Shown here: piece after piece, positions 1-39,409 of the stretch
Numbering within the stretch: the stretch's first letter is position 1
Layout of the letters: each line of letters opens with the position of its first letter
Assembly: GCA_965602825.1 (NCBI GenBank)
Contig: CBFDAZ010000002.1
Location: 1-39,409, forward strand
DNA: 39,409 nt
Reading direction: 5' to 3'
Source: an uncultured bacterium
Lineage (GTDB): Bacteria; Armatimonadota; Zipacnadia; Zipacnadales; VGFC01
Made by a program: the position numbers and the translations under genes
The notes under the pieces: generated by a model
The model's database searches: none
What the model was told of the DNA's origin: nothing
What the model saw: the letters and a program-made list of their open reading frames with translations, nothing else

Positions 1-768
1 CCGGTATATCCGTTGGGACGCAGTCCAGGGGAAGTGGCCGTGCGCAAGGAGATGCGCGAGCAGGGCAAGAAGCTCAAGACGGCCGCCAAACGGGCAGAGG
101 AGGAGGCCCGGAAGCAGGGGCTGCGCACGCCGGCCGAGCTGGCGAAGAAGCTGGAGCAGTTGGCCAAGGAGTTGGAGAAGGCCAAACTCACCAAGAAGCA
201 GGCGCTTCTGAAGACCGGAAAGCTGGCCGCCGAGCTGCGCGAGGCCCAGAAGCGGGCCGCCCTGACCAACAGCGCGGGCAAGTTCGCCAAGGCCGCGCAG
301 GCTCTGAAGAGCGTTCCCTTTGCCACCAGTGAGGCCCAGGGCCTCGCCAAGGCCATCCGCGAGCGCAAGCCAGCCGATCTGGCCGCCAGGCTGAGCAAGC
401 TCGCCAAGGAGCTGAAGGAGGGGAAGTTCGACTCGCCTGCGGCGCGTGAGAAACTGGCGCGTGACCTTCGAGAGATGTCCGAAGCCCTGGAGGCCGCTGG
501 CCTGAGCGGGATGGCGGCGGCTCTGGGTCAGGCGGCGGATGACCTGGAGCAGGGGAAGACAGCGTCCGCGGCCGAGGGCCTCGAAGGAGCGGCGGCCCAG
601 GCGGCGGAGGCGGCTCAGCAAGCGGCGGAGAGTGCCTCGCTGGAGGAGATGGCCCAGGAGTTGGAGCAGAGCCAGCAAGAGGTGGCGCAGGCGGACCAGG
701 CCCAGGGTTCTACCTGCCCCCAGTGCGGCAGCAGCACGTGCCCCGGAGCGAAGCAGGGCGGTGGCTGA
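1..768 (+). CDS. 5'-partial Ala/Lys/Glu-rich coiled-coil protein with a Cys-rich, Gly-rich C-terminus
   Basis: Frame 1 is open from base 1, so the real start is probably outside the window (the track begins at TTG 13). Heptad-like KKLEQLAKELEKAK and AKELKEGK runs. Ends CPQCGSSTCPGAKQGGG at TGA 766-768. Confidence 0.5.
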   Translation, partial: PVYPLGRSPGEVAVRKEMREQGKKLKTAAKRAEEEARKQGLRTPAELAKKLEQLAKELEKAKLTKKQALLKTGKLAAELREAQKRAALTNSAGKFAKAAQALKSVPFATSEAQGLAKAIRERKPADLAARLSKLAKELKEGKFDSPAAREKLARDLREMSEALEAAGLSGMAAALGQAADDLEQGKTASAAEGLEGAAAQAAEAAQQAAESASLEEMAQELEQSQQEVAQADQAQGSTCPQCGSSTCPGAKQGGG

Positions 769-909
769 CAAGGCGGCGGGGGGTCCGGTTCGGGCTCCCA
801 AGGCCAGGCAGGACAGGGGCAAGGACAGGGGCAGGGAGGACGGCGACGCGGCGGCGGCGGACCATTCGCCGGGCGGGGGACGACGAACGAGGAAGGGCCC
901 GGGTACCCC

Positions 910-1254
910 ATGACAGGCTACCAGGGCGAGCCGAAGATGCAGGACCCCGACCAGCGCCCGAAGTGGGAACAGAAGCACCAGGCGATCTACGCCCCCGAAC
1001 GCACCGACGTCCAGACCGAGGACGTCAAGGTCCGCGGCCAGAGGAACCCCGGCCGCAGCGAATCGACCCCGGTCCGCGGAGCACCGGATCGACAGCCCGC
1101 GATGGCGCCCTACTTCGAGGTCTACGACGCCTACGCGCAGGAGGCCGAGGAAGCCCTGACGAGGGAGGACATCCCGCGCTCCTACGAGAGACAGGTGCGG
1201 GATTACTTCCGATCCATCCAACCCGATCGAGGCGCCCCCTCAGACGAGGATTGA
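910..1254 (+). CDS. Hypothetical protein, possibly the C-terminal part of the preceding gene
   Basis: Same reading frame as 1..768. C-terminal block APYFEVYDAYAQEAEEALTREDIPRSYERQVRDYFRSI looks like a folded conserved tail. A weak, distant GAGGAAGG precedes ATG 910. Confidence 0.4.
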   Translation: MTGYQGEPKMQDPDQRPKWEQKHQAIYAPERTDVQTEDVKVRGQRNPGRSESTPVRGAPDRQPAMAPYFEVYDAYAQEAEEALTREDIPRSYERQVRDYFRSIQPDRGAPSDED

Positions 1255-1256
1255 CC

Positions 1257-2108
1257 TTGAGTTCCGGCAGAACCCCGCCGCGGCGGCAGGCCCGCAGGTT
1301 GAACGACCTTGACGCGAAGGAGTGGGTCAAGGCCACCCGGAGTTGGTTCGTCTGCGACGGCCGTGCGGGGTCGATGCCTCCGGGCGTTAAGAAGCACCCC
1401 GCAAGCTTCCCCCCCGAGGTCCCGGAACGGTTCGTACGCTTCTTCACCCGGAAGGGCGATACGGTTCTCGATCCGTTCGTCGGCAGTGGCGGAACGCTGG
1501 TCGCGTGCCTGCAGACGGGCCGCCGGGGCATCGGGATCGACCTCAGCGAAGAGTACTGCGCCACGGCGCGCGAGCGCATCCGGCAGACCTCGCCTCCGCT
1601 GGACGCCGGCGAGCCCCCCGAACAGACGGTGATCTGCGCTGATGCAGCCAGCCTTGGCGAACTGGACATCGGGCCGGTGGACTACTGCCTCACCTCTCCG
1701 CCCTACTGGGACATGCTGCACCACTCACGAGGCAACGTCGATTCTGTCCACAAGGAGCGTGCCGACCGGGGCCTCGACCCCGTCTACTCGGATGACCCGC
1801 GAGACCTGGGCAACATCAGCGGCTATGGAGCTTACATCGACGCTCTCGCCCACGTCTTCGAGCAAGTGGCCAGCGCTCTGAAGCCAAAGGCATATGCCAC
1901 GATCATCGTGCAGAACTTGCGCCCGCCTGACGGGGAGATGGCTCCTCTGGCCTGGGAGGTTGCTTTGCGTCTGCGTAAGTTCTTGCGTCTCGTGCAGGAG
2001 ACCATCTGGTGCCAGGATAACAAGCGTCTGGGGTGTTGGGGCTACCCCACGACTTTCGTCTCCAATGTGCATCACCACTACTGCCTGACTTTCCGCAACG
2101 ATCGGTGA
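1257..2108 (+). CDS. N4/N6 DNA methyltransferase family protein with SPPY catalytic motif and permuted motif order
   Basis: HPASFPPEVPERFVRFFTRKGDTVLDPFVGSGGTLVA is the AdoMet-binding motif X+I of N4/N6 MTases. Motif IV, CLTSPPYWDM, follows about 55 aa later. The track ORF from 723 has an Arg-rich out-of-frame-looking N-terminus. TTG 1257 sits 6 nt after GAGGA; TTG 1299 is the alternative start. Confidence 0.7.
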   Translation: MSSGRTPPRRQARRLNDLDAKEWVKATRSWFVCDGRAGSMPPGVKKHPASFPPEVPERFVRFFTRKGDTVLDPFVGSGGTLVACLQTGRRGIGIDLSEEYCATARERIRQTSPPLDAGEPPEQTVICADAASLGELDIGPVDYCLTSPPYWDMLHHSRGNVDSVHKERADRGLDPVYSDDPRDLGNISGYGAYIDALAHVFEQVASALKPKAYATIIVQNLRPPDGEMAPLAWEVALRLRKFLRLVQETIWCQDNKRLGCWGYPTTFVSNVHHHYCLTFRNDR

Positions 2109-2144
2109 ACCGCCCAGCGGTCGCCTGAGAAGGAGGCGCGGAGC

Positions 2145-3368
2145 ATGACATTCAAGCGCGCGAAACTGCTATCGTACACCCTCGTGGTGCTGGTAGGCGC
2201 ACTGGCGGCAATCGGGCTGGGCCTGGCGGCCAGGTCAAAGCCAGTCGTCACGTCGTCCATGCTGTCAGGGATGCCCGTCGCAACGGCGGTCTCGGAGGCG
2301 CGGGCTGCAGGGGACGTCAACGGGACAGTCGCCACCCTTGGTGAAGACACGGACGAGGTGAAGCTGCTGCACGTGTGGGGTACCCCTCGGGAGATGGGCT
2401 ACGCTCACGGGAAGCTCCTGGCTGACGAGATCAAGGACTTCTACTCCAAGATCACCCTGGCAATGACTGCTGGGATGGGAGTTGAGGTCTCGGTGCTCGA
2501 CCAGGCCTGGGACCAGATGGAGCCCTTTGTCCCCCAGGAGTACCTCGAGGAGATGGAGGGCCTGGCCGAAGGCGCCGGCGTGGCGCTGCGGGACATCGAG
2601 CGGGTCCACGCGATCCCGGACCTGTCGGAGATGGACTGCACGTTTTTCGCGGCCTGGGGGGACTTCACGGCGTCGGGGCACTTCATCCAGCTTCGGGCTC
2701 TCGACTACGCCACCGAAGCGCACATCCAGGACAACCCGGCCATCGTCGTCTACCATCCCAACGAAGGTCCGGCCTACGTCAACGTCGGCTGGTGTGGGTT
2801 CATCGGCATGGTCACGGGTATGAACGCCGAGAGAATCTGTATGAGTGAGATCGGCGACGACTTCGACAAGGACCACCACACCCTTCAGGGCGAGCCGATG
2901 CCCTTCGTCATGCGAGACGTCATCGCCAAGGCCACGACGCTGGAGGAGGGCGTCGAGGTCGTCCGCCGGGCGAAGCGCACCAGCTCATTCCTGTACCTTA
3001 TCGGGGATGCCAAGCTGCCGGGAGCCAAGGCCCTACAGACCTCGCCCGAGACGTGCGAGGTCTACGATCGGGCCAACCTCCCCTGGGGGTCCGTCGGCGA
3101 CGCTGTCTGGATGTCGATGGGAATGGACTCGGACTGGAACGAGAAGGTCCGTGACGCGCTCAAGGCCCAGGCGGGCAAGCTGACCGTAGAGTCGGCCATG
3201 GAGGACCTTACCTCAGAACTCGGTACGGGTGATCTGCATACCGTCTACTTCGATGCCACCGACTTGAAGCTGTGGGTAGCGAACGCGGACATCGACGAGT
3301 CGCCCGCCTATGATGAAGGCTTTGTGATGCTCGACTTCGGCGCGGCAACGGAGAGACCCGAGGATTGA
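2145..3368 (+). CDS. Peptidase C45 / acyl-CoA:6-aminopenicillanic-acid acyltransferase-like Ntn hydrolase, N-terminally membrane anchored
   Basis: GAAGGAGG SD before the ATG. N-terminal TM LLSYTLVVLVGALAAIGLGLAA. Putative nucleophile context SEMDCTFFAAWGDFTASGHFIQLRALDY, then VNVGWCGFIGMVTGMN, typical of the C45 family. Confidence 0.6.
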   Translation: MTFKRAKLLSYTLVVLVGALAAIGLGLAARSKPVVTSSMLSGMPVATAVSEARAAGDVNGTVATLGEDTDEVKLLHVWGTPREMGYAHGKLLADEIKDFYSKITLAMTAGMGVEVSVLDQAWDQMEPFVPQEYLEEMEGLAEGAGVALRDIERVHAIPDLSEMDCTFFAAWGDFTASGHFIQLRALDYATEAHIQDNPAIVVYHPNEGPAYVNVGWCGFIGMVTGMNAERICMSEIGDDFDKDHHTLQGEPMPFVMRDVIAKATTLEEGVEVVRRAKRTSSFLYLIGDAKLPGAKALQTSPETCEVYDRANLPWGSVGDAVWMSMGMDSDWNEKVRDALKAQAGKLTVESAMEDLTSELGTGDLHTVYFDATDLKLWVANADIDESPAYDEGFVMLDFGAATERPED

Positions 3369-4678
3369 TGATGGGGATCCCGAACACCCGGGCCCGCCGT
3401 TGCTGTTACGGCCTTGCCTCTGCGTTGACCATTGCCGCCGGCTTGCTCCCGGCGGCCCGGGAGGCTCTTGCCGACGACACGTTGACGCGCTCGGGCGTCC
3501 TCGACGAGGCACTGAAGTTCGCTGCCACGACACCTTCCCTCGACCAGCGTGCAGTCGTGGTGGCGGACGTTGCCCTGGCCATGCGGCCAGTCGATCGCGC
3601 CAAGGCCGAGAAGACGCTTGCGGAGGCCGGCTTCATAGCGTCAACGGTGCCGACCGAACTGGCCAAGGCTCTGGCCATGCAGGCCGTCGCTCAACGCATC
3701 CAGCAGGTTGACGAGAAGTGGGCTGGGGATCTGTTCGAGCAAGCCGTGGCCCTGGCCGAGGAGCTCGCTTTTCCGGGGCAGGTGAGCCTGGTTCTCACCG
3801 AGGTCGCGTCCGCCCGGGTTGACCTGGCTCCCGACGCGGCTGCCGATCTACTCCAGGAGGCCGCTGAGCAGGCCAGGCTTGTCCCCGAGGTCAACGCCCG
3901 CGTTGCCGCCCTGAGGGATGTCTCCAGGGCCTACGCCAGGCTTGACCCGGCAGCGGCTGACGTCCTGTTCGAGGAAGCTCTGACAGCGACTCAGGAACTC
4001 CCCGAGGGCGCCGGCCGGGACCTTACGCTCGCGGACCTGGCTGGCTTCATCGCCGGTCGCGACCTGCAGCAAGCAGTCGAGGTCACCGGCACGATTGGCG
4101 ATCCCGCCGCCAGAAGCCAGGCCCTTCGCGATGTTGTCCTGGTGCTTCCCGCCGACGAGGCGCCTCAGGCCCACGAGCTGGCGCGGAGCATCCCGGATGT
4201 CCCGACGCGGATCATGACCCTTTGCGACCTTGCGCTGGCTGTCGGAGGTTCGGCGCCCGACATCGCCACGCAGATTGCCGAGCACGTCAACGAGGTCGCC
4301 GGAACCCTGCCCGACGACGATGTCGGTCACGAGGCCCGGGCCGCCGCTGCGTACGCCTGGGCGCCGGTTGACGTCGATCGCGGGTTGTCGCAGGCTGGGA
4401 ACATCGCCGACGAGTACTATGCGGACCTGGCGCGCAGCCGGATCGCCCTCTTCCTGGTCGACACGGACGCCGAGCGCGCGCTCCAGATCACCAACGGGAT
4501 CGAGCGCACGGTCCTGCGGAGCGAACCGCTCTGCGCCGTCGTGGCGCGCGTGGCGGAGATCGATCCCAAGCGCGCGTATGAGCTGGCCTCCGAGATCTTG
4601 TCCCGCCGCACCCGCGTCGAGGCGCTACTCTCCATTGCTCCCCACCTCCCCGAGGAAGCAGCCAACGGAGGCCGGTAG
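3365..4678 (+). CDS. Secreted Ala/Leu-rich alpha-helical repeat protein
   Basis: Signal-like N-terminus. Repeated helical-hairpin units of about 35-40 aa (VALAMRPVDRAKAEKTLAEA, AVAQRIQQVDEKWAGDLFEQAVALA, VASARVDLAPDAAADLLQEAAEQA, VSRAYARLDPAAADVLFEEALTAT ...). The start (TTG 3365 or ATG 3368) overlaps the upstream stop. Confidence 0.5.
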   Translation: MMMGIPNTRARRCCYGLASALTIAAGLLPAAREALADDTLTRSGVLDEALKFAATTPSLDQRAVVVADVALAMRPVDRAKAEKTLAEAGFIASTVPTELAKALAMQAVAQRIQQVDEKWAGDLFEQAVALAEELAFPGQVSLVLTEVASARVDLAPDAAADLLQEAAEQARLVPEVNARVAALRDVSRAYARLDPAAADVLFEEALTATQELPEGAGRDLTLADLAGFIAGRDLQQAVEVTGTIGDPAARSQALRDVVLVLPADEAPQAHELARSIPDVPTRIMTLCDLALAVGGSAPDIATQIAEHVNEVAGTLPDDDVGHEARAAAAYAWAPVDVDRGLSQAGNIADEYYADLARSRIALFLVDTDAERALQITNGIERTVLRSEPLCAVVARVAEIDPKRAYELASEILSRRTRVEALLSIAPHLPEEAANGGR

Positions 4679-6136
4679 ATGCGACTGGATCCTGCTGTCC
4701 TCGGGGGCCTCCTGCTCCTTGTGCTGCCTTTCATCGGCGCTCTGTGCGTATTGCTGACGGGCCCCATCGCTTCGGGGATCGGGCGGCGGCATCAGGAGGA
4801 GGAGCAGGCGGCCCGGGCCCCAGGCATGGTCGCGGGGATCGTGCTGTTGCTGGAGGCGTGTCTGGCTGTCGTGCTTCGGCAGGCGCCGGGTCTGCGGGGC
4901 GGTATCCGCGTCATGGTCGGGGCGAGTGTGTTCGAGCTCGATCCGTACGCGGTGGGCACGGTCCTCGCGCTATCCGTGGTGACGGTGCTGGCGATCTCCG
5001 CCACCGAGTTCTCCCGGGGACCTCAGCGACCTTCGCGAGCGAGTGAGCTTGCGGCCGTGCTCTTGGTGTGGGCTGCTCACGTGCTGTTCGCCCTGGCCGG
5101 AAATCTCCAGCTAGTCGCTCTGGGTCTGGCCGTTGGCAGCCTCGCCGTGAGCGCCGTCCTGCTGGTCGAGGCGTGGCGTCGCGCGAAGTCCGGCCGCACG
5201 GTGTTGGTGATCGCGGCCGTGCTGCTGCCGGCGGTCGCCTGGTTGCTGCTACTTCCGTGCCGTCACCTGGGCGCACCGGCAGGTCTCCGAGAGGCCGGGG
5301 CAGCGATGTGGGCGCTCAACCCGGCCACGGTTCACGGGCTGCTGGCGCGTCTGTGGGTCGCCGGCGGGCTCCTTGTGCCGGTGGCAGCGTTGCTGCTGGC
5401 GGCCCTTCCCCCCCCGGAGACGCGCGGTCTTCCCGCCGTTCCCGCGCTGTTCGCCATCTGCCTCGCCGGTGCGCTCCCGGCGCTGTTCCGCATCACGGTA
5501 CTTGCGTTCCCTGGTAGGTCCCCCGCTTTCTGCCAGGAATGGCTGTCGCCCCGGCTGGCCGTCGCAGGGGTCGCGTTGGGGCTTCTCGCCCTCACGATTG
5601 CGCAGATGCGGGTCTGTGCGTTCCTTCGGCTCGGTCTGGTTGCGTTCGGCCAGGCGTGCTCGCTCGCCTGGCTGATGGCTGCCTTTGACAGGGGCACCGC
5701 ATCGGTGGCCGTGCTGGCAGCGGCGGCACCCGCGGTGCTGGTGGGCCTGTGCTTCGCCTCCGTCCCGCCCGCGCGCAATCGTCTCCCGGGCCTCTGGCGG
5801 GTGGCGGGAGCCTCGCTATTCCTCGCCGCCGCGCCGTGGGCATGGTTTGGCGGAGTCGCCGCGCGAGGGATCGGGCTGTACACGGTGGCGGGCACCGTCC
5901 TGGCTGTCATGCTGGTCGTCAGCGGCATACGCCTGAGTGGGCAGGCCGTCAGGATGAAGCCCGACCCCGCCAGGCTGACCCTGGTCGAGAGCTCCATGCT
6001 TTCCGGCCGACCCTTCTTCCACGACCACTGCGCCGTGTCTGACCTGGTGATCGTGATCGCATTCGCCTTGCTGGCAGTCGTGCTGATCGCCCTCTGGATG
6101 CCCTCCGCCCGGGGCCTCTACCCGCCGCTTCCCTGA
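4679..6136 (+). CDS. Polytopic inner-membrane protein with about 12 or more hydrophobic spans, unknown family
   Basis: ATG immediately follows the upstream TAG (TAGATG). The sequence is almost entirely hydrophobic Leu/Ala/Val segments separated by Arg/Pro loops. Confidence 0.55.
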   Translation: MRLDPAVLGGLLLLVLPFIGALCVLLTGPIASGIGRRHQEEEQAARAPGMVAGIVLLLEACLAVVLRQAPGLRGGIRVMVGASVFELDPYAVGTVLALSVVTVLAISATEFSRGPQRPSRASELAAVLLVWAAHVLFALAGNLQLVALGLAVGSLAVSAVLLVEAWRRAKSGRTVLVIAAVLLPAVAWLLLLPCRHLGAPAGLREAGAAMWALNPATVHGLLARLWVAGGLLVPVAALLLAALPPPETRGLPAVPALFAICLAGALPALFRITVLAFPGRSPAFCQEWLSPRLAVAGVALGLLALTIAQMRVCAFLRLGLVAFGQACSLAWLMAAFDRGTASVAVLAAAAPAVLVGLCFASVPPARNRLPGLWRVAGASLFLAAAPWAWFGGVAARGIGLYTVAGTVLAVMLVVSGIRLSGQAVRMKPDPARLTLVESSMLSGRPFFHDHCAVSDLVIVIAFALLAVVLIALWMPSARGLYPPLP

Positions 6137-6157
6137 CCGGTCTCTCAGTGGTATAAT
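6129..6157 (+). promoter_or_regulatory. Candidate sigma70-type promoter with extended -10
   Basis: TGgTATAAT at 6149-6157, a perfect TATAAT plus the TG extension. Weak -35 TTCCCT lies 17 nt upstream. It sits in the 50-nt gap before the ArsA-like gene. Confidence 0.45.
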
Positions 6158-6186
6158 CGCCCGTGGGCGTTCTCTTGGGGGTCAAG

Positions 6187-7374
6187 ATGCGTGTTGTCCT
6201 GTACACAGGAAAAGGGGGCGTGGGGAAGACCTGCGTCAGCGCGGCCGCGGCGTTGGCCGCCGGCAAGGCCGGCCGGCGCACCGTCATCTTGTCTTCCGAT
6301 CGCGCCCACAGCCTCGGGGACTGCTTCGAGGAGGAGCTCGGTCCGGACCCCGTACCCGTCGCCCCGAACGTTGAGGCCCTCGAGACCGACCCCGGTACTG
6401 AGATCGACCGCCACTGGGCCGAGATCCAGGACTACATGCGGGCGCTGATGGCCAGCCAGGGCGTGGACAGCCTTTTGGCCGAGGAGATCGCGATGATCCC
6501 CGGCCTGGAAGAGGGCTCCACACTCCTGCGGCTGCAGGATCTGTGTGACAGCGGCCGGTACGATGCCCTGATCGTCGATTGCGCCCCCACGGGCGCCACG
6601 CTGCGGCTGCTCAGCTTGCCTGAGGCCTTCGGCTGGTTCATGCGCCGCGTCTTCCCCATCGAGCGGGCCGCGGTCAAGATCCTGCGGCCGACGGCCGGCC
6701 GTCTGCTGCCCTTCCCGCTCCCCCAGGATCGGTTCTACGCTCGGCTCGAGGACCTGTACCACCGAGTGCTTGCAGTGCACGAACTGCTCACCGATCCGGA
6801 GCAGACGGGCGTGTGCCTGGTGACCATCCCGGAGCAGATGGCGGTCGAGGAGACGAAACGTGCCTATGCCGAGTTCTCGCTGTATGGCCTGTGCGTCCAG
6901 CAGGTCATCGCCAACCGCGTGCTCCCCGACGAGGTGACCGACCCGTACCTCGACGAGCTGAAAGCCTCGCAGCGCCGTTGGCTTGCCTACCTGGGCGAGA
7001 ACTTCAGTCCGTTGCCGCTCACGGAGGCCAAGCTGCTGCCGCACGAACTCATCGGTCGGCAGGCCCTCGCGGAGTTCGCCGATCAACTGTTCGGCGACCA
7101 AGACCCCATGTCTCCGCTGCGCACCGAGCCGCCGGTGAGGATCGAGGAGACCGACGGCGTCTGCCGGATGACGATGGAGCTGCAGTTCGCCTCGAGTCAG
7201 GACGTCGAACTCGTGCAGCGGGGAGACGAACTCGTCATAGAGATTGGCAGTAGCCGACGGAACTTGCTGCTGCCACGGGCGCTAGCAAGAATGCGAGCCA
7301 CGAAGGCCCAAGTCAAGGACGGGACCCTGACGATCGACTTCGACAAGGCCGACGCGGGTACGGGCGTCGGCTGA
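6187..7374 (+). CDS. ArsA/GET3-family transport-energizing ATPase with C-terminal HSP20-like domain
   Basis: MRVVLYTGKGGVGKTCVSAAAAL is a deviant Walker A. SSDRAHSLGD and DCAPTGATLRLLSLPE are the ArsA signature region. The C-terminal beta-rich CRMTMELQFASSQDVELVQRGDELVIEIGSSRRNLLLP...DGTLTIDF resembles the ArsA HSP20-like domain. Confidence 0.8.
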   Translation: MRVVLYTGKGGVGKTCVSAAAALAAGKAGRRTVILSSDRAHSLGDCFEEELGPDPVPVAPNVEALETDPGTEIDRHWAEIQDYMRALMASQGVDSLLAEEIAMIPGLEEGSTLLRLQDLCDSGRYDALIVDCAPTGATLRLLSLPEAFGWFMRRVFPIERAAVKILRPTAGRLLPFPLPQDRFYARLEDLYHRVLAVHELLTDPEQTGVCLVTIPEQMAVEETKRAYAEFSLYGLCVQQVIANRVLPDEVTDPYLDELKASQRRWLAYLGENFSPLPLTEAKLLPHELIGRQALAEFADQLFGDQDPMSPLRTEPPVRIEETDGVCRMTMELQFASSQDVELVQRGDELVIEIGSSRRNLLLPRALARMRATKAQVKDGTLTIDFDKADAGTGVG

Positions 7375-7468
7375 CAGCCACTGAGTTCAGGTGGCAACGG
7401 CCAGCCAGCGTGAGTTGACCCGCCAGGACGTAAGTAGCGTCCCGGGCGGCAGAAGAGGAGGGCGCACC

Positions 7469-7672
7469 ATGTCAGAGAAACCACCGGCCCCATCTGCGTG
7501 CCGTTGGCTGAAACAGCGCGTGGACCGTTTCTACGCCACCCCCTGGGGAGGGCACTTCAAGAACGCGCGCAAGGAAATGCTGCTCGGGGTAAGGGCACTC
7601 CTGGACGAGAGGATCGAGTGGCTCGATTCCCTGGGGCAGGCGTCGGAGGCCCAGAAGATAGAGGTTGAGTAG
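7469..7672 (+). CDS. Small hypothetical protein (67 aa) downstream of the ArsA-like ATPase
   Basis: ATG 7469 is preceded by GAGGAGGG. The product MSEKPPAPSACRWLKQRVDRFYATPWGGHFKNARKEMLLGVRALLDERIEWL has no recognised family. The track start at 7391 lacks an SD. Confidence 0.4.
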   Translation: MSEKPPAPSACRWLKQRVDRFYATPWGGHFKNARKEMLLGVRALLDERIEWLDSLGQASEAQKIEVE

Positions 7673-7675
7673 CCC

Positions 7676-8395
7676 ATGCCGGGCTCGCCCGGAGGGCGAC
7701 CGGACGGCCGGGCGAGGCGTCTGGCTGTCTTCGTGCACGGTTATAGCTGCTCTCCGAGACACTGGTGCGGCGCCGAGGAACGCCTCGGAGGGGCTATCGA
7801 CGTCGAGGTGATTGCTCTGCCCGGTCACGGTGGAGCACCCGTACCGGCGGGAACCGCGCTTGGTGTCGAGGCGTGCGTCGATCACGTTCTGGGGTGGGTA
7901 GGGGCAACGGACCGGCACGGGGTTTGGCTGATCGGGCACAGCCTGGGGGGAATGATCGGGCTAACGTGCGTCCGGCGCAGACCCGAGCTGTTTGCGGGAC
8001 TGGTGCTGGTGGATGCCTTCCCCAGGCTGGGAGTGCCGCCACCCTTCGACAAGTCATTCTGGTCGGGCAGCCCGGCCGACCTGAAGGGACGCATCGTCAG
8101 GGAGATGATGGACACCCGTCGGAAGCTACCGTCATCCCTCTGGGAGTCCGTCGTTGCCTTCGATGCCGGGCCTCATCTGGCCGACATAGGGCTTCCGGTC
8201 CACGGCATGTACGGGGACCGGGGCGAAGGCGACCATGGGCGTCTGCGTGCCGCTGTGCTCGGGACCGGGCTTGGACGAATCCCGGATCTCCATCTTACCA
8301 TGGTGCCCCAGGCAGGGCACTTCGTGATGTTGGAGCAGCCTGACGCGGTCTACGGACTGCTTGCGCAGATTCTACCCGATCGATGCGGAGCGTGA
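7676..8395 (+). CDS. Alpha/beta-fold hydrolase
   Basis: VFVHGYSCSPRHW is oxyanion-region-like. GHSLGG is the nucleophile elbow. C-terminal QAGHFVMLEQP carries the catalytic His context. Confidence 0.75.
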   Translation: MPGSPGGRPDGRARRLAVFVHGYSCSPRHWCGAEERLGGAIDVEVIALPGHGGAPVPAGTALGVEACVDHVLGWVGATDRHGVWLIGHSLGGMIGLTCVRRRPELFAGLVLVDAFPRLGVPPPFDKSFWSGSPADLKGRIVREMMDTRRKLPSSLWESVVAFDAGPHLADIGLPVHGMYGDRGEGDHGRLRAAVLGTGLGRIPDLHLTMVPQAGHFVMLEQPDAVYGLLAQILPDRCGA

Positions 8396-8401
8396 TCTGG
8401 C

Positions 8402-9592
8402 GTGGCCAGGAAACCGAGAGAGACGCTCTTCCTGAACTCCAAGACGGCCAAGTCACTGAGTCTCTCGATCGCGGGCGAGAAGGCCGCTGTCGGGATCGAC
8501 CACGGAGGCACCAACCCGCGCGTCGGGTTTTTCCGCCGGGATGGTCGGCCGGTGCTCTGGATCAAAGGCCGCAGGAGCGCCCTGTCAGAGGGGTTGCGGT
8601 TGGAGCTGCCCACGTTCGAGACCATGCCCCGCGGCTGCAATGACCCGGCGGAGTTGCCCGAGATCACGGCCAAGCTCCTGGCCAGGCTGCTGGGGCCCCT
8701 GCTCCGCAAGTGGGGAGTCGACCGTCTGGGCTATTCCATGGCCGGGCCGGTGTCCCGCGAAGGGGTCCAGGTGAAGGCGCCTGCCATCTGGGGCCCCACC
8801 GTTACCAACGTCGAGTACCGCGCGATGCTCGAACGCGAGCTGGGCCTGAAAGACCGAGTCAAGCTCATCAACGACATGTCGGCCGCCGCCAACGACATCA
8901 TTGTGCGTGGTCCTCGTCAGAACCCTCACCTCGAGGTAGACAACTTCGTCGTCATCACCGTCAGCACCGGAGTCGGCAGCAAGGTCGTTGTCGATGGCGA
9001 GGTTGAGTTGGGCGTTGAGGGCCTGGCCGGTGAGATCGGGCACATGCCGATCTTGTGGCCCGATGAGATCATTCCCGGACGGCGCTGCGGCTGTGGAGGT
9101 CTGTATTGCCTGGAGGCCGGGGCCTCCGGCGCTGCGAACGCGTACCGGGCGAAGACGGAGGCGGATCGCCTGCTCCCCCTGGTGCCTGCGTCCCCTTCAT
9201 CGGCACTCATCAAGAAAATCGCCAGCATCAGCCTGGCGCCAGGCAAGGACCTCGATGACCGTGAGAAACAGGTGAATATCGCCGTTGTCCGGGCGGCGAA
9301 GCGGGGCGACCCGCTGGCGCTCTCCATTCTCCACGGGACCCTCAAGCCGCTTGCCCGCGCGATCGCTGCGCTCGAGTCGCAGCTCAACATCGGGAACTTC
9401 TACTTCGTCGGCGGTTTCGCTTTGGCGCTTGGCGACCTTCTACTGGGGATCATGCGCCAGCACTTGCTCGACGTCGGGATCATCGGCCGGTCCGCCGATG
9501 ATCTGATGCAGATCGGCCATCTGTACAACGTCAGGGGTCAGGACTGGGGCTTGCGCGGCGCAGCCCTGGCGGCTCACCGCGCCTTCCCCTAG
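8402..9592 (+). CDS. ROK-family sugar kinase or regulator-like protein
   Basis: GIDHGGTNPRVGF is the N-terminal ATP-binding loop. GEIGHMPI....CGCGGLYCLEAGASG is the ROK Zn-Cys signature. GTG start. Confidence 0.75.
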   Translation: MARKPRETLFLNSKTAKSLSLSIAGEKAAVGIDHGGTNPRVGFFRRDGRPVLWIKGRRSALSEGLRLELPTFETMPRGCNDPAELPEITAKLLARLLGPLLRKWGVDRLGYSMAGPVSREGVQVKAPAIWGPTVTNVEYRAMLERELGLKDRVKLINDMSAAANDIIVRGPRQNPHLEVDNFVVITVSTGVGSKVVVDGEVELGVEGLAGEIGHMPILWPDEIIPGRRCGCGGLYCLEAGASGAANAYRAKTEADRLLPLVPASPSSALIKKIASISLAPGKDLDDREKQVNIAVVRAAKRGDPLALSILHGTLKPLARAIAALESQLNIGNFYFVGGFALALGDLLLGIMRQHLLDVGIIGRSADDLMQIGHLYNVRGQDWGLRGAALAAHRAFP

Positions 9593-9812
9593 CCCGGCCT
9601 ATTCACGACCAACGTCGCGGGCGACCCGCTCTTTTGAAGAAGAGCCGGTTCCCCGCGCCCTTCCGGCAGAAAACTCTGTTCAGCAGTCGCTGTGCGCCAT
9701 TGAGCACACTGTGGCGCTGGTCGCCCCATGCTCGGACTACGCAGACAGGTCGGTAACGGCCTCCGCGATCCTGTTGGGCGCTCTGGCCGCAGTGCGTCCT
9801 GAATGATGCGGG
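9593..9812 (+). mobile_element. MITE-like non-autonomous element, copy A
   Basis: Gapless alignment to the reverse complement of 35388-35607; I counted 173/228 identical positions including flanks. Imperfect terminal inverted repeats cccggcctattcacgacc and cgtcctgaatgatgcggg. Flanked by CTAG (9589-9592) and a degenerate CCAG (9813-9816). Confidence 0.7.
9617..9635 (+). terminator. Rho-independent terminator-like hairpin carried inside MITE copy A
   Basis: GCGGG-cga-CCCGC followed by TCTTTT, 25 nt after the ROK stop codon. The stem is only 5 bp. Confidence 0.45.
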
Positions 9813-9869
9813 CCAGTAGACAACGCCAAGCGTCTCCCGAGGCGCTCTGATCCGCGCCACCCAGATTCG

Positions 9870-11495
9870 ATGACGACCACGGGAGCACTCCTATCCCTCG
9901 TTGTGCTGGTACCTCACGTGCCGTGCACAGCAGAGGAGTCCATCTCCCTGTGGCCGGAGCCACCACCTCCGCCCCTTCAGGTTGAGCTGCGTCTCCCGGA
10001 GGCCGACCCGTTCCCGGATGACGCCCAGCCCACCAGCGCGCTCCAGGAAGCACTCACGCCCGCTCTCCCCGTTGAGGCCCGGCAACCGGCCCCGTTCGCC
10101 GAGCCCGACCGCGGGTGGGTGCTTCATGAGGCGGCAAAGGCAGTGCCGCGGCCGCCGACACTGGCGGAGCAGGGGGGCGCTGACATCGACTACTGCCCAA
10201 GCTTCCTGCCGGAGCTGTACCCGGAGCGCAACCTGGCCCAGCACTGTGGTAACGAGCTTCTCTCCTCACCGTTCCTGGCCCAGGGGGAGGCGGGCCGCAA
10301 CTTCTTCAACGTAGCCTGGGAAGAGGTTGAGAGGATGCACGACAGCGACGAGGAGCTTCTCCTGAAGCTGGCCCTCGCCGGCGTCTACTACTGGCGGCAC
10401 CGCTGCTGTCCCTCGGCGTTGGATGGCGCCTTCCGCGTGTTGTTGTCCGAGAAGCGGACCGGTCTCTCAGCGGCGTTTGTCGATTCAGTCGTACCTCTCC
10501 TACTGGATGCCCTGCCGGCGCAGCTGACCGGCATCCCGCCCGAGATCGAGGATGCTGTAGCGATCGATCTGAGAGTCTCAACCACCAGCACCTACAAGTC
10601 TGTAGTGGACATCGAGAAGCTCCTGAGGGAAGCCGCTGCACGCGACCTGAACGGGATCGCGGTCACCGACCTGGATCATCTCGAGGGTGTGCGAGAGGTG
10701 GAAACGGTCGCGCAGAGGCTGAAGGTTGAGGGCGTGCTCCCGCCGGACTTCCTGGTGATCCCCGGCGAGGAGGTCTACACCCTGTCCGGCCCGCTGCTGG
10801 GCCTCTTCATCGAGGATCGGGTTCAGCGTGGCATGACGATGAAGGCGGCGATCGGCGACATCCACCGTCAGGGAGGTATCGCCATCCTGGCCGATCCCGG
10901 TACCGGCAGCGGGACGAAGCTGGTGCAGACCATGGATGTCGATGGGTACCTCTTGCGCACCCAGCCCGACAGTGCGTTCCGCACGCTGCTTCTGATGGAG
11001 GAACTGGGCCTTGAGGGCAAGCCCCTGTTGACTGCCAGTGGCGCCCGGTCGCACGCCGGCGTGGGCCTGCCCTACTCGGTGGTAGAGACGACCGATGGGT
11101 CGCCGGGAGCGGTACGGCAAGCTCTGAGGGCCGGCTCGGCGTACGGCGCGACCAGCCTGCACCTGCCGATCTTCGCTGCCGTCGTCTTCGCGCCCCTGGT
11201 TCCCTACGAGAAGGCCCTGGCGTCCTGGTTCACGGCAAGGCACACGGTGGAGAGGAAGGTGGCGGAGTGGATGGGCGCAGACAACGTGGAAATCCGTACG
11301 TCCTACGACGACGAACTGTCGGCGCTGTTGGGCCTGGTGCAGGCCCCCACAGCCATCGGCAACCTGATCAACGGCAACTCACCCCTGCAGCGCCTGCCGA
11401 GCCTGACCCGTGTGTCGGCCGACTACTCCTACATACGCATCGAGTACAGGCACGATGAGCGCACGGTGATGGTGATGGGAGCCGTGAGGTGGTGA
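9870..11495 (+). CDS. Secreted protein with a degenerate PHP (polymerase/histidinol-phosphatase-like) domain
   Basis: Signal-like N-terminus. IDLRVSTTSTYKSVVDIEKLLREAAARDLNGIAVTDLDHLEG aligns to the PHP consensus iDLHvHTxxSxDg...GldxiAiTDH, and GGIAILADPG aligns to GGlxxiAHP. The metal-binding His residues are replaced. Confidence 0.5.
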   Translation: MTTTGALLSLVVLVPHVPCTAEESISLWPEPPPPPLQVELRLPEADPFPDDAQPTSALQEALTPALPVEARQPAPFAEPDRGWVLHEAAKAVPRPPTLAEQGGADIDYCPSFLPELYPERNLAQHCGNELLSSPFLAQGEAGRNFFNVAWEEVERMHDSDEELLLKLALAGVYYWRHRCCPSALDGAFRVLLSEKRTGLSAAFVDSVVPLLLDALPAQLTGIPPEIEDAVAIDLRVSTTSTYKSVVDIEKLLREAAARDLNGIAVTDLDHLEGVREVETVAQRLKVEGVLPPDFLVIPGEEVYTLSGPLLGLFIEDRVQRGMTMKAAIGDIHRQGGIAILADPGTGSGTKLVQTMDVDGYLLRTQPDSAFRTLLLMEELGLEGKPLLTASGARSHAGVGLPYSVVETTDGSPGAVRQALRAGSAYGATSLHLPIFAAVVFAPLVPYEKALASWFTARHTVERKVAEWMGADNVEIRTSYDDELSALLGLVQAPTAIGNLINGNSPLQRLPSLTRVSADYSYIRIEYRHDERTVMVMGAVRW

Positions 11496-11498
11496 GCT

Positions 11499-12158
11499 TC
11501 AGCCGGCGGCTCGGAGCTGGGCAATGCCGGCGGCCAGGCCGTCGGGGTGCCCGAAGATGGCTGTCCCGGCCACCAGCACATCCGCCCCGGCGGCAACCAC
11601 CCCGGAGGCTGTCTGGGCGTTGATCCCGCCGTCCACTTCCAGGCGGATCTTGTGCCCCGATGCGTGGATCATCTCGCGTACGGTCCGTAGGCGGTCCACA
11701 GCGGTTTCGATGAAGGACTGCCCACCGAAGCCGGGGTCCACACTCATGATGAGCACGAGGTCCAGCTCGGGCAGCAGAGCATCCAGGACCGATAGAGGTG
11801 TAGCCGGGCAGAGCGCCATGCCGGCTTTGGCTCCGGCGTCCCGGATGCGGCGCAAGGCGCGGTGGGGCGCTCGAGTGGCCTCGTACTGGATCGTGAGGCC
11901 GTTGGCGCCCGCTCCCACGAAGTCGCGGACATAGAAGTCCGGCCTCTCGACCATCAGATGGACATCGTAGAAGAGGTCGGTCTCCGGACGGAGGCCAGCC
12001 ACCACCGGGCTGCCGAAGGTCAGGTTCGGCACGAAGTGGCCGTCCATCACATCGAAGTGCAGCCAGTCGGCCCCCGCTTCGGCCAGGGCACGCGCGTCAC
12101 GAGCGAGATGGCCGAAGTGAGCGGACAGCAGACTCGGCGCTATCAGCGTCGTCGCCAC
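11499..12158 (-). CDS. rpe: Ribulose-phosphate 3-epimerase
   Basis: IAPSLLSAHFGHLARDARALAEAGADWLHFDVMDGHFVPNLTFG and MSVDPGFGGQSFI are classic Rpe motifs. Full length, 219 aa. Confidence 0.9.
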   Translation of the reverse strand: MATTLIAPSLLSAHFGHLARDARALAEAGADWLHFDVMDGHFVPNLTFGSPVVAGLRPETDLFYDVHLMVERPDFYVRDFVGAGANGLTIQYEATRAPHRALRRIRDAGAKAGMALCPATPLSVLDALLPELDLVLIMSVDPGFGGQSFIETAVDRLRTVREMIHASGHKIRLEVDGGINAQTASGVVAAGADVLVAGTAIFGHPDGLAAGIAQLRAAG

Positions 12159-12185
12159 CCCCCGCAGTGTGGCAGAGGCCTTCAG

Positions 12186-12347
12186 TCACCGTTTGCGGTA
12201 GTCTTCACAGACGGTCGCGTTCGGTCGCTCCGGGTGTCGGCACGAGCGCGGATGGTCGTACCTACAGGAGTCGCACAGAAACCTGCCCGGGGCGAACGCG
12301 GCGCGCAGTCGCGCAGTAAGCTTGCGCCACCAGTCAGCGACGCCCAT
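12186..12347 (-). CDS. Small Cys-rich protein (53 aa), possible zinc-binding
   Basis: MGVADWWRKLTARLRAAFAPGRFLCDSCRYDHPRSCRHPERPNATVCEDYRKR has four Cys (CxxC...C...C). ATG 12347 overlaps the sigma-GGDEF stop by 14 nt. The track start at 12410 would overlap far more. Confidence 0.4.
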   Translation of the reverse strand: MGVADWWRKLTARLRAAFAPGRFLCDSCRYDHPRSCRHPERPNATVCEDYRKR

Positions 12348-13881
12348 CGCTCGCCCGTTTCCCTCCCCGGTAGGCAGCCGGACGCCCGGCACTTGGCTTT
12401 CTCTTGTCACGGATCGAGTAGATGCAGTTTCCGCCGGCGGCTTTCGCCATGTGCAGGCTCTCGAGGGCGGTCTCGATCAGTTCATCCTTCGAGTCGCCGT
12501 CGAGCGGGTACGTGGCGATGCCGATACTGACCGAAGGCGTCAGCTTCCCGGTACGGGTCCTTATCTCGAGCTGTGATATGGCCCGCATGAAGCGGTGAGC
12601 TGCTCCGCGTTTGCCGCGTTCGCCCGTGTGAGGCAGCATCATTACGAACGTTCCGCCAGCGTACCTGGAGGCGACGTCCACCTTGCGCAACCGGTTCCGC
12701 AGCAGGTTCCCCAACTCCGCCAACAGCAGATCGCCTTGCGCGAATCCGTGAGTCTCGTTGATCTCCCCCAACCGGTCGACGTCAATTGCCAGCACGGTTA
12801 TCTCGTGACCGTAGCGGGAGGCACGCAGGATCTCCTCCTCGGTCCGTTCACGCAGCGCCTTCGCGGAGAAGAGCTTCGTCAGCGGGTCAATGGGGCTGGT
12901 TGTCTCGCGGAGTGTCGATCGCTCCGCCTGGGCGGCCGTCTTGCTCCGCAGGTGGTTCTCTTTGACCTCCTCGGAAGCGAGGATCTGCCGCAGACGGCTC
13001 AGAGCGTTCCGCAGGATATGGGAGACGTAGTTGCAGGAGATGTTGAGCTGGTTGGCCACTTCGGTTTGAGTCAGCCCGCGGTAGTAGAGCGCATAGACCA
13101 CCCAACGCTCAATCCGTTTCAGCTTCTTGATGGCCTCGCGGAGGACCAGTTTCTCCTCGACCGGCAGGGCGGCGCCCTCGGCCCGCAGGGCCTGGATTCG
13201 CTTGCGATCCAGCGGGACATCATCGCCCTGTCCCGCCCGTGCATCGGGAGAGTCAAGGGAACCGACACGGAAGATGTTGCTCGTGCGGTGGACCTCCTGC
13301 ACCTCGTGCTCCGTGATGCCGACCTCGACAGCGATTTCGCTGACGGTGGGTTGGCGGTTGAGCTCCTGTCGCAGCCCCTCCGTCGCTCGAGCCAGTTTTC
13401 GCCGCCGCTCGTGCAGCCAACCCGGCTGGCGGATGACTGAGGTCCGGTCCCGCAGGTAGTGACGTATCTGGCCGCTGATCTTGTGGGTGGCGTAGGTTGA
13501 GAACTTGATCCCGAGGCTCGGATCGAACGAGTCAACGGCTTTGACAAGGCCGATGTAGGCTTCCTGGGTTACGTCCTCGAAGGGTTCGCCTGAGGCCAGG
13601 AAGTTGCGCGCGACCTTCTCCGCCAGCTTGGCGTGCTGTCGGATGAGCTCTTCCCGAGCTTCCTCGTCCTGGGTCCGAGCGAACTCAGCGAACAGTGCCT
13701 CGACTGATCGGGTTTGCTCGGAGGAGGAGTTGGCAGCGCGTCTTGTGGTCAACGACTTCCCCGCACGCCCGCGGGCGGCGCGAGCTCTGCGCCCCGTACG
13801 GGCTGACGATCCGGCAGCACATCTGTCCCAGCGAGCTTCCACGGCAGCGCCCATGTGTCCTTCCCCCCGTTGATTGGACAC
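12334..13881 (-). CDS. SigB/F/G-type sigma-70 family factor fused to a C-terminal degenerate GGDEF domain
   Basis: Region 2 is EAYIGLVKAVDSFDPSLGIKFSTYATHKISGQIRHYLRD. Region 4 is LTQTEVANQLNISCNYVSHILRNALSRLRQ. Then DPLTKL...VLAIDVDRLGEINETHGFAQGD...RKVDVASRYAGGTFVMMLP...SVSIGIATYP...HMAKAAGGNCI is a GGDEF fold with AGGTF replacing GG(D/E)EF and RxxD retained. Confidence 0.8.
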   Translation of the reverse strand: MSNQRGEGHMGAAVEARWDRCAAGSSARTGRRARAARGRAGKSLTTRRAANSSSEQTRSVEALFAEFARTQDEEAREELIRQHAKLAEKVARNFLASGEPFEDVTQEAYIGLVKAVDSFDPSLGIKFSTYATHKISGQIRHYLRDRTSVIRQPGWLHERRRKLARATEGLRQELNRQPTVSEIAVEVGITEHEVQEVHRTSNIFRVGSLDSPDARAGQGDDVPLDRKRIQALRAEGAALPVEEKLVLREAIKKLKRIERWVVYALYYRGLTQTEVANQLNISCNYVSHILRNALSRLRQILASEEVKENHLRSKTAAQAERSTLRETTSPIDPLTKLFSAKALRERTEEEILRASRYGHEITVLAIDVDRLGEINETHGFAQGDLLLAELGNLLRNRLRKVDVASRYAGGTFVMMLPHTGERGKRGAAHRFMRAISQLEIRTRTGKLTPSVSIGIATYPLDGDSKDELIETALESLHMAKAAGGNCIYSIRDKRKPSAGRPAAYRGGKRASDGRR

Positions 13882-13924
13882 GCAGATCTCTCCGTTCAGA
13901 CGACCGGCTCATACCGCCTTGCCC

Positions 13925-15142
13925 TCAGAACTTGCCAGCGCTCGCCTGCCCCACAAGGTCATATATCGGCGAGATGACCGATACAGCGACGAAGCCGACG
14001 AGGAGACCCAGGACCACGATGAGGACCGGCTCAATGATGGATGTCATGGCCTTTATCGCGGCGTCGACTTCGGTCTCGTAGAAGTCGGCGACCTTCAGCA
14101 GCATCTCATCGACCTTACCGGTCTCTTCTCCGACAGCGATCATCTGCACGACCATGTCGGGGAACACTCCGTCGGCGCCAAGCGGAGCCGACAGCCGGTC
14201 GCCCTTCATGACATGGTCCTTGGCCGTGAGAATCGTGCGCTCGATGACTGCATTGCCCGAGGTAGAGGCCACGATCTCCAGCCCGAGCGGCGTCTTGATC
14301 CCGCTCTTCATCAGGGTCGCCAACGTGCGAGCGAACCGCGCGATGGACAGCTTGCGGATCAGGTCGCCGAACAGCGGGGTCTTGAGCTTCAGACTGTCGA
14401 TTTGTATCCGCCCCGCAGGGGTCTTGGCGTAGAGTTTGTAGCCGAACACGGTGCCGAAGATCACCAGAGGCGGTACGTAGAAGTACCGGACTGCATTCGA
14501 GCTCGCATTCAGCAGGAGCTTGGTGGTGATCGGCAGGTCTACACCCAGGTCGGTGAAGATGGTCTTGAACTTGGGAAGGATGAAGAATACCAGGATGGCC
14601 GTCATCAGGAGGGAGAACCCCATGACGATCGACGGGTAGACCATTGCGGACTTGACTTTGGTCCTGGTATCCATGTCCTTTTCCAGGTAGGACGCCAGGC
14701 GGTTGAGGACCTGATCCAGGACACCACCGGTCTCCGCCGCCCTGATCATGCTGACGTAGAGCTTCGAGAAGGCACCGGGGTGCTTGCCCATCGCCTGGCT
14801 CAACGTCTGGCCGGCCTGCACGTCCGCTTGCACGGCAGCGATGATCTTGGCCAGCCGTGCATCGCGAACCTGGCCGCGCAGGATGTCCAGGCACTTCATG
14901 AGGTTCATCCCGGCGTTGATCATCGCTGCGAACTGGCGACTGAACACCGTCAGCTCGCGGAGCTTGACCCGGCCGCCCATGAACCGGCGTCTCCCCGCAT
15001 GCTCGGGTGCGGCCGACAGTTCGGTGACCACCAGCCCCCGCTCGCGCAGCAACTGCTGGGCGGCCTGAGGAGAACCGGCGTCGATCACGCCCTGCGATTG
15101 GCCCCCTTCGGGATCCACAGCCACGTAGCTATAGTTCGGCAC
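13925..15142 (-). CDS. pilC: Type IV pilus platform protein PilC (GspF family)
   Basis: Two GspF repeats with three TM segments. FSRQFAAMINAGMNLMKCLDIL and FARTLATLMKSGIKTPLGLEIV are the characteristic duplicated motifs. Confidence 0.9.
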   Translation of the reverse strand: MPNYSYVAVDPEGGQSQGVIDAGSPQAAQQLLRERGLVVTELSAAPEHAGRRRFMGGRVKLRELTVFSRQFAAMINAGMNLMKCLDILRGQVRDARLAKIIAAVQADVQAGQTLSQAMGKHPGAFSKLYVSMIRAAETGGVLDQVLNRLASYLEKDMDTRTKVKSAMVYPSIVMGFSLLMTAILVFFILPKFKTIFTDLGVDLPITTKLLLNASSNAVRYFYVPPLVIFGTVFGYKLYAKTPAGRIQIDSLKLKTPLFGDLIRKLSIARFARTLATLMKSGIKTPLGLEIVASTSGNAVIERTILTAKDHVMKGDRLSAPLGADGVFPDMVVQMIAVGEETGKVDEMLLKVADFYETEVDAAIKAMTSIIEPVLIVVLGLLVGFVAVSVISPIYDLVGQASAGKF

Positions 15143-15190
15143 AGCGAATCTCCCCTATCGGACAATCCCGCGGATTCAGCACGGCTTTCA

Positions 15191-16363
15191 CTACATGTGC
15201 TCGTATCTGGCCATCAGCAGGCGCTGGAAATTCTCGGGATCGAGCGCGCGTGTGACGGCCTCCTCGTGAGTGATGACGCCTTGGGCCACCAGATCGACGA
15301 GGGCCCCGTCCATTGTCTGCATCCCGTACTGCGTGCTGGTTTCGATGACAGTCGGGATCTGGTGTGTCTTCGCTTCGCGGATGAGGTTGCGGACGGCCGA
15401 GGTCGCCAGCAGCACCTCCAGTGCCGGCACTCGCCCCTTGCCATTGGCCCGGGGCAGGAGTTGCTGAGTGATGATGGCCTCCAGGCAGTTGGCCAGCAGG
15501 ACACGAACCTGCTCCTGCTGGTGGGGCGGGAACACGTCAACGATGCGGTCGATGGTCTGTGGGGCGCTTCGGGTGTGGAGTGTCCCGAACACCAGGTGCC
15601 CCGTCTCGGACACCGTCAGTGCGGCCTCCACCGTCTCCAGGTCTCGCAGCTCGCCCACGAGTACGACGTCAGGGTCCTCTCGCAGGACGCTGCGCAGGGC
15701 GGCCGCGAATGAGAACACATCGCTGCCCAGCTCGCGCTGGTTGATCATCGAGCGGCCGTGGCCATGGATGTACTCAATGGGATCCTCGATGGTCAGGATG
15801 TGGCAGGACCGGTTCTTGTTGATGTGGTCGATCATGCAAGCCAGCGTTGTTGATTTGCCAACGCCGGTCTGTCCCGTGACAAGCACCAGCCCGCTGGTGC
15901 GGCGCGTGATGTCGTGAGTTATCGGCGGCAGGTTGAGCTGCTGCAGCGTTGGCACCTCAGTGGGGATCGCGCGAAGAGCGGCGGCGACGCTGGTCCGCTG
16001 CATGTAGACATTGACCCGGAACCGCCCCAGCCCCCACACGCCATGCGACAGGTCCAGCTCGTGCTCCCTCTCAAATGCCTCAATCTGGCGGTCGGTGAGG
16101 ATGTCGTAGACGAGCCGTTGCGTGTCTATCGGCTCCAGCCGCTCAAAGGGCAGCGTGTGGAGCCGGCCGTCGATCCTCACGACCGGAGGCAGGTTGGTCG
16201 TGAGGTGCAGATCCGACGCGCCGGACTGCACCGTCATCTCGCATAGTTCGTCAAGCGTGATCGAGGAGACGCTGGCCAGTTGTTCCTCTGTTGCCACGGG
16301 TGTCAACTGGCCTTCCGGGGTGCCGCTCGCGCCTTGTACGGGCTGCTCGAAGACTGCGCTCAC
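15191..16363 (-). CDS. pilT: Twitching-motility retraction ATPase PilT
   Basis: Walker A GQTGVGKSTTLA. Asp/His boxes ILTIEDPIEY and LVFGTLHT. PilT-specific AVRNLIREAKTHQI. About 35 aa of N-terminal extension relative to typical PilT. Confidence 0.9.
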   Translation of the reverse strand: MSAVFEQPVQGASGTPEGQLTPVATEEQLASVSSITLDELCEMTVQSGASDLHLTTNLPPVVRIDGRLHTLPFERLEPIDTQRLVYDILTDRQIEAFEREHELDLSHGVWGLGRFRVNVYMQRTSVAAALRAIPTEVPTLQQLNLPPITHDITRRTSGLVLVTGQTGVGKSTTLACMIDHINKNRSCHILTIEDPIEYIHGHGRSMINQRELGSDVFSFAAALRSVLREDPDVVLVGELRDLETVEAALTVSETGHLVFGTLHTRSAPQTIDRIVDVFPPHQQEQVRVLLANCLEAIITQQLLPRANGKGRVPALEVLLATSAVRNLIREAKTHQIPTVIETSTQYGMQTMDGALVDLVAQGVITHEEAVTRALDPENFQRLLMARYEHM

Positions 16364-16375
16364 GTTTCATGACCT

Positions 16376-18097
16376 CTATTCATCTTGGGCTGCAGTCAAA
16401 GCTTCCTCCAGGGTGGTAATCCCCTGCAGGACCTTCGAGATGCCGTCGCCCTTGAGAGTGACCATCCCTTGCTCCTCGATGGCATACTGCCGAAGCACGT
16501 GGCTTGGGGCTCCCTTGAGGGCCAGGTCGCGGACCTCATCGTCAACGACAAGCAGTTCGTAGATGCCGACGCGCCCGTGGTACCCCTCATCGCACTGACT
16601 GCACCCCTCGCCCCTGAAGAACTGCACCGGCTCCCCCTCCTCGGGCTCAACGCCCGCGACCTCGAGCGCCTCCGAGGGCGGTGTGTACGGTACCTTGCAG
16701 TGGACGCAGATCTTGCGCACCAGGCGTTGGGCGAGTATGCCGGCGAGCGAGGAGGCCACCAGATAGGGCTCAACGCCTATCTCCACCAGGCGGGCCACGG
16801 CCCCTGCAGCGTCATTGGTGTGGAGGGTGCTGAGGACCAAGTGGCCTGTGAGGGCCGCCTCGGTGGCAATGATGGCGGTCTCCTTGTCTCGAATCTCACC
16901 GACCAGTATGATGTCGGGGTCCTGTCGCAGCATCTCGCGGAGGATGCTGGCGAACGTCATGCCCGCCTTCTGGTTCACCGCGCATTGGGTAATGCCGGGG
17001 AGCTCGTACTCGACTGGGTCCTCCGCGGTGATGACGTTCTTGTCGGTTGTGGCGATGCGGTTGAGAGCAGCATACAGCGTGGTGGACTTCCCGCTTCCTG
17101 TCGGCCCGGTTGCCAGGACGATGCCATAGGGACGCAGGATGACGTTCTCGAAGGCCTCCTGGGTCTGAGAGCTGAAGCCGAGCTTGCTCAGGTCTGCCAT
17201 GATCGAGCCTTTGTCGAGAACACGCATGACGACTTTCTCGCCGAACTGGGAGGGCAATGTGGATACCCGGAAGTCAAAGGCCCGATCGTTGAACCGCATC
17301 GCGATCCGTCCGCCTTGGGGTGCCAGCTTCTGGTCGATACTCATGCCGGACATGACCTTGATCCGGCTGACCGCCGGAAGCTGAGCGCCCTTCGGTACGG
17401 TCATGGCATCGCGCAACACGCCATCGACCCGGTATCGGACGCGGACCGACTTCTCCTCGGGCTGGATGTGTATGTCACTCGCCCGCTGCCGGACGGCCCT
17501 GGTGATGATCATGCGCACCAGCTTCACCACTGGCGGGTCGGCAGACGCCGCCTCCGTGTCATCGAGGTCGAATTCCTCATCTTCGTCCTCTTCCTCCAGG
17601 TCGTCCGCGTCCGGCTCGTCGAACTGGTCGAGGAGGCCATCCAACTCCTGTGCCACCCGCACCCTGACATTGCCGAGACCGGCGACCGCAGTCGCGATGT
17701 CTTCCGGCAGGGCAATGCAGGGCTCGATCCGGTACTTGTACTCCGTGCGCAAGCGTATCTGGTCGATGGCGCGGATGTCGTTGGGGTCGGCCATCGCCAC
17801 CTGCAGGGTGCCATCCTGACGAGAGATGGGGATGCAGTTGTGCTTGCGCATTATCGACTCGGGGACAAGCTTGGCTGCGTCCTGGTCGATCTGAAGCTCC
17901 GTCAGATCGACGAAGGGCACATCCCACTGCAGGCCGCGGCAGATTGCCGCGTCCCGCTCGGTGATGTAGCCCATGTTGACCAGGACCTGGCCGATGAACT
18001 CGTCGGTCTCCTTGGCGACTCGTAGAGCATCGTCGAGTTGCTCTTGGGTGAGCGACGTGTTATCTACGAGTATCTGCCCGATCAACCTCTCGTCCAA
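16376..18097 (-). CDS. pilB: Type IV pilus assembly ATPase PilB (GspE family)
   Basis: N-terminal T2SSE_N-type helical repeats. Walker A GPTGSGKSTTLYA. ITAEDPVEY and LVLSTLHTN boxes. Tetracysteine CVHC...CSQC motif. Confidence 0.9.
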   Translation of the reverse strand: MDERLIGQILVDNTSLTQEQLDDALRVAKETDEFIGQVLVNMGYITERDAAICRGLQWDVPFVDLTELQIDQDAAKLVPESIMRKHNCIPISRQDGTLQVAMADPNDIRAIDQIRLRTEYKYRIEPCIALPEDIATAVAGLGNVRVRVAQELDGLLDQFDEPDADDLEEEDEDEEFDLDDTEAASADPPVVKLVRMIITRAVRQRASDIHIQPEEKSVRVRYRVDGVLRDAMTVPKGAQLPAVSRIKVMSGMSIDQKLAPQGGRIAMRFNDRAFDFRVSTLPSQFGEKVVMRVLDKGSIMADLSKLGFSSQTQEAFENVILRPYGIVLATGPTGSGKSTTLYAALNRIATTDKNVITAEDPVEYELPGITQCAVNQKAGMTFASILREMLRQDPDIILVGEIRDKETAIIATEAALTGHLVLSTLHTNDAAGAVARLVEIGVEPYLVASSLAGILAQRLVRKICVHCKVPYTPPSEALEVAGVEPEEGEPVQFFRGEGCSQCDEGYHGRVGIYELLVVDDEVRDLALKGAPSHVLRQYAIEEQGMVTLKGDGISKVLQGITTLEEALTAAQDE

Positions 18098-18119
18098 TGT
18101 CTTCCCCCCGTTATGAATC

Positions 18120-18147
18120 GGGCGGCGGACCTAGCGGCCCGCCGCCC
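18120..18147 (-). other. Intercistronic 9-bp GC hairpin between pilQ and pilB
   Basis: GGGCGGCGG-N10-CCGCCGCCC is a perfect 9-bp stem in the 86-nt pilQ-pilB gap. No U-tract follows on the transcribed strand. Confidence 0.5.
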
Positions 18148-18183
18148 ACTGCTCTTAGGGTGTGCGCCCTGGTTCCCGCTTCG

Positions 18184-21048
18184 CTACCCCTCCCCCACCG
18201 CTGGCGCTTCCGCACTTACGGGCGCGGCCCCGGGCCGCAACAACTTGACTTCGGCGAACACGACAACCTCTGATTTCCTCCGCTGTGTCTGTCGTTTCTT
18301 GAACAGCTCGCCGAACAGCGGGATGTCTTTCAGGAAGGGAATCCCGCTGAGCGTCTTGACCTCCTCATCCCGCAGCAGCCCACCAATGGCGATGACATCG
18401 CCGTCGGAGACCCGCACAATCGTCTCGGCCTCCCGAGTCACTACGACCGGGTAGCCTTGCGGCGAGTAACCCGAGAACGACCTCACGTGGGGCGCCAGGA
18501 ACAGCGTGATCTGGTCGCTGGAGTCCACATTCGGGCCGAACTTCAGGCCGAGGCCGATCTCCTGGAACTCCACGCTGCTCTTGATCGTGCCGTCTCCCGC
18601 CACTGCGATCTCGTACGGTACGATCTCGCCGACGAGGAAGCTCGCGCTCTTGCCGTTGACGGCTACGAGTTTCGTGCGCGACAGAATGGTTGCATTGCTG
18701 CCCGTTACCATGGCCTCGAACGACGCCGTGAAACTGCCTGAGCCCCCCGAGTTGAGCGCCGCGCGGCTGATCTTGCCGAACTTGAACCCATCGCCCGCTG
18801 TCATCTCCTCGGATACGATCAGGCCGGGAAGGTCCCATTCGAAGCCAACTTTCTGGTCTTTATCTATGCCGACGTCGGTGATGGTTGCCGTGATCTCGAC
18901 CTGCGGCGGCGGGACATCGATCTGTGCCAGCAGCTCCTCGACCGCAGCCACAGCGCTCTCGGGTCCGCGCACGATGATCTGGGCGGATGGACGGATCCCT
19001 CCCACTTTCTCGCTGCCTTGGATGTCCCGCAGCTCGGTTGGGGGAGTGGCCAGGTAGGCCTCAGCCTGGCCCGCGAACATGCTGGTGACCAGCTCGGTGA
19101 AGGCCTCGGGGTCCACATAGGTGACTCGCAGCGACCGAGTGACGACATCCCCGACTGCTTCGGGTGCAATCGTGGGCTCAACGTCAATGCTAGCGAGGAC
19201 TTGCTCGGCTTTGTCAACGTCCACGGACTTGCCGGAGAGACCGACGACAGCGACCTGCGGGGCCGCGGGGCCTGGGACCTGGACCTCAACATTAGGAGTC
19301 AGTCCCTCAAGCGCTGACGCCGCCTGTGCGGCGGTCAGGTGCTCTAGCTGTATCCATCGTGTCGTGTCGATCGGTGGGACGTCAACCTGAGCAGCCCGGT
19401 CCCGCAGCCACTCGCCGCTTCTCTCGTCAGGTAGATTCATGAATACCACAGACTGCGCGTCCTCAACTATCTTAAGTGTAACGCCGATCTGCTCGACGAC
19501 CTCGCGGAGTTCCTCCGCAATGCGGTATGGTGTGGTGTTCTCCGGCTTGTAGATCAGCTCGATCGGCAGAGCCGCCACCGCGCCTCCCACTCGCGCGATC
19601 TCCTCGGCCGTCCCGACGATGTAGTTGCGCTCGCCCACCAGCGTGTACTCAAGGCTGTTCAGCGCCGCAACCAGGTCGAGGGCCTCGACCAGCGTCACCC
19701 GTGTGAGGTGGACGGACATGTTACCCTGGACCGAAGGGGTGGTGATGATGTTCCGGTCGGCGTACTTGGCAAGCGCGGTGAGGATCTCCACCACCGGTGC
19801 ATTCTGGAAGTCCACATTGATCAGGAGATTGTCGGCGTCCGGAGCCGGGCTGGTGGCTGCGCCCGCCTCGGCCCCGGCCGGGGCGGGCCGCTGGGCGACG
19901 AGAGTGCCCTCCAGAGGTCGAGCAAGCTCGCAGACCACGGTCCGAGGTGAGGCCCCCGGCTTCGGCGAGCAGAGGTCGCCGTCGGTTGCCGGGATGGTCA
20001 CCTGAGCTCCGACGGTCCCCTGACTGACCGTGACGGCGCCAGGCTGCGCCGGATGCAGAGCCACGGCCTGGAGGCAGTCGCGGCCGATGGCCGCGCCCGG
20101 GAACGTCAGGACGTAGCGCCGCGGCGACTCTAGCTCCTCCAGCCGGTACCGCAGCGGCCGCGAGCAGTCGATTGCCACGCGCAGCGGGTCCAGTCCGACG
20201 ACCCGGACCTGTTGCAGCTCGGCAGCGTCTGCTTCCGGAGGCGGGGGCTGGACGGCTGGGGCTCCGCCGAGCGCGCCCACTTCGCCCCCGGGCACGGTGC
20301 CGCCGTCGGTTTCACGGACCACGAACGTAGCCGGCGATTGCCGGCCCCCGCTCGGCACCGAAGACCGGGGCGAATGCCGCTCAGTGGGAGGGGCTGCCGC
20401 CATGCGCGACGGCAAGTCGCGCTGAGGAGGGCCTTCGGCGGGACGCGCCAGGGCAGCCAGGCCGAGCTCAGGGCCCGACCGGGTGACCATCCCACTGATC
20501 GGGGCGATCAGAGGCGGTGGCAGCGTGGCACTGGCGAGGCGTATCGCGGCTACCCGCGCGTCACTCATCAGACTCGGGGCCGGTCGAGCGGTCCGTGGGC
20601 CGCCGTTTGGCGGCTCCTCCAGTTGAAGCTTGACGAGCAACCCCCTGGAGTCAGCGAAGCGCTGAGCGGTCGGGGCGCCGCCTGCCAGAGAGACCACCTC
20701 GAGCCGAACCACCGGGGGCTTCGAGCTGGCCTGTCTGATCGTCACCGCATCCCGGAGTGGGGGAATCCGCTGGATGGCGCCGGCCGCGTTCGGGGCCAGA
20801 ACCGCGTCCAGGAAGTCCGCCACCAACCGCGCTCGGCCGGCAGCCTGCTCCAGCCGTACCTGGGTCGGTTGGCTTGTCGCCACATGGATGACAGCGCAAC
20901 CGGTTTCGCGCGCGATACCAGCAGACTCAATCGCTACGCTCGCAGGGGTGGCTGAGGCAGCCGGCGAGGCCGTACTCAGAGCGAGAATCGGGAGCGTGGC
21001 GGCTGTACATAGCAGCGTCAGCAGTCGCGAGGTATGCCGGCTCTGCAT
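18184..21048 (-). CDS. pilQ: Type IV pilus secretin PilQ with N-terminal AMIN-like domains
   Basis: Signal peptide. Two AMIN-like beta-domains separated by Pro/Ala linkers. STN/N0-like block LINVDFQNAPVVEILTALAKY. C-terminal secretin core ending GIPFLKDIPLFGELFKKRQTQRRKSEVVVF. Confidence 0.85.
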   Translation of the reverse strand: MQSRHTSRLLTLLCTAATLPILALSTASPAASATPASVAIESAGIARETGCAVIHVATSQPTQVRLEQAAGRARLVADFLDAVLAPNAAGAIQRIPPLRDAVTIRQASSKPPVVRLEVVSLAGGAPTAQRFADSRGLLVKLQLEEPPNGGPRTARPAPSLMSDARVAAIRLASATLPPPLIAPISGMVTRSGPELGLAALARPAEGPPQRDLPSRMAAAPPTERHSPRSSVPSGGRQSPATFVVRETDGGTVPGGEVGALGGAPAVQPPPPEADAAELQQVRVVGLDPLRVAIDCSRPLRYRLEELESPRRYVLTFPGAAIGRDCLQAVALHPAQPGAVTVSQGTVGAQVTIPATDGDLCSPKPGASPRTVVCELARPLEGTLVAQRPAPAGAEAGAATSPAPDADNLLINVDFQNAPVVEILTALAKYADRNIITTPSVQGNMSVHLTRVTLVEALDLVAALNSLEYTLVGERNYIVGTAEEIARVGGAVAALPIELIYKPENTTPYRIAEELREVVEQIGVTLKIVEDAQSVVFMNLPDERSGEWLRDRAAQVDVPPIDTTRWIQLEHLTAAQAASALEGLTPNVEVQVPGPAAPQVAVVGLSGKSVDVDKAEQVLASIDVEPTIAPEAVGDVVTRSLRVTYVDPEAFTELVTSMFAGQAEAYLATPPTELRDIQGSEKVGGIRPSAQIIVRGPESAVAAVEELLAQIDVPPPQVEITATITDVGIDKDQKVGFEWDLPGLIVSEEMTAGDGFKFGKISRAALNSGGSGSFTASFEAMVTGSNATILSRTKLVAVNGKSASFLVGEIVPYEIAVAGDGTIKSSVEFQEIGLGLKFGPNVDSSDQITLFLAPHVRSFSGYSPQGYPVVVTREAETIVRVSDGDVIAIGGLLRDEEVKTLSGIPFLKDIPLFGELFKKRQTQRRKSEVVVFAEVKLLRPGAAPVSAEAPAVGEG

Positions 21049-21069
21049 CGTTGATTCCTCCCACAGTGC

Positions 21070-21131
21070 ATCGTTGCTTTGTCAATACGGCGGCTGTCGG
21101 TTTGTGCTGCGATCGTTGCTGTATCGTTGCT
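21070..21131 (-). repeat. Three direct copies of the 9-mer ATCGTTGCT (AGCAACGAT on the coding strand) in the pilP-pilQ gap
   Basis: Exact copies at 21070-21078, 21112-21120 and 21123-21131. A 7-nt partial copy at 21047-21053 overlaps the pilQ start codon. The local sequence is AT-richer. Confidence 0.6.
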
Positions 21132-21168
21132 ATCTTCCGGCGAACTGGCTGTTCTGCCGCGAGTTGCC

Positions 21169-22122
21169 CTATTCGGTTGGTGGCGATATCCCGGTTGAGT
21201 CCTCAACGACCGGGGCGATCGGTCCCGTCGCCGCGGGCTCCGGCTCGGCAGTTGTCGAGTCAGGCTTCGGGCCCGGTGTCGGGAGCGACAGCTCGTGCTT
21301 CCGGCCCTGGCCCGTGATGGTCAGTTTTCCGGGAGTGATCGTCTCCACCTCGGCCCCGCCCTGGCCGCCGACCTTCTGCCCTGGGCGGACGTACCTGCCG
21401 GGCGCACCGGAGAGATCGGCTGGGCGGACGACCGCCAGAGACCCCTGCGGGCCGCTAATGGTGCCCACAAGCGCGACCGACGGCGCCCGGGAGGCCCGGC
21501 CGCCCCGCCTGACCATCGGGTAGTTGGCCGCCAGAGCCGCTGGGAGACCTGGTTCCCTCGGCTGGCTCACGACCATTCCAGGCGGGAGCGCGGCCGCTCC
21601 GCCAGTCACCGGGCTTGGGAAGGTCGGCGTAGCAGTGGGCAGCGGGATCGGCGGCGGTAGCGAGTCCGGAGTGGACGGCCGCGGTGGCACGGCCGATGGT
21701 TCCGCGGGGCCCGGTCGAGCGCCCGGCCCCGGCGCTGCTGTGGCAAGGTCCGCCAGGGGGTCTCGGCCGGGCGGCGAGACGGAGTCCAGATCCGGCGCTT
21801 CCCTCGGGACACCTGCGGGAGCTGGCTTCGGCGTGCCCGTATCGGCGGGCTTCGCCGGCGTACCTTTGGGAGGCTTCTTGGGATCGTCCTTCTTCTTCTG
21901 AACCACCTTCTTCGCTTTGGGTGGACCCCCAATCCACCCCATTTGTGTGCTGAGCCGTATGCCCGTGAACACCAGCAGCGGGATCCCGATGATGAGAAGC
22001 ACGATCTGCGCCTTCTTCGGGATGAGGTCCTTCGATTTCTTCTGTTTTGGGGTATCCATCGCCGCATTCTCCCCTGAGCCTTTGCCCGCCTGGCTCATCA
22101 AGGCCAAGCCGGGGGGCCGCAT
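21169..22122 (-). CDS. pilP: PilP-like pilus assembly protein with a long Pro-rich linker
   Basis: Located between pilO and pilQ. One TM (IVLLIIGIPLLVF), about 170 aa of Pro/Ala-rich linker, and a C-terminal beta-domain ALVGTISGPQGSLAVVRPADLSGAPGRYVRPGQKVGGQGGAEVETITPGKLTITGQG resembling PilP. The start is uncertain (22122 or ATG 22059). Confidence 0.5.
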   Translation of the reverse strand: MRPPGLALMSQAGKGSGENAAMDTPKQKKSKDLIPKKAQIVLLIIGIPLLVFTGIRLSTQMGWIGGPPKAKKVVQKKKDDPKKPPKGTPAKPADTGTPKPAPAGVPREAPDLDSVSPPGRDPLADLATAAPGPGARPGPAEPSAVPPRPSTPDSLPPPIPLPTATPTFPSPVTGGAAALPPGMVVSQPREPGLPAALAANYPMVRRGGRASRAPSVALVGTISGPQGSLAVVRPADLSGAPGRYVRPGQKVGGQGGAEVETITPGKLTITGQGRKHELSLPTPGPKPDSTTAEPEPAATGPIAPVVEDSTGISPPTE

Positions 22123-22170
22123 CGAGTTTCTCCGCCGGGCGGCCCGAAGGGCTCGAGTGACGCATTCGTG

Positions 22171-22857
22171 CTAGTGGATCTTGATACTCAGGTCGCCCGG
22201 GAAGCCGCCCTGCGGGGCCAGGATGTAGGCTTTCGCCTGCAGCCTGACCTTCGCGGCCGCTCTGCCATCCGGACGCAGTTCCCTGGCACCGGCCTTCTCG
22301 ATCTCAACACTCTCGACTGCGATTACCTTGCCGATCGATCCGAGCTGCTTCAGGAAGTCGAACGCACCCCGGTAGGTGCCGTCGAAGCGCAGCTCAACGT
22401 CCATTTCGTCATAGCGTTGCCCCTGAGCCGTCTCCGTCGCCGCGTTCTTCTCGCCTTCCTTGCCGCCTTCGTCGGCGGCGACGGCCGCCTCGATCAGTGC
22501 CACCTTCCCCTTGACTATCTCCCCCTGCCGCAGCTCGATGAGGTCATTCCCCGTCATGGCGGCGATGTTCTCTATCTGGCGGATCAGTGTAGGCACGTAC
22601 TCCGCTTCAGGGAGAGACCGCTCGATCTCGTTCAGCTCAGCAGCTAGCTTTCCATTCTCCTCCTGAAGCGTGTCAAAGTCAACCCCCTCGATTGCGCGGC
22701 GCAGCTCTGATAGCTCTTCAGCAGCCGCGTTCCGTTCGGCGTAGAGGCTGTAGCTCTGTTTCGCGTGCACCATCACCGCAATGCTCAGGAATACGATGCA
22801 GACCAGGGCGGCTCCGCCGAAAACCAAGAACCGTCTGTTCCTCAGTGCAGCCATCAT
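22171..22857 (-). CDS. pilO: PilO-like pilus assembly protein
   Basis: N-terminal TM, then a coiled coil (AERNAAAEELSELRRAIE...LAAELNEIERSL), then a C-terminal alpha/beta domain. ATGA overlap with pilN. Confidence 0.7.
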   Translation of the reverse strand: MMAALRNRRFLVFGGAALVCIVFLSIAVMVHAKQSYSLYAERNAAAEELSELRRAIEGVDFDTLQEENGKLAAELNEIERSLPEAEYVPTLIRQIENIAAMTGNDLIELRQGEIVKGKVALIEAAVAADEGGKEGEKNAATETAQGQRYDEMDVELRFDGTYRGAFDFLKQLGSIGKVIAVESVEIEKAGARELRPDGRAAAKVRLQAKAYILAPQGGFPGDLSIKIH

Positions 22858-23495
22858 GTGGAGGCTCCCCCCGTGGCCAGAAGTGCCTGGATCTCGAACT
22901 GGTACGTCTCGGTGACTGGGCCGCCGCCGCGCTTGCGCGTATACTGCAGGTAGACGTCCCCGAAGGACGTCGTGGCCTCAAGGTTCTGGATGAACTGGCC
23001 GACGAGACTTCCCGTCGCGGCTTGCCCGGTGAGGGTGAAGCCCTCCCGTGCTGCCGCGGCTGCCGTCTTGGCTCCTACCTGCTTGACCCTGGGGCGCAAG
23101 GTCTTCGACGAGCGAACAACCGTCAGCGTGACCTGCTCGGGAAGGGCCTGGGTCATGTGACTGAGAGCCGCGCACCACTTGGCCTCGCTGTCCCGAGCCG
23201 ACCGCAGCAAATCGATGAGCGGGCGTTTGCTGTCCAACTGCCTCTGTACGACATCGATCCGGGCCTTCTCGTCCTGGAGCTGCCCGATCTCGCCCCGGAT
23301 GGCGTCGAGACGGTCGCGCGTGGCGCGCAGCCGGCTCTGCTGCCAGCTCGCGACGACCATTGCCCCCACGAAGGCCGCCACCGCGACGAAGAAGGCGACA
23401 CGGCCGACAGTCTCGCCCCGTTTCCGCTGGTTTTCGCGTTCACTGATGAGGTTGATATTGATCAACGAACCACACCCCCTGGGCAGCTCGGTCAC
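22854..23495 (-). CDS. pilN: PilN (fimbrial assembly) protein
   Basis: LININLISERENQRKR N-terminal motif, followed by a TM and a coiled coil. Located directly after pilM. Confidence 0.75.
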   Translation of the reverse strand: MTELPRGCGSLININLISERENQRKRGETVGRVAFFVAVAAFVGAMVVASWQQSRLRATRDRLDAIRGEIGQLQDEKARIDVVQRQLDSKRPLIDLLRSARDSEAKWCAALSHMTQALPEQVTLTVVRSSKTLRPRVKQVGAKTAAAAAREGFTLTGQAATGSLVGQFIQNLEATTSFGDVYLQYTRKRGGGPVTETYQFEIQALLATGGAST

Positions 23496-23502
23496 GGCGG
23501 TT

Positions 23503-24681
23503 CTATCCAGACGCGGCAGCGACCGGCAATGGGTGCGCCTCCGGCTGGCTGGCGAGCGGGTAGGCCCGCGATTCCATTGGCTCCCGCAACGCGAGGCCGG
23601 CGGCCACCGTGAGATAAGGGGACAAATCCGTCAAGAACCCCTGATCGTACGAGGGCGCCTCCAGCCCTGTGTCTCGAAAGACGTCGGTGATGACGACCTC
23701 GGTCCCGAGCCTCATCTGAAGGTATTGTTCCAGCCGCGGGAGCCGGCAGACGCCACCGCTGACGACCACCCTATCGGCCCCCGCCAGGGCACCGCCGGAC
23801 TGGAAGGTGTTTGCCAGGAAGTTGAGTGAGGTCTGGGTGTCCCTGACGATCTCCTCCAACACCGGCGCGATTGCCTGGCTAACCTGCTGTTGCTCTTCGG
23901 GCAGGGACTCGATCTCCTCCGGCGCGCAGGCTACCGCTCGCGACTCCTTTATCCTCCTGGCCTCCTCCGGGTCCACCGAGAAGGTCGAGACGATCGCCTG
24001 ATCCATACTGAGTCCAGCTATGGGGACGATCCGCGGGAAGGCGAAACACCCCTTCCATACGATGGTCATCTCAGTGAAGGACGCTCCGATGTGCAGCAAC
24101 AGAAGCGTTTGGTCGAAGATGGCGGGATCGGTGTTGGCGTAGACCTGCGCCCTGAGCACGGCGAACTGCACTGTGTCCATCACTGACGGCGTGAGTCCCG
24201 CGATCTCCAGGGCCTGAACGCGCCCCTCCATCGCCTCATGCCGGGCCGCCACCAGCAGCACGTTCATCTGCGGGTCCTGGCTGTCGGGATCCAGTATCTG
24301 CCACGCGATCTCGCCCTCCTCGACGCCGAACGGGATATGCGGGCGTGCCTCGTAAGGCATCGCCTTCGCCAGCGTCTTGGCGTCCCGTCTGGGCATCTGC
24401 AGGCGTGTGGCGACCAGCGACGGATCGCTGACAGCACAGGCGGCCAGCTTGGCGCGGCTGCCCGTGGACCGCAGTAGCTCCCGGATCACGTCGCCCACTA
24501 TGATGGGGTCCACGACCACGCCATTCAGTACGGCGCCGGGCGGGGTCGGCGCCATGCCCACTCGCGTAGCGACAGCTTTCCCGCCTTCGACCTCGCACTC
24601 GACGAGCTTGATCGAAGTGCCGCCGATATCGATGGCAACGCTGGCGGGTTGCCCGAAGATCATGTCCAGGATCTTTGCCAT
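23503..24681 (-). CDS. pilM: PilM, actin-like ATPase of the T4P alignment complex
   Basis: VAIDIGGTSIKLVE phosphate-1 motif. LLHIGASFTEM and VVSGGVCRLPRL match the PilM/FtsA-like fold. Confidence 0.85.
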   Translation of the reverse strand: MAKILDMIFGQPASVAIDIGGTSIKLVECEVEGGKAVATRVGMAPTPPGAVLNGVVVDPIIVGDVIRELLRSTGSRAKLAACAVSDPSLVATRLQMPRRDAKTLAKAMPYEARPHIPFGVEEGEIAWQILDPDSQDPQMNVLLVAARHEAMEGRVQALEIAGLTPSVMDTVQFAVLRAQVYANTDPAIFDQTLLLLHIGASFTEMTIVWKGCFAFPRIVPIAGLSMDQAIVSTFSVDPEEARRIKESRAVACAPEEIESLPEEQQQVSQAIAPVLEEIVRDTQTSLNFLANTFQSGGALAGADRVVVSGGVCRLPRLEQYLQMRLGTEVVITDVFRDTGLEAPSYDQGFLTDLSPYLTVAAGLALREPMESRAYPLASQPEAHPLPVAAASG

Positions 24682-24703
24682 GGTTATTGCTCCTCAAGCT
24701 CGG

Positions 24704-25213
24704 CTAGGCAGCCGGAACGGCAGCGAGACGCTCCAGAAGCGTGCACAGGAGTTCGTTGATGCTCGACTGGCTCTCGGGATCGATCTCGACGACGGGTGCG
24801 CTCTCCGGCACGCCCAGAGCCGCTCTGGTCACTTCGGCATCCTGGCCTCCTGCGACGGCGAACACTCCCTCCGGAGCCCGGCCGGCGTCCAGAAGGGCCC
24901 TCAGATCGCGCGCCAGACTGAGGTCCATCGGGCCCGGCCCGACGACCATGCAGTACCCCGCGCAATCCGCAGCCAGCGCCTGGCAAACATACTCGCGCCG
25001 CCACCCTCCGTCGACAATGAACACGTACAACGCCAGACCCTCACGCACGTCAATCCGGCCGAAGTCGACCGGGCTGGCGGCTCTGTCCGGGGCCCCCAAC
25101 ACGTCATCGGCCGCCGGGCCGCGTTGGGCCACCACGAACTCCCGCCATGTGGTCAGCAACTGACGCCGCACCGGTTCATTGGTCACGATCACCAGGACCT
25201 TCACCCTTGTCAT
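24704..25213 (-). CDS. Ras/MglA-like small-GTPase fold lacking P-loop and NKxD (candidate pseudo-GTPase)
   Basis: ATG 25213 is preceded by GGGGAGAG. DFGRIDVREGLALYVFIVDGGWRRE resembles the beta2-beta3/G3 region of small GTPases. YCMVVGPGPMD and VFAVAGGQDAE occupy the positions of the beta4 and NKxD strands. The N-terminal KVLVIVTNEPVRRQ replaces GxxxxGKT. The track ORF from 25522 is an over-extension. Confidence 0.45.
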   Translation of the reverse strand: MTRVKVLVIVTNEPVRRQLLTTWREFVVAQRGPAADDVLGAPDRAASPVDFGRIDVREGLALYVFIVDGGWRREYVCQALAADCAGYCMVVGPGPMDLSLARDLRALLDAGRAPEGVFAVAGGQDAEVTRAALGVPESAPVVEIDPESQSSINELLCTLLERLAAVPAA

Positions 25214-25244
25214 GAGCCGATCTCTCCCCTGCGCCCCAGTTCCC

Positions 25245-25940
25245 CTACGGATGAGCGCCCGATGCAGTCCGTAGGTACTCAATGATCGCCCGGATGTCGT
25301 CCGGACTGGGCAGTGCATCCGCCTCGACGGCGTCACGGGAGGGCACTCCCATGTCTGCCGACGATTCGCCGTCGCTGTGTGCCGACAGCGGACTGGCCTC
25401 GCTCTGAGCGGTGGCGAGCTCCACGACACCGAGCTCGACCAGGTGCCCGAGGGCGGCGTATGCATCCTCCCAGTCCAGCCCGCTGCCCGCAGCGATCTCG
25501 CCCAAGGTGTGCCTGCCGTCAACGAGATCGAGCACGACCCTATCCGTCTGGGTCAGTTCGGCCGGGTCAGCCTTCGCGGCGTCGATCAAGTATGGCCTGG
25601 CAGTCGGTTGCCCGAGTAGCTTTTTGGCGTACGCCAGACCATCCAGGCGGCGCGCGGCGGACAGCAGGATCGATTGCACATCGTGCTCGATCGTCCGCTC
25701 GGGGGGCACCTCCTGGGCCTGGAAGTTGAATGACCCCGCGCGACGGGCGAGCAGACCGAACACCGCATCCTCGCCACGGTGGACCCCGTCAAAGGCGTCG
25801 ATGATCCTTCCCTTCTCGAGAACCAGTTCCGTCGTGTGCCCACTGTCGAGCACCCGCAGGATCCCGGTCTTCCCGCCCATGGCCAGGATCTGGAGTACAT
25901 CCTCAGGATCGGTTTCGCTTAGACTCCCACGAAGTGCCAA
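25245..25940 (-). CDS. DUF4388 / PATAN-domain protein
   Basis: LRGSLSETDPEDVLQILAMGGKTGILRVLDSGHTTELVLEKGRIIDAFDGVHRGEDAVFGLLARRAGSFNFQ matches the DUF4388 pattern (GxL....dllQ.l....tG.L.v......f..G.i..A.....G..A......w..G.F.F). TTG 25940 lies 7 nt after GAGGGA and 10 nt after the upstream stop. Confidence 0.6.
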   Translation of the reverse strand: MALRGSLSETDPEDVLQILAMGGKTGILRVLDSGHTTELVLEKGRIIDAFDGVHRGEDAVFGLLARRAGSFNFQAQEVPPERTIEHDVQSILLSAARRLDGLAYAKKLLGQPTARPYLIDAAKADPAELTQTDRVVLDLVDGRHTLGEIAAGSGLDWEDAYAALGHLVELGVVELATAQSEASPLSAHSDGESSADMGVPSRDAVEADALPSPDDIRAIIEYLRTASGAHP

Positions 25941-25950
25941 GGCAAATCCC

Positions 25951-26484
25951 TCACGCCTGATGGGGTGCGGACGACTCGCCCGCTTGCGGCCCCTCTTGAG
26001 TCGGTTCCTGCTTGAAGAACTCCCGGTCACCCAACTCCGGCACACCGGCCTTCACGCTGCGGCTGCGAATGCGCTCCATGACCGGGCGAAGACCGTTGGC
26101 CGCCTCCGAGGCGTACAGGCGCACCAGACCCAGTGTGGTCCGGTCGTCGAAGGCTGCCAGCAGAAGCGCCGCTTCGCCAACGACGGAGAGTTGCATGTTC
26201 TGGTCCTCACCCTCGTGGAAGAGCACCGTGAACGACTCCTCCCCGATCAGCTTGGCGACCTGCTCGGTGGCTGCGAAGGCCGCCGCGGAGAGGGCGGCCA
26301 GCTGGTCCCCGGTACCCTTGCGCGAGTAGCCACGCTCCGCGATGACCTGTCCGCTGCGGTCGATCAGGATCGCCATGCTCGCCCGTGAGGCCGCCAGAAA
26401 CGCATCCAGGCGCTCGGCAAGAGCGACGGCGTCTTCCTCGTAGATCACCAGACCCTCGAGACCTTCTAGACCTTCTAGAGACAA
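25951..26484 (-). CDS. Roadblock/LC7-domain protein, second MglB-like paralogue downstream of mglA
   Basis: AERLDAFLAASRASMAILIDRSGQVIAERGYS...LSAAAFAATEQVAKLIGEESFTVLFHEGEDQNMQLSVVGEAALLLAAFDDRTTLGLVRL follows the Roadblock alpha-beta-beta-alpha-beta pattern. TTG start with GGAGGTGA 6 nt upstream. Confidence 0.65.
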   Translation of the reverse strand: MSLEGLEGLEGLVIYEEDAVALAERLDAFLAASRASMAILIDRSGQVIAERGYSRKGTGDQLAALSAAAFAATEQVAKLIGEESFTVLFHEGEDQNMQLSVVGEAALLLAAFDDRTTLGLVRLYASEAANGLRPVMERIRSRSVKAGVPELGDREFFKQEPTQEGPQAGESSAPHQA

Positions 26485-26530
26485 GCCCGCTCACCTCCAC
26501 GGAGCCCGAACGCGGCCCGCGAGTTCGTAT

Positions 26531-27121
26531 CTATGCGGCTCTCAGTTTGGCCATCACCAGCTGGCATATGGCGTTGAGGCTATCGAAGACGCCCTTGCCC
26601 TCCGTCGCGATTGAGGCGAACGTCGGCTTCAGTTGCTCCTGTCGATTGAGGGTGTAGTCGAGATAGTGTCCGGGAGCGATGTTGGGCAGGTCCTGCTTGT
26701 TGTACTGCAGGATGTACGGGATGGAGTCAAGGCTGTACCCGTACTGGCTCAGGTTCTCGATCATGTTCGCAAAGCTCTGCAGGTTCTCTTTGGTACGGGA
26801 CCATTGCGAGTCGGCGACGAAGATGATTCCGTCAACACCCCGCAGCACGAGCCGACGAGTCGCGTTGTACACGACCTGTCCGGGGACAGTGTAGAGCTGG
26901 AACTTCGCGGTGAATCCCCCTACGTTCTGGGCCTCCAACGGCAGGAAGTCGAAAAACAGCGTCCGGTCGCCCTGGGTCGACAGCGAGACGAGACCGCCCT
27001 TATCCGTGGCGGGAATGTGCTGGTGGATGTACTCCAGGTTGGTGGTCTTCCCGCACATAGCGCACCCGTAGTAGACGACCTTGCAGGTAATCTCGCGTTG
27101 TGCGTAGTTGATCGACGCCAT
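26531..27121 (-). CDS. mglA: Ras-like GTPase MglA
   Basis: MASINYAQREITCKVVYYGCAMCGKTTNLEYI...DRTLFFDFLPL...FQLYTVPGQVVYNATRRLVLRGVDGIIFVADSQ...ILQYNKQDLP is near-colinear with Myxococcus MglA as I recall it. It includes the intrinsic Arg (DRTLFFDF), TVPGQ in place of DxxGQ, and NKxD. GGAGGA precedes ATG 27121. Confidence 0.9.
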   Translation of the reverse strand: MASINYAQREITCKVVYYGCAMCGKTTNLEYIHQHIPATDKGGLVSLSTQGDRTLFFDFLPLEAQNVGGFTAKFQLYTVPGQVVYNATRRLVLRGVDGIIFVADSQWSRTKENLQSFANMIENLSQYGYSLDSIPYILQYNKQDLPNIAPGHYLDYTLNRQEQLKPTFASIATEGKGVFDSLNAICQLVMAKLRAA

Positions 27122-27149
27122 GGTACTTGGTTCCTCCGCTGTCCTGCTC

Positions 27150-27593
27150 TCAGGCCGGCGTGCTGCTATCCTCATCGTCGGAGGCCGGCTGGCCCGCGTC
27201 TTCGGACGAACCCGCCTGTTGAGGCTCATCGGCGGAGGGCGTGTGCAGTTCCGTCGAGAGCACCTCGGCGGCTTTCTCCACCTCCATGCGCAGCAAGCCA
27301 GTGTTGGCCGCCTGGTCCGTGATGGCCACCACAAGGCCCCGCGCGGCGTCCGCCATCACCAGGTTGCCGCTCGCAGCGCCAAACATCGCCATCTGCATTT
27401 GCTCGCCGCCCGCGCTGCGTAACAGCTTCTTGGCAGTGCGGCCGATCTCCGCTGCCATGGCTGCGACCTGTTCATCCTCCGCTGCCCCAACGGCGCTCTG
27501 CGAGGCGATGTTGATGCCGTCGTAGGAGCAGAAGACAGCCGCCCGAACGCCAGCCACCCGTGTTACCTGATCCAGCACCTCGTCGATTCTCAC
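27150..27593 (-). CDS. mglB: Roadblock/LC7 protein in the canonical MglB position, with an acidic C-terminal tail
   Basis: IDEVLDQVTRVAGVRAAVFCSYDGINIAS...GNLVMADAARGLVVAITDQAANTGLLRMEVEKAAEVL is a Roadblock fold. Immediately upstream of mglA. GTG start with a GTGA overlap onto the upstream stop and a GGGAGAG SD. Confidence 0.7.
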   Translation of the reverse strand: MRIDEVLDQVTRVAGVRAAVFCSYDGINIASQSAVGAAEDEQVAAMAAEIGRTAKKLLRSAGGEQMQMAMFGAASGNLVMADAARGLVVAITDQAANTGLLRMEVEKAAEVLSTELHTPSADEPQQAGSSEDAGQPASDDEDSSTPA

Positions 27594-28582
27594 GGTGGGC
27601 TCTCCCGTTCGAACTGCGTGTTGTCAGGCGAGTCACACAACTCCGTTCCGGCCGGCGGGTCCGGCGGGCGGAGTTGCTCGGCCCGGGCCACGAGCACGGG
27701 GAGTATCACCTCCGCCACCTCGCGAGCCCCGGGCTCGGGTCCTATCAGGCATCCAGTGAGCCTTCCGCCGGGCACGGCCAGCAGTTCGTATCCTCCCAGG
27801 GCCGCGTGCAGCATGGACGGGGCCTCGGTGACGGGCCCAGCCAGTCGCCCCAGATCACGCACCAGTTCGGGCAAGACCGCGGCGACCCTCGATGCGTCCA
27901 GGCTCCTCGGCTCCACCGCCGCCACCACAAGCCCATCGCTCGTTGCCAGTAGTCCGCCCTCGCACCTGGCCGCCTGGGTTGCGAAGCGCACCAGTGTCTG
28001 GTGGTCGTCCGCCTGCAGTCGCTCGATCGCGCTGGCGTAGGTCGCCAGGCGCCCAGCGCGATCCGGCGCCTGCTCCGGCTCCCGGCACGTCGACACGGGA
28101 GGCGCCGGCAGATCCTCGGTCAGGGGGGGGCGCGGCGGATTCCCGTGGCGACCGACGGCGACGACGGGTTCGGGTTGGTCTCCCCAGGCCAACGACGACA
28201 CTCCGATGCTGTACCCCACCTGCAGCACCGCCATAGGCAGAGAGCCGGCTCCCGCCCAAAGGGCGACGTCCGTGGTGTCAGCAGGCGCCGAAGCCAAGGT
28301 GGCGCTCGCCAGACCCACCGTGACCCCCAACAGAGCATGGCCGAGCACCATGCTGCCCCACCACCGGATGAACATGCGGCCTCCCCTACCCCGGGAGCCA
28401 CGCCACGCCAGGGCCGCATAGAGCAGAGCGGCGGCCGCGCCCAGCACGCCCGCATTCACCGGCGGCAGGCTGCCCCCATCACGCACAGCGGACGATAGCT
28501 CGATGCCCAGCAGCAGTATGCCGATCGAGAGGCACGCGATCAGGCCGGCGGTTATCCCGCTACCGAGCCGCTCACCCGACAT
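27590..28582 (-). CDS. Membrane protein (about 4 TM) with a C-terminal Roadblock/LC7-like domain
   Basis: The N-terminal 150 aa are hydrophobic helices. The C-terminus LVRFATQAARCEGGLLATSDGLVVAAVEPRSLDASRVAAVLPELVRDLGRLAG...GGYELLAVPGGRLTGCLIGPEPGAREVAEVI fits the Roadblock pattern. 11-nt overlap with the upstream gene. Confidence 0.55.
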   Translation of the reverse strand: MSGERLGSGITAGLIACLSIGILLLGIELSSAVRDGGSLPPVNAGVLGAAAALLYAALAWRGSRGRGGRMFIRWWGSMVLGHALLGVTVGLASATLASAPADTTDVALWAGAGSLPMAVLQVGYSIGVSSLAWGDQPEPVVAVGRHGNPPRPPLTEDLPAPPVSTCREPEQAPDRAGRLATYASAIERLQADDHQTLVRFATQAARCEGGLLATSDGLVVAAVEPRSLDASRVAAVLPELVRDLGRLAGPVTEAPSMLHAALGGYELLAVPGGRLTGCLIGPEPGAREVAEVILPVLVARAEQLRPPDPPAGTELCDSPDNTQFERESPP

Positions 28583-31500
28583 CGCCGGGCATTCCTTCCT
28601 TGCGTGCTGAATCGTTGCACATCCTGACGATCTTGGCTGTCTCGGTGCCTACCAGTCCCGGGTTCATGCCCGGGGCGAAGCCTGCCACAACCAGCGCGCC
28701 GGCTCCCTCCGCCGGGGCCAGGCCGAGCGTTCGGGTCGATCCCATCACGAGCAACCGATCCGCACCCCCCGGCTGGGCCCGTTGGGCCGCCTTCCAGACC
28801 GCCTCCGACGCCGCCGCTGTCTCCGGCGTGGGCTGTGCCTCAAACCCGGACGCGACCACACCGAAGCCATCCTGACTGCGGAAGCCGCCTGCCTGTTGGC
28901 CGACGATTGCCGCGATTCGCCGCAGTCGCTCATCCTCTACCGGCTGCCCGTCGGGTGGGCCGGCCAGCGCGTCCTCGCAAGGCCTCTCTGCAATCTCGAC
29001 GGATTCGAGAACCGCCATGGCCTTTCGCGCTGCCACGGTGGCCTGTCCCGCGCTTGCGTTGTTGATTGCCACGACAAGCTGAGGCGCTCGCGGATTGTCC
29101 GGGCTGCCGACGAACGTGGTTGCTTGCGTACCGATCAGCAGTGCAGAACTGAAGCTGCCCGCGTCCGTATGGGCAACGATGTGTCGGCTGCTCCTGACCA
29201 ACTCCGCGAGGTTGTCGGCCTGTTCCGCGCTAATCTCAGGTGAACTGTGGGCGACCACGATTGAGGCGCCATTGGCCCAAAGAAGCTCCACTCCTCTGCA
29301 GTCAACGCCCTTGAGTGCGGCGCGGAGATCGTCCTCAATCCCGGCATCGATCGTGACCCGCGCCAGTTCGGGCTCTGCGAGGGGCGCTTCCTCCTCGGGG
29401 GCCGATGCCTGCTCTGCCATCGCCGGCTCGGGGGCGAGAGCCGCCTGGGGCTCATCGTAAGAGACCTGTGCGGGCGGTGCCTCCTCCTCAACCGGGCTTG
29501 TCTCTTGCTCGGCGGCAGGAGGCGGTTGGTGCTCCGACAGGGGCTGCAAGCTGGGAGGCGCCGCTTCGGCCGGAGCTTCCGCGTCAGACGCGGGCGCCGC
29601 CGGTGCGACATCAGCGGCCTCGTGCTCGGCGGAGGCCCTCTCTTCGGCCTCGTCTTCCTCCTCCTCCTCGGAGCGCTTCTTCTGGAGTGCGGCGATAGCC
29701 GATGAAATGACCTGCTCCCCGACTCGGTTGGGAGGGGTCTGCAGCAAGGGTGTCGCCGCGTCAGTCGGCGCTTCCTCCTCCGGCTGGTCCATCGGGTCTC
29801 GCGGTGGTGTGACGATGGGCGGCTGCGCTGCCTCCGACGGTTCGGGCAGCCGCTCCTCGCCGGTCTGGTCGGTTGGCGGTTGATCGGCAGCAGTCTCCGG
29901 CTCGCCAGGGCTCACGGTCACCGAGGGGGCGGCTTCCGGAATCTCCGCTGACACGGGGGCCGCGGCCGGTTCCTCCACCGGAGCCGGCTCCTCCTGAGTA
30001 TCGACCGCCAGCGCGGGTGAGGCAGGCGGCGCTGCCGCGACCGGTGCCTCCTCGGCTGGTGGTTGGGGAGCCGGCTCCTCCTGAGTATCGACCGGCGGCG
30101 GCGCGGGTGAGGCAGGCGGCACTGCCGCGACTGGGGCCTCCTCGGCCCGTGGTTGGGGAGCTGGCCCGTCGGAGTCTTCACGGAAGATGGGCGGCTCGTC
30201 GGTCAACGCCTCCGGTGCCGCCTGATCCGGGGGCGCAGCGAAGAAGTCCAATGGGAGTCGCGCGACGATCTCTGACAGCGGTAGCTCGATGCCCTCAGCC
30301 GGCAAAGTGTTCAGGAACTCGCCCGCTGAGGCAGCGAGGACCTCGCGGGGCATTTGGCCCAGTAAGGTGGCACCCGGCACTCGCACCTCGCCGCGCTCGA
30401 GTTGGGGAGCGATTGTCTCCCACTCAAACGAGAAGCTGCGCTCCGGCAGCCTTTCAACCACTTCCTCAGCCGGCCGGTTCAGTAGTTCGGCCGGCAGGAG
30501 GTCGAGTAACACCTCTCCCGGCAGCTTGAGGGCGCCGGTTGTCGTCGGGTCGGCGACGGGGACCGGCGGTTGGGCCTGATCTTCCGTCGGCTCGGCTACC
30601 GCGGCTTGCTCGGGAGTCACTTCAGCCACCGCAACGGGCTCTGCAGGGGTCTCGGCCGTTGGCGATGGTTCGGCGACCGGCTCGGCCTCGATCTGGACCG
30701 GCTCCTCAGGCTCCACTGGTTGGTCGATGGTCAGCTCCCCGAGCATCGGCGCGGTCGGAAGTGGCTCGCCGGGGGAGGGCTGCGGCTCAACCTCCGCCAC
30801 CGTTTCGGGCTCGTCCATGGATGAGGTGAGGACCGGCTCGGGCTGCGGCGTCACCAGCGGCGGCTCGGGTGCCGGCGGCGGGAACTCCCCGAGTTCCTCC
30901 ACAACCGGGGGGCCCTGCAGCAACTCGGCCGGCGGCGCCTGCACTGGCTCCATCGCGGGCGGCCCGGCCGTGTCCACTGGGGTCTCCGGCAGTTCGTCTT
31001 CCGGTGCCGTCTCGCGCTCCACACCGACAGCAGACGGCGCCTCCGGTATCGCCTCAGATGGCTCCGTCACCGGAAAGGTCGGGAGGGTCTCGGGGTGGCT
31101 GATCGGCTCCTGGATCGCTGAAGCCTCACCCGCGTGCGCCACCACCTCTGGCTCGACCACATCCGGCTGTTCGAGCTCTGGAGGCGGGGCCACGGGAGGA
31201 ACGGGCGCTTCGCCCGTCTCAGGCAGCGACGGCTGAGTCTCGGCTGGCGCTGGCTCCGCTGTGGCGACCTCCGTGGGTACCACAGCCTCGCCCCCCGACC
31301 GGTCGGACATCAGTTCCTCGAGCAACTCATCGTGGGAGCGTGTGGCGAACGGCGGCGGCGCAACCGGGACGGGTGCTTCCCGGTGTTCGACGGCCCGCCG
31401 CATGGCGATCACTCGGAAGCAGTAGACGGCCGCGGCAACACAAGCGATCTCGCCGATGGCGGCGGGCCAGTGAGCGGCCCAGAACAGCTTCAGTCCGCCG

Positions 31501-31844
31501 ATGAGGTCGCTCTCCCCGCCAACGACCAACAGCAGCGCGCACAGAGCCACCACAAAAAGCCGCATGAGCATCCCGACTGCGAGACGGCACAGAGCGTGGA
31601 TCAGATTGACGCGGGCGAGGGGGGGCAAGAATAGCGTCAGCGTGTAGGCCGAGACCTCCAGTCCCAGTATCGCCCCCCACCAGCGTTGCCAGTTGGGCTC
31701 AATGCGAACACTGCCCTCAACGACCAGGGCGGTGGAGATCGCGAGGGATGAGAAAAAGATCGCCCATACGGTCGGGCTCGCACCGGACGTCTCCGCATGT
31801 CCCCGCGCCCTTGACTCAGTGGCCACTGTTGTCTCCCTCCGCAT
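28572..31844 (-). CDS. 1090-aa membrane protein: N-terminal TM bundle, about 600-aa Pro/Glu/Ala-rich disordered region, two C-terminal Roadblock-like domains
   Basis: About 4 TM within residues 20-150. Long PE(A)-rich low-complexity tract with an internal tandem repeat. C-terminal LKGVDCRGVELLWANGASIVVAHSS...SSALLIGTQATTFVG...QLVVAINNASAGQATV and AGGFRSQDGFGVVASGFE...DRLLVMGSTRTLGLAPAEGAGALVVAGFAPGMNPGLV each fit the Roadblock pattern. The start is ATG 31844 or GTG 31826, the latter with GGAGGGAG 6 nt upstream. Confidence 0.6.
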   Translation of the reverse strand: MRRETTVATESRARGHAETSGASPTVWAIFFSSLAISTALVVEGSVRIEPNWQRWWGAILGLEVSAYTLTLFLPPLARVNLIHALCRLAVGMLMRLFVVALCALLLVVGGESDLIGGLKLFWAAHWPAAIGEIACVAAAVYCFRVIAMRRAVEHREAPVPVAPPPFATRSHDELLEELMSDRSGGEAVVPTEVATAEPAPAETQPSLPETGEAPVPPVAPPPELEQPDVVEPEVVAHAGEASAIQEPISHPETLPTFPVTEPSEAIPEAPSAVGVERETAPEDELPETPVDTAGPPAMEPVQAPPAELLQGPPVVEELGEFPPPAPEPPLVTPQPEPVLTSSMDEPETVAEVEPQPSPGEPLPTAPMLGELTIDQPVEPEEPVQIEAEPVAEPSPTAETPAEPVAVAEVTPEQAAVAEPTEDQAQPPVPVADPTTTGALKLPGEVLLDLLPAELLNRPAEEVVERLPERSFSFEWETIAPQLERGEVRVPGATLLGQMPREVLAASAGEFLNTLPAEGIELPLSEIVARLPLDFFAAPPDQAAPEALTDEPPIFREDSDGPAPQPRAEEAPVAAVPPASPAPPPVDTQEEPAPQPPAEEAPVAAAPPASPALAVDTQEEPAPVEEPAAAPVSAEIPEAAPSVTVSPGEPETAADQPPTDQTGEERLPEPSEAAQPPIVTPPRDPMDQPEEEAPTDAATPLLQTPPNRVGEQVISSAIAALQKKRSEEEEEDEAEERASAEHEAADVAPAAPASDAEAPAEAAPPSLQPLSEHQPPPAAEQETSPVEEEAPPAQVSYDEPQAALAPEPAMAEQASAPEEEAPLAEPELARVTIDAGIEDDLRAALKGVDCRGVELLWANGASIVVAHSSPEISAEQADNLAELVRSSRHIVAHTDAGSFSSALLIGTQATTFVGSPDNPRAPQLVVAINNASAGQATVAARKAMAVLESVEIAERPCEDALAGPPDGQPVEDERLRRIAAIVGQQAGGFRSQDGFGVVASGFEAQPTPETAAASEAVWKAAQRAQPGGADRLLVMGSTRTLGLAPAEGAGALVVAGFAPGMNPGLVGTETAKIVRMCNDSARKEGMPGDVG
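29981..30159 (-). repeat. Tandem duplication (88 + 91 nt) inside the giant gene
   Basis: gagccggctcctcctgagtatcgacc...ggttgggg occurs twice back to back (29981-30068 and 30069-30159) with a 3-nt indel and a few substitutions. It encodes EEAPVAA(V/A)PPASPA...VDTQEEPAP twice, in frame. Confidence 0.85.
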
Positions 31845-31868
31845 TGGCTGGCTAGCGCCGATCCTGGT

Positions 31869-32696
31869 CTAGTGCTGGAGTCTGGCCAGCAGATTCCTGG
31901 CCGCCTCGATCTGCATGTTCACCAGACCGAGCCTCGCCCTGGGCTTCGTCGCCACGACCAGAAGGCCCGGCTTGGCCGGAGCAAGGATGAAGGTGGCACG
32001 CTCGCTAAGCACGGTCGCGTGCTGGAGTGCCCCTAATTCCAGTTTTACCATGCATCTCTTGGCCAGTTGCCATGTTTCATTCGCCCTGGCGGAGAGCCCG
32101 GCTTCCACCGACTCCATCCCACCCCGGCTCCCAATGGCCAGACCGGTGTCGTCGACCCAGACTGCTCCCTCGACCCCCTCTGTCTCGATGAGTAGATCCA
32201 GAGCGCGCTGGATAGGCGCAGCCGCCCGCTCCTGGGCCTGGGGCTGCGAGGCCAGGGGCGCCGCGATCGGCACGGCTTCCTGACCACAGGCTTGCGCCAG
32301 GAGACCTCGCGCGGTTGAGTCGCCGGGAGCCAGGAACAGAGCGTGCTCCAGGTGCTCGCGAGCCTCGGCCGCCGCTCCACGCTCAAGCAATAGCCGCCCC
32401 AGAGCCACCCGGCAGACACGGTTGTGGGGTTCCGCGGCGATGACGGCTCGCAGCTCTGCCTCCTGCCGCTCCGAATCGCCCTGCGCCTCACAGACCTGGG
32501 CCAGGACGACCCGGGTCGTCGTGTACGCGGGGTAGCGCGCAATGCACTGTTCGCATACCGAGCGTGCCTCCAGCACACGCCCCTGCTTCAGGAGCAGCTC
32601 AGCCAACTGCGCGAACGTCAACGGGTCTTCCGTCCGCTGCAACTCAGCCGAGAGTTGGCGGATCAAATCGCCTTCGGATCGCGAACGCCTAGTCAT
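31869..32696 (-). CDS. TPR-repeat protein fused to a C-terminal Roadblock/LC7 domain
   Basis: N-terminal TPR-like hairpins (FAQLAELLLKQGRVLEARSVCEQCIARYPAY; GDSERQEAELRAVIAAEPHN; GAAAEAREHLEHALFLAPGD). C-terminus LIETEGVEGAVWVDDTGLAIGSRGG...ATVLSERATFILAPAKPGLLVVATKPRARLGLV is a Roadblock pattern. ATG 32696 is preceded by GGAGAGGAG. The track start at 32780 is less likely. Confidence 0.6.
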   Translation of the reverse strand: MTRRSRSEGDLIRQLSAELQRTEDPLTFAQLAELLLKQGRVLEARSVCEQCIARYPAYTTTRVVLAQVCEAQGDSERQEAELRAVIAAEPHNRVCRVALGRLLLERGAAAEAREHLEHALFLAPGDSTARGLLAQACGQEAVPIAAPLASQPQAQERAAAPIQRALDLLIETEGVEGAVWVDDTGLAIGSRGGMESVEAGLSARANETWQLAKRCMVKLELGALQHATVLSERATFILAPAKPGLLVVATKPRARLGLVNMQIEAARNLLARLQH

Positions 32697-32885
32697 GCTT
32701 CGGCGCTCCTCTCCCATGCGGCGAGTCTTACTGGGAACGCGGCCAGGGAACCAATGGCCGACATGTGCGCCCAAACGCACAGGTGCCGCGCTCCAATGAA
32801 CCGTCCGGAACCGAGCGGGAATCTACGTCACGAAGAGGAATGCGAATCGCCCTCAGTAGCGAGACGCTACAAAGGTCGATCACGT

Positions 32886-32972
32886 GAAGGTACCCGCTTC
32901 GGCTCTTGCTGCATTTTTTTGCTGTGTCGTAGACCGCGATTGTCGCCGTGTCGAAATGCTGTATGTACCTTC
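32886..32972 (-). other. Nested-helix structured segment within the long 5' leader of the Roadblock/mglA/pil block
   Basis: An 8-bp perfect inverted repeat, GAAGGTAC (32886-32893) and GTACCTTC (32965-32972), encloses a 6-bp pair GCATTT (32911-16) and AAATGC (32954-59) and a GCGA-ttg-TCGC hairpin. The segment also holds a T7/A7 run and two GTGTCG direct repeats. It is clearly AT-richer than its surroundings. Confidence 0.4.
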
Positions 32973-33012
32973 TCGGGCCAGGCCCCAGCGGTGCGGGGCC
33001 CGCAACAGCGGG

Positions 33013-33041
33013 ATCATACCACATGTCCGGGGCAAAGTAAA
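33013..33041 (-). promoter_or_regulatory. Candidate sigma70-type promoter with extended -10, facing the Roadblock/mglA/pil block
   Basis: On the - strand: TTTACT, then 17 nt, then TATGAT, with TGg immediately 5' of the -10 (tttactttgccccggacatgtggtatgat). The next downstream gene start is 32696. Confidence 0.5.
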
Positions 33042-33054
33042 CCTCTACAGGGCC

Positions 33055-33084
33055 AAAAAAACGCTCAAGGTGAGTTGCCGAGCG
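33055..33084 (-). terminator. Weak terminator-like hairpin plus U7 after the FAD-oxidoreductase gene
   Basis: On the - strand: CGCUC-N13-GAGCG followed by UUUUUUU (an A7 run at 33055-33061 on +). The stem is only 5 bp and competes with a 7-bp alternative hairpin (33080-86 with 33106-12). Confidence 0.35.
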
Positions 33085-33110
33085 GGACGCTCACATTGGT
33101 GCGGCCCCGC

Positions 33111-34280
33111 TCAGTGAGCCTGCCCGGCGGCCAGCGGGCGGCTCAGCCGCAGCTCCACAGGCCAGGCTGCCGGGCCGCCGGCAGCAATCGCTTCAGCCAC
33201 GATCTCCCCGGTGACCGGCGCCAGGGCGATTCCGTCCCCCTCATGTCCCGATGCCACGAAGAGGCCCTCCACCTCCGCAACAGGCCCGAGCAGCGGCAGG
33301 CCGTCCCCCGAAGAGGGGCGCAGGCCGGCGAAGCAGCGGACGATATCGAGGCGGCATAGACCCGGTGCCAGCCGGGCTGCCTCTGCCGCCTCCACAGCCA
33401 CGCCCCCGGGCGTGTTCCGCACATCGAGCCCGGCGTACGAGCGTGTGCTGCCGATTAGCAAGTTCCCGGCTGCACTCTGTTCCAGCACCAGTGTCGCTGG
33501 CCTTGGCTCGTCCTGGCGGAACTTGGCTGTTACGTATGGGCTGTGGAGAATGATCGAGGACAGGATCGGCGGCATTGGCTCCGTCACCAGGATCTCGCCG
33601 CGCCGGGGCCTGAGCGGCAGAGCCACGCCGACTGAGGCCAGCAGCGGGGCTGACCATGCGCCGGCAGCTACCAGGACGGAGCCGCACGCGACGTCTCCGC
33701 AGGCGGTGCGCACACCTGTGGTTCTTCCCCGATCGATGCGTATCTCACGGACTTCGGCCCCCAGGTCACACTCAACGCCCGCTCGGCAGGCGGCGCGGTA
33801 GAACCCGAGCGTTGCCCGCCAGGGGGCAATCTGCGCGTCCGTCGGGCAGTAGCTGCCGCCGGCGAGGGTTCTGGACAGCACCGGCTCGTCTCTCCAGACC
33901 TCCTCGCCCGCGTGCAGGCTGATGTCGAGACCCGCGCCCCGCCTCGCCTCGGCCGCCGAGCGGAGCGTCCGCCACTCGTCAGCCGTCTCGGCAATCAACC
34001 AGCTTCCGCAGCGGCGGAAGCCGATCTCGGCGCCGAGCTCGTCAGACAGCGCGTCGTACAGCCTCAGGGATCGTTGGGCGAGCTGGAGGTGAATGCCGGG
34101 GGCCTTCGACTGGCAGCACAGGTGGCCGTCACAGGCCCCCGAAGCGCCGGCCGCCACGTCCTCGCGCTCAAGGAGGAGCACGCGCACGCCGCGCCCGGCC
34201 AGCCAGTATGCGCACGAGCAGCCAACCAAGCCACCCCCTATGACCACCACATCGGGCGACGGCCTCGTCGTAGCTGTCAT
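33111..34280 (-). CDS. FAD-dependent oxidoreductase (DAO family; glycine/D-amino-acid/sarcosine-oxidase-like)
   Basis: DVVVIGGGLVGCSCAYWLAGRGVRVLLLERED is a dinucleotide-binding GxGxxG fold. Length and C-terminal GHEGDGIALAP are typical of the DAO family. Confidence 0.8.
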   Translation of the reverse strand: MTATTRPSPDVVVIGGGLVGCSCAYWLAGRGVRVLLLEREDVAAGASGACDGHLCCQSKAPGIHLQLAQRSLRLYDALSDELGAEIGFRRCGSWLIAETADEWRTLRSAAEARRGAGLDISLHAGEEVWRDEPVLSRTLAGGSYCPTDAQIAPWRATLGFYRAACRAGVECDLGAEVREIRIDRGRTTGVRTACGDVACGSVLVAAGAWSAPLLASVGVALPLRPRRGEILVTEPMPPILSSIILHSPYVTAKFRQDEPRPATLVLEQSAAGNLLIGSTRSYAGLDVRNTPGGVAVEAAEAARLAPGLCRLDIVRCFAGLRPSSGDGLPLLGPVAEVEGLFVASGHEGDGIALAPVTGEIVAEAIAAGGPAAWPVELRLSRPLAAGQAH

Positions 34281-34579
34281 GCTTCCGTTCTGGGTGACTC
34301 AGGACCGTTGGGCGTGCCGGCGAGCACGGCCAGGGGAGTCGGCCGAACCGGGGCCCGCGCCGGCCGCTCATCCGGGACGTAACCGGCTCCCAGCGTCCGT
34401 TGGAGGATGGATTCGATGAGCGGGCCGCACGTATGTCCCTGGCAGAGGCCGGTCGTCGCCAGGGTGCGCAGCTTGACGCCGCGGATGGACCGAGCCCCAT
34501 CCTCGATCGCCGCCAGGACGTCCTCCTCCGTCACCTCGCAACACCGGCAGATCAGCTTCCGCGATTGGCCCGCCTGCAT
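34277..34579 (-). CDS. BFD-like [2Fe-2S]-binding protein
   Basis: KLICRCCEVTEEDVLAAIEDGARSIRGVKLRTLATTGLCQGHTCGPLI carries the C-x-C ... C-x(4)-C pattern of BFD-like 2Fe-2S domains. 4-nt overlap with the DAO gene. ATG 34579 is chosen because the track start would overlap the cyclophilin gene. Confidence 0.65.
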   Translation of the reverse strand: MQAGQSRKLICRCCEVTEEDVLAAIEDGARSIRGVKLRTLATTGLCQGHTCGPLIESILQRTLGAGYVPDERPARAPVRPTPLAVLAGTPNGPESPRTEA

Positions 34580-34580
34580 C

Positions 34581-35303
34581 TCATTCGCCGCCCGACACGA
34601 TCTCAATGGTCTTGATCCTGTCCTCCGTGGTGATCTCTTGGGCAACGTCCATGCCTTCGGTCACCTGCCCGAAGACGGTGTACTCGTCGTTCAGGTGCTC
34701 GGCTTGCTCCCCGCTACACATGGTGATGTAGAACTGACTGGAGGCGCTACCCGGCTCACTCAGCCGCCCGGGCGTCATCGAGCCGAGTTTAGCCATCGCC
34801 AGCGCGCCCTTGCGGTGCTTGTGCCGGTTCACCTCGTCGGGGATGTTCGGGGTCTCCTGGCCCTCGCCCACCTGGATGACGAAGCCGGGCTCCACACGGT
34901 GCCAGACCATGTCATCGTAGTAGCCCTCTTTCGCCAGCGAGAGGAGATTGGCCACCGTCTTCGGCGCCTCGTTTGGATACAGCCTGGCGGTGATATCGCC
35001 TTTGGTCGTCTTGATGACGATCAGCGTTTCGTCCGGCATGCTCTCCCCCTCTTTCTCTTGTGGTGCCGCTTGCTCAGGCCCGCTCTCCGCGTCTGCGGCT
35101 TCGGGCTTGGCAACCTCGGCCGCGTCGTCGGTGGGCCCGGCTCCCGCTGTCTCGGCCTCGCTGTCCGCCTGCTCGGCCGGCTCCGCGCGTGCAACAAGGG
35201 TTCCGTCGTCATCGTCGCCTGTCTGCCTGTCGTCCGGACAGCCGGCGGCGATGAGGGCGATGGTCACCAGGACGACCAATATGACTGCAGATCGGATACG
35301 CAT
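34581..35303 (-). CDS. Cyclophilin-type peptidyl-prolyl cis-trans isomerase, lipoprotein
   Basis: Lipobox LIAAGC. Acidic linker. TTKGDITARLYPNEAPKTVANLLSLAKEGYYDDMVWHRVEPGFVIQVG ... ALAMAKLG...ASSQFYITM...HLNDEYTVFGQVTEGMDV are cyclophilin motifs. Confidence 0.85.
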   Translation of the reverse strand: MRIRSAVILVVLVTIALIAAGCPDDRQTGDDDDGTLVARAEPAEQADSEAETAGAGPTDDAAEVAKPEAADAESGPEQAAPQEKEGESMPDETLIVIKTTKGDITARLYPNEAPKTVANLLSLAKEGYYDDMVWHRVEPGFVIQVGEGQETPNIPDEVNRHKHRKGALAMAKLGSMTPGRLSEPGSASSQFYITMCSGEQAEHLNDEYTVFGQVTEGMDVAQEITTEDRIKTIEIVSGGE

Positions 35304-35387
35304 CGCAGCCTCCGTTCAGCCAATGCCTCTGACACCAGAAACGCTATTGACCTGCGGGTTCGACTCGCCCGGCCCATGCGCCTCTAG

Positions 35388-35607
35388 CCCGGATCATTCA
35401 TGATGCAGTGTGGCCGGAGCGCCCAATAGCAGCGGGCAGGCCGTCACCCACCTGCATTCGTGGTCCCGGAGTCGGGCCATCAGCAGCACAGTGTGCTTCA
35501 CCGTAAGCACCCACACCGGAACAGAATTCTCTGCCGGAAGGGCGCGGGAAACCAGGTCCTTTTCAGAAGAGCGGGTTGCCCGCGACGTTCGTCGTGAACG
35601 GGCCGGG
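35388..35607 (-). mobile_element. MITE-like non-autonomous element, copy B (inverted relative to copy A)
   Basis: Reverse complement aligns without gaps to 9593-9812. Terminal inverted repeats cccggcccgttcacgacg and catcatgaatgatccggg (13/18 complementary by my count). Perfect CTAG on both flanks (35384-35387 and 35608-35611). It carries the same GCGGG-caa-CCCGC hairpin. Confidence 0.75.
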
Positions 35608-36903
35608 CTAGTCCACGTAGTCCGCGAGCCACTCCCGCTCCGCCTCGACCATCTCGTCGAACATGCTCTTGATCTCGCCCAGCGTCAGGATCGCTGAAGT
35701 CAGGGGGTCGAGCGCCACGGCATAGTACGCCTTCCTCAGGTCGCGCTCCAGTATTGCCTCAACGGCCGACTGCTGCAGGGCGATGTTGGACCGGTTCAGA
35801 GCGGCGAGCTGTGGCGGCAGAGCCCCAACACGGCAGGGGCGGATCGCACGCCGCTCGACCATGCACGGAACCTCCACACACGAACCGTCGGGCAGATTGT
35901 CGATGATCCCGTGGTTCAGGACGCTGGCGTTGATACGGCAGGGCTCGCCCGTCGTCAAGGAGCGGATGATCCTGACCGCGTACTCCTCGGACGACCTCAG
36001 CTGCACCGGCTCGGGGCCGCTGAGTTCCTCCTGCAGCCGCTCGGCGTGCTTCTGCCAGCGCTCGGCAGTCCAGCCCTCCCGGTACTCCCTCGCCTTCAGA
36101 CCCCACGTTTCCAGGTGCTCCTTGGTCTTGTAGAAGTAGGGGACGTACTCCCCCATATGCCGCGTAGATTCAGTTACGAAGTAGTCGAAGTGGCGCAGAA
36201 CCTCGAATCTAACGATATCCTCCTTATATACTTCGGGGTCCTGCATCGCCTCCTGCAGCCGGGGGTAGAGGTCGTCCCCGTTCCGCTCGAGCGTGAGGAA
36301 CCACGCCATGTGGTTGATGCCGGCCACCCAGTAGTCGAGCTCCCCGTAGGGGACGTCCATGTAGCCCGCAAGCTGGCGAGAGGTGCCCTGGACGCTGTGA
36401 CAGAGGCCGACGAGCTGCACCTTCGTCGCCGCGTTCATCGCCCAGGTGGCGATGGCCATCGGGTTCGTATAGTTGAGCAGCCACGCCTCGGGGCAGTACT
36501 TCTCGATGTCCCGGCAGATCGCGAGCTGTGCCGGCACCGTCCTCAGGCCCTTGAAGACGCCGCCGGGGCCGATAGTGTCGCCAACCATCTGCTCGATCCC
36601 GTACCGTTGGGGGATGAAGACATCCGCCTGCCTTGCCTCTTCATCGCCCACCGCAATGGCGGTGATGACCACATCCGCGCCGTCGAGCGCCTCGGCTCGA
36701 TCCGTCGTCGAGAGGACCTCGGTGGGGAGCTGGTGCTGCTTGACGACCTCGCGCGCATAGTGGGAGATAGCAGCGAGCTTATCCTCGTCGATGTCAACGA
36801 AGACGTACGTGCCCTCCTGCAGAGCGGGCTCCGAGACGATGTCGATGAAGAGCCGTCGCGCAAAGGCAATGCTCCCCGCGCCGATCATGACGATCTTGGG
36901 CAT
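35608..36903 (-). CDS. Glycoside hydrolase family 4 (NAD+/Mn2+-dependent alpha-glucosidase/alpha-galactosidase-like)
   Basis: MPKIVMIGAGSIAFARRL is an N-terminal Rossmann motif. NYTNPMA and VGLCHSVQG are GH4 signature regions. AGGAGG SD. Confidence 0.85.
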   Translation of the reverse strand: MPKIVMIGAGSIAFARRLFIDIVSEPALQEGTYVFVDIDEDKLAAISHYAREVVKQHQLPTEVLSTTDRAEALDGADVVITAIAVGDEEARQADVFIPQRYGIEQMVGDTIGPGGVFKGLRTVPAQLAICRDIEKYCPEAWLLNYTNPMAIATWAMNAATKVQLVGLCHSVQGTSRQLAGYMDVPYGELDYWVAGINHMAWFLTLERNGDDLYPRLQEAMQDPEVYKEDIVRFEVLRHFDYFVTESTRHMGEYVPYFYKTKEHLETWGLKAREYREGWTAERWQKHAERLQEELSGPEPVQLRSSEEYAVRIIRSLTTGEPCRINASVLNHGIIDNLPDGSCVEVPCMVERRAIRPCRVGALPPQLAALNRSNIALQQSAVEAILERDLRKAYYAVALDPLTSAILTLGEIKSMFDEMVEAEREWLADYVD

Positions 36904-36993
36904 GTAAGCCTCCTGGTGTAGGAGAAGGGGATGGCGACATCCCCGGCGACGTGCACCGGGACTGCGCCTGTCCGGTTGGCCGCTACGGCGTCT

Positions 36994-38151
36994 TCATCCT
37001 CCGCCCCCCGGGTCCAGAGTCTCCCTCAGCAGCGGCTCGAGCCGCTCCGCGATCCGCATGAAGCCGAGGTCGGTCGGGTGGACGCCCTCGTGGAAGGCGT
37101 CCGCGTCGCCGGGGCCGAGCAGGTCTGTACCCTCGACCAGGTGGAGGCGGCCGGCGCACGACTGCACGCGCTCACGAACGGCGTCGCGGACCGCGTCCCG
37201 CACGTGTTCCGACAGATCGGCATACGCGGCATCATACGATTCGCGTGTGGAGAAGATGGGTGTCATGCACACGAGCGGCACATCGGGGTGGGCGCGTCCG
37301 ACCGTGTCAAGCATCGCCCCGTAGACCTCGGCGGGCTGTCTGCCGAACGACTTGCCGAGGTCGAATACGTAGCAGCAGGCATCGACTTGGGCCACGAGAT
37401 CGACGACCTCCGGCTCGGCCTTGCCGGCCCCGCTGAAGCCGAGATTGACGAAGTCCAGCCCCAGCCGGCGGGCCAGGATCGCCTCGTATGGCATGCCCGG
37501 CCGGCAGGCACAGCCTCCCTGAGCGATGGAGGAGCCGTAGTAGACGACCGGCAGTGGCCGGACGAAGGCGCGCGGGGGCCGGACATCGGCACCCGCGTCG
37601 AGCCCCACGGCCTCAACTCGTACCCCCTGGAAGCTCGGCAAGTAGATCGTGATCTCCTGCAGCGCCAACTCGGCGCCCTGGAAGAACGTGAGCACTTGAC
37701 TCCCGGTCTGGGCCACTGGGCTCGAGCACCAGTACTGACCGTCAACGTATACGTCGAAACCGCGGCAGCCCAGGGGGGACATGTTGCCCATGGACTGCAC
37801 GTTCGGCGCGTCTACGCGGAGCCGGAGCTGCGAGGTGTTGCTGGCGAAGCGGATTCGGCCCCCGGCGGGATACCGCATCAGCTTCTGCACGGCCTCGGGC
37901 AATCGACCCGTCGCATCTTCGGACAATCGCCAGAGACGTGGGACGTTCTCGCGGAACCACGGCAAGCCCGAGACAACCAGCCGATCATCGGGGAATGCGA
38001 TCCACTGCATTGGGCGCCCTCCCTCGCGGTCTGTGGCGTCGGGCACGCCCCGGCTGCCGCCAGCCGCCTCCCCCTCGGCGGGCGCCGCCAGAGCCGGCGC
38101 CGACATGACGGTCAACAGCGACAGGGACTGGGCGAGGGGTAGTGGGAGCAT
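36994..38151 (-). CDS. Secreted SGNH/GDSL-type esterase with an N-terminal beta-sandwich (CE2-like architecture)
   Basis: Signal peptide. VVYYGSSIAQGG is block I with the Ser nucleophile. NLGFSGAG is block II. GVHPTDLGFMRIA is the block V His context. Confidence 0.7.
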   Translation of the reverse strand: MLPLPLAQSLSLLTVMSAPALAAPAEGEAAGGSRGVPDATDREGGRPMQWIAFPDDRLVVSGLPWFRENVPRLWRLSEDATGRLPEAVQKLMRYPAGGRIRFASNTSQLRLRVDAPNVQSMGNMSPLGCRGFDVYVDGQYWCSSPVAQTGSQVLTFFQGAELALQEITIYLPSFQGVRVEAVGLDAGADVRPPRAFVRPLPVVYYGSSIAQGGCACRPGMPYEAILARRLGLDFVNLGFSGAGKAEPEVVDLVAQVDACCYVFDLGKSFGRQPAEVYGAMLDTVGRAHPDVPLVCMTPIFSTRESYDAAYADLSEHVRDAVRDAVRERVQSCAGRLHLVEGTDLLGPGDADAFHEGVHPTDLGFMRIAERLEPLLRETLDPGGGG

Positions 38152-38321
38152 CAGCAGTCCATACCTTCCTGTTCAGCGGCAGACAAGCCGCGGCGGAGGC
38201 AGTGTTTCACAGTCCGACCCAGGAGACCTGCTCTGTGTGAGGGCAGTTTGGGCAGACGGGGGAGGCCGGCGTCGACCGGCGAGCGGCCAAGGCGTCCGCG
38301 TGCGCCGCCTTCGCTGAGTCA

Positions 38322-38420
38322 TCACCCCTCATTCCACCACACATCAATGGGCTTCTCGGGCATGTAGGGCTTGCCGACGATGTCGGGGCGGGCGTCAATC
38401 ACAGGAGCTCCAGGAACTGC
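38322..38420 (-). pseudogene. 32-codon orphan fragment ending ...KPIDVWWNEG*, a probable relic of a duplicated gene 3' end
   Basis: The stretch between the CruF-like stop (38421-23) and TGA 38322-24 reads AVPGAPVIDARPDIVGKPYMPEKPIDVWWNEG. Its last 16 nt and stop/start junction recur at the window edge (39394-39409), where an upstream gene ends ...VWWNEA*. Confidence 0.3.
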
Positions 38421-39392
38421 TCAGTGGTCAATGCGGCCCGCCGCGTGGCCTCTCCCCCAGTACACCAGAGCCACGAGTCCGGCGAAACCCGCGGCCCACA
38501 CGATGGTCGCCCAATACCGGCCGTTCATCGCAGCGACGAAGGCGACGAAGGCGCTCTGGGTGCCATACAGCCACATCGGCAGCCGGGAGTCGCACGGCTT
38601 CCAGGAGGGGCAGATCGCCAGGTAGACGGCCACGATCGCCCCGGTGGTCAGGAACCAACTCACCCAGTTGAGGAGCGGCACACCATAGAACCCGCCTGCA
38701 TGGTTCCAGGTCCACAGCGCAAGCTCCCCCGTCATGGCTGGGTCCAGGACCGCATCCCACAACGGCAACATCGCCGAGGCGATCAGTGCGGCCGGCCAAC
38801 GGCCGACGGGCAGCGAGAAAGCCACATGGAGCGAGAGGCTGAGCATCGCGAACCACAGGAGAGGGACAGAGTACGGAATGCGGCCGAGGAACAGCGGCCC
38901 GGACAGCTCGGTGTATGTGTAGACGCCGCTCGGGAAGCCGATCGTCGTGCCCAACCACTCCATGGGACCGTTAATCAGGCAGACCAGGGCCAGCAGCAGT
39001 AGCATTCTGCGCCAGCCCTGCGAGGCCGACATCAAGAGGGCTGCAGCCGCCGTGCAGAGCACGGCACTCGTCACGACCAGGGCCTGAGCTGCGGTGTGCG
39101 GCGGAACGCCCGGGAAGGTGGTGCCGTAGACCATCCACGCCACGGCCAGCAGGGAGCCAGTGGCCAGCAGAACCGCGTGGAGCGCGAACAGGAGTCTTGC
39201 CAGTCGCCGAACCAAGAGCCCTCGGCTTCCCCCCGAGGATAGCTGTCCGTCAGTTCCCTCAGCCTCGGACCCGGCGAGCCGGGCCGCAGTTCCTGGCAGG
39301 ATGGGTTCATGCCGCTCGGCTGTCCGCCCTGCGCACATCAACGTCTCCGGCGGACGTGGCCGCGTCCGCAACCGGCTGACCGCTGCCATCAA
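38421..39392 (-). CDS. Carotenoid-biosynthesis-type integral membrane protein (CruF/DUF422-like)
   Basis: About 7 TM. MEWLGTTIGFPSGVYTYTELSGPLFLGRIPYSVPLLWF and LDPAM...WTWNHAGGFYGVPLLNWVSWFL match my recollection of the conserved blocks of this family. The start is TTG 39392 or ATG 39389 and overlaps an upstream TGA. Confidence 0.55.
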   Translation of the reverse strand: MMAAVSRLRTRPRPPETLMCAGRTAERHEPILPGTAARLAGSEAEGTDGQLSSGGSRGLLVRRLARLLFALHAVLLATGSLLAVAWMVYGTTFPGVPPHTAAQALVVTSAVLCTAAAALLMSASQGWRRMLLLLALVCLINGPMEWLGTTIGFPSGVYTYTELSGPLFLGRIPYSVPLLWFAMLSLSLHVAFSLPVGRWPAALIASAMLPLWDAVLDPAMTGELALWTWNHAGGFYGVPLLNWVSWFLTTGAIVAVYLAICPSWKPCDSRLPMWLYGTQSAFVAFVAAMNGRYWATIVWAAGFAGLVALVYWGRGHAAGRIDH

Positions 39393-39409
39393 GCCTCATT
39401 CCACCACAC

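Follow-up and report, generated by a model that had tools for sequence, protein, structure and literature searches.

The window, by which we mean the whole 39,409-nt stretch of DNA that was analysed, carries a type IV pilus gene cluster in which pilM, pilN, pilO, a Pro-rich ORF and pilQ (Pfam: PilM_2 3.6e-47, PilN 7e-08, PilO 2.5e-08, Secretin 7.5e-37) are followed by pilB, pilT and pilC (Table 1). The next gene on the same strand, about 43 nt beyond pilC, encodes a sigma factor fused to a degenerate GGDEF domain, in agreement with the first-pass annotation, which had placed it first after pilC in a co-directional block. Two related loci, L001 and L002, share the pilM-pilN-pilO-(Pro-rich ORF)-pilQ order. 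Polarity-type genes (MglA-like GTPase, Roadblock, TPR) adjoin the cluster, and scanning the window for prepilin motifs revealed no pilin gene.

Table 1. Features of the pilus locus and of the sigma-GGDEF gene, in the direction of transcription; residue numbers refer to the 515-aa protein.
Feature	Positions	Strand	Remarks
pilM-pilN-pilO-(Pro-rich ORF)-pilQ, upstream half of the pilus cluster	18184-24681	minus	
GC-rich 13-bp hairpin between pilQ and pilB	18120-18147	minus	MFE -39.4 kcal/mol, z = -2.8
pilB (extension ATPase), with MshEN-family N-terminal domain	16376-18097	minus	T2SSE 2.4e-128, MshEN 1.1e-22
pilT (retraction ATPase)	15191-16363	minus	Pfam T2SSE 2e-42; synteny
pilC (T2SSF platform protein)	13925-15142	minus	Pfam T2SSF 1.5e-59; adjoins the sigma-GGDEF gene upstream
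sigma-GGDEF gene, single ORF	12334-13881	minus	515 aa from GTG; stop codon 12334-12336
N-terminal extension, Arg-rich, aa 1-48	13738-13881	minus	Predicted disordered, poorly conserved
Sigma-70 region 2, aa 79-147	13441-13647	minus	PF04542, 4.5e-18; core binding, -10 recognition
Sigma-70 region 3, aa 158-214	13240-13410	minus	PF04539, 2.3e-13
Sigma-70 region 4, aa 250-299	12985-13134	minus	PF04545, 1.5e-11
Region 4.2 helix ISCNYVSH, signature of the sigma-GGDEF family	13018-13041	minus	
Linker, aa 300-330	12892-12984	minus	AF2: extends the 4.2 helix into the GGDEF domain
Degenerate GGDEF domain, aa 331-485	12427-12891	minus	PF00990, 9.7e-31
R353 (PleD R313), secondary I-site Arg	12823-12825	minus	In 121/121 relatives
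RKVD (R399, D402; PleD R359/D362), primary I-site motif	12676-12687	minus	
AGGTF within RYAGGTF, degenerate signature (vs GG(D/E)EF)	12646-12660	minus	
R430 (PleD R390), third primary I-site residue	12592-12594	minus	In 120/121 relatives
Weak terminator-like hairpin	12285-12297	minus	37-49 nt past the stop codon; consensus scan only

The sigma-GGDEF fusion is a genuine single gene. Shine-Dalgarno-like sequences precede both the GTG start and an alternative ATG nine codons further in, which gives the 506-aa form found as database entry P0001, and the GC3 of 0.77 is typical for genes of the window; a look-up of the window protein itself gave no record. Along the protein, Pfam places Sigma70_r2, r3 and r4 and then GGDEF, all with strong E-values, which bears out the complete N-terminal sigma factor (regions 2, 3 and 4) recognized in the first pass. 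Residues 1-48 have a pLDDT below 50 in the AF2 model, and most relatives, at 440-480 aa, do not have this extension.

The same fusion occurs in all 188 unique relatives examined, those with a name being Armatimonadota, in each of the best 120 database homologues, and at 80 of 80 metagenome loci, where both domains are spanned; at least 574 relatives were confirmed. The family was retrieved from metagenomes with the pattern SCNYVSH[IL]; a scan of genome contigs with peptide patterns too specific to the window protein yielded nothing but unrelated sigma or GGDEF genes with a single domain. The architecture stays uninterrupted at 35-85% identity across many samples and more than 100 independent contigs, and 44 invariant columns are distributed over the sigma and GGDEF halves, both of which are shown to be under purifying selection. 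A frameshift or misassembly joining two separate genes, named in the first-pass annotation as a possible refutation, can be excluded, as well over 100 independent contigs carry the fusion; together with the invariant columns in both halves and the conserved linker length described below, this leaves virtually no room for an artefact or a decaying pseudogene. Annotation pipelines label such proteins sigma-70 or sigma-B factors, ignoring the sensor half, and our literature search found no description of a sigma-GGDEF fusion, in line with the first pass, which was not aware of a characterised one.

The gene pilC lies immediately upstream of the sigma-GGDEF gene in 53 of 82 evaluable loci, pilB, pilT and pilC are found at 30 of the 46 loci with enough flank, and the entire pilMNO-Q-BTC-sigma order recurs at 66%, 48% and 38% identity. 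About one third of the family members, mostly from one derived clade, are without pil linkage; since the linked members span several deep clades, the linkage looks ancestral. A consensus scan detected no terminator-like site between pilC and the sigma-GGDEF gene, and the short gaps between the two fit co-transcription. The two genes are probably co-transcribed, and the best explanation of the arrangement is that the sigma-GGDEF gene is the last one of a pilB-pilT-pilC operon, with the weak hairpin past its stop codon as a possible operon end.

A separate promoter between pilC and the sigma gene is not supported, the enriched k-mers being Shine-Dalgarno sequences and the coding 'RKLTEEEIQERL..YA', which is a conserved N-terminal protein stretch. 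The hairpin between pilQ and pilB keeps its position at most related loci. One clade has a PilA-like prepilin gene directly downstream of the sigma-GGDEF gene, behind a conserved promoter-like dyad, CATCTCA-N15-TGTGGAATAA, which is perfect in the 8 loci of this clade. This dyad is not a family-wide promoter: elsewhere it occurs at shuffle level (18 versus about 11 per shuffle), and the window contains zero copies. The sigma-28/WhiG-type -10 motif GCCGATAA is found in the pilQ-pilB spacer of 4 of 26 loci (1.3 expected), confined to one distant sub-clade. It is missing from the spacer of the window and not enriched near the pil genes there, the matches being mostly intragenic, and was likewise discarded as a family-wide feature.

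The sigma half has its best NCBIfam match in the SigB/F/G family TIGR02980 (aa 73-300, 178.8 bits), whose cutoff of 234.35 is not reached; the SigF, SigB, SigG and FliA equivalog models of NCBIfam all score below cutoff, the SigF models matching the N-terminal half at about 1e-40. The WhiG/FliA (sigma-28) type is not met, with 113.7 bits for TIGR02479 against a cutoff of 189.6, lower than for SigBFG. The closest solved structure by sequence is sigma-F 1l0o (2.7e-29), the match to WhiG 6pfj being weaker (4.5e-19). Judged by these profiles, the sigma half is a divergent group-3 factor (sigma-F/B-like), outside the named subfamilies. Across 70 relatives of 34-85% identity, D103, Q106, E107, G111, L112, F127, T129, Y130, H133, G137, I139, H141, L143, R144 and D145 in region 2 and S282, N284, Y285, V286, S287 and H288 in region 4.2 are invariant, which shows purifying selection on the residues for core binding and promoter recognition. 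No SpoIIAB/RsbW-type anti-sigma kinase or STAS gene occurs among the Pfam-annotated neighbours in the window and at L001, L002 and L012, which fits a built-in regulation of the sigma-GGDEF protein.

The C-terminal half has the GGDEF fold proposed for it in the first pass. The modelled domain superposes on solved GGDEF domains with a TM of 0.90-0.93 and an rmsd of 1.5-2.2 Å (Foldseek), and its PDB sequence matches include 6d9m (5e-28) and PleD (1e-15). Residues were mapped on the deposited PleD numbering in an alignment of 121 relatives reaching down to 35% identity. AGGTF aligns with PleD G368-F372, with E370 and E371 replaced by G410 and T411, and GG[DE]EF is found in 0 of 188 unique relatives. 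The first-pass annotation had reported RYAGGTF in place of RYGG(D/E)EF, EINE at the KIND position (located at 12754-12765), and SA instead of a substrate-binding NR in DPLTKLFSA (12862-12888). All three strings are present, but the designation of NR as substrate-binding was imprecise, since only the binding of guanine by PleD D344 is confirmed (PMC7288161), and this residue is kept as D384. The active site is also less eroded than had been implied: E370 and E371 are indeed lost, but the window protein retains equivalents of D327, N335, D344 and K442 (D367, N375, D384 and K480). At PleD K332, K442 and R446, which we take to be phosphate-binding and P-loop residues, it has G372, K480 and a gap, respectively, and none of the three is conserved across the family. 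More generally, the positions equivalent to D327, K332, N335, E370, E371, K442 and R446 are either gapped, as is mostly the case for R446, or have a commonest residue that does not exceed 47% (D367 in 52/121, N375 in 38/121, K480 in 36/121), and one clade has deleted the D-x-D...ND segment.

These comparisons show a predicted catalytically dead domain, with family-wide loss of metal-, phosphate- and guanine-binding residues and a preserved I-site. A weak residual diguanylate cyclase, with the sigma factor making c-di-GMP locally, would be compatible with the intact fold and with D367, N375 and D384 of the window protein, but hardly with Gly and Thr in place of E370 and E371, the missing R446, the Gly at K332 and a family devoid of GG(D/E)EF, and we give this idea next to no credence.

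The I-site presents the opposite pattern to the active site. RKVD lies five residues upstream of the signature, in the register noted in the first pass, and R399 and D402 align not only with the PleD I-site but also with the RKSD I-site of DgcR (R206/D209), whose AKSA mutant is deposited as structure 6zxb (PMC8041772). R430 corresponds to PleD R390, whose I-site role has been described (PMC7288161), and R353 to PleD R313, an Arg of the type that the opposite GGDEF domain contributes when dimers are cross-linked; the roles of I-site residues and the cross-linking of GGDEF domains by (c-di-GMP)2 are documented (PMC7288161, PMC8041772). Both R399 and D402 are found in 121 of 121 aligned relatives, next to the similarly conserved R430 and R353 (Table 1), whereas a conservation of 90% or more is reached at only 18 of about 159 GGDEF-domain positions. 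RxxD occurs in 187 of 188 unique sequences, the sole exception being a mis-called ORF. R353 is less diagnostic because the same Arg is common in ordinary GGDEF domains, and part of the RxxD/R390/R313 conservation could be inherited structure, as these residues are common in ordinary active cyclases. Nevertheless, invariance of the I-site against variable catalytic positions much strengthens the first-pass inference that this sigma factor may sense c-di-GMP in cis, for which there are no binding data.

The residues retained at the former active site (D367, N375, D384, K480) make some nucleotide contact conceivable there, and the domain might sense a different nucleotide, either GTP at the remnant active site or (p)ppGpp. 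A GTP-sensing degenerate GGDEF domain is known in C. crescentus PdeA/CC3396 (PMC7288161), the PDB holds PleD with ppGpp and pppGpp bound (9g85, 9g86), and the retained residues are kept in the close clade of the window protein as well. We nevertheless regard this as improbable, given that N375, D367 and K480 are unconserved in the family and that the D-x-D...ND segment is deleted in one clade, whereas the I-site is invariant everywhere.

The dead domain could also have become a module that works without a nucleotide, in protein-protein interaction, in dimerisation or in localisation. It could, for instance, tether the sigma factor to the pilus machinery, to a polarity hub, or to a cyclase or phosphodiesterase partner, and the conserved Arg and Asp residues would then serve that interface or stabilise the fold. 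Degenerate GGDEF domains can acquire other roles (PMC7288161), polarity-type genes lie beside the cluster, and tblastn over about 1 Mb of family loci, not whole genomes, found no other GGDEF gene or canonical diguanylate cyclase. Rfam matched neither a c-di-GMP riboswitch nor any other RNA family, either in the window or in six loci. Several conserved residues of helix alpha-1 are generic to GGDEF domains: a surface formed by R346, E349/E350, R353 and R356 was rejected as family-specific, since R346, E350, R353 and R356 also occur in ordinary cyclases. What makes such a module unlikely, without removing it from consideration, is that deep divergence has left invariant precisely the residues of the c-di-GMP I-site, that RxxD is dispensable for the fold, an AxxA variant of DgcR being folded and active (PMC8041772), and that no other conserved surface was identified.

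Between the two halves, AF2 predicts one helix (283-325) across region 4.2 and the linker, with a pLDDT dropping from 84 to 63 along the linker, and H288 and D332 lie 40-45 residues apart in 175 of 178 sequences. Domain-level confidence exceeds 90, and no confident inter-domain geometry is obtained (pTM 0.43). A rigid coiled-coil linker was not retained as a universal feature: the length is constrained, but the distal half is Pro/Gly-rich in the window protein's own clade, with the pLDDT of 63.

We favour, with moderate confidence, the reading that the protein is a sigma-F/B-like factor serving pilus genes and that c-di-GMP, bound to its receptor-type GGDEF domain, sets its activity in cis; both the binding and the regulon are inferred. 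The GGDEF domain would hold intercalated dimeric c-di-GMP at RxxD (R399/D402) and R430, like PelD, PopA and SgmT, and the sigma moiety would have pilus genes as its targets, pilin genes being the likeliest. In the absence of regulon data, this last role is inferred from the conserved synteny with pilBTC, and with pilA in one clade, and has precedents in cyanobacterial SigF acting on pilA and Rubrobacter WhiG acting on pil operons. Against it stand the lack of a pilin gene and of the dyad in the window, and the third or so of the family without pil linkage. The additional invariance of R353 raises the possibility that c-di-GMP cross-links two GGDEF domains, which would tie two sigma-4 domains together via the linkers and keep the sigma factor away from core RNA polymerase, the outcome being inhibition at high c-di-GMP, parallel to RsiG-WhiG. 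These steps are the most speculative ones; the Pro/Gly-rich distal linker in the window protein's clade weakens a rigid coiled-coil version of the cross-linking, and the reverse sign, with c-di-GMP relieving autoinhibition, is not excluded. Production of c-di-GMP by the host is assumed and not shown, as neither a cyclase nor a riboswitch was found in the loci searched. Only tentatively can we go further and propose that here, for the first time, a sigma factor itself serves as a second-messenger receptor, switched on or off by c-di-GMP at the I-site without an anti-sigma factor, possibly through ligand-induced dimerisation.

Sigma factors are usually controlled from outside, by anti-sigma factors, by proteolysis or through their own synthesis. 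Small-molecule sensing by a domain built into the sigma factor would, if true, be a new regulatory principle, coupling pilin and type IV pilus transcription to c-di-GMP without an anti-sigma factor. The prediction is that RxxD-dependent c-di-GMP binding alters pilin-gene transcription. Such a system would also offer an initial insight into how c-di-GMP signalling and pilus regulation work in the Armatimonadota, for which our literature search found no c-di-GMP literature. This phylum has few cultured members.

The closest functional analogue is RsiG-(c-di-GMP)2-sigma-WhiG of the Actinobacteria (Streptomyces, Rubrobacter), where a group-3 sigma factor is under c-di-GMP control. RsiG-WhiG, which controls type IV pilus operons in Rubrobacter radiotolerans, is according to its authors the only known sigma/anti-sigma pair targeted by c-di-GMP (PMC8325347). 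Other than through RsiG, c-di-GMP is not known to control a sigma factor. The proposed logic is shared, in that the second messenger would gate sigma availability for pilus genes. In RsiG-WhiG, however, c-di-GMP is held in trans by a separate coiled-coil anti-sigma factor through E(X)3S(X)2R(X)3Q(X)3D motifs, whereas the presumed receptor of sigma-GGDEF, its I-site, is covalently fused and belongs to a different phylum; the motif has no match in six frames of the window or in the sigma-GGDEF protein, and the sigma half is closer to sigma-F/B than to WhiG/FliA.

PelD, PopA and SgmT, cited in the first pass as degenerate GGDEF receptors and listed as such in the literature (PMC10519070), resemble the C-terminal half in their GGDEF fold, inactive signature, RxxD five residues upstream and R390-type Arg. 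Their c-di-GMP binding has been measured, whereas it is only predicted here, and as outputs they have a regulator of Pel synthase, an adaptor for proteolysis and a histidine kinase; none is fused to a sigma factor or another DNA- or RNAP-binding module of this kind. PleD, WspR and DgcR share the domain and its four-residue allosteric site with sigma-GGDEF, and they provide the structural model borrowed here, in which (c-di-GMP)2 cross-links two GGDEF domains. They are active cyclases, though, whose I-site shuts off catalysis; with no catalysis to inhibit, the I-site of sigma-GGDEF must have another output.

On the sigma side, SigF of Synechocystis and Nostoc punctiforme, also a SigB/F/G-type factor, has a very small regulon with the major pilin gene pilA at its centre (PMC6495340). 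It differs in being stand-alone, without a GGDEF domain, and in not being encoded at a pilBTC end, and orthology with sigma-GGDEF is not established. The sporulation factor sigma-F and the stress factor sigma-B are related through the closest structure and the best NCBIfam family named above, but they rely on SpoIIAB/RsbW partner switching, in place of which sigma-GGDEF has a C-terminal sensor domain. The parts are individually familiar; their covalent combination, the strict conservation pattern and the position at the pilBTC end, which looks ancestral, lead to the specific prediction given above and would, if our reading is true, amount to an independent in-cis solution to a task for which Actinobacteria use RsiG-WhiG in trans.

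The first-pass annotation, made without database searches, had read one gene of the window as a sigma factor fused to a degenerate GGDEF domain. All of the sequence strings that it quoted were found in the window at verified coordinates, and four Pfam matches place sigma regions 2, 3, and 4 and a GGDEF domain in one ORF. In the database form of the protein (P0001), translation begins at an ATG that lies nine codons after the GTG, and SD-like sequences precede both candidate starts. The best NCBIfam model is SigB/F/G (TIGR02980, residues 73-300; 178.8 bits, short of the curated 234.35 cutoff), and the closest solved sigma factor by sequence is sigma-F of the SpoIIAB complex (1l0o, 2.7e-29), which outranks a sigma-B-type chain, SigA, WhiG (6pfj, 4.5e-19), and FliA as a match to the sigma half.

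Coordinates of the sigma-GGDEF gene, its domains, and features of the window and of related loci (L numbers)
Feature	Position	Strand	Description
Sigma-GGDEF ORF	12334..13881	minus	515 aa, GTG start
Sigma70_r2	aa 79-147		Pfam 4.5e-18
Sigma70_r3	aa 158-214		Pfam 2.3e-13
Sigma70_r4	aa 250-299		Pfam 1.5e-11
GGDEF	aa 331-485		Pfam 9.7e-31
Three ORFs	within 3365-6136 and 9870-11495	plus	437, 485, 541 aa; gene-like GC3, no Pfam match
PilB	16376-18097	minus	MshEN-family N-terminal domain (1.1e-22)
pilQ-pilB hairpin	18120-18147	minus	GC-rich, 13 bp; MFE -39.4 kcal/mol, z = -2.8; same position in L001, L015, L017, L013, L043, L047, L058, L067, L068, L072, others
PilQ	18184-21048	minus	long (954 aa); AMIN, N0/STN, Secretin domains; Pro-rich N-terminal half
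PilP-position ORF	21169-22122	minus	317 aa, Pro/Ala/Lys-rich, no Pfam match
Polarity-type genes	25245-32780	minus	upstream of pilM
DUF4388 protein	25245-26045	minus
Roadblock/LC7 protein	25951-26484	minus
Small Ras/Arf-like GTPase	26531-27334	minus
Second Roadblock/LC7 protein	27150-27593	minus
Two large ORFs	27590-28582; 28572-31844 (1090 aa)	minus	no Pfam match
TPR+Roadblock protein	31869-32780	minus
GAF-PAS histidine kinase	11473-13272 of L002 (also L003)		after sigma-GGDEF; then TPR/zinc-ribbon protein
Prepilin-clade elements (L045/L047, L056, L067, L068, L071, L072, L080)	~60-80 nt past sigma-GGDEF stop

A frameshift or assembly artefact, which would have refuted the fusion, is ruled out, since the architecture recurs across a conserved family. 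Sigma regions and a GGDEF domain are present in all of the best 120 database homologues (35-85% identity, typically 440-520 aa). Those that carry a source name belong to Armatimonadota, among them Ca. Zipacnadales at 65% identity, and a single one bears the label Chloroherpetonaceae. A search of metagenomes, started from an alignment of 70 sequences and from SCNYVSH[IL], a region 4.2 pattern specific to the family, confirmed at least 574 relatives; each of the 80 loci retained covers both domains. In the seed alignment, 44 columns are invariant, distributed across region 2, region 4.2, and the GGDEF domain. The gene is a real fusion, whose sigma moiety and GGDEF fold are both under selection.

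Residues were mapped by adding the deposited PDB sequence of the diguanylate cyclase PleD to the family alignment, with a numbering that correctly places RAID at 359 and GGEEF at 368. The degenerate signature and the RxxD at the I-site position, both already proposed, hold in the alignment to PleD, and RKVD also aligns to the RKSD I-site of a second cyclase, DgcR. The I-site residues R399, D402, R430, and R353 are equivalent to R359, D362, R390, and R313 of PleD. The AGGTF signature corresponds to PleD G368-F372, with E370 replaced by Gly and E371 by Thr; K332 is also replaced by Gly, the R446 position is a gap, and the equivalents of D327 (D367), N335 (N375), D344 (D384), and K442 (K480) are kept. 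We presume that PleD D327, K332, N335, E370/E371, K442, and R446 have the roles assigned to them in structural work on PleD. D344 binds the guanine of GTP (PMC7288161).

GG(D/E)EF is absent from all relatives (0 of 188 unique sequences), and RxxD occurs in 187 of the 188, the lone exception being a mis-called ORF. Among 121 aligned sequences, R399, D402, and R353 are present in every one and R430 in 120; the commonest residue at the D327, K332, N335, E370, E371, and K442 positions is found in 52, 38, 38, 32, 56, and 36, respectively, and the R446 position is mostly a gap. Conservation reaches at least 90% at only 18 of the ~159 GGDEF-domain positions, and part of the D-x-D...ND segment is deleted in one clade. 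The catalytic apparatus is lost and the I-site is retained, which indicates that the family as a whole gave up catalysis and kept its c-di-GMP pocket fixed. Only RxxD and R430 are truly diagnostic, because R346, E350, R353, and R356 of helix alpha-1 also occur in ordinary cyclases in PDB sequence alignments. RxxD is dispensable for folding, since the AxxA variant of DgcR, which lost product inhibition, was folded and active (PMC8041772).

We infer, with fairly good support and in the absence of binding data, that this domain binds c-di-GMP like the GGDEF-domain receptors PelD, PopA, and SgmT (PMC10519070). The PleD-type allosteric site, formed by RxxD and R390 of one domain and R313 of the adjacent domain, binds (c-di-GMP)2, cross-linking two GGDEF domains (PMC7288161). 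We speculate that (c-di-GMP)2 could likewise cross-link two GGDEF domains via RxxD/R430 and R353, and that such a pair would couple two sigma-4 domains and thereby sequester the sigma factor, with regulation of either sign possible. The AlphaFold2 model, based on the family alignment, has a mean pLDDT of 82 (individual domains above 90) and a pTM of only 0.43, so that the domain arrangement is undefined. Residues 1-48 are predicted to be disordered. The model extends the helix of region 4.2 without a break (283-325) in the direction of the GGDEF domain, its confidence dropping to 63 near the end. All but 3 of 178 sequences (175) have 40-45 residues from invariant H288 to D332, and the distal linker is Pro/Gly-rich in the clade of the window protein. 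The GGDEF portion of the model fits solved GGDEF domains (TM 0.90-0.93, rmsd 1.5-2.2 Å), and a structure search with the model found no PDB chain joining a sigma factor with GGDEF. No canonical diguanylate cyclase was detected by tblastn in ~1 Mb of family loci, no c-di-GMP riboswitch by Rfam in the window or six loci, and no literature was found on c-di-GMP in Armatimonadota.

The gene is the last of a co-directional block (pilM, pilN, pilO, a Pro-rich ORF, pilQ, pilB, pilT, pilC, sigma-GGDEF) and, as had been noticed, the first after pilC, with a gap of ~43 nt in which a consensus scan finds no terminator-like site; a weak one follows its stop codon. The pilMNO-Q-BTC-sigma order also occurs in the relatives L001 (66% identity), L012/L013 (48%), and L002 (38%). 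Counting a few near-duplicate loci, pilC directly precedes the gene on its own strand in 53 of the 82 loci that could be evaluated, and pilB, pilT, and pilC are all present in 30 of the 46 whose upstream flank measures 4.5 kb or more. A third of family members show no linkage to pil genes; in a neighbour-joining tree, linked members fall in several deep clades and unlinked ones nearly all in one derived clade, so pil linkage looks ancestral. By analogy with known sigma factors, we infer that this one serves pilus genes. The cyanobacterial SigF has pilA as nearly its sole stringent target (PMC6495340), and pil operons of Rubrobacter are under a c-di-GMP-RsiG-WhiG switch (PMC8325347). No anti-sigma kinase or STAS gene was found among the neighbours in the window, L001, L002, and L012, and the window holds no pilin gene.

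Several other features of these loci were observed. MshEN-type domains bind c-di-GMP in MshE; the N-terminal RLGxx... motifs of PilB look imperfect by eye (RLIGQILV...; FIGQVLV...), which makes binding uncertain, and if it occurs the cluster would hold two c-di-GMP inputs. The polarity-type genes resemble an MglA/MglB-type module beside pilus genes; as they are called, the ORFs of the GTPase and of the second Roadblock protein overlap, and their starts therefore need revision. An ArsA-ROK-rpe neighbourhood is common to the window and L001, and the sigma-GGDEF gene is followed by rpe in the window and L001/L012, versus the GAF-PAS kinase in L002 (1.2-Mb contig). A tight sub-clade not linked to pil genes (L059, L060, L062, L065, L073, L077, L079, L087, L091) carries the motif RKADIPARIDVSDL and a signature reduced to IDVSD(L/M), with tblastn similarity to the query stopping near residue 424, and may be a functionally diverged paralogue.

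In one deep clade, the next two genes downstream of sigma-GGDEF encode a PilA-like prepilin and then a second pilin-like protein. The interval from the sigma stop to the prepilin (…KGFTLIEMLIVIVVIAILALIVIPR…) contains, in order, a terminator-like hairpin, a strictly conserved dyad, CATCTCA-N15-TGTGGAATAA, and the SD AAGGGAGGTG. In this clade, the sigma-GGDEF protein carries the motif RSIDLVARLxGxRF and has lost part of the D-x-D...ND segment. The dyad looks like a group-3 promoter and is a candidate cognate promoter of the sigma factor; it is perfect only in this clade and absent from the window. The pilQ-pilB hairpin, conserved in position across many loci and not in sequence, lacks a clear U-tract and lies ~25 nt ahead of the start of pilB; an attenuator, or an element that stabilises the RNA, dividing pilMNOQ from pilBTC-sigma is a possible role. 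Of 26 pilQ-pilB spacers, 4 contain (G/A)CCGATA(A/G/T) on the sense strand, a match to the sigma-28/WhiG -10 consensus, against 1.3 expected; these 4 all belong to a single distant sub-clade (L002, L052, L036, L040), where the motif may mark FliA-type control of pilBTC.

Literature searches did not turn up any account of a fusion between a sigma factor and GGDEF, and the first-pass annotation likewise knew of no characterised one. RsiG-WhiG was called the only known c-di-GMP-targeted sigma/anti-sigma complex by its authors in 2021 (PMC8325347), and the RsiG motif is nowhere in the window. The components and regulatory logic of the sigma-GGDEF protein are already known; its covalent architecture, and the fact that it forms a widespread pilus-linked family with named members in Armatimonadota, appear uncharacterised: in Actinobacteria c-di-GMP acts on a sigma/anti-sigma pair, whereas here the GGDEF domain is joined to the sigma factor covalently, in cis.

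Follow-up and report, generated by a model that had tools for sequence, protein, structure and literature searches.

Introduction

The polarity module of Myxococcus xanthus comprises MglA, MglB, MglC and RomR/RomX/RomY, with the effectors SgmX, FrzS and SopA. In this system the Roadblock protein MglC recruits MglB (PMC4719450, PMC13408092), and MglA-GTP acts on type IV pili (T4P) via the TPR protein SgmX and PilB (PMC7519303). The genes mglC (MXAN_5770) and sgmX (MXAN_5766) flank the pil locus MXAN_5772-5788. Pilus polarity in Thermus is likewise affected by MglA and MglB (PMC12024867), and PATAN regulators of cyanobacterial T4P are reported to touch the pilus motor (bioRxiv 10.1101/2021.06.11.447907). 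The co-occurrence of PATAN proteins with MglA or MglB, mentioned in the original prediction for the locus described here, had already been noted (PMC4316618); earlier surveys present it as an occasional association in variable neighbourhoods (PMC4316618; Makarova 2006 as cited there).

An eight-gene module continuous with type IV pilus genes

The window, a 39,409-nucleotide stretch of contig CBFDAZ010000002.1 from an uncultured Armatimonadota bacterium, contains eight close-packed genes at 24704-32696 on the minus strand. All eight lie where the original prediction had placed them, and re-measurement of coordinates, strand, GTGA and 11-nt overlaps, and gaps of at most 46 nt reproduced its description of a module that runs without a strand change into pilM. 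The same strand continues through pilMNO, a pilP-like gene, pilQ, pilB, pilT and pilC. The features are as follows.

33013..33041, minus strand, promoter-like site, TTTACT-17-TATGAT with TG upstream (consensus scan only)
31869..32696, minus strand, gene A, 275 aa, TPR repeats and C-terminal Roadblock/LC7 domain (Pfam)
28572..31844, minus strand, gene B, 1090 aa, N-terminal TM bundle, disordered spacer, "island" domain and, at the C-terminus, a pair of Roadblock-like domains
27590..28582, minus strand, gene C, 330 aa, four TM helices (aa 3-133), linker and cytoplasmic Roadblock-fold domain (AF2 model)
27150..27593, minus strand, gene D, 147 aa, stand-alone Roadblock/LC7 protein (Pfam Robl_LC7 9.5e-11)
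26531..27121, minus strand, mglA, 196 aa, active-type Ras-like GTPase (phmmer against M. xanthus MglA, E 1.5e-65)
25951..26484, minus strand, gene F, 177 aa, MglB orthologue, a putative Roadblock GAP (phmmer and Pfam)
25245..25940, minus strand, gene G, 231 aa, PATAN/DUF4388, winged-helix-like domain and conserved C-terminal helix (Pfam, alignment)
24704..25213, minus strand, gene H, 169 aa, Ras-fold pseudo-GTPase (alignment, AF2, Foldseek)
13925..24681, minus strand, T4P genes, whole block (Pfam; intergenic gaps at most 87 nt)
23503-24681, minus strand, pilM (Pfam)
22854-23495, minus strand, pilN (Pfam)
22171-22857, minus strand, pilO (Pfam)
21169-22122, minus strand, pilP-like (labelled from position and a reading of the C-terminus; no Pfam match)
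18184-21081, minus strand, pilQ (Pfam)
16376-18130, minus strand, pilB (Pfam)
15191-16366, minus strand, pilT (Pfam)
13925-15154, minus strand, pilC (Pfam)

The measured junctions are A/B +24 nt, B/C -11 nt, C/D -4 nt (GTGA), D/mglA +28 nt, mglA/F +46 nt, F/G +10 nt, G/H +31 nt and H/pilM +22 nt. With gaps of -11 to +46 nt from A as far as pilM and a single upstream promoter-like site, the module and pil genes appear to form a tight operon structure. A leader of about 320 nt, which has no match in Rfam, separates the promoter-like site (33041-33013) from gene A. Terminator-like sites number 4, against 5.6 expected by chance, and none falls at the H-pilM junction.

MglA and five Roadblock proteins

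The expectation of a canonical MglA was borne out: the motifs GCAMCGKT, DRTLFFDF (with the intrinsic Arg), TVPGQ and NKQD are intact, P-loop included, and all align with M. xanthus MglA. Both genes that bracket mglA do encode Roadblock proteins, as predicted, but the two are not equivalent. Gene F, downstream of mglA, matches M. xanthus MglB at E 7e-21 and T. thermophilus MglB at 3.5e-15, and scores above threshold against Pfam Robl_LC7 (2.5e-10); by these comparisons it is the true MglB orthologue. The profile of D, in contrast, matches PDB entries for an archaeal Roadblock (6e-18) and CvnB5 (3e-12) ahead of MglB (6e-9) and MglC (6.5e-3). Judged by these scores D is a generic Roadblock, more distant from MglB and MglC than from the archaeal and CvnB types, and its assignment as an MglC (or MglB) orthologue was rejected.

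Three further Roadblock carriers precede D. Gene A matches Pfam TPR_19 (7.5e-14) and Robl_LC7 (4.3e-6; 26.8 bits, cut-off 23), and its Roadblock domain aligns with the D family at hhalign E 1e-21. Gene B as a whole has no match in Pfam. Its parts are as follows.

31401..31775, minus strand, B aa 24-148, hydrophobic bundle of about four TM helices (Kyte-Doolittle, 19-residue window)
30177..30557, minus strand, B aa 430-556, conserved but uncharacterised "island" domain (local jackhmmer and alignment)
28995..29342, minus strand, B aa 835-950, Roadblock-like domain 1 (hhalign against D family 92.7%, E 4e-7, 108 columns)
28611..28937, minus strand, B aa 970-1078, Roadblock-like domain 2 (hhalign against Roadblock domain of A 93.6%, E 2e-7)

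The Kyte-Doolittle profile of the bundle shows three or four segments, taken as about four helices. Both flanks are basic, and by the positive-inside rule the N- and C-termini are probably both cytoplasmic. A Pro/Glu/Ala-rich disordered spacer of about 680 aa (approximately aa 150-830) follows. Within it lies the island domain, with motifs R-[IL]-P, PQL.xGEV.V, LPL.EIV..LP and P.IF; a Pfam search with this domain gave no match, and it is rare (49 clusters in a set of 1.84 billion representatives). The Roadblock assignments in B are profile-profile scores from shallow alignments; for domain 2, the sole PDB matches below E 10 are Roadblock proteins (E 0.014, 0.04).

Gene C belongs to a small family of 9 clusters. 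Its AF2 model is moderately confident (mean pLDDT 58), with the TM region predicted from nine sequences. The C-terminal domain (aa 175-304; 27671-28060, minus strand) is modelled at pLDDT of about 70-85 with topology alpha-beta-beta-alpha-beta-beta-beta-alpha. The best Foldseek matches in PDB are nearly all MglB or other Roadblock-domain proteins (top E 8e-5), and a jackhmmer search started from C converges on every Roadblock protein of the loci. The TM bundles of B and C are predicted to be essentially without periplasmic loops.

All six predicted Roadblock-like domains are thereby upheld, in A, D and F by Pfam scores over the cut-off, and with support in C from AF2 and Foldseek and in both halves of the B pair from hhalign. 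They are carried by five proteins; four of these (A-D) are additional to MglB, and two of the four (B and C) are predicted membrane proteins.

A PATAN protein paired with a pseudo-GTPase

Gene G is a DUF4388/PATAN protein, as originally called (Pfam 2.7e-19). Its winged-helix-turn-helix (wHTH) matches are weak, as is a sub-threshold match to DUF742 (2/10 homologues, E about 0.03). By hhalign (99.3%), its orthologues include the PATAN proteins encoded in Zixibacteria and Ignavibacteria loci.

Gene H had been described as Ras-like with no P-loop. Its AF2 model has Ras topology (pLDDT 84), and Foldseek ranks Rab, KRAS and MglA highest (E 4e-7; TM at most 0.73). The alignment contains neither a P-loop (GxxxxGK[ST]) nor a conserved NKxD, and an invariant VDGGWRREYVC stands where switch II would be. 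We class H as a pseudo-GTPase because it has a Ras fold without a P-loop. A fold check set beforehand places the non-canonical proteins among Roadblock or Ras folds. The position of H is fixed, G-H-pilM, in all loci seen, and in one locus (L004) G and H are joined in a single ORF, a Rosetta-stone fusion.

Conservation across phyla

Gene order proved to be conserved in many relatives. The order A-B-C-D-mglA-mglB-G-H-pilM is kept in every Armatimonadota contig long enough to show it, down to 46% identity of C, and homologues of B (780-1110 aa) occupy the same position in this phylum. Metagenome loci keep the order across whatever part their contig spans (12/12). The arrangement far exceeds what chance would give: some 20 independent contigs share its order.

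The core set of PATAN, TPR-Roadblock, 4-TM Roadblock, Roadblock, MglA and MglB lies directly upstream of, and adjoins, pilB-pilT-pilC in Zixibacteria, Ignavibacteria and GN15. Gene A is conserved in loci of Armatimonadota, Zixibacteria, Ignavibacteria, GN15 and Methylomirabilota. Of the Zixibacteria, Ignavibacteria, GN15 and Acidoferrum loci that yielded a protein at the corresponding position, 16/16 have a 4-TM Roadblock protein there, with a Roadblock-like C-terminus (hhalign 90-92%). Since the Zixibacteria and Ignavibacteria proteins show no sequence homology to C detectable by hhalign (0.2%), the membrane Roadblock they share with Armatimonadota could be convergent, or could reflect homology diverged past detection. 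In Methylomirabilota the same parts occur in rearranged order, sometimes beside pilB, and include proteins of similar build to B (1039-1275 aa) and receiver (REC) domains joined to PATAN and Roadblock proteins. The architecture is not peculiar to this locus: at least four further groups of phylum level have its core version. The neighbouring pil gene is pilM in Armatimonadota and pilB elsewhere; linkage that persists across phyla although the adjacent pil genes differ argues for a functional link to T4P.

Proposed function and alternatives

We propose, with moderate confidence, that the block is a T4P regulatory module built on the MglA switch, in which an inner-membrane Roadblock scaffold positions MglB/MglA at the pilus machine. 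MglA-GTP would most likely drive pilus assembly or extension, with F as its GAP. A, B, C and D would constitute the scaffold: B would contribute a TM anchor, long disordered tether, island domain and Roadblock pair, C a 4-TM anchor ending in a Roadblock, D a free Roadblock, and A a TPR-Roadblock fusion whose TPR part is a candidate SgmX-like link to PilB. Such a scaffold could recruit MglB and/or MglA and place them next to PilM/PilB in the machine, the role filled in Myxococcus by soluble MglC and RomR, and G and H may work jointly as adaptors on this platform. A membrane-tethered platform fits because Roadblock domains predicted to be cytoplasmic are carried by two proteins predicted to be integral to the membrane, because MglC and MglB offer a precedent, and because the T4P linkage is invariant. 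Hetero-association among the Roadblocks, the identity of the MglA binder and the direction of regulation are parts of this proposal that we infer. In the literature we found no published description of this gene set.

It seems unlikely that the membrane proteins B and C, together with D or A, are more than passive tethers and constitute the missing activator of MglA, as a Ragulator-like or Roadblock/longin-like GEF or a sensor that loads GTP at the membrane against the MglB GAP. Eukaryotic Roadblock and longin platforms work as GEFs (PMC3747258), the module has no RomR/RomX-type gene, and the function of RomRX as a GEF is now disputed, which leaves the source of MglA-GTP open (PMC13408092). 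The receiver domains of the Methylomirabilota proteins also suggest signal input. Bundles essentially lacking periplasmic loops, however, are poorly suited to sensing. Exchange activity is, to our knowledge, reported among prokaryotic Roadblock proteins for MglB alone, which also counts against a GEF.

We are similarly doubtful that each Roadblock carrier homodimerises and works alone as effector or adaptor, without any shared heteromeric platform, so that A, for example, would link MglA-GTP to PilB, and B would use its island domain to reach PilM or PilN. MglB, MglC, CvnB and Asgard Roadblocks do crystallise as homodimers (PDB entries matched), the tandem domains of B could pair together, and a TPR protein is an established MglA effector (PMC7519303). 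Yet four to five Roadblock genes are strictly inherited together in fixed order across phyla, which is more easily explained by joint work, and MglC-MglB is itself a case of Roadblock dimers that associate with each other.

Comparison with known systems

Actinobacterial conservons (CvnA-D; Mfp in mycobacteria) are likewise operons of a membrane protein, a Roadblock, a small wHTH-like protein and a Ras-like protein, but it is very improbable that the locus encodes a general cassette of this kind for G-protein signalling (membrane component, Roadblock, wHTH/DUF742-like, GTPase-like) with a non-pilus target and no functional link to the pil genes beside it: the order F-G-H echoes cvnB-cvnC-cvnD (PMC13343842) and D is nearer to CvnB5 than to MglB, whereas a histidine-kinase-like CvnA is absent, the DUF742 matches fall below threshold, the GTPase belongs with group-1-type MglA, very near the motility protein, and is not a CvnD, and the T4P linkage persists across phyla despite differing pil neighbours.

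For the proposed membrane-held MglA module, M. xanthus provides orthologous MglA and MglB, an additional Roadblock protein beside MglB (MglC), a TPR protein tied to MglA and pili, and T4P control as the likely output. All components there are soluble, whereas here two Roadblock carriers are predicted integral-membrane proteins, one with the long disordered tether; two Roadblock proteins there compare with five here; the TPR protein here is fused to a Roadblock domain, and D is not an MglC orthologue. PATAN protein and pseudo-GTPase are fixed members here, mglA and mglB lie inside the pil operon, and RomR, RomX and RomY are all absent from the locus but may have homologues elsewhere in the genome.

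Ragulator-Rag (LAMTOR1-5 with RagA/B-RagC/D) also brings several Roadblock domains and Ras-like GTPase folds together at a membrane, and LAMTOR2 and Rag C-terminal domains are among the Foldseek and profile matches of C and D, a likeness of fold and not a sign of orthology. The parallel in number, six Roadblock domains and two GTPase folds (MglA and H versus two Rags), may be no more than a coincidence of counts. The anchor here is a TM helix bundle, not lipidated LAMTOR1, and the second GTPase fold (H) is nucleotide-dead. Neither MglA nor H has the C-terminal Roadblock domain by which Rags dock, and because MglA lacks a Roadblock domain of its own that docking geometry is not simply transferable.

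Cyanobacterial T4P regulators of the PixG and PatA type (bioRxiv 10.1101/2021.06.11.447907) and the PATAN proteins noted beside MglA/MglB (PMC4316618) resemble G, a PATAN protein encoded with T4P and MglA/MglB genes; G differs in having, in place of a receiver domain, a wHTH-like domain, and in being paired, and in one lineage fused, with a pseudo-GTPase.

Organization of the locus

The eight genes of the block, designated A through H, occupy 24704-32696 on the minus strand, downstream of a promoter-like site found by consensus scan.

Features of the eight-gene block
33041-33013, minus strand: promoter-like site upstream of A
31869-32696, minus strand: A, TPR-Roadblock fusion protein
28572-31844, minus strand: B, long transmembrane (TM) Roadblock protein
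27590-28582, minus strand: C, four-TM Roadblock protein
27150-27593, minus strand: D, Roadblock protein
26531-27121, minus strand: E, mglA
25951-26484, minus strand: F, downstream Roadblock protein
25245-25940, minus strand: G, PATAN/DUF4388 protein
24704-25213, minus strand: H, Ras-fold protein

G+C content is 63-70% across the window when measured in 2-kb windows. From about 33041 down to 12334 every plausible gene lies on the minus strand, so the block runs into pilM with no strand change, as the original prediction had stated. Junction spacings within the block, from A to H, are +24, -11, -4 (GTGA), +28, +46, +10, and +31 nt; the GTGA overlap, the 11-nt overlap, and the gaps of no more than 46 nt that had been read from the sequence are exactly the values measured. 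H is separated from pilM by +22 nt, and pilM is followed on the same strand by pilN, pilO, a pilP-like gene, pilQ, pilB, pilT, pilC, and a sigma-70/GGDEF fusion gene, in that order. A consensus scan of both strands found no terminator-like site between H and pilM, and four such sites in total, versus 5.6 expected from shuffled sequence.

The gene upstream of A encodes an unrelated FAD-oxidoreductase. The intervening region of about 410 nt (32697-33110) includes a T-run directly after the upstream gene, and the leader from the promoter-like site to A is about 320 nt long. Rfam models gave no match at gathering score in the window or in the leader 5' of A, and a single match in the 32697-33110 region is at chance level (E 0.81).

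At the far end of the run, a 524-aa protein (12334-13908, minus strand) combines sigma-70 regions 2, 3, and 4 with a C-terminal GGDEF diguanylate cyclase domain. Its reading frame starts 16 nt past pilC on the same strand, and the gene may be part of the pil transcription unit. The gene at the pilP position (21169-22122, minus strand) encodes a protein of 317 aa in which a single TM segment and a long stretch rich in Pro precede a short, conserved C-terminus; the protein has no Pfam match, and all Armatimonadota relatives conserve it at the same place. Unrelated to the block is a plus-strand gene (6157-7374) whose product joins an ArsA/Get3-type ATPase to an HSP20-like domain at the C-terminus; the two ORFs just upstream of it (3317-6136), each about 450-485 aa long, match no Pfam family and are likewise unrelated.

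MglA and its two flanking Roadblock proteins

Gene E (196 aa) aligns by phmmer to Myxococcus xanthus MglA with an E-value of 1.5e-65 over residues 1-194, and the two sequences correspond at GCAMCGKT, DRTLFFDF, TVPGQ, and NKQD. The protein thus has the GxxxxGK[ST] P-loop, the intrinsic Arg finger in switch I, the TxxGQ motif with its catalytic Gln, and NKxD. Judged by these motifs, E is a textbook group 1 MglA-type Ras-like GTPase, for which GTP binding and MglB-stimulated hydrolysis are predicted. The coupled gene F, 46 nt downstream, passes the Pfam Robl_LC7 model (40.4 bits, cut-off 23) and matches both M. xanthus MglB (E 7e-21, residues 12-145) and Thermus thermophilus MglB (E 3.5e-15) by phmmer. 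F is therefore assigned as an MglB orthologue and the putative Roadblock GAP of MglA.

D, on the other side of mglA, also scores above the Robl_LC7 cut-off (9.5e-11). A profile of its family, built from 16 sequences and searched against PDB, matches archaeal Roadblock proteins at E 6e-18, CvnB5 at 3e-12, MglB at 6e-9, and MglC (7ct3) at 6.5e-3. MglC, the MglB_orphan1 Roadblock paralogue, is the weakest of these matches, and D was accordingly rejected as its orthologue; by profile score it is of a generic Roadblock type. The original prediction that two Roadblock genes bracket mglA therefore stands, but the order of the D-profile scores shows that the two are not equivalent: F is the MglB orthologue, whereas D does not correspond to MglC.

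Roadblock domains in A, B, and C

By Pfam, A carries TPR_19 (7.5e-14) and a Roadblock domain, the latter at 26.8 bits against a cut-off of 23; hhalign shows this domain to be closely paralogous to D (E 1e-21). C has no Pfam match. Its AlphaFold2 (AF2) model, computed with nine homologues, has four TM helices (residues 3-34, 41-62, 68-96, and 103-133), a disordered linker, and a C-terminal domain with the order alpha-alpha-beta-beta-alpha-beta-beta-beta-alpha at a pLDDT of about 70-85. The best Foldseek matches to this model are, with few exceptions, MglB and further proteins with Roadblock domains, among them LAMTORs and the C-terminal domains of Rags (best E 8e-5, target-normalised TM-score 0.6-0.7). 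Iterated jackhmmer searches seeded with C converge on every Roadblock protein of the collected loci.

B begins with a hydrophobic bundle (aa 24-148), which is not a detectable paralogue of the TM bundle of C (hhalign 1.5%), and continues with a Pro/Glu/Ala-rich spacer (aa ~150-830). Since B homologues range from 780 to 1110 aa, spacer length is free to vary. The conserved C-terminal 260 residues divide into two Roadblock-like domains, of which the first aligns to the D family (hhalign 92.7%, E 4e-7) and the second to the A Roadblock domain (93.6%, E 2e-7). The B profile has two PDB matches with E below 10, both to Roadblock proteins and both weak, and on profile comparison B is the weakest Roadblock assignment of the set. 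By fold or by significant profile match, A, D, C, and both domains of B belong to the Roadblock/LC7 superfamily.

The spacer of B is interrupted at aa 430-556 (30177-30557, minus strand) by a conserved domain of about 130 aa, here called the island, with the motifs R-[IL]-P, PQL.xGEV.V, LPL.EIV..LP, and P.IF. It has no Pfam match. An exhaustive HMMER search of 1.84 billion representatives found it in 49 clusters, whose members are mostly about 700-1600 aa long with 1-11 matched stretches each; a word-index protein search with the island returned zero matches and missed even its own protein. The island occurs once in B proteins of the clade of the window, and as a tandem pair in deeper Armatimonadota and in B-like proteins of Methylomirabilota. 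Its stretch LLDLLPAELLNR may resemble the N-terminal PilM-binding peptide of PilN, a likeness to which we give no weight as evidence. Just downstream of the island, the disordered spacer contains a 90-bp unit in 2.1 copies with 89% match (29980-30165).

A PATAN protein and a pseudo-GTPase

G matches PATAN/DUF4388 (PF14332) at 2.7e-19, with 69.8 bits against a cut-off of 25, and all 10 homologues match the family too. A weakly scoring winged-helix-like domain follows. DUF742 (CvnC) was considered for this region, but reached only sub-threshold scores (E ~0.03, in 2 of 10 homologues), and the domain is kept as generic wHTH-like.

No relationship of H to GTPases is seen at the sequence level: it has no Pfam match, a PDB profile search returned noise only, and hhalign against the MglA family gives 1.5%. 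Its Ras assignment therefore rests on predicted structure. An AF2 model computed with 22 homologues (pLDDT 84, pTM 0.81) has the six-stranded Ras topology, b1-a1-b2-b3-a2-b4-a3-b5-a4-b6-a5, and Foldseek matches it to Rab1b, KRAS, and MglA (E ~4e-7, TM-score 0.6-0.73). Across the 22 homologues, G1 (GxxxxGK[ST]) is absent, the b1-a1 loop reading V/A-T-N/S/D-x with no Gly-Lys, and the G4 (NKxD) position is unconserved. An invariant VDGGWRREYVC replaces G3, where Ras reads DTAGQEEY. H has, therefore, the Ras fold with none of these motifs intact, and is classed from its model as a pseudo-GTPase, predicted to be nucleotide-dead, rather than as a functional member of the family. The KVLVIV start of the protein, together with the frequent fusion of PATAN proteins to receiver (REC) domains, raised the possibility of a degenerate receiver; this is excluded by the b2-b3 hairpin, by the six-strand Ras topology, and by the Foldseek matches, which are GTPases. 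In the related locus L004, G and H form a single 409-aa ORF (4896-6122), which argues that the two proteins work together.

The block thus encodes six Roadblock domains (A, two in B, C, D, and F, by Pfam, AF2/Foldseek, or hhalign) for one GTPase of the active type, plus a second GTPase fold predicted to be dead. The canonical MglA motifs, the PATAN assignment of G, the P-loop-less Ras-like character of H, and the count of six had all been proposed from the sequence, and each held up, as did the folds of the non-canonical proteins B, C, and H.

Conservation in Armatimonadota

The window derives from a metagenome. Its MglA sequence occurs on two ENA contigs with identical gene order, and the MglA proteins nearest to it in GTDB genomes (80% identical) belong to Armatimonadota MAGs. 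Clustering at 90% identity gives the small C family 9 clusters among 5.8 billion. A pattern-based GTDB scan with the C-family profile found no relative, and it overlooked remoter Armatimonadota copies that phmmer found in MglA-seeded loci. The H family comprises 26 clusters, those with a source name all being from Armatimonadetes, and H is confined to Armatimonadota.

In every relative with a long enough contig, down to 46% identity in C, the order A-B-C-D-mglA-mglB-G-H-pilMNO-pilP-like-pilQ-pilB is kept. Three more distant Armatimonadota loci (L012, L013, and L014) retain this order; the first two have a shorter, two-TM analogue of C and a B protein with two islands. Metagenome loci retrieved with the H profile agree (12 of 12), showing D-mglA-mglB-G-H-pilM over the part that each contig covers.

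A core module in other phyla

In Zixibacteria, Ignavibacteria, and GN15, the order is a PATAN protein (~410 aa), a TPR-Roadblock protein, a protein of 326-356 aa, a D-type Roadblock protein, mglA, mglB, and pilB-pilT-pilC; parts of it occur on shorter contigs, one of them from Acidoferrum. The PATAN proteins are orthologous to G through both the PATAN and wHTH parts (99.3%). The 326-356-aa protein is present in 16 of the 16 loci in which any protein was found at that position. It has about four TM segments, N-terminally placed, and a Roadblock-like C-terminus (hhalign 90-92% to the D family and the A Roadblock domain). No homology of these proteins to C is detectable, and they match it in position and architecture only.

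Methylomirabilota have the same parts, rearranged. Their B-like protein (1039-1275 aa) carries a pair of islands and ends in two blocks that look like Roadblock domains; in L020, where this was checked, its N-terminal part has hydrophobic, TM-like segments. In some cases mglA and mglB are followed by pilB, and the D-type Roadblock and TPR-Roadblock genes are transcribed divergently. These loci also carry REC-PATAN and REC-Roadblock fusions, which suggest two-component input into the Methylomirabilota module. N-terminal receiver domains are found in L020 in the PATAN protein (4561-5850; Response_reg 8.7e-11) and in a Roadblock protein (5854-6627; 3.5e-22).

The arrangement must be viewed as a conserved multi-phylum module rather than a one-off, a wider scope than the original prediction envisaged.

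A candidate membrane scaffold at the pilus machine

A predicted functional link of the module to type IV pili (T4P) is well supported, because synteny survives change in the adjacent pil genes. In the likeliest mechanism, B and C would anchor a scaffold of Roadblock proteins in the inner membrane, and this scaffold would couple the switch, MglA with F, to the pilus machine. By the positive-inside rule, its Roadblock domains would lie on the cytoplasmic side. A would extend a TPR arm, perhaps as far as PilB; the PilM/PilN/PilB region may be within reach of the tether and island of B; and G and H would act as an adaptor pair. The interpretation originally offered, a membrane Roadblock platform that positions or gates MglA at the pilus, is plausible and partly supported.

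In a stronger reading, the module would be a bacterial equivalent of Rag-Ragulator: the six Roadblock domains would stack into one hetero-oligomer, held in the inner membrane through the TM bundles of both B and C, and would present MglA and dead H as a functional pair on the cytoplasmic face of the T4P, with the tether and island of B reaching PilM or PilB, and the soluble MglA/MglB/MglC of Myxococcus would derive from an ancestral membrane-bound, pilus-embedded form. The core common to Armatimonadota, Zixibacteria, Ignavibacteria, GN15, and Methylomirabilota means that the membrane-bound form may be ancestral. Taken as a whole, however, we consider this reading improbable.

Comparison with known systems

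MglA/MglB is the model of bacterial Ras-like polarity control, studied almost wholly in Myxococcus, where to our knowledge all components are soluble. The means by which the switch is fixed at the poles and linked to the pilus machine remain under debate. In the module described here, a form of wide distribution, the pilus operon itself contains the switch, together with Roadblock proteins integral to the membrane, a fusion of TPR and Roadblock domains, a PATAN adaptor and, in Armatimonadota, a pseudo-GTPase. If functional as proposed, it would give a concrete answer to the positioning of MglB and MglA at the T4P machine outside Myxococcus. It would also represent a prokaryotic membrane-anchored Roadblock scaffold for small GTPases, with implications for how Ragulator and longin-type platforms arose, and would offer for study three families yet to be characterised: the 4TM-Roadblock proteins, the island domain of B, and the pseudo-GTPase H. 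In a full-text literature search covering part of the journals, neither TM-Roadblock proteins nor the TPR-Roadblock fusion were found described, nor were the pseudo-GTPase or a multi-phylum module linked to pili. A 2014 survey of prokaryotic small GTPases found the neighbourhoods of group 1 MglA variable, with PATAN genes only occasional (PMC4316618).

Conservons likewise mix a membrane protein, a Roadblock protein, a small protein, and a GTPase; they differ in having a CvnA histidine-kinase-like sensor and a DUF742 CvnC, and the block contains no HATPase or HisKA domain. Roadblock domains function as dimers, and those of Ragulator-Rag form membrane-located stacked heterodimers (PMC3747258). 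Membrane anchoring is shared, through predicted TM bundles in B and C and through a lipid anchor in Ragulator. Rags, however, dock via a C-terminal Roadblock domain of their own, whereas MglA and H, of 196 and 169 aa, each consist of one domain. Ragulator-Rag is an analogue, not a relative.

The closest system is the M. xanthus polarity module, whose mglA and mglB are orthologous to those of the block. There, MglA-GTP promotes T4P formation via the TPR protein SgmX and PilB, with MglB as the GAP (PMC7519303), and the Roadblock protein MglC brings MglB to the pole (PMC4719450, PMC13408092). In Thermus, too, MglA and MglB affect pilus polarity (PMC12024867). M. xanthus mglC (MXAN_5770) and sgmX (MXAN_5766) lie beside the pil locus MXAN_5772-5788 (PMC4719450; PMC7519303), a placement that may be a relic of the arrangement seen here. 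The module differs from that of M. xanthus in its membrane anchoring, its five Roadblock proteins, its TPR-Roadblock fusion, its fixed PATAN and pseudo-GTPase partners, and its placement inside the pil operon.
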